Shown: positions 1 to 32,000 of the stretch, piece by piece
Layout of the letters: each line of letters opens with the position of its first letter
Numbering within the stretch: position 1 is the stretch's first letter
Assembly: GCF_003231495.1 (NCBI RefSeq)
Contig: NZ_PQWO01000023.1
Span: forward strand, 1-32,000
Direction of reading: 5' to 3'
DNA: 32,000 nt
DNA from: Acaryochloris thomasi RCC1774
GTDB taxonomy: Bacteria > Cyanobacteriota > Cyanobacteriia > Thermosynechococcales > Thermosynechococcaceae
Position numbers and translations under genes: made by a program
The notes under the pieces: generated by a model
Seen by the model: the letters and a program-made list of their open reading frames with translations, nothing else
The model's database searches: none
Told to the model about the DNA's origin: nothing

Positions 1-2
1 AG

Positions 3-566
3 GTGCGGGATGCGGCCAGCGTGTTGTCTATCGCTGTTATTCAAGAGGATTCTTGGGATGCTCTGAAATGTACAGAGTTATCGCAGGATAGCAGCTTTTT
101 TGCCTGGGCTGAAGTATACATCGATGGAGAAAGGCTGACGACGGTGGGGCCGGGTTGCGATCGTCGGAAGCTGGCGGCAAAGCATCGGGCTTGTTGGCTT
201 TGGCTCTGTGGCTTTGTCCGAGGTGAGCTGGTGGGTGTCGAGGCGCGGGAGGTACCGGAGAAGTCGGTAGCCATTGAGGGTGAGACTGCTGTGGTGCCGA
301 AGGTGGATGTGAGATCGCAAAAGCTGCAGGTGATTCTAGAGAAGCCCCTGGTGGATGGGCAAAACCATGTCGGGACTTTGCTTGAGATTTGTCAGTTGAT
401 GGGGTGGCCGTCGCCGTCGTTTGTTTTCGAGGAGCGATCAGGTGGGTTCTACTGCCGGTGTACTGCTGAGTACTTCGGGGAGGTTGTTGTGGGGGATGCG
501 ATCGCACAGCGGAAGAAGTTGGCGAAGCAGCGAGCGGCGTTGGATATTTTGAAAACATTGATTTAG
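3..566 (+). CDS. Protein with a C-terminal dsRNA-binding-domain-like fold, possibly two tandem dsRBD-like units. The ORF is open to the left window edge, so the 5' end may be missing.
   Basis: The C-terminal about 70 aa (NHVGTLLEICQLMGWPSPSFVFEERSGGFYCRCTAEYFGEVVVGDAIAQRKKLAKQRAALDILKTL) fit the dsRBD pattern (alpha, three beta strands, G.G.(S/R)KK.A.Q.AA..L..L). An upstream stretch (FFAWAEVYIDGERLTTVGPGCDRRKLAAKHRA) is a weaker second copy. The region is GC-rich and contains HIP1. Confidence 0.5.
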   Translation: MRDAASVLSIAVIQEDSWDALKCTELSQDSSFFAWAEVYIDGERLTTVGPGCDRRKLAAKHRACWLWLCGFVRGELVGVEAREVPEKSVAIEGETAVVPKVDVRSQKLQVILEKPLVDGQNHVGTLLEICQLMGWPSPSFVFEERSGGFYCRCTAEYFGEVVVGDAIAQRKKLAKQRAALDILKTLI

Positions 567-624
567 ATGAGGATCCACAGCAGTTCGCTAGAAGAATGAT
601 TCATGCATTCACCACATTTTTCTC

Positions 625-3600
625 TTAGACCACCTTTTTGGAACGACTACGCAATCGCCGTCTGGGAGCAGAATATGAGCTGGAACGATTAGGTTTTCTA
701 TCCAGTGTTTCCAAGGCTGCTTGAGTCTCCCGAAGATTTAGCTCAAGTAAGTGCTCGAATAATTGCAAGCCAATCTCACGGTACTGAGGCTGACGATGTA
801 GTTGAATCACAATTGTGGTCAAGCTTTCTGCGACGAGTATTGAAGGTCTAGTAGGGTTGGTCAGTTCTTCCCCAATTCCTAAGAGGCTCTGACAAACCTC
901 AACAACTATTTCAGGATGGGAGTTGACTAAATCCTCTTCCTCAATAATTTCAACCAAAACATTGGCAGCTTCAATAAGGATGCTCTGATTCTTGCACACT
1001 GCTTCAAGAATCTGTAACATCCCATCACACAATTGGAATATATCTCGGCTAAGGTGGAAAACACTGGCTATTGCATTCTGAACGGAAGAGTTTGCAGAAC
1101 TGGCAAGGTTCGTGAGAATTTCTGCAGCCATCGCTCGACAACGTGGTTGCCCCCATAGATGACTTGCTGCATGAGCAAGTCCACAAAGAACGGCCTCGTC
1201 ACCCAAAGATCGAAGATGATTGCGGATGCGGCCCAACGACCATTCATCCTGGTATTGAAAATATTGAAGTACCAGTAACTCACCATAGGCTTGGTGAGAA
1301 AATTCAGAACTATTGGTTTGAAGCATCTCTAACCATCCATGGACAGTTTCCTTTGGCTCAAACAATCCTATTGTTCGAGATATCGGAAAAAGTGCCGAGA
1401 AAAAGTTAAGAGTCTCCGGGCAGTTTCGAATCACCAAATCGAAGAGTTCTGTGGCCTCAGAACGATCTTCATTTAACAGAATTGGCATATGCCTCAATAC
1501 TTCTACCCATATTGCAGGATGATGCTCTACACCCACCTGAGATCTGATGAATTTAGCCCAACAGAGTAGATTTGGTGGATCCTGTTTGATAAAACCTTGA
1601 GCAATTGCCCTAACGATAATACATCGTCCTCCAGATAAAGCATCGTGACCGCCAAACCCAAAAAGAATAGGTGTTTTACGGTTTGAATAACTCTCTGCCT
1701 TACTACGGTGATGTCCAAGTTCGGGTCTAGTTTGCTTAGGCAACCAATCTAGTAGTAGAGCTTGAATCGAGTCAGGTAGTCCTTTGTTACGACCTGCTAT
1801 ATTGCTTAATGCACGAGCTGCGTTTTCGCAAAGAGACTCTGATCTAAATCCCCTAATACTTATGGCCTCAACAATTTGAACTAGCTGTTCTGCGGGATAG
1901 TCAATCTCTGAGAGGCTAATCAATGAAGCTGCAACATAGCTTTCATGACGTTGTGGATGCAGTTGAGGCAGAAGCCGCAGGAAGCGTTCGGGATCATTTT
2001 TTATAAGATTGCCAAAAGCTTGTGATTGCTGATTTGCTCCACCAGATCTTGAGTTACTTAGATGCCTATTACGCATCGAGCGTTCCCCTCTGGTTCCGTC
2101 ATGTAACTCATCAAATAGCCTCAGCAGATGCTGGTCACTGGCATGCTTCATTTCCTCACTGGTGACTCTTGGGCCAATCAATGGGTCTTCGCACATAAAT
2201 GGAGTTCGATCTTCTTCTATCACCCAAGGAAAAGCACGAATCTCTTCATCTATCAGTCTTTTCCCTGTCAAACTTAAGCAATCATCTGGAAAAGCGAGTA
2301 AAAGTTGGAGACGGTGTTGACGATTATATTTCAGGAAGCCAAGCCGCTTACCGGCACTGAATGTATCGATAGGGCTGCAATAATTAAATTTACGAATAGC
2401 ATTTTCAATCTTTTCTCTATCCTCAGGGTCTAAATGAGGACAGACAGAAGAAATGAGACGCTTGGTCTCAAAGTGACACCCTTCAATACCATCTCCAAGA
2501 CATAAGCGTCTTTTATCGCCAAGGAGATAGGCTAATATCGTCTGTGGAACTTGTTCTGCTATTTTCTCTAAACCACGCGCAAATAGTCTATGTACCAATA
2601 ACAGATCAGATTCCTGATTGTCCTCAAGAAATTTAAAAAACTGCTCTCTATTATTAACGGCTAAATCAGTTATGGCAACCAGGATTGCCTCAACAACTTC
2701 TCCATGATAATGATCTAAGCCCATGGAATGATCATTGCGATAGCTGGTATCACTACCACTATTCTCTATGGAAATTTTCTCGATAACATCAATGACCCAT
2801 GGCCAAATAGTATACAGAAACGCTTCGGAATTAACCTGAGCAAATTTTTCAATTTCATATAGGTCACCCTTGCTCTCAAGCAACCGTCTTACATTTTCCA
2901 CAAATGAATAATTATATTCCTCAACCTCGCTCGTCTCGAACGGTGGTTCTGGAACCTGTATCTGACTAGTCTCAATTGCCTTGGCTAAAAGGAAGTCCAG
3001 GTGGGCAAGAATGACCCTCGGAGCATCATGGGGAAGAGCTTCATCAATTTTTTCAGCAATCCCTGAAACTTCATGCCACTCAATTTTGGAACGGCGAATA
3101 ATTTGCTCTGCGAATCTAACTCTTTGAGGTGTCCAATGATCGATATTCCATAGCACTCGAATGCTTAAGAAGTCATAGGTCTGATTATGTAACCAATAAC
3201 TTTCTAAAAGCTGCCATACTTCCTCAGGTGCAAAACTAGCTGCCACGTACAGAAGTGGCCGACAGTATACCGCCTGCTCAGCGGTTTTCGCTAACCACTG
3301 TGTAAACTCTGGGCTACTGCGTAAGTGGTTAAACCAGCCTTGACTACCTACCGTCACCTTCAGAACTTTAATCCCTTCTGCTTCTGAGTTGAGGAGAGGG
3401 ATAAGTAATCTCGCCTCGACTGAATCAGGATTAGTCTGCGCTCCCATAAATTCCAACAGAAGACTACGTATATGAGTTCTGATCCGATATTGTTCAGCCT
3501 GCATCAGGCTAGTTAACTGTTTTTTATACTGTAGAGAATCTGTACCTCGCAGATAACTGAGACCTCTGAGCAGAATAGGGCGAACGAAGAGACCACTCTG

Positions 3601-5403
3601 ACGTTCTAGAACGATATCTATGAGTGATTTTGTACCACGCGCAAAAGAACGTGCTAGCGCATGATCATAGTAGGTCTGATGACGGAAGCCAATATTTCCG
3701 TTCTCAGAATTGGTCGTGAGTACCCCTGCCTGTTCTAATGTTTGCCTAATTTTCGGTGAAGTATCGGAGATCGCGCTAGGTACCCATAGCACCTCCTCTT
3801 CAGTCATGCGTTCAGCCAGCTTTTCTAAAAAAGTTACACATTGCTCAGCTTCAGTTTGGTTTGTTACTCTTTTCGCCCATAGATGGTCTAGCAGTTTCTG
3901 AGAGGAGGAAAACACATCTCCAGGTTGAGCAACTTCAAGAAAAATATTTAAGTGGAGCGGATTCTGAAGTACTTCTCTTAACGGCTCCCCCATATTGTCA
4001 GGTAAATGTCCTCCTTCCTTGAGAATTGCAGCAACATCATCCCACGCAGGAAGGTTCAAAAATAATTGATCAATATAGCTAAGACGGTGCAGTTGAGAAC
4101 TATAGCTGAATTCAAACTCCCGACAGGTTGCAACAATATGAACGTTCTCGCTACCAGACAATCTTTGGATCAAGGACAATAGGAGATTCAATCGCTGAGA
4201 CTTGAGATCAAGAAGTTCAGATATTGCATCTAACTGATCAACTAGCAATACAACCGGCTCTTTCCCAGAAATTGCTAGCATTGCATCAATGGGGTGCAAA
4301 TCAAGGTGCAAATCAAGCTGTAAGTCCTCAATCGTTTGGATAGCTCCGTTGAGTTCATCAGCTTTGATTGCCAGAACAACATATCCTTGCGCGCACAATT
4401 CTTTCCCAAAGGTTGCCATTAATGCAGATTTACCCACACCAGGAGCACCTAAAACAATTGTTGTAGAAGTCGTACTACTCTTAATACGTCCCAACAAGTT
4501 AACTAGTTCAGGACGAGAAATATGCCTTTGATTATTTAGGGTCTGACGAACCGAGAGTAGTCCTTTAGAAGCTAACAACAGATTCTGCTTAATCTGACCG
4601 TACTGATCAGCACTTATTTCGGAAGATACACCTGTATCTATTGCTTCTCCAATAGCCTGTAGAGCTTCCCGAGTTCGTTCATCTCCTGCACTAAATTTCT
4701 GTATTAGTTTTTTAATGTCCTCCATCGACTGTCCATATTGTTGCATTTCTATCTGAAAATTAGATATCGAAGCTAGAATAAAACTAGCAAATGCCTTACC
4801 ATCTTTTGTAAAGTCCTCAGCTAATACGGTTCTAAAGGCCAGCGGGAAAAATTGCTGTACTTCGTCAGCTAGAGACTGCATATCATTCTGAGTCAAATGA
4901 TATAGTTGCCGAGAGAATAGTCCCATTCCTTCTGTTGGCGATGTCCTCCCTTCAAGTCCCTTTAAGATTAAGCACCACTCTGATTGAGATAGGAATATCT
5001 CATTGTCAGCATTCAGACGAATGACTTTATTCCTGCCTGCCACTATGCAATTTTGTGGTGCTAAGACTTCTAGCCACTGATGTGATGCAATCTTTGACAT
5101 TGCAACAAGCTTTGCTTTGATTGGACTAAATTCTCTTTGTTTAGAGATGGATGTCAGTGTTGCTGCTAGGGCTTTACCAATGCACTTTATCAACGCATTC
5201 GTTTCTAGAGCATCATGCCGCGATAATCGTTCCGAAATATCACTCCAGACATGCTCCCAATTGCTAGCGACTAAGCTCCCTGCAACCCCGGAAACAGCAG
5301 CCCCTGCCACTCCTGCAGGTAAGCATGATGCTGTAACCAATAATCCGCTGTATACAACCAAATTCACAAAACTAGAGCGGTCAATGTTTTCAGCTAAAGG
5401 CAT
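625..5403 (-). CDS. NACHT/STAND-type P-loop NTPase, 1592 aa. Domain order: N-terminal Gly/Ala-rich hydrophobic segment, about 270-aa helical domain, NTPase, about 1150-aa helical-repeat-like C-terminal region.
   Basis: Uninterrupted 1592-codon ORF. Walker A GAPGVGKS is at aa 319-326 (nt 4426-4449). Walker B-like VVLLVDQLD is at aa 384-392. IVATCRE at aa 423-429 sits where NACHT proteins carry hhhTSR. aa 13-46 read VNLVVYSGLLVTASCLPAGVAGAAVSGVAGSLVA. The DNA is visibly AT-richer than both flanks. Confidence 0.8.
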   Translation of the reverse strand: MPLAENIDRSSFVNLVVYSGLLVTASCLPAGVAGAAVSGVAGSLVASNWEHVWSDISERLSRHDALETNALIKCIGKALAATLTSISKQREFSPIKAKLVAMSKIASHQWLEVLAPQNCIVAGRNKVIRLNADNEIFLSQSEWCLILKGLEGRTSPTEGMGLFSRQLYHLTQNDMQSLADEVQQFFPLAFRTVLAEDFTKDGKAFASFILASISNFQIEMQQYGQSMEDIKKLIQKFSAGDERTREALQAIGEAIDTGVSSEISADQYGQIKQNLLLASKGLLSVRQTLNNQRHISRPELVNLLGRIKSSTTSTTIVLGAPGVGKSALMATFGKELCAQGYVVLAIKADELNGAIQTIEDLQLDLHLDLHPIDAMLAISGKEPVVLLVDQLDAISELLDLKSQRLNLLLSLIQRLSGSENVHIVATCREFEFSYSSQLHRLSYIDQLFLNLPAWDDVAAILKEGGHLPDNMGEPLREVLQNPLHLNIFLEVAQPGDVFSSSQKLLDHLWAKRVTNQTEAEQCVTFLEKLAERMTEEEVLWVPSAISDTSPKIRQTLEQAGVLTTNSENGNIGFRHQTYYDHALARSFARGTKSLIDIVLERQSGLFVRPILLRGLSYLRGTDSLQYKKQLTSLMQAEQYRIRTHIRSLLLEFMGAQTNPDSVEARLLIPLLNSEAEGIKVLKVTVGSQGWFNHLRSSPEFTQWLAKTAEQAVYCRPLLYVAASFAPEEVWQLLESYWLHNQTYDFLSIRVLWNIDHWTPQRVRFAEQIIRRSKIEWHEVSGIAEKIDEALPHDAPRVILAHLDFLLAKAIETSQIQVPEPPFETSEVEEYNYSFVENVRRLLESKGDLYEIEKFAQVNSEAFLYTIWPWVIDVIEKISIENSGSDTSYRNDHSMGLDHYHGEVVEAILVAITDLAVNNREQFFKFLEDNQESDLLLVHRLFARGLEKIAEQVPQTILAYLLGDKRRLCLGDGIEGCHFETKRLISSVCPHLDPEDREKIENAIRKFNYCSPIDTFSAGKRLGFLKYNRQHRLQLLLAFPDDCLSLTGKRLIDEEIRAFPWVIEEDRTPFMCEDPLIGPRVTSEEMKHASDQHLLRLFDELHDGTRGERSMRNRHLSNSRSGGANQQSQAFGNLIKNDPERFLRLLPQLHPQRHESYVAASLISLSEIDYPAEQLVQIVEAISIRGFRSESLCENAARALSNIAGRNKGLPDSIQALLLDWLPKQTRPELGHHRSKAESYSNRKTPILFGFGGHDALSGGRCIIVRAIAQGFIKQDPPNLLCWAKFIRSQVGVEHHPAIWVEVLRHMPILLNEDRSEATELFDLVIRNCPETLNFFSALFPISRTIGLFEPKETVHGWLEMLQTNSSEFSHQAYGELLVLQYFQYQDEWSLGRIRNHLRSLGDEAVLCGLAHAASHLWGQPRCRAMAAEILTNLASSANSSVQNAIASVFHLSRDIFQLCDGMLQILEAVCKNQSILIEAANVLVEIIEEEDLVNSHPEIVVEVCQSLLGIGEELTNPTRPSILVAESLTTIVIQLHRQPQYREIGLQLFEHLLELNLRETQAALETLDRKPNRSSSYSAPRRRLRSRSKKVV

Positions 5404-5509
5404 TAGGATATTTCTCTAAGTTTTGTCTATTGTGTATTCTAGTAAATTGATCTTCAGGTTTTAGTTCAGTACATCAAGAACTAAGATTCTTACCTAAACT
5501 TCAGCGATC

Positions 5510-6157
5510 TCAACGTGCAACACCCACCACAATCCGCCCTCCATAGAAGCGATCTCCCTGCGACTCCAGCACAAAGCCCCCGAGCAGCAGTCCCAACCAC
5601 AGCCTCCCATAGGAAAGTTTCAGCACTTTCTTAAGCTTCTGTAGACTCACTTTTCCTCCCGAGTTGACAAGCTGCTGTGAGATCGCATCCACCCACGCCT
5701 TCACATCCTCTTCCTCCACCACAGAAAGCACCTCCTCAGCCTCCTGCAGATCCAGCTCTTGCAGCAGCACCTCCTTTTCCACGATCGCAACCACAGACTC
5801 CACTTCATCTTTGGGAAACGTCCGCCGCGTCACGGGTTCAGGTTCAGCGATCAAATCATCCAGCTCAAACGACATCGATTGCCGCACCAGCCCCTCTAGC
5901 GCATCGAAGTCTAGAACTGGCCCCTCTTCACTATGAGCCTGCCGCCAGTCCCCCAGCAACACATCCGCCCGCCGACTGAAGACATCTGCAATCTGAAGAA
6001 ACGCCTCACCCGCTGTCGCCAACTGCTGACGTTCCGGTATCTCAGTCAGCATCAGATCTAACCCCAGACACAATTGCTCCACATCCGTCTGCTCGGGATA
6101 GTCCTCAGCGATCGCAAGCTGCTGCCACAGATCTAGCTCTAACTGAACGACACTCAT
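5510..6157 (-). CDS. Strongly acidic hypothetical protein, about 215 aa from the ATG at 6157.
   Basis: The ORF has codon usage and GC like the host and contains HIP1 at 6108-6115. The ATG at 6157-6155 shares one base with the TGA stop (6159-6157) of the upstream gene (TGATG overlap), which argues for this start over the GTG at 6199. The sequence is rich in D/E and has a hydrophobic C-terminal end (RLWLGLLLGGFVLESQGDRFYGGRIVV). Confidence 0.6.
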   Translation of the reverse strand: MSVVQLELDLWQQLAIAEDYPEQTDVEQLCLGLDLMLTEIPERQQLATAGEAFLQIADVFSRRADVLLGDWRQAHSEEGPVLDFDALEGLVRQSMSFELDDLIAEPEPVTRRTFPKDEVESVVAIVEKEVLLQELDLQEAEEVLSVVEEEDVKAWVDAISQQLVNSGGKVSLQKLKKVLKLSYGRLWLGLLLGGFVLESQGDRFYGGRIVVGVAR

Positions 6158-6645
6158 CAGTTTGCCTCTGGATGCAGCGGACAAGGACGGATCGGGCACT
6201 GGCTCGGATTCAACTCCACCTGAGATTCAAACCGCTCCAACAGGCATTCTTCGAGCTGCCCGGAAAAGCTATCGAGGATATCCCGCGAATACTGCTTTGC
6301 TTGAGAACCCGTCCACCCCAGACAATGCACAGGTTCAACTTTTGCCACTTGCTTCCCGCCCACCCATAGCTCTGCCGCGATCGCATGGAGGGGCGCATCC
6401 TTCCGCTCTCGATAGAGATGCAAAATAGCGGCAGGGGTCTGAGGGACAGCAACCGTTACTTCTGGGATAATCTTGCCGGTTACGATCGCATACTGCTGTT
6501 TCTTCTGCTTGTTGTAGCGATCGCGGTTGCGGTAACCGTGGCGACGGACGTGGCAAGGTTGACCGACCCAACAGTCTTTCTCTTTCGCCTCCGTCACGGG
6601 CAGCTTGGCACAGCGCCTGCATTTTTCAGAGATCGCCCGAGCCAT
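6157..6645 (-). CDS. Cys-rich, basic hypothetical protein with a zinc-ribbon-like N-terminus, 162 aa.
   Basis: N-terminal C-x2-C ... C-x5-C-H (CRRCAKLP...DCWVGQPCH) is followed by a basic stretch (RRHGYRNRDRYNKQKKQQ). The C-terminus carries C-x4-C-x2-H (CPIRPCPLH). Two HIP1 sites lie inside. It is translationally coupled to the downstream acidic ORF. Confidence 0.6.
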   Translation of the reverse strand: MARAISEKCRRCAKLPVTEAKEKDCWVGQPCHVRRHGYRNRDRYNKQKKQQYAIVTGKIIPEVTVAVPQTPAAILHLYRERKDAPLHAIAAELWVGGKQVAKVEPVHCLGWTGSQAKQYSRDILDSFSGQLEECLLERFESQVELNPSQCPIRPCPLHPEAN

Positions 6646-6823
6646 TCAAACGCACTCCAGCCGTAGAATCCAAAATCTGGACTCATCCTACCACAGCTTA
6701 TTCGTCATAGTTTAGTCATAGCTAAGATATTAGCCACATATTTTATATTTGAATATTCCTCTATATCGGAACCCCCGCGAGGAAAGCAGATGGCGATCGC
6801 AAATAAGCGAGTTCCCCCAGTAA

Positions 6824-7026
6824 CTACCGTGTACAAACAAGTCAGATCGAACATCGTTCTGATCCCCAAATCCATTGCCATACATAGGTTTTAGTAATTC
6901 CAAGGCCATTCTCAAGGAGGACTCGTTATTGAGAATTCCAAATTATTCTGCAAGGGTTTCAGGGAACCAACATTTGCTCTAAAAGGGGTAAATGAATTTC
7001 ATATCGACTTGTGTGTACACGGTAGC
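6824..7026. repeat. Pair of 20-nt inverted repeats (1 mismatch) enclosing 163 bp.
   Basis: The 6824-6843 arm ctaccgtgtacaaacaagtc pairs with the 7007-7026 arm gacttgtgtgtacacggtag. The interior holds two similar units (aattccaaggccattctcaagg and aattccaaattattctgcaagg). Confidence 0.6.
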
Positions 7027-7066
7027 CTTCAGCAGCTATGGCACCTCAATGAAGTCATAGGCTTGT

Positions 7067-7095
7067 GTTCCAGAGTAGGTTGTCTACTCTGGAAC
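7067..7095. other. Perfect 12-bp stem / 5-nt loop hairpin.
   Basis: GTTCCAGAGTAG-gttgt-CTACTCTGGAAC. No T-tract follows on either strand. Confidence 0.6.
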
Positions 7096-7235
7096 ATGAG
7101 GATGTAGTGGTGATAAACCATTCCCTTAATTTTTTGTCACGCAAGAGAATTCTCTACTCATTGACCAAGTGGCTGAGAGCCTACTTGGCAACTAATCCTT
7201 ATCAAATTGGCAGAACTTCTCGAAATTTAAGATAG

Positions 7236-7252
7236 TTTCACTTTCGTTTTAT
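7236..7252 (+). promoter_or_regulatory. Class I direct-repeat box (TTTCAC-N5-TTTTAT) upstream of the RND efflux operon.
   Basis: agTTTCACtttcgTTTTATttttctatga aligns with aaTTTCATttgtgTTTTATtttcatga at 13409-13431. Confidence 0.4.
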
Positions 7253-7478
7253 TTTTCTATGAAACCCTATAAACAAAGGGCTTCTCTGCATGGAACGGAT
7301 TGTCAATGGTCGCAATACCATCCAGGAGAACCAGGGCTGTGGAGTCTTTCGCTGTCTGGTTAAGACAAGCTTCAAACGAGGTTTGTATGCATATTTTGAA
7401 GTCTCACTGTCCCCATCCGAAGTAATTCTCTAATTGCAAGTTGACAGAGTTTATCTTCAGCTCTAAGGCAAATTATCT

Positions 7479-9221
7479 ATGTGTCTTGTTTCCCGTAAAC
7501 CACTTGCAACCGCAGTTGCCTCAGGCATACTCATCGGTTGCCTTACGACTCTAGGAGTCGCGCCTTCCCTTGCAGGGGCAGGCCACAATCACGGAAATGA
7601 GTTTGAAACGGGTGGCAATACGGGCGGGCCTAAGAGCGTTGAGGTGAACGCTGACATTTCCAAGCGCATTGGCATCAAGATTGAGCCTGCTGGACAGCAG
7701 CGGATTGGTGTCGGCATTAAAGCCACAGGACAAATTGAAACCCAGCCGAATCGTCAGGCTAATGTGACGATTCCGACTCCAGGCACCGTCGTTGAACTTT
7801 TAGTGAAACCTGGAGATCGCGTCAAAAAGGGCCAGCCTGTAGCAGTGATATCTAGCCTAGAGCTACTGCAATTACGAGTTGAATCCCTCGACAGACGCAC
7901 AGATGCAGAAGTCACCCTGAGAGAAGCACAGGCAAACTTGCGGCTTGCCCAGGAAAACTTAACCCGTGAGCGTCAAATTGCTGCCACTGAAATCGCTCAG
8001 GCACAAACGCAACTGGCCGAAGCCCAGGAACGCTACGACGGAGATGCCCGTTTGGTGTCTGAAGGGGCATTACCCCGTCGTCAGATGCTGACCTCCAAGA
8101 CCCAACTTGCCGAAGCGAAAGCAGCGTTGAACAAAAACGAGAGTCGTCAAGCAGTTCTTAGAGCCGAAGCAGAACTAAAACGAACTTCAGCAGCAGTCGC
8201 AGGGGCCAATCAGCGTGTAGGGCTAAGTGGAACCACATATCAGACGCGGCTGAGACAACTACGAACGCCCTCCAATCAACAAGGTTTAGTGGTGGTTCAG
8301 GCTCCCATTGCAGGCACGATCGCCAAGCGGGAGGTCACTCTAGGGGCGTCCTTTGAAGATGCGGGGGGGCAACTGATGACCATTGTGAACGATGCTGAAG
8401 TCTGGGCAGCGGCCAACGTTTATGAGAAAGATCTTGATCAGTTAAGCCGAGGTCAACCCATCAGAATGCAGGTGTCTAGCCTGCCGGGAGAAATCTTCAA
8501 TGGGCAGATTGTTCAAATTGATCCCGTGGTTGCAGGCGAAACTCGGGTGGTCCCTGTTCGAGCCAGCGTCAGCAATCCCCGCAACAAACTCAAGCCAGGG
8601 ATGTTTGCGGAGCTGGAGATTATGACAGGGCGTACTTCTACCGCGACGACCGCCATTCCTTCGGGGGGACTGGTGGAAGTCAATAACCAGTCCTTCGTTT
8701 ATGTGGAAAATGGCAAAGGTCGGTTTGAGCCAGTAAAAGTTGAGCTGGGCGAAACCTTTGGCGGCTGGGTTGCAATCAAGCGGGGCCTTTTTGATGGCGA
8801 TCGCATCGTCACGCAAGGGGCCATGATGCTCTATGCTCAATCGCTGCAGGGTGGGAGTCAAGCCTCAGAAGATGACGGACATGATCACTCTGAAGACGAT
8901 GGACATGATCACGGCAGTGAAGCAGCCGCGACTCCCTCAGGTTTTTCGCTGCTGAGTACGGGCAACGTTCCCTGGTGGATCGTGGTGCCCACTGGGGGAG
9001 CGATCGCGGCTGGGGCCTATCTAGCAGGACGCCGGGGTCGCTCCGGTTCGGGTGAGCCGGATCCAGACTTGACTCAGACGGCTGAGGAGAACGGCCAGAT
9101 GCTAAGGGACGGTGTGCCTGAGACTGACTTTGTTCTTAATGGAGAAGCCTCCTCTGATGCAGCAGAACCGTCATCCGTTGCTGATGAAGCGGCAAGCAAG
9201 CAACACCAGGAGTCAGCCTAG
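7479..9221 (+). CDS. Efflux RND periplasmic adaptor (membrane fusion protein, CusB/HlyD-like) with an atypical C-terminal His-rich repeat, extra TM helix and acidic tail.
   Basis: It has an N-terminal anchor with a possible lipobox (LIGC), a long coiled-coil hairpin region (AEVTLREAQANLRLAQENL...) and beta-barrel/MPD-like motifs. It lies directly upstream of the RND pump gene. EDDGHDHS occurs twice at nt 8868-8915, and a predicted TM helix is at nt 8967-9029. Confidence 0.9.
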   Translation: MCLVSRKPLATAVASGILIGCLTTLGVAPSLAGAGHNHGNEFETGGNTGGPKSVEVNADISKRIGIKIEPAGQQRIGVGIKATGQIETQPNRQANVTIPTPGTVVELLVKPGDRVKKGQPVAVISSLELLQLRVESLDRRTDAEVTLREAQANLRLAQENLTRERQIAATEIAQAQTQLAEAQERYDGDARLVSEGALPRRQMLTSKTQLAEAKAALNKNESRQAVLRAEAELKRTSAAVAGANQRVGLSGTTYQTRLRQLRTPSNQQGLVVVQAPIAGTIAKREVTLGASFEDAGGQLMTIVNDAEVWAAANVYEKDLDQLSRGQPIRMQVSSLPGEIFNGQIVQIDPVVAGETRVVPVRASVSNPRNKLKPGMFAELEIMTGRTSTATTAIPSGGLVEVNNQSFVYVENGKGRFEPVKVELGETFGGWVAIKRGLFDGDRIVTQGAMMLYAQSLQGGSQASEDDGHDHSEDDGHDHGSEAAATPSGFSLLSTGNVPWWIVVPTGGAIAAGAYLAGRRGRSGSGEPDPDLTQTAEENGQMLRDGVPETDFVLNGEASSDAAEPSSVADEAASKQHQESA

Positions 9222-9281
9222 TGTCAGAAGCTCTCCTTTGGTCTGAGTATTGGTCGGCAGTGAAGCGTTTCTAGATCCCTT

Positions 9282-12200
9282 ATGTTAAATGCCGTCCTGA
9301 AATGGTCTATTGCCCAGCGCTGGTTGATTGTGATCGGCGCAATTATCGTGACGGTTTGGGGACTGTTGACCGTTTCCAAGATGCCGTTGGATGTGTTCCC
9401 TAACTTTGCGCCCCCACAGGTGGATGTGCAAACAGAGGCACCTGGGCTAGCCCCGGAAGAAGTGGAGTCTTTAGTGACCTTTCCCATCGAGAGCGCCGTC
9501 AATGGAACGCCGGGGGTCGATATTGTCCGGTCCTCGTCCGGTGTCGGGATTTCGGTGGTTCAGATCACATTTAACTGGGGAACGGATGTTTACCTGGCTC
9601 GGCAACTGGTCTCAGAACGGCTGCAGCAAGTGACCAGTCAGCTCCCTAATGGAGTTGAGATCCCTCAAATTTCGCCGCTGTCTTCCCCTATCGGTACAGT
9701 TTTAACCTATGCCTTCACGATTGCGGATGGAGGCAAAACCACACTCATGGATGTTCGCAACCTCGTTGATCTTGAGATTACCAATCAACTGTTGGCTGTT
9801 CCCGGTGTAACCCAGGTGCTCTCCTACGGGGGCGAAACCCGCCAGTATCAGGTTTTAGTCGATCCAGCCAAATTGAGAGCCTATGATATCACCTTGGCAG
9901 AAGTGACGCAGGCCGTCGAAGAGGCCAATACCAACGCAGGGGGGGGCTTTTTGATTACCCCCGACCGAGAGTATTTAATTCGCGGCCTCGGTCGCATCCA
10001 ATCGGTGGAGGCACTGCAGGAATCTGTGGTAACTGCCCGTGATGGGGTGCCAGTCCTGCTGGGTAATGTGGCTGATATTCAAATTGGGGCGGCCCTGAAG
10101 CGAGGAGATGCCAGCGCCAATGGCAAAGCAGCCATTGTGATGATGGTGAATAAGCAGCCGCTTTCGGATACGCCCACAGTCACCCGAGCAGTGGAAGCCC
10201 AGATGGAGACCATTAAGGCGGGGTTGCCGGAAGATGTGGAGGTGACGGCCACGTTTCGCCAGTCTGATTTTATTGATGCTTCGATTCAGAACGTCACCAG
10301 CTCCCTGCGGGACGGCATCATCATTGTGGCGATTGTGCTGCTGTTGTTTTTGATGAACTGGCGCACAGCAGTAATGGCTTTGAGCGCTATCCCTCTGTCT
10401 CTACTGATTGGTCTGAGCATCCTGAATCTATTTGGTCTGGGAATCAACACCATGACGTTAGGGGGACTGGCTGTGGCGATCGGTTCTGTTGTTGATGATG
10501 CCATTGTCGATATGGAAAATTCCTATCGACGTATCCGGGAAAATCAACTGGCAGGCACCCCCATTCCCCCATTGCAGGTGGTGTATAACGCCTCCAGAGA
10601 AGTGCGGGTGAGTGTTTTATTCTCGACCATTATCATCGCGGTTATTTTCGCACCCATCTTTACCTTGACTGGGATTGAAGGCAAAATCTTTGCCCCGATG
10701 GGCTTTGCCTATCTCCTTTCAATTTTCTCGTCCACCTTTGTAGCCCTGACGCTCTCTCCCGCGCTCTCTGCCCTGCTGCTCTCGAATCACAAACTACCAG
10801 CGGTGGAAACCTGGCTTGCCCGAACCGCAAAGCGTCTGTATCAACCGCTGTTACAGTTCTCCCTTAGCCGAGCCAAAGTCGTTCTGATGATTGCGGTGGC
10901 ACTATTTGTCGCTTCGATGCTAGTGTTGCCCACGCTAGGTCGCGTATTTCTACCGGAGTTTCAGGAGCGTTCTTTGGTGAATACGATGACACTCTATCCC
11001 GGCAGCTCTCTAGAACTCACCAGTCGGGCCGGACTCGCCATTCAAGATTTGCTCAGAGACGATCCTCTGTTTGATTCAGTGCAGCTTAGGGCGGGTCGGG
11101 TGTCGGGGGATGCTGATGCCGCCAGCGTTTCATTTGGTCATGTTGATGTGGAAATTAGTGAAGCTGGGATGAAAGACCGAGAGGCCACTATTGAGACGTT
11201 ACGTGAGACGTTTGCTCAAATTCCAGGAGTTGTTCCAGGGATTGGCGGCTTCATTTCTCACCGCATTGATGAAATTCTGTCCGGGGTGAGAAGCGCGATC
11301 GCCATCAAGATTTTCGGACCAGACTTAGACGAGCTGCGCTCCCTTGGTACCCAGATACAGACTGCCATCAGCGAAGTGCCGGGACTGGTTGATTTACAGC
11401 TCGAACCCCAAGTGGACATCAAACAGCTTCAGATTGAATTCGACCGTCAAGCCGCTGCCCGCTATGGCTTAACGGTGGGCCAACTTGCAGAAACGGTCGA
11501 AACAGCCTTCAATGGACGCGCTGTATCACAAGTGCTAGAAGGGCAGCAGCTCTTCGATCTATTGGTCTGGTTGCAGGAATCAGATCGCAGCAACCTCGAT
11601 ACAATTCGCAACCTGTTGGTTGATACCCCCAGCGGGACGAAAATACCGCTGGCACAGGTAGCCGATATCAGCTTTGGCACTGGCCCCAACACAATTAACC
11701 GTGAAAATGTGCTGCGCCGCTTCATCGTGTCAACCAACGTTGCCAATCGAGACTTAGGCAGTGCCGTCGAAGAAATTAAAGCTACCGTAGCCCAAGAGGT
11801 GGAGCTGCCAGAGGGATACTTCATTCAGTACGGCGGTCAGTTTGAGTCAGAGCAGCGAGCGTCCCAAAACCTGATCACCTTTGGATTTCTGGCGCTGGTG
11901 GTGGTGGCCGTGATGATGTATTTTGCCGTCAAGTCTGTCCCCGCCACGGTGATGATTATGCTTAACCTACCCCTGGCCCTATCGGGTGGTATCTTTTCCG
12001 TCGCCTTGGGCGGGGGCATTCTCTCCGTAGCGTCAATGGTGGGCTTTATCACTCTGTTTGGTGTGGCGACCCGCAATGGCTTGCTATTGGTGGACAACTA
12101 TAACAATAAATTTGCCGAGGGCAAGTCGATCCAAGCAGGCGTGATGGAGGGATCGACAGAACGCCTGGAAGCGATCTTGATGACGGCCTTAACCTCAGCG

Positions 12201-12431
12201 CTCGGAATGCTGCCCCTTGTCATTGGGGCTGGGGCAGGCAAGGAAATTCTGCAACCGCTAGCGGTTGTGGTGTTGGGGGGCCTGTTCACCTCCACCGCCC
12301 TGACTCTGGTACTCTTGCCCGCGCTATATGCTCAGTTCGGTCGATTCTTGCGCCCTAAGGCTGATCCAGCAACCAGACAACCCGAACATGAAGCCGACGT
12401 ACAGAAGCATGATTTGACCCTGAAGCAATGA
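9282..12431 (+). CDS. CusA/CzcA-family heavy-metal efflux RND permease, 1049 aa.
   Basis: It shows the typical 12-TM RND architecture. The N-terminus (LNAVLKWSIAQRWLIVIGAIIVTVWG) and the TM4 motif AIGSVVDDAIVDMEN resemble the CusA-type AIGxxVDxAIVxxEN signature. The C-terminus contains ATRNGLLLV. Confidence 0.95.
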   Translation: MLNAVLKWSIAQRWLIVIGAIIVTVWGLLTVSKMPLDVFPNFAPPQVDVQTEAPGLAPEEVESLVTFPIESAVNGTPGVDIVRSSSGVGISVVQITFNWGTDVYLARQLVSERLQQVTSQLPNGVEIPQISPLSSPIGTVLTYAFTIADGGKTTLMDVRNLVDLEITNQLLAVPGVTQVLSYGGETRQYQVLVDPAKLRAYDITLAEVTQAVEEANTNAGGGFLITPDREYLIRGLGRIQSVEALQESVVTARDGVPVLLGNVADIQIGAALKRGDASANGKAAIVMMVNKQPLSDTPTVTRAVEAQMETIKAGLPEDVEVTATFRQSDFIDASIQNVTSSLRDGIIIVAIVLLLFLMNWRTAVMALSAIPLSLLIGLSILNLFGLGINTMTLGGLAVAIGSVVDDAIVDMENSYRRIRENQLAGTPIPPLQVVYNASREVRVSVLFSTIIIAVIFAPIFTLTGIEGKIFAPMGFAYLLSIFSSTFVALTLSPALSALLLSNHKLPAVETWLARTAKRLYQPLLQFSLSRAKVVLMIAVALFVASMLVLPTLGRVFLPEFQERSLVNTMTLYPGSSLELTSRAGLAIQDLLRDDPLFDSVQLRAGRVSGDADAASVSFGHVDVEISEAGMKDREATIETLRETFAQIPGVVPGIGGFISHRIDEILSGVRSAIAIKIFGPDLDELRSLGTQIQTAISEVPGLVDLQLEPQVDIKQLQIEFDRQAAARYGLTVGQLAETVETAFNGRAVSQVLEGQQLFDLLVWLQESDRSNLDTIRNLLVDTPSGTKIPLAQVADISFGTGPNTINRENVLRRFIVSTNVANRDLGSAVEEIKATVAQEVELPEGYFIQYGGQFESEQRASQNLITFGFLALVVVAVMMYFAVKSVPATVMIMLNLPLALSGGIFSVALGGGILSVASMVGFITLFGVATRNGLLLVDNYNNKFAEGKSIQAGVMEGSTERLEAILMTALTSALGMLPLVIGAGAGKEILQPLAVVVLGGLFTSTALTLVLLPALYAQFGRFLRPKADPATRQPEHEADVQKHDLTLKQ

Positions 12432-12465
12432 ATATCAGACAGTTTATTCCCTAACAAGAGACCCA

Positions 12466-12792
12466 ATGCCGAGCACGACCACCTGGAAACAGCTAACCAT
12501 TCACACCAGTGAGTCCAGCCACTGGAAGCACCAACCCCTCTACCAAGAAATACTGGGGATGGCTCGTCAGCAAGAGTTGATGGGGGTAACGGTCATGCAG
12601 GCTATTGCAGGGTATGGCAAGCATGGTGTATTCCGCACTCTCAATGTGCTGGACGCAGCCTCTGAGTCCTCTGATTTACCGCTTGTCATTACTGTCATTG
12701 ATCGAGAGGATATCATTTCTCATTTCTATACCTCGCTGCAGCCTTTGCTCAAAAATACATTTGTCACCTGTCAAACGATTGAAGTTTGGTAG
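12466..12792 (+). CDS. DUF190 (UPF0166, PII-like fold) domain protein.
   Basis: The 108-aa sequence fits the DUF190 pattern (LTIHTSESSHWKHQPLYQEILGMARQQELMGVTVMQAIAGYGKHG...DLPLVITVID). It lies 34 nt after the RND gene. Confidence 0.8.
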   Translation: MPSTTTWKQLTIHTSESSHWKHQPLYQEILGMARQQELMGVTVMQAIAGYGKHGVFRTLNVLDAASESSDLPLVITVIDREDIISHFYTSLQPLLKNTFVTCQTIEVW

Positions 12793-12832
12793 ATGTCGTC
12801 TACCGTTTTTACTGAATCAAGGAGTTCATTGT

Positions 12833-13342
12833 ATGCGCCATTATCTAAACGTTCCTGTCTTTTTGAGCCTATGTCTGTTGGTGTTGCCTTTGACTGCCTG
12901 CAGCAGCAGCACTCCCCAAAGCACGTCCGCTGAAACCGAACATTCTGCCGATGATGGCCACGACCACTCAAAAGATGGAGAAGAACACTCTGCCGATGAC
13001 GGACATGACCATAGTGAACATGAGCTGCATTCCAAGGGTGGTCAGGTGGTTGAATCAGACCCTTACCATATTGAGCTGGTCACGAAACCCAAAGACGATG
13101 GAACTCAGCTCAACTTATATCTTCTCCATGAAGCGGAAGAGCGAGTGATTACCGATGCCCAAGTGACAGCCAACGTTCAGCAACCAGACGGGGAGCAACA
13201 AACTGTCAAGTTGATTTACAAGCCTGCCGAAGAAGGCTACACGGGCTTACTGGCTGCGCAAGCCACAGGCCAATACGATTTAGTCGTGCAAACTGATATT
13301 GGCGGCGAAAAGATTAACAGCCGATTTAGTATCGAGAGATGA
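12833..13342 (+). CDS. His-rich periplasmic lipoprotein with a beta-sandwich-like (YtkA/FixH-like) C-terminal domain.
   Basis: The ATG at 12833 is preceded by AAGGAG. The signal peptide carries a lipobox (LPLTAC). HSADDGHDHS occurs twice, followed by EHELH (nt 12938-13030). I reject the longer ORF-track start at 12605 because it overlaps the DUF190 gene and has no signal logic. Confidence 0.8.
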   Translation: MRHYLNVPVFLSLCLLVLPLTACSSSTPQSTSAETEHSADDGHDHSKDGEEHSADDGHDHSEHELHSKGGQVVESDPYHIELVTKPKDDGTQLNLYLLHEAEERVITDAQVTANVQQPDGEQQTVKLIYKPAEEGYTGLLAAQATGQYDLVVQTDIGGEKINSRFSIER

Positions 13343-13408
13343 GGGAAGATATTGGAAATTGACAACCCCACGTAAAGTTAATTAACTAATTTGTATCGCA
13401 GGCATCAA

Positions 13409-13431
13409 TTTCATTTGTGTTTTATTTTCAT
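13409..13431 (+). promoter_or_regulatory. Class I direct-repeat box (TTTCAT-N5-TTTTAT-TTTCAT) upstream of the small peptide 1 / DUF2808 / RR1 / HK1 genes.
   Basis: The block of about 28 nt is conserved with 7236-7264. It lies 44 nt upstream of the peptide ATG. Confidence 0.4.
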
Positions 13432-13474
13432 GACATAGGCTGATCACTATCAGTTCATACAGTTGTAAAAAGTC

Positions 13475-13675
13475 ATGAAAACCAGTAGAGCCTTCATGGG
13501 TATTCTGTTGACAATATTGATGTCAGGGATGCTTTTGCCAAGCCGAGCCTCAGCTAAATCTATTGTTGTCTGTGGACCTAATGGGGCTGCTCGAATTGTT
13601 GATCAGGTGCCGGTTGGTTGCCACATCTTGAAGGCAAATACACCACCGAAGAGCAGCTCTAACTCTAGCTCATAA
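13475..13675 (+). CDS. Small secreted Cys/His peptide, copy 1: 66-aa precursor, about 39-aa mature part.
   Basis: It has a canonical Sec signal (MKTSRAFMGILLTILMSGMLLPSRASA|KS). The mature part IVVCGPNGAARIVDQVPVGCHILKANTPP is conserved with the second copy at 24482-24700 despite many synonymous codon differences. Confidence 0.7.
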   Translation: MKTSRAFMGILLTILMSGMLLPSRASAKSIVVCGPNGAARIVDQVPVGCHILKANTPPKSSSNSSS

Positions 13676-13907
13676 TATTCTGGCGGTGTGCTGACAGTCC
13701 TCAAAAGTCGATTGTCGGCACATCGCCAATAAATTGAGTTAATACCCTCTGAATAGTCTATCTTTTACATTTTTTCAGGATGGACTTTTAGAAGTGACGG
13801 TGCGACTGTTGCTAGAAATTTTAGCAGTAAGCAGTTTATATTTTTGTTTTTCAATATTACCGAAATTCATCATAAATCGACTTACCAAGGTTCACAGAGA
13901 GAGAAAA

Positions 13908-14378
13908 ATGTTTAAATTATCAACAATAGTACTTGCTGGGGGATTATTCCTAGCTTCAGTACCGACCTGGGCTGCGACGATTCAAGATGCTCCAGTCCCC
14001 TATCTAACCTCTAGTCGCTCGGTTCCACGGAATGCCCTTGCTCCCTTTGCAAAATATCAGTTTGGGCTAAATGTTTCGGGGTATCCCGTCTCCCAGCTCT
14101 CAATTGGCCTCCCAGAGCGAATGACGGTTGGCAGGATCTCTGTTCGAGGTGCAGACGGACAGGTGATTGAGGCATCAACGATGGTCGAAGATCGAACTGC
14201 CGTGATTAAGTTTGCTCAGCCTGTCTCACCCGGTACCGCACTCAGAGTTGAGCTATCCTCTGTTCGCACCCTGTCAATGTTGGGTCGGGTATGGCTGATG
14301 CCCGTCACTGTTCGTGGGACTGAATCAGCTAAGGACTTGTCGGTTGGGATGGCCCGCATCCACACTTACAACAATTGA
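13908..14378 (+). CDS. Secreted DUF2808-like protein (a family I recall as cyanobacteria-restricted).
   Basis: The ATG at 13908 gives a signal peptide (MFKLSTIVLAGGLFLASVPTWA|AT). The body (YQFGLNVSGYPVSQLSI...VIKFAQPVSPGTALRVELSSV...MARIHTY) matches my recollection of the DUF2808 pattern. The ORF-track GTG start at 13794 is rejected. Confidence 0.7.
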   Translation: MFKLSTIVLAGGLFLASVPTWAATIQDAPVPYLTSSRSVPRNALAPFAKYQFGLNVSGYPVSQLSIGLPERMTVGRISVRGADGQVIEASTMVEDRTAVIKFAQPVSPGTALRVELSSVRTLSMLGRVWLMPVTVRGTESAKDLSVGMARIHTYNN

Positions 14379-14448
14379 CGTGGCTGTTTTCTGATGGACC
14401 AGCAAGAGAACAGACAATGGATCTGGTGCTAGGGAGGGTTCTATTGGA

Positions 14449-15153
14449 ATGCGGATTCTTCTCGTTGAGGATGAGGTCGATCTGGCGGCGGCGATTAAGC
14501 GTAGCCTGTCGCGAGAGAAGTATGTGGTTGACTGGGCACAGGATGGAACCCAAGCTTGGGACTATCTTGAGAACCCGCATGTCAACTATTCTCTAGCAAT
14601 TTTTGACTGGCTGCTGCCGGGGTTATCGGGGATAGAACTCTGTCAGCGACTTAGGCAGTCAAAATCCTGCTTGCCTGTGCTAATGCTGACGGCCAAGGAG
14701 CGCATGGAAGATAAGGTGGCTGGCCTGGATGCGGGAGCGGATGATTACCTCGTCAAACCCTTTGAAATGGGGGAACTCAAGGCGAGATTGCGGGCGCTGC
14801 AGCGGCGATCGCCTCAGCTTCAGGCACAGCAGTTACAGGTAGGGCAGCTCCTCCTAGACTATGGCACCGCAACCGTCTCTGTGCAGGGTGAAGCGGTGAC
14901 TGCCTCGGTCATACCGCTGACGGCAAAAGAGTTCCAGTTGCTAGAGTACTTTATGAAGCATCCCAATCAGATTATCCCTCGGGAGCAGTTAATGAACCAG
15001 GTCTGGGAAATCGAGGCAGATCCAACCAGTAATGTTGTTCCAGCGCAGATGCGTCTCCTGCGACGGAAGCTAGCAGACTATGGTTTAGGGGACTCACTCG
15101 ACACCATCTATGGTCTGGGATATCGTCTCAACCCTTCCCATGCCTCAACGTAA
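14449..15153 (+). CDS. OmpR-family response regulator (CopR/NrsR-like), paralog 1.
   Basis: The receiver domain (MRILLVEDE...AIFDWLLPGLSG...LMLTAK) is followed by a winged-helix output domain (LTAKEFQLLEYFMKHP...GLGYRL). AGGGAGGG lies upstream of the ATG. Confidence 0.95.
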   Translation: MRILLVEDEVDLAAAIKRSLSREKYVVDWAQDGTQAWDYLENPHVNYSLAIFDWLLPGLSGIELCQRLRQSKSCLPVLMLTAKERMEDKVAGLDAGADDYLVKPFEMGELKARLRALQRRSPQLQAQQLQVGQLLLDYGTATVSVQGEAVTASVIPLTAKEFQLLEYFMKHPNQIIPREQLMNQVWEIEADPTSNVVPAQMRLLRRKLADYGLGDSLDTIYGLGYRLNPSHAST

Positions 15154-16486
15154 TCCCTTCAATCGCACCCGCTGGCGCTTGACTGGCTACTATGCAGGGG
15201 TCATGGGCATTATTCTGGCCCTCTGTGGAGTTGGCTACTATCAAATCACTGAGCAGATGCGGCTACAGGCACTGACGCAAAAAATTGAATCATCATCAGG
15301 AATATTGCACGACAGTCTAGGCTCAGTATTGCTCCAACCCGGACGCCTGAATGCATCTGTAGAAGGGTTACTCCCTGGTCTGTGCAAACCAACGGTCACC
15401 TGCCCAGAACCAGACCGTTTTGCCAGAAGACACGTCCTGGGACTGGTCAAACAGGATGTCTACTATGCCCAATTGAAAAATTTGTCGGGTCAGACTGTGG
15501 CCACGTTGGGGCCATCAGCGAACTATATCCCAGACAAAACAGTTCTTGACGGTTGGCAGATCTTCACAAATAGCAGTGGAGAGCGTTTTATGCAGTATTC
15601 GTTGCTGCTGGAGACGGTCGATCATAAGAACTGGGGCTATCTGCAGGTGGGCCGATCGCTCAGTGAGCTGGATCAAGAATTAGCCGAGGCCCAGCGGTTT
15701 CTACTGTGGGGGTGGCCTCTTGTGATGCTAGTTGTCTGCGGGGCTGGGTGGTGGTTAGCCGGACTATCCCTACGGCCTGTACAGAATGCATACCAAGATA
15801 TGCAACGATTTACCGCCAATGCAGCCCATGAGTTACGCACTCCACTATCGGCAGCCAAAGCAACGGTTGACTCTGTCCTAGAGCTGGACAATATCTCAGA
15901 GGGGGAAGCTCGAAAAACGCTAGGGACGATCAATCGGCAGGTCAATCGACTGACTCAATTGGTCCAGGATTTGCTGCTGCTGACGCTGATTGATACTCAA
16001 CACAACCGCAAGGGCAATCGCAAAGCTTGTCAGCTAGGGTTGATCATTAACGATGTGATGGATGAATTTCTTGCCCTAGCCCATAATGCTGGTTTATCCC
16101 TGGTTGCGGAATTGGACACGACTCACCCTCTATTTGTACAGGGGGATGAAGAACAGCTTTACCAGATGATTGCCAATCTGGTGATCAATGCGATTCACTA
16201 CACGCCTCGGGGTGGCGATGTGGTGATTCGACTCGACCGAGATAAAAAATATGCCTTCGTCGAGGTTCGAGATACGGGAATTGGCATCCCAGCCGAACAA
16301 CAGGCTCAGGTGTTTACCCGTTTCTATCGAGTGAATCGCGATCGCAACCGCAAAACTGGCGGTTCAGGATTGGGCTTGGCGATTGCCCAGGCGATAGCGC
16401 TTAAACATAGAGGCAAGATCTCGGTCCAGAGCCATCCTAATCGAGGCAGCACCTTTTGTATTTATCTGCCAGTTTTACTTTCGTAG
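15140..16486 (+). CDS. Sensor histidine kinase (CopS-like), paralog 1.
   Basis: It has two TM helices flanking a periplasmic loop of about 150 aa, an H-box (AAHELRTPL) and N/G boxes (NAIHYTP, DTGIGI, GGSGLGLAI). The ATG at 15140 aligns with the paralog start (MPQRNPFNRTRWRL vs MNEIKLFRQTRWRL) and overlaps the regulator gene by 14 nt. Confidence 0.9.
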   Translation: MPQRNPFNRTRWRLTGYYAGVMGIILALCGVGYYQITEQMRLQALTQKIESSSGILHDSLGSVLLQPGRLNASVEGLLPGLCKPTVTCPEPDRFARRHVLGLVKQDVYYAQLKNLSGQTVATLGPSANYIPDKTVLDGWQIFTNSSGERFMQYSLLLETVDHKNWGYLQVGRSLSELDQELAEAQRFLLWGWPLVMLVVCGAGWWLAGLSLRPVQNAYQDMQRFTANAAHELRTPLSAAKATVDSVLELDNISEGEARKTLGTINRQVNRLTQLVQDLLLLTLIDTQHNRKGNRKACQLGLIINDVMDEFLALAHNAGLSLVAELDTTHPLFVQGDEEQLYQMIANLVINAIHYTPRGGDVVIRLDRDKKYAFVEVRDTGIGIPAEQQAQVFTRFYRVNRDRNRKTGGSGLGLAIAQAIALKHRGKISVQSHPNRGSTFCIYLPVLLS

Positions 16487-16546
16487 AGTACTGTGGATAA
16501 GCTTGCAGCAATATCTCAGCATTTCAGAATGCCTAGATTGAGCTAC

Positions 16547-16957
16547 CTAATGGGCGAACGGGATGAATATCGCAATCAGCCAGTCGTATCCCATGCAAAA
16601 AGGTGGGTACCAAACAGATCTCACTGTTGCCCCAACTTGCCAGGAATGGTGAAGGTAGTCCCACAAGCCATGTAGAAAATAGCCAAGGGCTAAGATCAGG
16701 GGCGAGTACCACCGACCGAGCAGAGCCAGTGCAATAAACACCAGAGTCACCAGTGTTTCGAGTACTACTATCTCTCGTTTGTTCTCTGAGATAGCGGTTC
16801 CAAAATAGACTGCGCTCACCGCCACGAGAATCAATGCCAAACTTTCGAGAGTGTAATCACTGGGTAGGACACTCAAGACGGCACAGCTTAGGCCACCCAG
16901 AACAGTACCAAGTATAAAGGTCCACCAGTGTGTCGTTTTTAGGTCAAGCTGTTTCAT
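16547..16957 (-). CDS. Small polytopic membrane protein with a His cluster (HGLWDYLHH).
   Basis: There are 4-5 hydrophobic helices. The ATG at 16957 (MKQLDLKTTHWW) overlaps the stop of the upstream glutaredoxin-MauE gene by 14 nt. The longer ORF-track start at 17023 lies inside that gene. Confidence 0.6.
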   Translation of the reverse strand: MKQLDLKTTHWWTFILGTVLGGLSCAVLSVLPSDYTLESLALILVAVSAVYFGTAISENKREIVVLETLVTLVFIALALLGRWYSPLILALGYFLHGLWDYLHHSWQVGATVRSVWYPPFCMGYDWLIAIFIPFAH

Positions 16958-17741
16958 TATGGAGTTGAATAACGGCGGGCGGGAATGCCTCTGGAAATTG
17001 TGCTGATTCTGGCTTACCTTCAACTGCTGTAAAGATCAAAAAAGCCCCCATCCCAGCCATAATCGCATTCTCAGCAAAGCTCACGATACCCAGCGGAGTC
17101 TTAGTGTTGCCGCCCACGCAGGCACAATTTAGCGCAAGTTTGTCGATATAGACTGCTTTGAATACAGAAATGCCGCCGCTGGTACCAATCAATAGCGAAC
17201 TAATTCCAGTGACGAGTGGCACCCATCCAGATAAGAAACCGAGACCGATTAGTAATTCAGCAAATGGGTAAATCTTGGCATAGGGCTTAAATCGTTTCGT
17301 GATTAGGTCGTACTTCTTGAAACTTTCAGAAAAAGCATTCATGTCCATCAGCTTCAGCGATGCCAGCATTGAGAGTGAGACGCCCATCAGACCTGTCATG
17401 CCTAAAGAAGCCGCCAGAGAGATGAGTCCAGCAGTGGAAAAAACGGCAATCACGGGCGCGTAAGAATAGTCTGCAGACTCTGCTTCAACGTCGAACCGCT
17501 CAGCTAGATCGGTGTAGCCGCCGATTCGGTCTTCACCGAAGAAAATTTGGGGTGTCGTGGCAACCTGATGCTTCGTTTTAAAGGCTTCGACTTCATCCTG
17601 AGATCGCAACTTATGGTCTTCAAAATCAATTCCCTGCTCATCCAATAGGTTGATGGCCTTGAGTCCCCACGGACATTCATGCTCGGGCATCGACATCCGA
17701 TAAACCTTGACGGGTTCTCTCGTAATGGTTGTGTTGGACAT
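16944..17741 (-). CDS. Glutaredoxin-like domain fused to a MauE/DoxX-type membrane domain.
   Basis: The N-terminal thioredoxin fold has CPWG and TTPQIFFGEDRIGGYTDL (glutaredoxin-like). A 4-5 TM region follows, with LNCACVGG, which resembles the Cys motif of MauE-type proteins. Confidence 0.8.
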   Translation of the reverse strand: MSNTTITREPVKVYRMSMPEHECPWGLKAINLLDEQGIDFEDHKLRSQDEVEAFKTKHQVATTPQIFFGEDRIGGYTDLAERFDVEAESADYSYAPVIAVFSTAGLISLAASLGMTGLMGVSLSMLASLKLMDMNAFSESFKKYDLITKRFKPYAKIYPFAELLIGLGFLSGWVPLVTGISSLLIGTSGGISVFKAVYIDKLALNCACVGGNTKTPLGIVSFAENAIMAGMGAFLIFTAVEGKPESAQFPEAFPPAVIQLHNETA

Positions 17742-17793
17742 TATTCTTCCTCGATTAAGTGTTTGCGTTCCTATACTTGGGTTTGTGCCACCA

Positions 17794-17824
17794 GCCTAAA
17801 CCCTACAGTTCACTAGAGAGTCAA
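17794..17824 (-). promoter_or_regulatory. MerR-type promoter/operator upstream of the glutaredoxin-MauE gene.
   Basis: On the minus strand the sequence is TTGACT, 19 bp, then TTAGGC. The spacer is ACTCTCTAG-TGAA-CTGTAGGGT, and the 15-mer CATTGACTCTCTAGT is identical to the ATPase site. Confidence 0.6.
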
Positions 17825-17854
17825 TGCTGTGGCTGAATTGCAATTTGCATGACG

Positions 17855-19894
17855 CTAAGCTAACTTTGCTCGACGCAACATCACGGCATTAATTGAAACG
17901 ATGACGGTGGATAGGCTCATCAGCAGTGCGCCTACTGCAGGCGAAAGCAAAAAGCCCCATCGATAAAGCACCCCAGCCGCTAAAGGAATAGCGAGGATGT
18001 TATAGCTCGTCGCCCAAAACAGATTCTGAATCATCTTGCTGTAGGTTTTCTTCGCTAGATTTAGCGCTTTAACTGCATCCAGCGGGTCGTCTTCAATCAG
18101 CACCAGATCTGCCGACTCAATCGCTACATTTGTCCCGGCCCCAATTGCCAGCCCCATATTGGCCTCTAGCAGCGCTGCCGCATCGTTGACGCCATCGCCG
18201 ACAAAGGCCGTTGGGCCTTCCTGCTTCAGTTCTCGAATCCGGTTCACCTTATCTTCGGGCAGAACACGAGCGTAGTAGCGATCAATGCCAATCTCCTCAG
18301 CAACGGTGCGGGCAACAGCTTCAGCATCGCCGGTAATCATGACCGTCTGAATGTCCATTTGCTTGAGTTGATGGACGGTTTCTTTAGCCCGTTGGCGGAC
18401 TTGATCCGCCATTGAAATCACGGCCACGGCCTGCTGTTCGTCCATCAAGACTACAGCGCTTTCCCCGCGCTCATCCGCTCGATCCAGTCCTCTTTGCAGT
18501 GAGGATGGTAGCTTCACCTGCTGTTCTTTCACCCACTCGGGACGGCCAATACGATAGGTTTTACCGTTGACCCTGCCTTGTACACCTCGACCCGTGATGG
18601 TCTCGAAATCTTTCATGGCTGGGATATCAAGACTTTTCTGTTCTGCTGCTTCAACAATCGCCTGAGCTAGGGGATGCTCTGAGGAAGTTTCTAGAGCAGT
18701 TGCGATCGCCAACGCCTTCAGTTCATCCAGACCCTCGGCATAGACGTTCTGAACCCCGAAGTGTCCTTCCGTCAGGGTGCCCGTTTTATCAAAGGCCATT
18801 GTTTTGATATCTTTGGCCCGTTCTAAAGAATCACGGTTTCTCACTAAGATCCCGTTTTTTGCGGCCAATGCAGTCGAGTTAGCAATCACCAGGGGAATAG
18901 CCAGTCCTAGAGCATGAGGGCAGGTAATCACCAGAACGGTGACAGCTCGATTGAGGGAGAACACCAGATCGCTAACGCTGAGCCAAATGATGAAGGTGAG
19001 GGTGCCGGATGCGATCGCAACCAACGTCAGCCAGTAAGCTGCTCGGTCTGCCAACGCCTGATAGCGACTGCGAGACGATTGGGCTTCATCAACCAAGCGC
19101 ATCATCTGATTAATCGTTGTCTCGTCACCAATCCGAGTCACCCGGACCTGAACGGACCCCTCTTGATTGACCGACCCAGCCACAACTTCATCGCCTTCTT
19201 GCTTAGAGACTGGCCGCGACTCTCCGGTCAGAAATGACTCATCGACTGCCGTCGTGCCTTCAATCACTTCCCCATCATTGGGAATTTGCTCCCCAGGACG
19301 AATCAGGATCACGTCTTTAGCCTGAATTTGGCTTACCGGGATATCTTCCACCCGATCATTTCGGAGACGGTGGGCCTCAGAAGGTACCAACTCCGCTAAA
19401 TTTTCCAGCGCTTTGCTGGCCCCCTGCACGGATGCCATCTCAACCCAGTGTCCTAGCAGCATAATGTCTACTAGGGTTGCCAGTTCCCAATAGAAGGGCT
19501 TGCCCTGCAGCCCCAGTGAAACCGCGAGACTGTAAACAAACGCCACCGTGATCGCCAGCGCGATCAGCGTCATCATTCCAATCTGACTATTAATTTCAGA
19601 CCAGGCACCTTTGAGGAAGACCCAGCCACCATAGAAGTAGATGGCAATTCCGAAGACAGGGTTAATCCAGTTAGAGCCAGCGAAGGTAACGGCCTGATAG
19701 CCGAACCAGCTTTGGAGCTGCATTGAGAAGTAGAGAATGGGCAGCGTCAAAATCAGACAGATGAAGAAACGACGCTTGAAAATATCAGGGTTGTGACCTG
19801 CATGTTTATCGTGACCGCCATGCCCCTTATGGTCATGATGGTGAGCCTGCTCTGATCCTTCTGTAGGGTGATGTGCCTGACTGGAGTGAGCCAT
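17855..19894 (-). CDS. Heavy-metal translocating P1B-type ATPase, CopB-like subtype (CPH motif, His-rich N-terminus).
   Basis: Motifs present: DKTGTLT, GDGVNDAAAL, TGES and the TM6 motif CPH (ITCPHALGLAIP). The N-terminus reads MAHSSQAHHPTEGSEQAHHHDHKGHGGHDKHAGH. Confidence 0.95.
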   Translation of the reverse strand: MAHSSQAHHPTEGSEQAHHHDHKGHGGHDKHAGHNPDIFKRRFFICLILTLPILYFSMQLQSWFGYQAVTFAGSNWINPVFGIAIYFYGGWVFLKGAWSEINSQIGMMTLIALAITVAFVYSLAVSLGLQGKPFYWELATLVDIMLLGHWVEMASVQGASKALENLAELVPSEAHRLRNDRVEDIPVSQIQAKDVILIRPGEQIPNDGEVIEGTTAVDESFLTGESRPVSKQEGDEVVAGSVNQEGSVQVRVTRIGDETTINQMMRLVDEAQSSRSRYQALADRAAYWLTLVAIASGTLTFIIWLSVSDLVFSLNRAVTVLVITCPHALGLAIPLVIANSTALAAKNGILVRNRDSLERAKDIKTMAFDKTGTLTEGHFGVQNVYAEGLDELKALAIATALETSSEHPLAQAIVEAAEQKSLDIPAMKDFETITGRGVQGRVNGKTYRIGRPEWVKEQQVKLPSSLQRGLDRADERGESAVVLMDEQQAVAVISMADQVRQRAKETVHQLKQMDIQTVMITGDAEAVARTVAEEIGIDRYYARVLPEDKVNRIRELKQEGPTAFVGDGVNDAAALLEANMGLAIGAGTNVAIESADLVLIEDDPLDAVKALNLAKKTYSKMIQNLFWATSYNILAIPLAAGVLYRWGFLLSPAVGALLMSLSTVIVSINAVMLRRAKLA

Positions 19895-19975
19895 GATATT
19901 GCTCCTTTGCGGCAGATTTTTTAGAAAACCGAGGTCGCTGCTCTGACTGATGTGAAATACAGTGACCTGAAACGA

Positions 19976-20006
19976 ATCTAAATGCTCTAGTTAACTAGAG
20001 AGTCAA
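19976..20006 (-). promoter_or_regulatory. MerR-type promoter/operator upstream of the P-type ATPase gene.
   Basis: On the minus strand the sequence is TTGACT, 19 bp, then TTAGAT. The spacer holds ACTCTCTAG-TTAA-CTAGAGCAT, which includes a perfect 16-bp palindrome CTCTAGTTAACTAGAG (19985-20000). Confidence 0.7.
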
Positions 20007-20012
20007 TGATAT

Positions 20013-20591
20013 TTACTCGGAGCTTGAGGAAAAGTCTGGTAGCGGTCTCGCCTCTACCTCGGTGGGCGTGTCCACCTTTCCCTTATCTCTGATGTCAGCA
20101 ATCAGCCACTCCATCTCATTGATTTCTCTACGCTGCGCTTCGATAATTTCATCGGCCAATTCACGAACGCGAACATCCTTAATCTGGGCGCGTTCACTTG
20201 TCAAAATTGCAATGGAATGGTGAGGAATCATGCCTTCCATGTAGTCCACATCGCTGACCGTAACCTGGCTACGCACCAGCCATAATGCGGCTCCAAACAG
20301 TAGAATAGCGAGCGAGAAGATGGCGATGTTCATTTTTCTGCTCTTGTACATGTTCAGCATAAATCCCAGCATGATCACCATCATTGCAGCACCCATGATC
20401 AGGGCCATAAAGACCCGTGTTTCGCTGAACCACGCATGATCGAGAATTTGATAGGAATGCAGATACATTAAGAAGAACATCGTCACGATGGAGGTGCCAA
20501 TCATGGCAAAGAACTTGATGTAGCTACCCTGCATTTCATTGTGATGCCTGGTATCTGTATGGCTTCCAATTGTGCTGTCTCTGATAGTCAT
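20013..20591 (-). CDS. DUF305 domain membrane protein. DUF305 is the domain of Synechocystis CopM.
   Basis: Three N-terminal TM helices are followed by the DUF305 signature (MEGMIPHHSIAILTSERA...ELADEIIEAQRREINEMEWL). Confidence 0.85.
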   Translation of the reverse strand: MTIRDSTIGSHTDTRHHNEMQGSYIKFFAMIGTSIVTMFFLMYLHSYQILDHAWFSETRVFMALIMGAAMMVIMLGFMLNMYKSRKMNIAIFSLAILLFGAALWLVRSQVTVSDVDYMEGMIPHHSIAILTSERAQIKDVRVRELADEIIEAQRREINEMEWLIADIRDKGKVDTPTEVEARPLPDFSSSSE

Positions 20592-20726
20592 TAGATTTTT
20601 TAGGTAGAAGTAATCGGATGAAAGATGAAATTTTATAAACCGAACAGTTTCGTATAACAGCTACCTGTCAAGTGATTTCACTGCATCGTCTACTGAGTTA
20701 GGTGGGAACGATGGCTTAGCAGCAGC

Positions 20727-21062
20727 TTACTTTGCAACGCTAGCGATTTGGCGATAGGCGTCAGCCGATGTACGACAGGCTTGAGCACACTTTTTGCAGT
20801 GTTCCATCTCGTACTGTTCACACTCTTGGGCGCAGGCTTCGCAAATGTCAGCACAGGCTCTGGAAAGATGAGAGACAAAGTAGGAGCCTCGAACCATAAA
20901 AGTCGCTGCCGTGCGGCAGATTTCAGCGCAGTCTAAGCAAGTGCGGGCACACTTGATCATTTCTGGCTCTCCGATGCAGGCTTCAGCGCAGTGTTCGCAT
21001 TCCACCATGCACTTCATCGATTTATCGAAGCTGGATTGGTATTCTTCGTGATTTAACAGCAT
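20727..21062 (-). CDS. Cys-rich four-helix-bundle copper-binding protein (DUF326/Csp-like).
   Basis: The 111-aa protein has repeated CxxxC/CxxC motifs on predicted helices (CMVECEHCAEAC, CARTCLDCAEIC, CADICEACAQEC, CKKCAQAC) and no signal peptide. Confidence 0.85.
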   Translation of the reverse strand: MLLNHEEYQSSFDKSMKCMVECEHCAEACIGEPEMIKCARTCLDCAEICRTAATFMVRGSYFVSHLSRACADICEACAQECEQYEMEHCKKCAQACRTSADAYRQIASVAK

Positions 21063-21195
21063 GTTTTCTCCCTGGATAGACTTTTGAAGCGAAATTCGTC
21101 GTCATTCGCACCTTAAGTTTTCTTTCTCAGGGGCGCGTCCACCAGAAGTTGGAAAGGTGAAATCCATCAAAATCTATCGAATTAAATAGGGTGAT

Positions 21196-21216
21196 CTCAT
21201 CCTGATTTCATATTTG
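21196..21216 (+). promoter_or_regulatory. Class II direct-repeat box (TCTCAT-N5-TTTCAT), copy a. It lies in the divergent region between the csp-like gene and the DUF2933 gene.
   Basis: tctcatcctgatttcatattt differs by 1 nt from the copy at 24881. The hexamers have 11-bp spacing, as expected for OmpR-family binding sites. Confidence 0.5.
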
Positions 21217-21448
21217 TATGCTTCTTAGTCTATAAGTTTCAGCTACAGTGTTTCTGAGCTGATCGGAGATATAAATGTTCCACAATAGGCAGCAAGAATA
21301 GAACTTCATTTCCATCTCATAATCTTCTGTATTAATGATGGAGGTAAGCTCTCTAGATTTATTCTTTGAATGAATGGAAGCATGTCTATGGAAGAGATAT
21401 TTTTTCTAATACTTAATAAATCGAAGGGCCAAATGATATTTTTGTCAG

Positions 21449-21467
21449 TTGATTTAACACAAATCAA
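21449..21467. promoter_or_regulatory. 7-5-7 palindrome just upstream of the DUF2933 RBS.
   Basis: TTGATTT-aacac-AAATCAA ends 22 nt before the ATG at 21489. It could be an operator or a 5'-UTR hairpin. Confidence 0.3.
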
Positions 21468-21488
21468 GAAAATATTGGGGAGATTTTT

Positions 21489-21689
21489 ATGTCTAGACAT
21501 CCTCCCTTGAGATGGCGGTGGCGGTCTCCGGCTGGAATCGCGCTGCTAGTCTGTCTGGGAATAGTTGCCTTTTTGCTAGTGGCGAAAGCTCCTGTTCTGC
21601 CTTGGCTTTTCCTGCTTATTTGCCCACTGATGCACTTGTTCATGCATGGCGACCATGCTGGAAAAGGTAAACACAGCCAAGATCACTGA
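21489..21689 (+). CDS. DUF2933 family small membrane protein.
   Basis: It has two TM helices and the characteristic CPLMHLFMHGDH motif followed by a His-rich tail. GGGGAG lies 7 nt upstream of the ATG. Confidence 0.75.
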   Translation: MSRHPPLRWRWRSPAGIALLVCLGIVAFLLVAKAPVLPWLFLLICPLMHLFMHGDHAGKGKHSQDH

Positions 21690-21727
21690 GGAAGAGGTTC
21701 AAAATAAAGAGAACTCATTCTTCTGTC

Positions 21728-21759
21728 TTGACCCTATAGTCTACTGTAGAGTCTAAGGT
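21728..21759 (+). promoter_or_regulatory. MerR-type promoter/operator upstream of the merR-RR2-HK2 genes.
   Basis: The sequence is TTGACC, a 19-20 bp spacer, then (C)TAAGGT. The spacer contains the dyad ACCCTATAG-TCTA-CTGTAGAGT (7 of 9 complementary). It lies 30 nt upstream of the merR ATG. Confidence 0.7.
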
Positions 21760-21788
21760 TGAATCAGTTGTTTTGAGAGGGGCGTTCA

Positions 21789-22205
21789 ATGGCTGTCGCA
21801 ACACGCTTAAGGATCGGTGAGGTTTCTAAGCGAACTAGCATTGCTGTCGGGGCTTTACGCTATTACGAAAGTCTGGGTCTACTCCAGTCAGAGCGGGGGG
21901 ACAATGGCTATCGCTATTATCCTGAAGAAGCTGTGCAGCAGGTGCAGTTCATCAAAAAGGCACAGGCTTTGGGCTTCTCCCTAGAGGATATCCATGAGGT
22001 GCTGAATGTTCATCGGCAGGGAGACGTGCCCTGTGAGTTTGTCCAATCGCTTCTGCAGGAAAAGATTGAGCAGCTTGAAGCTCAAATTCAGAAGATGACG
22101 GCCTTCAAAGTAGAGCTGGAGGACTATCAAGATCGTTGGGCCACCCGTCAGCCCCGCCCCCAACCGGGCGATATCTGCCCCCTCATCTCAACAGTTACGT
22201 TGTAA
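21789..22205 (+). CDS. MerR-family heavy-metal-responsive transcriptional regulator.
   Basis: N-terminal HTH (LRIGEVSKRTSIAVGALRYYESLGLL), a dimerisation helix, and candidate metal-binding Cys residues (GDVPCEF and GDICPL). A MerR-type promoter lies directly upstream. Confidence 0.9.
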   Translation: MAVATRLRIGEVSKRTSIAVGALRYYESLGLLQSERGDNGYRYYPEEAVQQVQFIKKAQALGFSLEDIHEVLNVHRQGDVPCEFVQSLLQEKIEQLEAQIQKMTAFKVELEDYQDRWATRQPRPQPGDICPLISTVTL

Positions 22206-22210
22206 CCCTC

Positions 22211-22912
22211 ATGCGAGTCCTACTGGTCGAAGATGAGCCGGACTTAGGCGCTGCCATTGCGCGAACCCTTGCCCAAGAAGCCTATATCGTAGACTGGGCC
22301 AAAGATGGTTTAGAGGCTTGGGGTTATCTAGACAGCCAGTGGACGCAATATACCCTGGCGATTTTTGATTGGCTATTGCCAGAGATATCTGGCGTTGAGC
22401 TATGTCAACGCCTCCGTGCCCAGAACAGCTCCCTACCTGTATTGATGCTCACTGCAAAGGATCGCCCAGAAGATACAGCAGAGGGGCTAGATGCTGGAGC
22501 GGATGACTATCTCGTTAAACCCTTCCGTAAAATTGAACTACTGGCACGACTGCGGGCGCTGCAGCGGAGATCGCCCCATTTCCAACCCCAGCAGCTCCAA
22601 GTGGGTCAACTGACTTTAGACTACGGTACTCATCACGTTTCTATTGCCATTTCAGAAGGGCAAGCCCCCCAGAACATCCTGTTAACCCATAAAGAATTCC
22701 AGCTCTTAGAATATTTCATGCAGCATCCGACCCAGATTGTCAGCCGGGACCAGATCCTTAACCAGCTCTGGGGTTCTGAAGCCGATACCATTAGCAATGT
22801 GGTGGCTGCGCTCATGCGCCAACTGCGGCGGAAGCTCTCTGAACATGGCTGCGACAATGCGATTGAGACCCTCTACGGTATTGGCTATCGGCTCAACCTA
22901 GACCATGAATGA
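22211..22912 (+). CDS. OmpR-family response regulator (CopR/NrsR-like), paralog 2.
   Basis: By eye it is roughly 60% identical to the 14449-15153 product. The ATG at 22211 (MRVLLVEDE) lies 5 nt after the merR stop. The ORF-track start at 22136 overlaps merR and is rejected. Confidence 0.95.
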   Translation: MRVLLVEDEPDLGAAIARTLAQEAYIVDWAKDGLEAWGYLDSQWTQYTLAIFDWLLPEISGVELCQRLRAQNSSLPVLMLTAKDRPEDTAEGLDAGADDYLVKPFRKIELLARLRALQRRSPHFQPQQLQVGQLTLDYGTHHVSIAISEGQAPQNILLTHKEFQLLEYFMQHPTQIVSRDQILNQLWGSEADTISNVVAALMRQLRRKLSEHGCDNAIETLYGIGYRLNLDHE

Positions 22913-24242
22913 GATAAAGCTCTTTCGCCAGACGCGCTGGCGCTTGGCAAGCTGGTATGCCGGAGTGATGGGGATTATTCTTGTCCTGAGCGGTTTTGGG
23001 GTCTACGAAGCCATTGACCATGCTCACCGCACAGCGGCAGACCGAGAATTGCAGGCGTTCGCAGGCCGACTGCACGACAATCTAGAACCCACGCTACAGC
23101 AGCAAGGAGAAATCCCAGCTAGCGCTCAGCGCTTCCTCCCTGATGCCTGCATTCGTACCAGTCAATGTTTAGACGCTACTGCCAGTCACTCACCCGGAGA
23201 CATGTTCCAGGGCAACTATTTTATTCGGCTTCTGAGTCCCACAGGAGACCTTATTGTGCTGGCCGGACTGAAGCCACAGGGGTTAGCGATCACCTCACCC
23301 ACTGCTGAGTGGCAGTATCTGACAGATGAGCGCAGCATTCGCTACCGCCAAATTACAGTTCCTTTGCAGAATCTTGACACACCGCTTTGGGGGTACCTAC
23401 AGGTGGGCAGCTCTCTTGAGGATTCTGATCGATACCTCACATCGGTGAGATTTGCGCTCTTTGCTGGCTTTCCTCTAGCGCTAGCTTTTGTTGGAATCGC
23501 AGGCTGGTGGCTAGCGGGACGAGCTATGCAGCCCATTCGTCAGTCCTACCAGCAGATGCAGCAGTTCACTGCCGATGCAGCCCACGAGTTGCGAACCCCT
23601 ATTGCTGCAGCCCAGGCAACGGTGGAATCGGTGCTAGATACGCCACATTTATCGGAGACCGATGCCCGCGAAACCTTACAGGTTCTAGATCGACAGCATC
23701 AGCGACTGTCTCAACTGATTCAGGATTTGCTGTTGCTAACGCGCTTAGACCGTCAAGTGCAGACCCAGCAGAATGATTCATGCTGCCTTCAAGATGTGGT
23801 GAATGACATCGCGGAAGAGTTGGCAGCTCTAGCTTTGAACAACAAGGTCAAGCTTCTGACCGACATTCAGGTCGAGCAGCCACTGTGGGTCAACGGGGAT
23901 GAGGCGCAGCTCTACCGACTCGTGTTTAATTTAGTCATTAATGCACTGCAGCATACGCCTGAAGGCGGGGCAGTTACGCTTTTGCTGAATGAGCCAGACC
24001 AGCAGGCGGTAATCCAGGTGCAGGATACGGGGGTGGGAATTGCACCTGAATACCAAGCGAAGATCTTTGACCGCTTTTATCGGGTGAATAGCGATCGCAA
24101 CCGACAAACAGGTGGCTCGGGGTTGGGGTTAGCCATTGCTGATGCGATTGCTCAAGCTCATAAAGGCAAGATTCAGGTCCAAAGCCAACTGGGCCAAGGG
24201 AGTATCTTTAGGATTTATCTTCCGTCTGCAGAAACTCCCTAG
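22905..24242 (+). CDS. Sensor histidine kinase (CopS-like), paralog 2.
   Basis: The architecture matches 15140-16486, with H-box AAHELRTPI and G-box GGSGLGLAI. An ATGAATGA overlap joins it to the regulator gene. Confidence 0.95.
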   Translation: MNEIKLFRQTRWRLASWYAGVMGIILVLSGFGVYEAIDHAHRTAADRELQAFAGRLHDNLEPTLQQQGEIPASAQRFLPDACIRTSQCLDATASHSPGDMFQGNYFIRLLSPTGDLIVLAGLKPQGLAITSPTAEWQYLTDERSIRYRQITVPLQNLDTPLWGYLQVGSSLEDSDRYLTSVRFALFAGFPLALAFVGIAGWWLAGRAMQPIRQSYQQMQQFTADAAHELRTPIAAAQATVESVLDTPHLSETDARETLQVLDRQHQRLSQLIQDLLLLTRLDRQVQTQQNDSCCLQDVVNDIAEELAALALNNKVKLLTDIQVEQPLWVNGDEAQLYRLVFNLVINALQHTPEGGAVTLLLNEPDQQAVIQVQDTGVGIAPEYQAKIFDRFYRVNSDRNRQTGGSGLGLAIADAIAQAHKGKIQVQSQLGQGSIFRIYLPSAETP

Positions 24243-24322
24243 AATTGGCATTAATACTTAAAGCTAAAGGTGGCGAATATCTCCAATTTGGATATTTGTT
24301 AAAAACTAAAACTGATTACTTT

Positions 24323-24343
24323 TCTCATTCTGATTTCATCTTT
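24323..24343 (+). promoter_or_regulatory. Class II direct-repeat box, copy b, upstream of small peptide gene 2.
   Basis: tctcattctgatttcatcttt. AGTAG follows 9 nt after the box, the same offset as in copy c. Confidence 0.5.
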
Positions 24344-24481
24344 GAAATCTAAAGTAGAGGTAGTTCATTATGCAGCATTAAAGTCATGAGATAAATTGAG
24401 GTTTTTATTGGTGCAGCCTTAATTGCTGTAGGGCACCTCGAAAAATAGATTTCCTTAAGGATCTTGCAGTCTGAAACCCTT

Positions 24482-24700
24482 ATGACATCATTGAAAATTC
24501 TCAATTGGCGAGATTTTATTCTCAGTAAGGTCAATTATTCGAGGTGCCCTGTATCTCTCTTCAGTATGGGGTTAATCAATCGTGTCTCTGCAAAAACACT
24601 GGTTGTTTGTGGTCCGAATGGGGCAGCAAGAGTTGTGGAGAAAGTTCCTGCTGGCTGCCATGTTCTCAAGACAAATACTCCGCCAGCTATGGCATCATAG
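24482..24700 (+). CDS. Small Cys/His peptide, copy 2. The start is uncertain (TTG 24464, ATG 24482 or ATG 24566) and the signal peptide looks degenerate.
   Basis: The mature region LVVCGPNGAARVVEKVPAGCHVLKTNTPP is about 75% identical to copy 1, with many synonymous codon changes. The N-terminal region is homologous only near the cleavage site (LFSMGLINRVSA|KT). Confidence 0.55.
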   Translation: MTSLKILNWRDFILSKVNYSRCPVSLFSMGLINRVSAKTLVVCGPNGAARVVEKVPAGCHVLKTNTPPAMAS

Positions 24701-24713
24701 ACCGCGATCTTAG

Positions 24714-24869
24714 GTAGTTCTGACAAATTCATATCAGTACTTGGGAGGCAAACTGTCTCCTAAATACCTTCCTCCATTCTCGGTGTGGCTCTTCCCCATG
24801 ACCGGGCGAGGCGCAGAAATGACAACAGATATTCCCTTGGGGATGGCTCGAATTTCTACCTATGAATAA
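24714..24869 (+). pseudogene. 3' remnant of a DUF2808-like gene (paralog of 13908-14378). The N-terminal two thirds or so are deleted.
   Basis: My own translation reads ...FSVWLFPMTGRGAEMTTDIPLGMARISTYE*. It aligns with the C-terminus of the intact copy, GRVWLMPVTVRGTESAKDLSVGMARIHTYNN*. There is no start codon or signal peptide, and the frame opens just after a TAG at 24711. Confidence 0.6.
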
Positions 24870-24880
24870 GAGCCTGGGTA

Positions 24881-24901
24881 TCTCATTCTGATTTCATATT
24901 T
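24881..24901 (+). promoter_or_regulatory. Class II direct-repeat box, copy c, 150 nt upstream of copA.
   Basis: tctcattctgatttcatattt. It lies downstream of the DUF2808 remnant and upstream of the multicopper oxidase gene. Confidence 0.55.
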
Positions 24902-25050
24902 ATGCTCCACAGTAGTGACTAGGGTATTTCCTCATACCTCACACCATAAATTGCTGTAGACATCAGAGAGATGTTGAAAAGCTTTCTGATGTTTACTCCT
25001 TCTTTCTCTATATTTGTTGTTCATCTAGCTACCATTCATCGCGCAACGTC

Positions 25051-26880
25051 ATGGGTTACACCACCGAAATAATTACTCGGCGCAACTTTATCCGGTTCTC
25101 AGCCGGAATGGGATTTGCACTGGGGTTTAACAGTCTTTCCCCAAGGCTACGGGCTGCAACAGCTCGTGAGGCAGAAGGAGGCCGTAATTATCCCGACGTA
25201 ATTAACCTTCAGGTACAGAAAACCAAGCTTGAGATTGGCGGTAAAGAGACTTCAGCCATCACCTCAAATGGCTCCATTCCTGGCCCCTTGGTGAGGCTTA
25301 GGGAAGGTCAAACCGCCACCATTCAAGTAACCAATCGGCTCAAGGAAGACACGTCAATTCACTGGCATGGCATTCTGCTACCACCTGAGATGGATGGCGT
25401 ACCCGGAGTTAGTTTTGCGGGTATCAAACCAGGAAAGACTTTTACCTATCGTTTCCCCGTCCAGCAAAGTGGAACCTATTGGTATCACAGTCACAGCGGT
25501 GTACAGGAGCAAATGGGGCATTTTGGACCCCTAATTGTAGACCCTTTAGAGCCAGAACCGTTCGAGTATCAGCGGGATTATGTGGTGATGCTCTCGGACT
25601 GGACCTTTGAGAATCCTCATAGTGTCCTGGCCAATCTAAAAAAGATGAGCGCCTACTACAATTACAACCGGCGCACGGTGGCAACGCTCGCCAAGGATTT
25701 ACCCTGGAAGCGGATGCGAATGGATCCTACAGATATTGCGGATGTGACGGGGGCGACCTACACCTATCTCATGAACGGCAAGGCCCCTGGATCGAACTGG
25801 ACAGGACTATTCCGTTCTGGGGAGAAAGTGCGCCTGCGGTTCATCAACGCTTCAGCCATGACTTTTTTTGATGTGCGGATTCCTGGCCTGAAGATGACCG
25901 TTGTGCAGGCCGATGGTCAGAATATTCAACCCGTCCCTGTTGACGAATTTCGCATCGCTGTGGCTGAAACTTACGACGTGATCGTTGAACCGCAAGACGA
26001 GCAAGCCTTTACCATTTTTGCCGAGACGATGGACCGTAGCGGATATGCTCGTGGTACCTTGGCCCCCCGTCAGGGAATGACGGCACCTATTCCTAAGCAA
26101 CGTCCCCGTGCCATGCGAACAATGGCCGATATGGGCATGATGCATGATATGTCGAGCATGGACTCAGGTGGCATGAATAATATGCCGGAGAAGGGGTCTA
26201 GTGGCATGAATAACATGCAGCACGACATGTCAGGCATGAATTCAAGCGATGTGAAAAATATGCAACACAACATGCCAGAGAAGGGATCTGGTGGCATGAG
26301 CAACATGCAGCACAACATGTCAGGCATGGGTCAAGGAACCCCTCACGGTCCAGATGGTCATGGCCCCGGTAATTCAGGTGTGCCGATGATGCTTCAAAGC
26401 CGCCTTGATGATCCTGGCATTGGCTTGGAGAATACGGGAACCCGTGTCCTGCTTTACAGCGACTTGCGAAGTCTCGCCCCCAGAGAGGACCAACGACAGC
26501 CGGAACGGGAGATAGAAATCCATCTCACCGGCAACATGGAGCGCTACATGTGGTCCTTTGATGGGAAAAAGTATTCGCAATCGAAAGAGCCAATTCCGTT
26601 CCGTAACGGGGAACGGCTGCGGCTCACCTTTATCAACGACACCATGATGGAGCACCCCATTCATCTGCATGGCATGTGGATGGAGCTGGTCAATGGGGCA
26701 AGGTCTCATCAGCCCCGAAAGCACACCCTCAATGTCAAACCTGCCGAGAAAGTGTCGGTGGATGTCACGGTAGATGCTCCCGGTAATTGGGCCTTCCACT
26801 GCCACTTGCTCTACCACATGGAAGTGGGAATGTTCCGCATCGTTTCTGTCACTAACCAAATTGCAGAGGTAAATTTATGA
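25051..26880 (+). CDS. copA: Copper resistance system multicopper oxidase (CopA/PcoA type).
   Basis: It has a Tat signal (RRNFIRFSAG), copper-site motifs (HWHG, WYHSH, HPIHLHG, HCHLLYHMEVGM) and a Met/His-rich insert at nt 26122-26337. Confidence 0.95.
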   Translation: MGYTTEIITRRNFIRFSAGMGFALGFNSLSPRLRAATAREAEGGRNYPDVINLQVQKTKLEIGGKETSAITSNGSIPGPLVRLREGQTATIQVTNRLKEDTSIHWHGILLPPEMDGVPGVSFAGIKPGKTFTYRFPVQQSGTYWYHSHSGVQEQMGHFGPLIVDPLEPEPFEYQRDYVVMLSDWTFENPHSVLANLKKMSAYYNYNRRTVATLAKDLPWKRMRMDPTDIADVTGATYTYLMNGKAPGSNWTGLFRSGEKVRLRFINASAMTFFDVRIPGLKMTVVQADGQNIQPVPVDEFRIAVAETYDVIVEPQDEQAFTIFAETMDRSGYARGTLAPRQGMTAPIPKQRPRAMRTMADMGMMHDMSSMDSGGMNNMPEKGSSGMNNMQHDMSGMNSSDVKNMQHNMPEKGSGGMSNMQHNMSGMGQGTPHGPDGHGPGNSGVPMMLQSRLDDPGIGLENTGTRVLLYSDLRSLAPREDQRQPEREIEIHLTGNMERYMWSFDGKKYSQSKEPIPFRNGERLRLTFINDTMMEHPIHLHGMWMELVNGARSHQPRKHTLNVKPAEKVSVDVTVDAPGNWAFHCHLLYHMEVGMFRIVSVTNQIAEVNL

Positions 26881-27242
26881 CCGTTCAAAAAGTAAGTTAT
26901 GCAACTACTGGATTGTTGTTGGTTACAGCTCTAGCCGTGTTTACCCCTCGGGTACAGGCAGAGGAACAGCGGCTCGACAATACCCAAACCAGTACTGAAG
27001 TACCTGCGGCCACGGGTTCAGAATCTCCAGCCCCAGAACAACCAAAAGGAAATGGGATGCAGCATAATATGCCCCACGACATGCCGGGTATGAAGTCTGG
27101 CAGCATGCAGCATGACATGCCGGGAATGGGTTCAGACAGCATGAACAATATGCAACACGATAAGGGAAATATGCAGCACGACATGCCGGGAACAGATTCG
27201 ACAACACCGCCTAGCCCCAGTGGGCAGAGTCCTGCGAATTAG
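26877..27242 (+). CDS. Secreted Met/His-rich protein, resembling a detached CopB/PcoB N-terminal Met-rich domain.
   Basis: An ATGA overlap joins it to the copA stop. A signal peptide (LLLVTALAVFTPRVQA|EE) is followed by repeated MQH(D/N)MPGM units. Confidence 0.75.
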   Translation: MTVQKVSYATTGLLLVTALAVFTPRVQAEEQRLDNTQTSTEVPAATGSESPAPEQPKGNGMQHNMPHDMPGMKSGSMQHDMPGMGSDSMNNMQHDKGNMQHDMPGTDSTTPPSPSGQSPAN

Positions 27243-27356
27243 ATTGGCTTTATACCCATAACTCGTACAGAACAATGTGCTTTTTGACAGCGAATGAAGC
27301 AGTCTTGCGGATTTGTGCTGTCTCTACTATTGGTAAATTTGTAGAGGTAATTGTGA

Positions 27357-28517
27357 GTGAGGATTCAACATCGTTATTGGGCGACCGCTCTTTCTGGAAC
27401 GTTGGTTTCGATGGTGCTTGGGGGTGGTCTTTCCCCGGCGCAGGCGGAGAAGACTAAAACGCAGCCAATTCATCAGGAGGTTGAAATCTTAGCAGCCCCC
27501 GATTCGCCACCAGCCGACCGTTTGGAAGACCCCAATGAGACAGAATCCTCTGCAGAGGAAAGCGATCAACTGGCACCCCTTGCACCCAACCCTCGCGCTA
27601 CCGTAGACGCCCTCAAACCGACAACGGCAGAAACCGCTAGTTCAGAAGCGTTGCTGCCCACCCACTCCAAAGGCTTTGAGGAGACAGAGGCAGGCAAAGT
27701 ACAGCCTCCCATAACTTTTCTTGAGACCAGCAGGCAGACTCCCCAGCCTTCTTTTACAAATGGTCCTCTAGCACAGTCTCTAACGGAGGAATCGCCTGAA
27801 ATGCCGCAGCTCTCACCTGCAGCTCCACAACCAACGGACAAGGAGGACTGGCCATCGCCCGTTAAAGATAATCAAACTTTCTTCTTTGTCTTGATTGATC
27901 AGTTGGAGATTCGCACCGTTGATGGCCCAACGACCCTGAATTGGGATGCAGTCGGATGGGTGGGTGGCGACTTCAGACGCTTCTGGTTCAAAACAGAGGG
28001 TGACGTGGGCCTCTCGGCAGACACTGGCGGAGAAGCAGAGGTGCAAGCTCTATACGGTCAACTGGTCGCACCCTTTTGGGATTTTCAGGCGGGCCTAAGG
28101 TATGACCGCTTATATGGTCCTGCTCCAGACCGAGGGCGAGCCTTTGCGGTGGTCGGCATCCAGGGATTAGCGCCCTATCTGTTTGAGGTGGATGCTTCCC
28201 TATTCATTAGTGAGGATGGTGATGTCTCAGCTAGACTCACAGGTGAATATGAGCTGTTGCTGACCCAGCGATTGATCTTGCAGCCCAAGGCTGAGATTAA
28301 CCTTGCCGCCCAGAGGGTCGAAAATTTTGGTGTTGGCTCGGGACTCAATGATATTGAGCTGGGACTGCGCCTCCGCTATGAAATTAGCCGCAAGTTTGCT
28401 CCTTATGTTGGCATCAACTGGCAGCGCAAATTCTTTGAAACCGCTGACCTAGTCAGAGAAGAAGGAGAGAGCGTCGGGGACTTTTCAGTTCTAGCGGGTG
28501 TGCGGCTTTTATTCTAG
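27357..28517 (+). CDS. copB: Copper resistance protein B (outer-membrane CopB/PcoB family).
   Basis: A GTG start is preceded by GAGGT. There is a signal peptide (..GGLSPAQA|EK), a Pro/Glu/Ser-rich linker of about 150 aa, and then the CopB family core (FFFVLIDQLEIR...WDAVGWVGGDFRRFWFKTEGD...) ending in F. Confidence 0.9.
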   Translation: MRIQHRYWATALSGTLVSMVLGGGLSPAQAEKTKTQPIHQEVEILAAPDSPPADRLEDPNETESSAEESDQLAPLAPNPRATVDALKPTTAETASSEALLPTHSKGFEETEAGKVQPPITFLETSRQTPQPSFTNGPLAQSLTEESPEMPQLSPAAPQPTDKEDWPSPVKDNQTFFFVLIDQLEIRTVDGPTTLNWDAVGWVGGDFRRFWFKTEGDVGLSADTGGEAEVQALYGQLVAPFWDFQAGLRYDRLYGPAPDRGRAFAVVGIQGLAPYLFEVDASLFISEDGDVSARLTGEYELLLTQRLILQPKAEINLAAQRVENFGVGSGLNDIELGLRLRYEISRKFAPYVGINWQRKFFETADLVREEGESVGDFSVLAGVRLLF

Positions 28518-28609
28518 AGCTGAGTGTTATTGGATAATGGGACTTTTATGGTGCGATCGCAAACTTACGTTGACACTCTCGAACCAAACTACGTCACGAG
28601 GGAATATGG

Positions 28610-28948
28610 ATGACGCTTCACGTCACAAATGCAGAGCCGAATACCGGATTATTTTCTTTGGCTCACAGTGGCGAAAGTCACGATCGTTCAAGCGAGAGCC
28701 AAAAAACTGAAGCTTCAATATCTCATGGATCAGAGACCGTGCCAGAGTCTCAACCTACCGCCCCTGCCAAGATTACCAAGCCGTCGCTCACTCCTGTAGA
28801 ACCTTCTACAGCGTCAGTGGTCAGTAATCAAACAACGCTGGCAAGTTCCGTGATGGGCTTTCCCTTTGGTTTGGGTGAACTCTCCTTGGGTTTGATTCTA
28901 ATCGGCCCAGTCTGTTTGTCTGCCATAAGACGTTGGCTGCAGTCATGA
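28610..28948 (+). CDS. Hypothetical low-complexity protein with a C-terminal TM anchor.
   Basis: The 112-aa ORF has an S/T/P/E-rich body and no N-terminal signal. The C-terminus has a hydrophobic helix followed by RRW. It is coupled by an ATGA overlap to the next ORF. Coding status is uncertain. Confidence 0.4.
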   Translation: MTLHVTNAEPNTGLFSLAHSGESHDRSSESQKTEASISHGSETVPESQPTAPAKITKPSLTPVEPSTASVVSNQTTLASSVMGFPFGLGELSLGLILIGPVCLSAIRRWLQS

Positions 28949-29229
28949 GTTCTTTACGCTTGAACCTACGCCGCCTCCACAAGGCGACTGCCCCTCTGAT
29001 GTGTGTTCCCCTTCTGCTAACGTTACTCACTGGCGTCGGATTTCAAATGGCGGCTGTCAGCGGCAAGGGAGATCAGTTTCTTTGGCTGTTGGACCTCCAT
29101 CGAGGAAGGTTTGGTCGGTTTGACTTGGAATTGGTCTATCCCTTTCTCAATGCCCTCGGCTTGTTGGTGCTGGTGATTACGGGGACGCTTATGTGGTTGC
29201 AGCAATATCAACTTCGGGTAAAACGGTAA
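28945..29229 (+). CDS. Small two-TM protein resembling PepSY-associated TM helices.
   Basis: The ATG at 28945 overlaps the upstream stop. The motifs LRRLHKATAPL...LLTLLTG and LHRGRFGRF...LVLVITGTLMW resemble the repeated (L)H(R/K)xxG...TG pattern of PepSY_TM proteins. Confidence 0.5.
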   Translation: MSSLRLNLRRLHKATAPLMCVPLLLTLLTGVGFQMAAVSGKGDQFLWLLDLHRGRFGRFDLELVYPFLNALGLLVLVITGTLMWLQQYQLRVKR

Positions 29230-29237
29230 CGTTCAAA

Positions 29238-29948
29238 TCATTCAACTCTAATGATATTTTTCATCCCAAACCAGTTGTAGCGCCGAATGCCCCAGGGCAG
29301 ACCCACCAACAGAACCAGAAAAATAGCCGCCAGTGCGAGGCTTTCAGGTAGCCCTATCGTAAATGCTGACCCCATGTAAGTTAGCAGAAGGGTTGAAGGA
29401 ATCATGCCCAATAAGGTAGCGGTAGCGTAGATAGGGAGTGAAAGTCCGGTGATACCTGCGCCATAGCTCATCAAATCAAACGATAAGACCGGAAGTAAAC
29501 GAGTCAGAAAGATCAACCAGCCAAGATATAGCTCTCCTCGCTCCTTTGAAAAGTAGATGAGTTTGCCGGTGAGGGCGTAAACGGCGGAGCGTCCCAAAGT
29601 AAGGCCAATATAGTAGGCCGCTAAACTGCCAATAAATCCACCGATGACGCTATAGATCCCCGCCACTAGAGACCCCCATATTGCGCCAGCGGCCACTGCA
29701 ATGGGGGCACCTGGAATCGGACTAATCACCACGGATAGGGCAACGATCCCAATGTAGACGAACGGCCCCAGCCAGCCTGCGTTGATGACCGTTTGCTTGA
29801 AAGTTTCAGGGCTAGATAGATCGGGCGGAGAATAAATCCACCAGCAGACAAGCAAGCACCCAATAAGCACCAGAAGTGAGATCGCATTGGGTCGGCTGAA
29901 TAGAACCCGCCATCGCCTAGATTGTCTGTGACTTCTCCGTTTAGTCAC
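29238..29948 (-). CDS. TVP38/TMEM64 (DedA superfamily) membrane protein.
   Basis: It is a polytopic membrane protein with the characteristic SPIPGAPIAVAAGAIWG and LTRLLPVLSFDLMSYGAG motifs. The GTG start lies 12 nt after the upstream oxidase stop, with GAGG upstream. Confidence 0.85.
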   Translation of the reverse strand: MTKRRSHRQSRRWRVLFSRPNAISLLVLIGCLLVCWWIYSPPDLSSPETFKQTVINAGWLGPFVYIGIVALSVVISPIPGAPIAVAAGAIWGSLVAGIYSVIGGFIGSLAAYYIGLTLGRSAVYALTGKLIYFSKERGELYLGWLIFLTRLLPVLSFDLMSYGAGITGLSLPIYATATLLGMIPSTLLLTYMGSAFTIGLPESLALAAIFLVLLVGLPWGIRRYNWFGMKNIIRVE

Positions 29949-29960
29949 TCAATACTGGCC

Positions 29961-31451
29961 TCATGCCTTCATCTCAATAGTTCCCATCATTCCCAGCTCT
30001 TCATGGTCGAGAATATGGCAGTGGTAGACCGTCTTCCCAGGAAAATCTCGGAAAGGAATCCGAATCCGAACCGTCTCACCTGTCGGAATTAACACCGTGT
30101 CTTTCCAGGCTTGATAAGGAACTGGCTGGCCGTTTCGAGCAATCACTTGAAACGGATTGGTGTGTAGATGAAACGGATGATCCATCACCCCTGTATTGCT
30201 AACTTCCCAATCCTCGACGGTGTCGAGAGATACCTGAGTGTCAATACGTTGGTGATCGAAGGACTTGCCGTTAATTAAAAACACCATGCCCTGTCCAGGC
30301 ACCATGCCATGATCAAGCTCAAACTGGCGTACGGTTTGTGGCTCCGGTAGCGTCTCAACCTCAATCAATTGTTGAGGTATGGATTGAGGCTCCACTTGGC
30401 CGGTATAAGCCAGTGTCGCCAAGGTTTGAGGTGAGTCCTGATCATTACCCTCCATCATGCCTGGTCCCATTCGACCGCGGCCCATCATGCCTGGGCCTCC
30501 GCGATCTCGCCTCATCATGCCACCCCCCATCATCCCCATCTGGCCTCGACTGTAGGGTAGATTCAAGAGACGGTATTGGCCCGCTTCCTGATCACCCTGC
30601 ACCAGCACTTCGGCCCGTTCCCCTGGCGACAAAAGCAGTTCCTGTATCTCTACTGGTGTCGATAAAGGATGGCCGTCAGTGGCAATCAGGTATAGGGGAT
30701 GCTTTTCTAGAGCCAAACGATAGAACCGAGCATTCGAGGCATTCACTAGCCTCAGCCGCGCCAGTCCACCAGCGGGGATTGAAAACGAAGGGTTCACCTG
30801 CCCGTTCACCGTCACCAGATCGCCCTCACGTCCTGCCATTCGCCCCATCATTGGCTGTCTTTGCTCGACTACAAAATCTTTCAAAAACAGAAACGTTTGT
30901 TCTGCCGCCTGAATTTCGGGAATCTCATCTAGCGCCCCTCGGACGATGAACATGCCACCTAACCCACCCAGGATCTGATCAGCAACATAACCGTGCAGGT
31001 GAGGATGATAGTAAGCAATTCCTCCCGGATGTTGCTGGGGAATCGAAAATTCATAGAGGGCGCTTTCCCCGCTATCAATGCGACGGAAAACGTCGTCTGC
31101 ATTCCCCGTAGGTGGAATATGCAGTCCGTGATAGTGAATGTTGGTCGGATCGCTCAGGTTGTTTTTGAAGCGAATCCGAACTATATCTCCAGGCTTTGCT
31201 TCTAGCCGGGGACCGGGAACTTGGCCGTTGTAGCTCAGTAAGTTAGTGGGTTTCCCATCCAGGTTAACTTGACGATAGCTGGCCTCCAACTCTAGGTCTA
31301 ACAAGCCATCTTTGCTGGTGTACAGCTTTGGCAAACTGAGGGGTGCTTTGGGTACCGTTTGAGTTTGGCCGCGACTGCACTGCGAGAGCAACACGGCACC
31401 TGCACTACTGGCACTGAGAACCAAAAATTGTCTGCGGTTGAGCGATTGCAT
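29961..31451 (-). CDS. Multicopper oxidase (CueO/laccase-like) with a Met/Gly/Arg-rich loop.
   Basis: It has a Tat signal (RRQFLVLSASSAGAV), copper-site motifs (IHYHGLH, YYHPHLHG, HPFHLH, HCHILDHEELGMMG) and the insert QMGMMGGGMMRRDRGGPGMMGRGRMGPGMM. Confidence 0.9.
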   Translation of the reverse strand: MQSLNRRQFLVLSASSAGAVLLSQCSRGQTQTVPKAPLSLPKLYTSKDGLLDLELEASYRQVNLDGKPTNLLSYNGQVPGPRLEAKPGDIVRIRFKNNLSDPTNIHYHGLHIPPTGNADDVFRRIDSGESALYEFSIPQQHPGGIAYYHPHLHGYVADQILGGLGGMFIVRGALDEIPEIQAAEQTFLFLKDFVVEQRQPMMGRMAGREGDLVTVNGQVNPSFSIPAGGLARLRLVNASNARFYRLALEKHPLYLIATDGHPLSTPVEIQELLLSPGERAEVLVQGDQEAGQYRLLNLPYSRGQMGMMGGGMMRRDRGGPGMMGRGRMGPGMMEGNDQDSPQTLATLAYTGQVEPQSIPQQLIEVETLPEPQTVRQFELDHGMVPGQGMVFLINGKSFDHQRIDTQVSLDTVEDWEVSNTGVMDHPFHLHTNPFQVIARNGQPVPYQAWKDTVLIPTGETVRIRIPFRDFPGKTVYHCHILDHEELGMMGTIEMKA

Positions 31452-31505
31452 ATGTCTACCTGGACTACGAAACTAAAATGCTTAGAGTTACGAACTGAGT
31501 AAAAC

Positions 31506-31997
31506 TTAAAGCTGCTTGGGAGTTGCCACTGCCGCCATCAGTCCCCAGATCAGGCCGAAGCGATCTTTTGTGGTTTGGCTAATCTCAAATTGAGCCGATG
31601 CCAGTAATTGATGAAATTCAGCTTGGGTATAGCATTGCTGGTGGGCTGAGTCGAAAATTTTCAACACTGCATCACAAACCTTACAGAGCAAAAAATCGCG
31701 GCACCAATCTAAAATAATCAACTGTCCTTGGGGTTTAAGAACCCGCTTTACTTCTGCCAGGGCCGCTAGAGGTTGGTCGAAGTAGTGAAAGGCATTGGCA
31801 GACACAACAACATCAAACGTCTGCTTAGGGAAAGGAAGGGCTAAGACTGAGGCATGTTGAAATTGAACATTGGAATGGGAAGAAAATTTCTTTTGGGCGA
31901 TCTCCAGCATATTCTCAGATAGATCAACCCCGACTACGTGCTGATCCGGGTGTTCCTTTACCAATCGCTGCTCAAATTCACCTGTGCCACAACCCAC
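31506..31997 (-). CDS. Class I SAM-dependent methyltransferase. It is partial, with the N-terminus beyond the right window edge.
   Basis: Motif I (GCGTGEF) sits at the window edge, and the rest is Methyltransf_11-like (VVSANAFHYFD, LKPQGQLIILDW). Confidence 0.85.
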   Translation of the reverse strand: MGCGTGEFEQRLVKEHPDQHVVGVDLSENMLEIAQKKFSSHSNVQFQHASVLALPFPKQTFDVVVSANAFHYFDQPLAALAEVKRVLKPQGQLIILDWCRDFLLCKVCDAVLKIFDSAHQQCYTQAEFHQLLASAQFEISQTTKDRFGLIWGLMAAVATPKQL

Positions 31998-32000
31998 ATC

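Follow-up and report, generated by a model that had tools for sequence, protein, structure and literature searches.

A single large gene of Acaryochloris thomasi RCC1774 encodes an NLR-like STAND protein composed of three modules (aa 1-262, 311-700 and 701-1592). The kind of STAND defence protein to which we assign it is known; the effector variant in its N-terminal domain (hereafter the N-domain) is new, and the membrane mechanism that we propose for it is conditional. With modest confidence, we favor the reading that its product is a pattern-recognition receptor of the Avs7/PDC-M54A clade that works against phages as a single protein; the gene was probably acquired horizontally, and the receptor would act by membrane leakage through a hydrophobic hairpin.

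One uninterrupted gene encodes three modules

ORF calling and translation of the 32,000-nt stretch analyzed here (the window) revealed one uninterrupted ORF with an ATG start at 625..5403 on the minus strand, encoding 1592 aa. This agrees with the single 1592-codon gene proposed in an earlier note, which was made from the sequence alone. The protein was 100% identical to PZD70994.1 / WP_110988437.1 of A. thomasi RCC1774 in the database, where the labels are only "hypothetical" or "ATP-binding protein." The gene, its modules and its upstream region are the following.

625..5403 (-), complete gene, 1592 codons plus stop (stop 625-627); ORF, translation and database identity
4618..5403 (-), N-terminal helical domain, aa 1-262, in the effector position; profile search and AF2 model
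4474..4617 (-), junction and pre-NTPase linker, aa 263-310; first segment in common with PNP/SEFIR/TIR-bearing homologues
3304..4473 (-), STAND NTPase and helical/winged-helix module, aa 311-700, corresponding to SeAvs7 residues ~270-660; PDB, PADLOC, NCBIfam and Pfam searches
628..3303 (-), C-terminal ~890-aa helical region, aa 701-1592, presumed sensor; 48-65% identity in cyanobacterial homologues
5404..5509 (-), AT-rich upstream intergenic region; 31% GC by count

The layout is that of STAND proteins, with a variable N terminus (swap boundary at aa ~263), a central NTPase and a conserved helical C terminus of ~890 aa. As had been claimed, ~320 aa precede the P-loop. Upstream of the gene, a weak sigma-70-like site (5513-5486, 9/12 matches) is only suggestive; the count of promoter-like sites was not above that in shuffled sequences.

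The core is an intact STAND NTPase homologous to SeAvs7

Among the marks of the STAND NTPase class, which was reportedly delineated by Leipe, Koonin and Aravind in 2004, the protein has a Walker A GxxxxGK[ST] and a Walker B hhhhD. Judged by alignment to SeAvs7, it also has the sensor-1 Arg (R428) and the winged-helix His (H575). The first three of the motifs below had been read previously, and in the same order.

4426..4449 (-), Walker A GAPGVGKS, aa 319-326 (K325); G322, G324 and K325 invariant in 55 homologues
4228..4254 (-), Walker B VVLLVDQLD, aa 384-392; D389, Q390 and D392 invariant in 55 homologues
4117..4137 (-), Sensor-1 IVATCRE, aa 423-429; R428 invariant, aligns with SeAvs7 Arg395
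3673..3687 (-), winged-helix FRHQT, aa 573-577; H575 invariant, aligns with SeAvs7 His545

The only PDB sequence matched with E <1e-4 was that of SeAvs7 (9n00_A). It was found with the single sequence as a query (E 4.2e-18 across aa 303-692) and with a 55-sequence family profile (E 4.6e-63 across chain residues 160-661). SeAvs7 of Salmonella enterica (PDB 9N00/9N01/9YIX) is an experimentally validated anti-phage STAND protein (Lee et al., Nature 2026, PMC13581612); it binds the phage major capsid protein, forms tetramers and switches on the effector at its N terminus. Its Arg395 contacts the ATP gamma-phosphate, and its His545 contacts the ADP beta-phosphate (PMC13581612). Our protein is similar to SeAvs7 in its tripartite layout and in size (1592 aa versus 1523 aa). 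We conclude from these alignments that aa 311-700 constitute an intact STAND NTPase with a winged helix, homologous to that of SeAvs7.

The label "NACHT-like core" used earlier turned out to be loose. The Pfam NACHT model (PF05729) did not reach its threshold (17.4 bits versus a cut-off of 26.7; E 0.0042), and AAA_16 (E 6e-8) was the only Pfam model above threshold. The NCBIfam Avs4 model (NF041815) scored 40.5 versus 1500 bits (5e-11, aa 292-586, NTPase region only). Both Avs4 and bNACHT proteins share with it the P-loop STAND core and the effector-NTPase-sensor layout, but it lies far below both family thresholds and belongs to neither family.

The best PADLOC match was PDC-M54A (2.4e-21, aa 314-588 versus profile positions 319-610 of 1621). 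The total lengths are similar, but the match is confined to the NTPase region of our protein; SeAvs7 fragments likewise match PDC-M54A best. The "M" in this label suggests a multigene system, whereas the neighbors of our gene had no PADLOC match. We found no mention of PDC-M54A, a candidate system, in the literature searched.

The body is shared with proteins carrying other effectors

The body of the protein (aa ~263-1592) is common to ~100 cyanobacterial proteins, with 48-65% identity, and the N termini of these homologues differ, being PNP_UDP_1, SEFIR/TIR, CHAT or EAD (PF19955). PADLOC names found on them were PN-superfamily effector (PDC-M60C-like) and bSEFIR. Examples of such homologues are P0004 from Coleofasciculus ("phosphorylase family protein"), P0005, P0062 from Lusitaniella and P0045 from Myxacorys. 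Whatever the N-terminal domain, the alignment started at query position 263-271 in nearly all homologues, and therefore aa 263-310 marks the domain-swap boundary. Residues S279, L282, R297, E299 and L300 are conserved in this linker. Residues 147-262 also seemed to be homologous to the SEFIR proteins, but we rejected this, since the alignment extension was driven by the strongly conserved aa 263-309.

The PNP-, SEFIR/TIR- and CHAT-STAND paralogues are thus like our protein in the linker, the NTPase and the whole C-terminal region, but have enzymatic or signaling N termini in place of its helical N-domain. We conclude that, in these alignments, aa 1-262 occupies the position of the PNP/SEFIR/TIR/CHAT effector domains of the homologues. 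Compared with 110 other proteins retrieved, only the query has the N-domain on this body; P0108-P0110 have the N-domain without the body. The fusion of the N-domain to an Avs7-related body was found only here. In the best explanation of the alignments, the gene would have arisen through effector swapping between NLR-like families. The N-terminal effectors of the Avs7 family itself are of at least 20 kinds, among them "TM" and "unknown" classes, and the family has undergone extensive horizontal transfer (PMC13581612). In SeAvs7, the effector is a Cap4-type nuclease, in contrast to the helical domain with a hydrophobic hairpin described below.

Together, the swapped N termini and the homology to SeAvs7 support the earlier proposal of a STAND-type, single-protein, defence-like sensor with an N-terminal effector position. 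The architecture had also been called unrecognized. This applies to the N-domain, which has neither a Pfam model nor a structural relative, and to its fusion, which was seen only in this protein, but not to the body, which belongs to a described Avs7/PDC-M54A-related clade.

The C-terminal region is a presumed sensor

With the 55-sequence profile, the C-terminal region gave two weak colinear matches (i-E 0.089 and 0.049) to the sensor of SeAvs7, in which the offset of the NTPase match was kept. Thus, the similarity to the bilobed, TPR-like Avs7/Dsr1 sensor is at the detection limit (i-E 0.05-0.09). Sensor-only PDB searches (single sequence and 9-sequence profile) did not recover 9n00 at E<=10, which makes a capsid trigger speculative. 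P0103, a distant family member, matched the sensor positions of PDC-M54A (E 1e-8). When a SeAvs7 fragment, rebuilt from a printed alignment, was used as a query, only truncated proteins of <=675 aa were returned. Self-BLAST detected no internal sequence repeats in the protein, so the "repeat-like" character previously ascribed to the C terminus was not borne out.

The N-domain is a mobile module of cyanobacterial NLR-like receptors

A profile search identified N-domain carriers in at least 280 protein clusters at E<=1e-3 and in 138 at <=1e-10; every named member is from a cyanobacterium. In nearly all of the best 150 of at least 280 representatives, the N-domain begins at the protein N terminus. 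Fifty full-length members were scanned, and the STAND core next to the N-domain was NB-ARC in 26/50, NACHT in 15/50 and nSTAND1 in 6/50, while the N-domain was not seen on enzymes among them. Carriers also have TPR/HEAT regions. Short members resemble contig-end fragments or carry coiled-coil tails only, and the C termini of P0108-P0110 are hydrophobic and multi-pass, which marks these as membrane proteins. By these profile matches, the N-domain is a mobile module of cyanobacterial NB-ARC, NACHT and nSTAND1 receptors.

The N-domain was undetected by Pfam, NCBIfam and PADLOC. It has no Pfam model, and searching Pfam at E<=10 with ten near-domain-only proteins gave noise only. The N-domain profile matched no PDB sequence, and when the first 273 aa were used by themselves in a word-indexed search, nothing was recovered, not even the query. 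For structure prediction, a 105-sequence alignment was used (mean pLDDT 70.7, 11 helices), because AF2 with a 3-sequence alignment gave an unusable model (pLDDT 42). Foldseek found no fold relatives (best E 0.83 in PDB and 0.55 in BFVD; TM-scores ~0.2 or lower). The best-conserved and best-modeled parts of the N-domain are helices 68-117 and 172-222 and not the hairpin. The second of these contains a family signature, in which F186, D197, G202 and A204 are nearly invariant.

5263..5370 (-), Gly/Ala/Val/Ser-rich hydrophobic segment FVNLVVYSGLLVTASCLPAGVAGAAVSGVAGSLVAS, aa 12-47; Kyte-Doolittle and AF2
4786..4848 (-), family signature FPLAFRTVLAEDFTKDGKAFA, aa 186-206; consensus FPxALREVLKxDFxxxGKAFAG, helix pLDDT >90

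A hydrophobic hairpin suggests an attack on the membrane

The hydrophobic, Gly/Ala-rich N terminus pointed out earlier was confirmed at aa 12-47 and is conserved across the N-domain family, a Kyte-Doolittle (KD) value >=1.6 being reached within the first 90 aa in 92/105 members. In the query, the 19-aa KD maximum is a modest 1.78. The first ~8 residues are polar. AF2 predicted helices 9-27 and 34-62 with a Pro/Gly break between them, at low confidence (pLDDT 51-63). Furthermore, small-xxx-small (glycine-zipper-like) runs of four were present in 69/105 members, versus a mean of 42.6 and a maximum of 55 in shuffles. The N-terminal helix had been proposed to be the effector. The effector position at the N terminus was upheld, but the unit is a helical domain of ~262 aa and thus more than one helix.

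NLR systems use N-terminal helices of the Bell, HeLo, CC or MLKL type to target membranes, and a Bell-like domain has a role in abortive infection. Bell/Babybell-type domains are N-terminal on NLR-type receptors and common in cyanobacteria, and their hydrophobic helix is thought to be freed on oligomerization. The N-domain resembles Bell/HeLo/Hell/CC/MLKL domains in its N-terminal position on NLR-type receptors and in having a hydrophobic segment near the N terminus. Given its hydrophobicity, its position and this analogy, the N-domain probably attacks the cell membrane. Bell/HeLo-type domains comprise 80-130 aa, and in them four helices cup a single one at the N terminus, whereas the N-domain of the query has ~262 aa, ~11 helices and a two-helix hairpin. 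Foldseek against PDB gave no match of the N-domain to a Bell/HeLo/CC-type or known pore-former fold, and the Pfam and PDB profile searches showed no sequence similarity to such domains, Bell being compared by description only. Tentatively, the N-domain might even represent a new class of cell-death executioner that is coupled to NLRs throughout the cyanobacteria, with a glycine-zipper-like hydrophobic hairpin that would form membrane pores once the STAND carrier oligomerizes, and structurally unrelated to Bell/HeLo/CC/MLKL/gasdermin; we regard this as a possibility that falls clearly short of probable.

According to the receptor mechanism that we favor, the resting protein would be monomeric and autoinhibited, holding ADP with His575 at the beta-phosphate. 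The C-terminal sensor would bind a phage protein, which by analogy to Avs7 may be an HK97-fold major capsid protein, although this is a guess only. ATP binding, with Arg428 on the gamma-phosphate, would then lead to oligomerization, and the clustered N-domains would expose or rearrange their Gly/Ala-rich hairpins (aa 12-47). Assembly of the hairpins in the cytoplasmic or thylakoid membrane would cause a leak or pore, and the infected cell would be depolarized and killed or arrested ahead of phage release (abortive infection).

The same defence STAND protein could instead use the hairpin as a permanent N-in, C-in membrane anchor inserted cotranslationally, which we consider rather unlikely. The protein would then always reside on the cytoplasmic or thylakoid membrane, and oligomerization would distort the membrane from the embedded state. 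Alternatively, the membrane location would serve sensing (e.g., at injection or assembly sites), and the ~200-aa helical part would be the real effector. A basic residue precedes the hydrophobic stretch (Arg9 in the query, "RLL" in the consensus), as for an N-in helix, and two helices with a Pro/Gly break are predicted; the modest KD value and two short helices with cytosolic ends suit a permanent anchor equally well. The relatives P0108-P0110 are membrane proteins anyway, and conservation and model quality peak outside the hairpin. However, the second hydrophobic helix of the query is short, with ~6 residues deleted in comparison to the relatives, and the Gly/Ala/Ser-rich composition with moderate hydropathy is more characteristic of helices that line a pore or are sequestered than of simple anchors. 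Moreover, the homologues with enzymatic effectors lack an anchor, and thus sensing by the body needs no membrane location.

It is still less probable that the N-domain is an EAD- or Death-like adaptor, which itself does not kill but recruits a separately encoded effector, equipped with the same or a complementary domain, after oligomerization. Like EADs, it is helical and fused promiscuously to several unrelated STAND clades; one N-domain member gave a subthreshold Pfam match to EAD11 (17.6 bits, below the 26-bit cut-off), and EAD domains are present on some body homologues. Yet EADs have ~80 aa and lack hydrophobic hairpins, and no second copy of the N-domain is encoded in the 32-kb window. 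The N-terminal position in nearly all of the best 150 representatives, the adjacent STAND core and lack of enzymes in the 50 members scanned, and the short members, which are apparent contig-end fragments or have coiled-coil tails only, also speak against an adaptor.

Base composition points to horizontal acquisition

The gene has a GC content of 0.430 and a GC3 of 0.353. For the 25 other ORFs of the window, GC3 was 0.44-0.62 (mean 0.541, sd 0.051), giving the gene a z of -3.68. No other 4.8-kb stretch of the window has so low a GC content, and to the right of the gene, every 4779-bp segment has at least 0.478. The windowed analysis thus confirmed that the gene differs from its flanks in GC. 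Not all of the values in the earlier note were reproduced: inside the gene, 500-bp windows gave 40-46% GC instead of 30-40%, and the ~55% given for the flanks holds for the immediate flanks (55-56%), while the remaining window averages 50.6%.

The HIP1 motif GCGATCGC does not occur from 506 to 6107, so the gene is indeed free of it, but a spacing of one site every few hundred bp was true only of 6108-6800. With 0.51 sites/kb outside the gene, 2.5 sites are expected within it (P(0) = 0.086), and the window contains further HIP1-free gaps of 5.08 and 4.46 kb. We therefore rejected HIP1 absence as independent proof of foreign origin, since this P value alone is not significant. Its submotifs GCGATC (0 in the gene versus 1.07/kb outside) and CGATCG (0 versus 0.77/kb) support the compositional difference somewhat better than HIP1 itself.

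The homologues of the protein have similarly low GC3; one is located on a 38.6-kb Nostoc plasmid, and homologues were found among other STAND/PNP genes. The idea of a foreign insert between native genes is supported by composition (GC3 z = -3.7), but searches around the gene within the window revealed neither a tRNA nor flanking repeats nor mobility genes. The flanking gene p229 had no relative among 185,579 species genomes. In 43 loci retrieved with AcrB as a query, with no close Acaryochloris among them, the RND/two-component genes were kept, and the dsRBD, STAND, p229 and p162 genes were all absent. Because the flanking genes are without detectable relatives elsewhere, the synteny comparison is uninformative on insertion. 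We conclude that the gene was probably acquired by horizontal transfer.

The neighbors in the window are orphan genes and a copper/metal-resistance island. No defence genes were detected nearby: the three adjoining ORFs had no PADLOC match, and the other window ORFs had no Pfam defence domain. The neighboring genes were rejected as system partners, having no PADLOC or Pfam match and a native composition. These surroundings, the existence of transcription regulators among STAND clades and the bare "hypothetical" or "ATP-binding protein" annotation would suit a nonimmune regulatory or housekeeping STAND/AAA ATPase (e.g., a metal-resistance switch) or a recently acquired, nonfunctional gene, but this is highly improbable, since Pfam and NCBIfam searches detected no DNA-binding or signaling output domain, the closest relatives carry PNP, SEFIR/TIR and CHAT conflict effectors and the nearest solved relative is proven anti-phage, the composition sharply unlike that of the adjacent metal genes argues against coevolution with them, and the uninterrupted 4.8-kb ORF with all catalytic residues intact argues against decay.

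Significance

The analysis ties this giant and so far unannotated gene of A. thomasi, a marine cyanobacterium, to the recently characterized Avs7-type phage sensors. To our knowledge, hardly any STAND defence proteins of cyanobacteria have been tested, and therefore a homologous, structurally solved reference is useful. The more interesting part is the N-domain, which is present on NLR-like receptors of four NTPase clades and is without a fold relative. If it were an anchor or adaptor only, it would be an ordinary case of effector shuffling. Should it instead prove to be an executioner that disrupts membranes, bacteria would have an equivalent of the CC domains of plants, the HeLo domains of fungi and the MLKL domains of animals, and the conversion of receptor oligomerization into membrane damage could be tested on a compact model. 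As a pore-former, it would mean that the "resistosome pore" principle was invented independently, in a form that can be exchanged among NB-ARC, NACHT, nSTAND1 and Avs7-type sensors.

How the NTPase and the C-terminal region relate to Avs7

The 1592-aa STAND protein matches, at 100% identity, the Acaryochloris thomasi RCC1774 entry "hypothetical protein C1752_08436" (PZD70994.1 / WP_110988437.1). The motifs GAPGVGKS, VVLLVDQLD, and IVATCRE quoted in the earlier note are real, as they were recovered by translation of their coordinates. The gene, its motifs, and the profile matches of the product are as follows.

625..5403, minus strand: STAND ORF, uninterrupted, ATG start, 1592 aa
aa 12-47, minus strand: N-terminal hydrophobic stretch, 19-residue Kyte-Doolittle (KD) maximum 1.78
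aa 299-379: Pfam AAA_16, 33.7 bits, passes the cut-off of 32.6
aa 314-428: Pfam NACHT, 17.4 bits, fails the cut-off of 26.7
aa 314-588: PADLOC candidate defence system PDC-M54A (profile 319-610 of 1621), E 2.4e-21
aa 319-326, minus strand: GAPGVGKS
aa 384-392, minus strand: VVLLVDQLD
aa 423-429, minus strand: IVATCRE
NTPase: Pfam nSTAND1/3/5, below threshold
NTPase only: NCBIfam Avs4, 40.5 bits, fails the cut-off of 1500

In a search of solved structures, chain 9n00_A was the sole significant PDB relative. It was matched by the protein alone (E 4.2e-18; aa 303-692 against chain 270-658) and by a family profile of 55 members (E 4.6e-63; chain 160-661). PDB entry 9N00 is the apo form of Salmonella enterica Avs7 (SeAvs7) (Lee, ..., Koonin and Gao; bioRxiv 10.64898/2026.01.04.697583; Nature 2026, PMC13581612). 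Avs7 is an anti-phage STAND with a bilobed TPR sensor that binds the HK97-fold major capsid protein, and it forms a tetramer with EF-Tu, activating the N-terminal Cap4 nuclease (PMC13581612). At least 20 distinct N-terminal effectors occur in the Avs7 family, the labels of which include "TM" and "unknown," and horizontal transfer in it is extensive (PMC13581612). Arg428 of the A. thomasi protein aligns with SeAvs7 Arg395, the contact to the ATP gamma-phosphate, and His575 aligns with SeAvs7 His545, the contact to the ADP beta-phosphate (PMC13581612). Since R428, H575, K325, D389, and D392 are invariant in the 55-sequence alignment, the NTPase switch is intact.

The C-terminal region, the presumed sensor, is well conserved, helical in composition, and non-repetitive; self-BLAST detected no internal sequence repeats in it. 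The 55-sequence profile matched the SeAvs7 chain weakly at two places (892-1067 against 943-1102, independent E value 0.089; 1163-1332 against 1203-1368, independent E value 0.049), and the offset of both matches nearly equals that of the NTPase match. Furthermore, P0103, a distant member of the family that aligns with aa 292-1565, has a match (whole-protein E 1e-8) that extends over the sensor portion of the PDC-M54A profile (1160-1468), and an SeAvs7 sensor fragment matches the same profile at 1264-1320 (E 0.004). 9n00 was absent at E ≤ 10 from a search with a sensor-only profile of nine sequences, and it was not recovered with a single C-terminal query sequence. We classify the NTPase, by sequence, as Avs7-related; in view of the weak colinear matches and the sensor-only negatives, homology of the C-terminal region to the Avs7 sensor, and hence a capsid-protein trigger, is no more than a possibility.

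Exchange of the N-terminal domain

The body of the protein (aa ~263-1592) is common to about 100 proteins with 48 to 65% identity, essentially all from filamentous cyanobacteria, including Coleofasciculus, Trichocoleus, Microcoleus, Leptolyngbya, Nodosilinea, Nostoc, and Lusitaniella. Remoter relatives with 20 to 30% identity span the same residues. When the first 310 residues were aligned locally, homology began at aa 263-271 in nearly all homologues, and the number of residues preceding this onset varied (12, 100, 170, 250, or 460). According to precomputed Pfam lists, the N termini of the homologues carry PNP_UDP_1, SEFIR/TIR, CHAT, EAD, or TPR domains; PADLOC assigned PN-superfamily effector / PDC-M60C and bSEFIR. 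An apparent homology of aa 147-262 to body homologues was rejected as an extension artefact of the strongly conserved aa 263-309. The segment aa 1-262 (the N-domain) thus occupies an effector position, which is freely exchanged among body homologues.

A SEFIR-bearing body homologue is located on a 38.6-kb Nostoc plasmid. In two other genomes, Phormidium/Leptolyngbya sp. CLA17 (locus L001) and Leptolyngbya sp. PCC 7375 (locus L003), body homologues lie amid several PNP_UDP_1-STAND paralogues. At L001, genes for small CcbP-like calcium-binding proteins are scattered between these paralogues. At L003, there is a MoxR-type AAA_5 gene close to the body homologue, and a separate gene for a 127-aa PNP fragment 11 bp upstream of STAND may represent a split effector.

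A family of N-domains

Among the homologues retrieved with the body, only three 976-aa Limnospira NACHT proteins contain the N-domain (24% identity; E 3e-12). A profile built from three sequences was searched against 1.84 billion representatives and matched 280 clusters at E ≤ 1e-3, 138 of them at E ≤ 1e-10. When the N-terminal 273 aa were searched through a word index, nothing was matched, not even the full-length protein itself, whereas exhaustive HMMER detected the 280 clusters; a word index may suit Gly/Ala-rich queries of low complexity badly. In nearly all of the best 150 of the 280 clusters, the match begins within the first ~50 residues. A Pfam scan of 50 full-length members revealed NB-ARC (26/50), NACHT (15/50), nSTAND1 (6/50), and individual TPR families (up to 22/50) after the N-domain. 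The closest N-domains among the best 150 of 280, with 31 to 35% identity, belong to one NACHT protein and one NB-ARC/TPR protein. Named carriers are from Roseofilum, Kamptonema, Limnospira, and unclassified cyanobacteria, and they are annotated solely by their other domains.

The family has three hallmarks. The first is a Gly/Ala/Leu/Val-rich hydrophobic stretch after a basic residue (KD ≥ 1.6 in 92 of 105 members). The second is the pair of motifs N-x-DL-x-KAVG-x-AIA and FPxALRxVLKxDFxxxGKAFAG. The third is an enrichment of small-xxx-small runs near the N terminus, with runs of four in 69 of 105 members (shuffle mean, 42.6; maximum, 55). AF2 modeled the N-domain from 105 sequences with eleven helices (mean pLDDT 70.7; pTM 0.62); pLDDT was above 90 in the core helices aa 68-117, 140-154, and 172-222 and 51-63 in the hydrophobic hairpin (aa 12-47). 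With Foldseek, the N-domain had no relative in either PDB or BFVD (best E 0.83 and 0.55, respectively), there is no Pfam model for it, and no solved structure related to it by sequence was found.

The N-domain HMM had zero copies in the other body homologues, and the body matched 0 of the best 150 of the 280 N-domain clusters. The protein is thus a chimera of two mobile parts. The earlier note considered the architecture unfamiliar. This holds for the combination of N-domain and body, which was seen only here, but the body belongs to already known Avs7/PDC-M54A-related STANDs with swappable effectors. What is new is the effector variant.

In P0108-P0110 (~976 aa; Limnospira fusiformis and relatives), the N-domain and NACHT are followed by a long, very hydrophobic, multi-pass C terminus in place of TPR repeats; these proteins appear to be NLR-like and membrane-embedded at both ends. 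The metagenomic P0112 (522 aa) has two consecutive N-domain copies (matches 15-228 and 236-401), which could stem from tandem duplication or from an assembly artefact.

Base composition and genomic neighborhood

The GC content of the STAND gene is 0.430 (0.40 to 0.46 across 500-bp windows), compared to 0.55 to 0.56 in both immediate flanks and a mean of 0.506 over the remaining window; no 4.8-kb stretch to its right falls below 0.478. Its third-codon-position GC (GC3) is 0.353 versus 0.44 to 0.62 in 25 other ORFs (z = -3.68). The composition is clearly distinct, but the difference is milder than first estimated. Three further patches of ~1 kb (13001-14000, 21001-22000, and 24001-25000) also reach only 43% GC, and the gene is therefore not alone in its low GC; they contain few or no long ORFs, are far shorter than the gene, and appear mostly intergenic.

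HIP1 (GCGATCGC) is far commoner than chance in the window (14 sites versus 0.56 expected). The gene indeed contains zero HIP1 sites, as claimed, but this gap alone is not significant: since only 2.5 sites are expected at 0.51 per kb, P(0) is 0.086, and two other gaps of 4.5 to 5.1 kb exist in the window. More telling than whole HIP1 are the hexamer cores, with GCGATC present 0 times in the gene versus 1.07 per kb outside. Low GC3 was also found in homologues from elsewhere (0.38 and 0.31), and a Phormidium homologue has 7 HIP1 sites versus 0 here.

The composition of the immediate neighbors is native, and they are not assigned to any family. The adjacent ORFs are as follows.

3-566, plus strand: dsRBD ORF, cut by the window start; C-terminal dsrm (Pfam, 1.5e-9, aa 124-186)
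5510-6199, minus strand: 229-aa acidic ORF, directly upstream of the STAND gene, overlaps the 162-aa ORF
6157-6645, minus strand: 162-aa Cys/basic-rich ORF, overlaps the 229-aa ORF

The dsRBD ORF is convergent with the STAND gene, with 58 bp between the stop codons, and no RNase III domain was found in the 123 residues ahead of dsrm. The 229-aa and 162-aa ORFs have native-like GC3 (0.61 to 0.62), four HIP1 sites close by, and no Pfam or PADLOC matches. No relatives of the 229-aa ORF were found among 185,579 species genomes. Both are candidate orphan genes.

With the AcrB-type gene as the anchor, 43 loci were found that retain HlyD-AcrB-YtkA-response regulator-kinase; the dsRBD, STAND, 229-aa, and 162-aa genes occur in 0 of these 43, which include no close Acaryochloris relative. 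A search for tRNA genes found none, and there were no direct or inverted repeats of note flanking the STAND gene. Base composition argues for recent acquisition. Of the proposal of a foreign insert among native genes, the divergent composition stands, and the insertion itself is putative.

Most of the remaining window (7479-31451) is a copper/metal-resistance island. It encodes an HlyD-type adaptor with an AcrB-type RND pump, DUF190, a YtkA-like protein, a P-type ATPase, two response-regulator/histidine-kinase pairs, a MerR regulator, two multicopper oxidases, CopB, DUF305, and a Cys-rich DUF326 protein. Homologous cyanobacterial RND loci are often plasmid-borne (Tolypothrix, Nostoc, Leptolyngbya Cla-17). 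The intergenic sequence that separates the 162-aa ORF from the HlyD gene has 41% GC and contains a 20-nt inverted repeat with 95% complementarity (6824-6843 / 7006-7025; 162 nt between the arms), which might have a regulatory role in the efflux operon.

Possible mechanism

The protein has three modules and an intact NTPase, with the N-domain in the effector position and a hairpin that the N-domain family has conserved. If it works like SeAvs7 and like the N-terminal domains with which NLR systems target membranes (Bell and Babybell, HeLo, plant CC, and MLKL), a ligand would bind the C-terminal sensor, nucleotide-dependent oligomerisation would follow, and the N-domains would then cluster. The hairpins might insert into the membrane or rearrange, with depolarisation and abortive infection as the outcome. 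Alternatively, the hairpin could be a permanent membrane anchor; Arg9 and the basic residue of the N-domain family suit an N-in topology. An adaptor role of the N-domain is disfavored, since no second copy is nearby (its HMM matched once when the window was translated in all six frames) and no fusions to enzymes were seen. In P0115, a member of the N-domain family, Pfam Effector-associated domain 11 matches below its threshold (aa 118-145; 17.6 bits, cut-off 26), in the poorly modeled stretch separating the N-domain core helices; this match may be noise or hint at a partly adaptor-like N-domain. A non-immune function is disfavored by the relatives of the protein, the closest solved one being a proven phage sensor.

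The earlier reading was largely right in kind: a defence STAND made up of one protein, whose N-terminal effector is probably directed at the membrane. Membrane disruption would be its putative mechanism. The part of the finding worth pursuing is the unannotated N-domain family.

Follow-up and report, generated by a model that had tools for sequence, protein, structure and literature searches.

A small exported two-cysteine protein, probably a copper-induced accessory of CopRS-type loci, in Acaryochloris thomasi RCC1774

We analysed 32,000 nucleotides of DNA from Acaryochloris thomasi RCC1774 (the window), in which a 66-codon gene precedes the genes of a DUF2808 protein, a response regulator (RR1) and a histidine kinase (HK1). 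Our best explanation, which we regard as probable but by no means certain, is that the small gene product is a copper-induced, dispensable exported accessory in the position of CopM. In Synechocystis, the CopRS system is accompanied by CopM, a periplasmic DUF305 protein. In the proposed mechanism, phosphorylated CopR-like RR1 would bind a TTTCAT-N5-TTTTAT box about 60 nt 5′ of the ATG and drive peptide-DUF2808-copR-copS as a single autoregulated operon, giving the peptide the operon place that copM has in Synechocystis copMRS. At a paralogous locus, the peptide-DUF2808 cassette would stand under its own box, before a pcoA-like oxidase gene. The precursor would be cut after ASA, and the 39-aa product would form a small sheet of three strands, held together most likely by a Cys33-Cys49 disulfide. 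The mature peptide would then act in the periplasm or extracellularly as a dispensable copper-stress accessory or effector, most probably as a partner of the co-encoded DUF2808 β-sandwich protein; we rank such a partner role over a Cys2His copper site that suffices by itself, or an input that the kinase requires.

Unless stated otherwise, the features described here lie on the + strand. Locus 1 opens with a CopR-type direct-repeat box at 13409..13432 (TTTCAT ttgtg TTTTAT TTTCATG), whose start is 66 nt 5′ of the peptide ATG. The peptide gene (copy 1, 66 aa) occupies 13475..13675. It is followed by the DUF2808 gene (13908..14378; 156 aa with a signal peptide; Pfam PF10989, NCBI protein WP_110988444.1), by RR1 (14449..15153), a CopR-like OmpR-family response regulator, and by HK1 (15110..16486), a CopS-like histidine kinase with a CX5C pair in its periplasmic loop, the last two assigned by Pfam. 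The order of these four genes on one strand is thus as the earlier note had read it. A YtkA-like His-rich lipoprotein gene (12833..13342) is the conserved 5′ neighbour of the peptide gene. A strong hairpin (13682..13727; −36.8 kcal/mol, z −7.2) lies 3′ of the peptide stop and is devoid of a U tract; no intrinsic terminator was found on the + strand between the peptide and DUF2808 genes. The hairpin is possibly a transcript-stabilising or attenuating element and could uncouple the peptide gene from the genes downstream; its sequence differs in relatives and is not conserved. The order RND-DUF190-YtkA-peptide-DUF2808-RR-HK is kept in Acaryochloris sp. CCMEE 5410 and in metagenome contigs. Other loci are arranged as MerR-RR-HK-peptide-DUF2808-MCO (L018; MCO, multicopper oxidase), as peptide-DUF2808-MCO (L019), or hold the peptide-DUF2808 pair (L003).

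The 66-codon gene was proposed to encode a Sec-exported protein, and the sequence at 13475-13675 bears this out. Sec export was taken to require K/R in the n-region, a hydrophobic core of ~12-18 residues and AxA at −3/−1, and by inspection and hydropathy copy 1 has all three. Its n-h-c signal peptide (13475-13555) ends in an AxA motif, with cleavage between ASA and K and a mature part of 39 aa from 13556; the h-region is as hydrophobic as is usual for such peptides (best 12-residue Kyte-Doolittle mean 2.49), and the uncharged run is 18. The Ala residues of the cleavage motif are conserved in the family alignment (A25 in 61 and A27 in 64 of 64 members). Among orthologues (nine sequences), the peptide dN/dS was 0.04-0.15 with saturated synonymous sites, which agrees with the purifying selection claimed for it. 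The two copies in the window were said to differ at 12 or more synonymous codons; this holds because we counted 19 synonymous and 12 non-synonymous differences over 32 core codons. According to one alternative, the ORF is no gene, and the conserved feature is a 91-aa antisense ORF, which gene callers did pick at L021-L023, or a non-coding RNA. We find this barely credible, given that the changes follow the codon phase of the peptide frame strongly (7-25 synonymous, 2-14 non-synonymous), that the signal peptide is conserved along with its AxA motif, and that there are more than 100 homologous clusters with differing DNA sequences. The data support a real, selected small protein, predicted to be exported.

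An exhaustive phmmer search recovered 23 representative clusters of this protein, and a profile search 107; the members that carry names are all cyanobacterial and all "hypothetical". The peptide had no match in Pfam or NCBIfam, no sequence match in the PDB (profile search) and no structural match in Foldseek, in line with the earlier impression that the family is not a described one. That note had also made its case depend on homologues outside this genome; they are many, and in several independent contexts a member is found with DUF2808, copper genes and a two-component system of the CopRS type. Judged from these searches, the peptides are an undescribed, cyanobacteria-restricted family of Sec-exported mini-proteins. 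Its core of ~35 residues reads LVxCGPNGAAxIVxxVPxGC[R/H]xLxxNSPP, in which C33, G34, P46, G48 and C49 are invariant among the 64 aligned members, and copy 1 shows both family features, the C-x15-C core and a signal peptide ending in AxA. A C-x15-CH motif had been described; there is no such site, because the residue after the second Cys varies (R 38 times, H 25 times and S once among the 64 members), also among direct orthologues of locus 1 (H, S or R). A two-Cys-one-His metal site was considered and rejected, as same-locus orthologues have S or R in place of the His, and most family members carry R there. A clade of ~105-aa proteins, whose contexts are not metal-related, also has the Cys pair without exception, and in the second, tandem, Cys-less domains of P0006 and P0105 other residues stand in for the two Cys jointly. 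This joint loss suggests a disulfide, and overall the pair would fit a structural disulfide better than a pair of ligands. In the AlphaFold2 model, which is only moderately confident (mean pLDDT 62, core about 76), the peptide forms three short strands; C33 closes strand 1 and C49 opens strand 3.

It is on these residues that a copper-binding role would have to rely. The mature peptide could be a periplasmic mini-metallochaperone or buffer, with Cys33 and Cys49 (and His50 where present) as Cu(I) ligands, delivering copper to efflux or oxidase proteins or sequestering it. The two Cys are the sole invariant potential ligands, and a His follows the second in 25/64 members; moreover, short-clade members with a box occur in three metal contexts, among them CopRS/DUF2808/MCO loci and, at L039, a site with MerR that is flanked by P1B ATPases of the SPC and CPH types, and another family member lies near a cupredoxin gene (L041). 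We nonetheless consider this role unlikely. His50 is lost as described above, and the peptide has neither a Met nor a further His. In the non-metal clade the Cys pair is just as invariant, it disappears as a pair from the tandem domains, and a protein exported to an oxidising compartment should form a disulfide. Searches of Pfam, NCBIfam, PDB profiles and Foldseek also revealed no similarity, in sequence or fold, to CusF, CopK, PcoE, CopC or Atx1. It should be noted that the two thiols could bind Cu(I) instead of forming a disulfide, and that the family has been recruited more than once to metal loci (CopRS, MCO, P1B ATPases, cupredoxin), which would fit direct metal chemistry as well. On present sequence evidence, neither copper binding nor an input to the sensor is proven for the peptide.

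The regulatory boxes argue for the copper-induced accessory that we favour. The pattern TYTCAT-N5-TTTYAT matches the window four times (at 13409, 21195, 24323 and 24881) against 0.02 expected, and these TTTCAT direct repeats with an 11-bp period lie at candidate target promoters. One box (21195..21211, TCTCATCCTGATTTCAT) is 5′ of DUF2933-MerR-RR2-HK2; another (24323..24339, TCTCATTCTGATTTCAT) starts 63 nt 5′ of the ancestral ATG of peptide copy 2; a third (24881..24897) precedes a multicopper oxidase gene (25051-26880) and copB (27357-28517). A further box of the locus-1 type, with one mismatch, is found at 7236..7252, 5′ of an operon for an RND adaptor and pump (7479-12431). The conserved repeat claimed for the front of the peptide gene was confirmed, box 13409-13432 being invariant in six orthologous loci, even at those with a dead peptide gene. 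The locus-1 repeat has the same form as the repeats of the Synechocystis copM and copB promoters, which CopR is reported to bind directly (PMC4284471), and by this likeness the boxes are putative CopR sites. A box with 0-2 mismatches precedes the peptide in the window copies and at L001, L003, L017-L020, L028 and L039, and the copper-linked family members found all have 62-72 nt from box to ATG. There is thus good ground for co-regulation with the copper response, and the short clade, which mostly has a DUF2808 gene beside it at such boxes, probably belongs to the CopR (copper two-component) regulon.

The same boxes bear on the possibility that the peptide has no copper-specific role and is a generic secreted structural or surface mini-protein of Acaryochloris-type cyanobacteria, carried in mobile metal-resistance islands. 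The metal linkage is confined to the short clade, while most family members belong to the ~105-aa clade and stand in unrelated contexts; the islands that carry the peptide are mosaic and transposase-rich, and the gene decays readily. Set against this are the fixed 62-72 nt spacing of the box in several non-syntenic contexts, strong purifying selection on the island copies, and a search of the long-clade genes in which none had a 0-mismatch box. We regard a generic role as very doubtful.

The second copy in the window tells more about dispensability. Next to the second CopRS paralogue, the earlier note had placed the same peptide at 24482-24700; its mature part does recur there (E 1.9e-22 against the family HMM, 1.5e-25 for copy 1), but ATG 24482 lies inside an insertion. 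Copy 2 is degraded (24386..24700), with its ancestral ATG at 24386 and a TAA at codon 3 (24392-24394), and a MITE-like element of 119 bp (24431..24549, no strand assigned), with terminal inverted repeats GGGCACCTCGAA and TTCGAGGTGCCC and TGTA on each side, splits its signal-peptide coding region. Removal of the insertion in silico restored the frame and a normal signal peptide, and the stretch coding for the mature domain (24593-24700) has stayed intact. The product starting at ATG 24482 has a weak hydrophobic core (best 12-residue mean 1.37, as against 2.2-2.6 in intact copies). The partner of copy 2 is a C-terminal DUF2808 remnant of 42 aa, recognised by alignment (24741..24869); at the orthologous locus L018 it is intact, with 159 aa. 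Peptide and DUF2808 have thus decayed together at locus 2, with the flanking HK2 and MCO genes intact. In the P0127 lineage, the peptide gene is truncated or deleted, and the box and DUF2808-RR-HK are kept. By these losses, the peptide gene is dispensable in relatives.

RR1 is 63% identical to the CopR of Synechocystis plasmid pSYSX, and HK1 and HK2 are each 48% identical to its CopS. The CX5C pair noted earlier in the periplasmic loops of both kinases is present and aligns with one in Synechocystis CopS, so that regulator and kinase homology, CX5C included, are of the CopRS (RppA/RppB-like) type. Copper-specific activation of these systems we infer only from the context in the window: an RND pump, two multicopper oxidases, CopB, a CPH-type ATPase and a DUF305 protein. 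The DUF305 protein (20013-20591) is encoded under a MerR-type box. A peptide gene at the head of the RR1-HK1 operon, under a CopR-type box, next to a kinase with a conserved periplasmic CX5C invites the idea of feedback, in which the peptide, with or without DUF2808, would be induced by the system and would then bind the periplasmic loop of the CopS-like kinase to modulate its signalling, possibly by thiol-disulfide exchange with the CX5C and on the model of MgrB-PhoQ, CpxP-CpxA or ZraP-ZraS. DUF2808 genes upstream of rppA-rppB in Stanieria, Leptolyngbya, Oscillatoria and Gloeocapsa point the same way. The idea that the peptide feeds or modulates the kinase gained no direct support, and it is weakened because the peptide is lost in the P0127 lineage and broken beside intact RR2-HK2 while the two-component system persists, and because the cassettes of L018, L019 and window locus 2 stand under their own box and face an oxidase gene, not a kinase gene. 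The module had been described as lying upstream of the regulator; copy 2 is instead downstream of HK2 and upstream of the oxidase gene. Furthermore, L039 has no kinase nearby, and Synechocystis CopS, which also has the CX5C, functions without such a peptide. We consider kinase modulation improbable.

In the accessory reading, the most probable partner of the peptide is the DUF2808 protein. The product of 13908-14378 is a member of this family (NCBI name, DUF2808 domain-containing protein), scoring 29.3 bits against a Pfam cutoff of 25.3 over profile positions 9-144 of 146. AlphaFold2 predicted an all-β sandwich (pLDDT 78, pTM 0.73), which matched generic Ig/adhesin-like folds with a TM of about 0.5, and no set of Cys, His or Met ligands was conserved in the DUF2808 alignment. 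DUF2808 is found in cyanobacteria only, with no function assigned in the literature found (PMC6560206, PMC10957091), and a DUF2808 protein of Nostoc 7120 was detected in the exoproteome (PMC10957091). DUF2808-CopRS units without the peptide are widespread: the gene lies directly 5′ of rppA-rppB in Stanieria, Leptolyngbya and Oscillatoria (gaps of 12-170 nt), and Gloeocapsa has two DUF2808 genes before rppA-rppB, with a gap of about 890 nt. It is DUF2808, not the peptide, that is the widely conserved companion of CopRS-like systems. Compared with the family at large, the clade seen here is tied specifically to CopRS/RppAB-like systems and metal efflux on plasmids of many cyanobacterial orders, and has CopR-type boxes upstream; we found no description of such a tie in the searchable literature. 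A physical peptide-DUF2808 partnership is predicted and not obligatory, as L039 has the peptide and box without DUF2808, and many DUF2808-CopRS loci have no peptide.

One might join these observations and propose that DUF2808 and small exported Cys-pair mini-proteins together make up a hitherto unrecognised module of periplasmic accessories, belonging to the CopRS-type copper systems of cyanobacteria and replacing or complementing CopM. The mini-protein would be a redox- or copper-responsive ligand that signals copper or thiol stress in the envelope to DUF2808, to the CX5C loop of CopS, or to both. In such a scheme, the present family would supply the mini-protein in Acaryochloris-type genomes, and an unrelated two-Cys family ("PSGGA[ST]R") would do so in Gloeocapsa and Chroococcidiopsis. 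Taken as a whole, we judge this proposal decidedly unlikely.

Envelope copper handling in cyanobacteria is known mainly from one model, Synechocystis copMRS/copBAC. Many other cyanobacteria carry DUF2808 proteins in the CopM position, behind the same CopR-type box, and in the Acaryochloris lineage an undescribed exported two-Cys mini-protein shares this position. Two families with no assigned function thereby gain a testable setting as copper-induced, exported and dispensable proteins, and the 39-residue peptide is compact and open to direct synthesis and to redox, copper and partner assays. We must also caution that a metal site should not be read off a Cys/His pattern seen in two paralogues only.

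Like MgrB-PhoQ, CpxP-CpxA and ZraP-ZraS, the peptide would be encoded under the control of the accompanying system and would act on the side of the periplasm. MgrB, too, depends on conserved cysteines in its periplasmic part. Unlike MgrB, CpxP and ZraP, the peptide is lost while the two-component system stays, and unlike membrane-anchored feedback proteins, it is predicted to be soluble after cleavage. CusF, CopK and PcoE are, like the peptide, small, exported and encoded in copper-resistance clusters controlled by a two-component system; they bind copper by Met/His (and Trp) motifs, whereas the peptide has no Met, a variable His and a disulfide-like Cys pair. The closest parallel in position is CopM. 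Neither the peptide nor the DUF2808 protein contains DUF305 (Pfam), and there is no kinship in sequence or domain; CopM has shown Cu(I) binding, in contrast to a peptide with no conserved ligand set. CopM alone confers resistance and is partly extracellular (PMC4335983), and for DUF2808 there is the one exoproteome detection. Like copM, which stands behind a TTTCAT-N5-TTTCAT box, the peptide gene is proposed here to be the first gene of an autoregulated copR-copS operon, and its product likewise bears a signal peptide. Both are accessories, and signalling needs neither of them.

The window is a metal-resistance island. On its forward strand, genes for an RND adaptor and a CusA-type pump (7479-12431) were followed by a DUF190 gene (12466-12792), a gene for a His-rich YtkA-like lipoprotein (12833-13342), the 66-codon peptide gene (13475-13675), a DUF2808 gene (13908-14378), and the genes of a CopR-like regulator, RR1 (14449-15153), and a CopS-like kinase, HK1 (15110-16486). 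Genes for a CPH-type P-type ATPase (17855-19894), a DUF305 protein (20013-20591) and a DUF326 protein (20727-21062) lay on the reverse strand. The forward strand then carried genes for a DUF2933 protein (21489-21689), a MerR regulator (21789-22205), the second pair RR2 (22208-22912) and HK2 (22905-24242), a second peptide copy (24386-24700), a DUF2808 remnant (24741-24869), a multicopper oxidase (MCO; 25051-26880), and CopB (27357-28517); a second MCO gene was on the reverse strand (29961-31451). The Synechocystis pSYSX CopR shared 63% identity with RR1, and CopS shared 48% with HK1 as well as with HK2. The CX5C pair noticed earlier in the periplasmic loop of both kinases was confirmed, and CopS itself carries CX5C too; the label "CopRS-type" is therefore justified.

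Two further features of the island were observed. The YtkA-like lipoprotein (12833-13342) contains His/Asp-rich repeats (DGHDHS) that recur in the RND adaptor (8864-8923), and the two have repeat DNA in common (repeat family D4). A palindromic box, CTAAAyyCTnnAGTTnACTAGAGAGTCAATG, had three copies in the window, upstream of the genes for the CPH-type ATPase (17796-17826), the DUF305 protein (19978-20008) and MerR (21727-21757). It probably serves as the operator for MerR in a second regulon that is interleaved with the CopR regulon.

The 66-codon open reading frame is a real, selected coding gene. Our substitution analysis covered a 32-codon core in nine sequences, namely both window copies and seven loci of other assemblies, and gave 7-25 synonymous vs 2-14 non-synonymous differences, with dN/dS of 0.04-0.15 wherever dS was unsaturated. 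Between the two window copies, for which at least 12 synonymous differences had been claimed, we counted 19 synonymous and 12 non-synonymous ones. The substitutions are phased to the codons of the peptide frame, which makes it extremely improbable that the frame is not a gene. The same pattern gave no support to a 91-aa antisense ORF favoured by some gene callers.

The Sec-type signal described in the earlier note also stood: copy 1 has K/R at the N-terminus, an uncharged core of 18 residues (best 12-residue mean Kyte-Doolittle hydropathy, KD, of 2.49), and an ASA|K cleavage motif. Ala occupied position -3 in 61 of 64 relatives and position -1 in all 64. In the AF2 model of the peptide, residues 29-33, 39-42 and 49-52 each form a short strand, and pLDDT is ~76 in the core and averages 62 over the whole model. 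Directly 3′ of the stop codon we observed a hairpin (13682-13727) with a 24-bp stem, -36.8 kcal/mol, a z of -7.2 and no U tract; a GC-rich hairpin occupied the matching position at L019, a locus of another assembly, and the remaining orthologues had weak hairpins only.

A word-index protein search queried with the peptide alone returned only 3 clusters; exposing the family took an exhaustive phmmer search (23 representatives, ~20 convincing) and a profile search (107 clusters). This family is undescribed: neither Pfam nor NCBIfam had a match for the peptide or for the several relatives scanned, and its named members, all cyanobacterial (Acaryochloris, Altericista, Thermosynechococcaceae, Petrachloros), are every one labelled "hypothetical". 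The PDB profile search produced a chance match only (E 1.3), and Foldseek with the peptide model found none below E 3. The consensus reads LVxCGPNGAAxIVxxVPxGC[R/H]xLxxNSPP, with C33, G34, P46, G48 and C49 invariant, and some members have Pro/Glu/Thr-rich linkers or two tandem domains.

The family splits into at least two clades, a long one (~105 aa, with a C-terminal SRLGFTF extension) and a short one (60-75 aa), to which the window peptide belongs. A GTDB scan with a 4-sequence alignment yielded no loci, and a second scan yielded 11, all of the long clade; at none of the 11 was a homologue of DUF2808, RR, HK or a metal gene found within 10 kb. Two candidate members were rejected. The giant repeat protein P0004 (3949 aa, from the representative library) had 17 matched stretches of Cys-less repeats, SVLTVGANGVIRKISDS, and its resemblance was limited to a hairpin-like "TVGANGVIRK" motif; we judged it convergent, probably a β-hairpin with a G-x-N-G turn, and dismissed P0023 likewise. 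A metagenome contig that encodes a long-linker family member (L005) also has, at 16737-17075, an ORF in which Cys-less "GPNGAA / GPHGAA" repeats occur several times.

The C-x15-CH motif proposed earlier did not survive comparison in its histidine, as the residue after the second Cys was R in 38, H in 25 and S in 1 of 64 members. Even among locus-1 orthologues it varied, with CH in the window, CS in Acaryochloris sp. CCMEE 5410 and L001, and CR in L028. The Cys33/Cys49 pair looks structural and disulfide-like, because it is invariant in the non-metal long clade also and because both Cys are gone together from the second domains of two tandem-domain proteins (they have become V and A in P0006, T and A in P0105). 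Direct binding of Cu(I) by the peptide thiols seems unlikely to us.

The direct repeat TYTCAT-N5-TTTYAT occurred at 13409, 21195, 24323 and 24881, all on the forward strand (4 seen vs 0.02 expected in the window); a copy with one mismatch precedes the RND operon, at 7236. In Synechocystis, the promoters of copM and copB bear ATTTCATcctgATTTCAT and ATTTCATcttggTTTCAT, and direct binding of CopR to both has been reported (PMC4284471); for our comparison we relied on these pSYSX promoters as sequences and on a statement in a review. The alternative pattern TTCAT-N11-TTCAT was discarded, having chance-level matches only. Wherever a short-clade locus had sufficient upstream sequence, its best match lay 62-72 nt before the ATG; this match was perfect in the window copies and at L001, L017, L018, L020, L028 and L039, and had one mismatch at L019 and two at L003. 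This fixed distance and the resemblance to promoters reported to be bound by CopR make membership of the short-clade peptide in the CopR regulon well supported by sequence. As the earlier note had it, a conserved box precedes the peptide gene; it was the sole invariant intergenic block in a six-way locus-1 alignment. It is retained even at locus-1 orthologues with a dead peptide gene, which speaks for the box as the driver of the entire DUF2808-RR-HK operon. The box also precedes peptide-less plasmid DUF2808 genes in Nostoc 7120, Leptolyngbya NIES-3755, Gloeocapsa 7428, Stanieria 7437, Oscillatoria 7112 and Anabaena cylindrica. Long-clade genes without metal context (L006, L012-L015) are preceded, 80-98 nt upstream, by a conserved motif, TCTAATACAnTTTTCAT, which departs from the CopR-type pattern at one position; this motif may be a related box of the OmpR family or no more than a conserved promoter.

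Conservation of the arrangement beyond this genome was borne out: the order RND-DUF190-YtkA-peptide-DUF2808-RR-HK is kept in Acaryochloris sp. CCMEE 5410 (peptide WP_139025826.1, hypothetical) and in several metagenome/SRA contigs. The intact locus-2 orthologue, L018, reads MerR-RR-HK-peptide-DUF2808 (159 aa)-MCO; L019 has peptide-DUF2808-MCO, and L003 peptide-DUF2808. Three peptide genes lacked DUF2808: the more distant variant P0107 (L039), between SPC-type and CPH-type P1B ATPases with MerR adjacent; P0025 (L041), 1.5 kb from a cupredoxin gene; and P0096 (L040), with no metal context. That the peptide is a generic secreted protein hitch-hiking at these loci carries, in our judgement, little probability. 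At L039 we also noted that the 69-aa variant (5929-6210; GCA_965192735.1, contig CBCZUK010000165.1), VVAVCGPNGAVRIVDSDKVPVGCHV, has a CopR-type box, that the CPH-type ATPase is His-rich, and that a MerR-CbiC fusion and a DsbA gene lie nearby.

The peptide can be lost or decay without loss of the two-component system. In the P0127 lineage (contigs L024-L027) its gene either breaks off after 15 codons or has lost part of its sequence, and the box, DUF2808, RR and HK are all intact. We consider feedback of the peptide on the kinase quite improbable.

Decay was also evident within the window. The peptide does recur beside the second CopRS pair, as claimed, and its mature coding part is clean (dN/dS 0.13 vs L018), but the gene is degraded rather than intact. 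An alignment to L018 and L017 showed the promoter and the ancestral ATG (24386) to be conserved, but codon 3 is TAA, and a 119-bp element (24431-24549) splits the signal-peptide coding region. This MITE-like element ends in terminal inverted repeats, GGGCACCTCGAA/TTCGAGGTGCCC (12 nt perfect, 20 nt at 90%), is flanked by TGTA on either side, and had no further copies in the window or 38 loci searched. With the element removed in silico, the reading frame was whole again and the signal peptide normal. The ATG at 24482, formerly taken as the start, lies within the element, and the N-terminus read from it has a 12-residue uncharged run (best 12-residue KD mean 1.37). The adjoining DUF2808 is reduced to its last 42 residues. 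Since the mature part is clean, copy 2 either was damaged recently or still yields a crippled product.

DUF2808 is a broader companion of CopRS-type systems than the peptide, which was absent from all eight plasmid DUF2808 loci inspected. At four of these (Stanieria, Leptolyngbya, Gloeocapsa, Oscillatoria), 1-3 DUF2808 genes lie upstream of rppA-rppB on the same strand with no annotated gene between, the gap to rppA being 12-170 nt in three and ~890 nt in Gloeocapsa. In two more (Nostoc 7120, Anabaena cylindrica) rppA is within 10 kb; in the last two, DUF2808 lies upstream of a TolC-RND operon (Nostoc punctiforme) or adjoins a TolC gene (Chroococcidiopsis). The DUF2808 model was a nine-strand β-sandwich (pLDDT 78, pTM 0.73). 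Searched by fold, it resembled only generic Ig, pilin or adhesin-like domains (TM ~0.5); cupredoxins, CopC and CusF were not among the matches, and we therefore drew no function from the fold. An alignment of 13 CopRS-linked members had no conserved Cys, Met or His. The peptide-less Gloeocapsa and Stanieria proteins have 4-6 His in an N-terminal "SHLxHSxAHP...HHF.xHV" segment, and the peptide-paired Acaryochloris locus-1 proteins have none; the trend of His loss with peptide presence is suggestive, but not clean.

DUF2808 is described as confined to cyanobacteria and of unknown function (PMC6560206). All7597, a Nostoc 7120 DUF2808 protein, was detected in the exoproteome (PMC10957091) and reported to increase under Cd stress (bioRxiv 10.1101/2022.09.23.509143); the preprint, however, presents it not as a DUF2808 protein but as one with a MaoC_dehydratase-like domain, and the two identifications therefore conflict. 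None of four papers that mention DUF2808 does so in a copper context, and its linkage to CopRS is undescribed as far as the searchable literature shows.

Other small secreted proteins were seen near these genes. A second two-Cys family, with two C-x3-PIaEPsGGA[ST]R-x8-C repeats, sits between or after DUF2808 genes adjacent to rppA-rppB on plasmids of Gloeocapsa PCC 7428 (L035, 8003-8296; absent from the PLSDB gene table) and Chroococcidiopsis CCNUC1 (L044, 5758-6072); homology to the peptide family was rejected (hhalign profile-profile probability 0.2%). On Leptolyngbya NIES-3755 plasmid1, the gene immediately preceding DUF2808-RR-HK (L034, 5273-5599) has a CopR-type box to itself (5104) and encodes a secreted hypothetical protein of 108 aa, in which a C-x21-C pair lies towards the C-terminus.

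We propose that under copper excess CopS would activate CopR, which on the box would drive transcription of peptide-DUF2808-copR-copS. The peptide would then be exported, cleaved and stapled by Cys33-Cys49, and would serve in the periplasm or outside the cell as a dispensable accessory that probably acts with the DUF2808 sandwich. We are confident of a real gene, CopR-type regulation and export taken jointly, and somewhat favour the proposal as a whole; physical partnership of the peptide with DUF2808 is a tentative suggestion. Were the pair a general module that replaces CopM or modulates the sensor, its interest would be higher. Small exported accessories of copper operons under two-component control, such as CopM, CusF and PcoE, are already known, and the proposed peptide-DUF2808-copR-copS transcription would mirror that of copMRS in Synechocystis.
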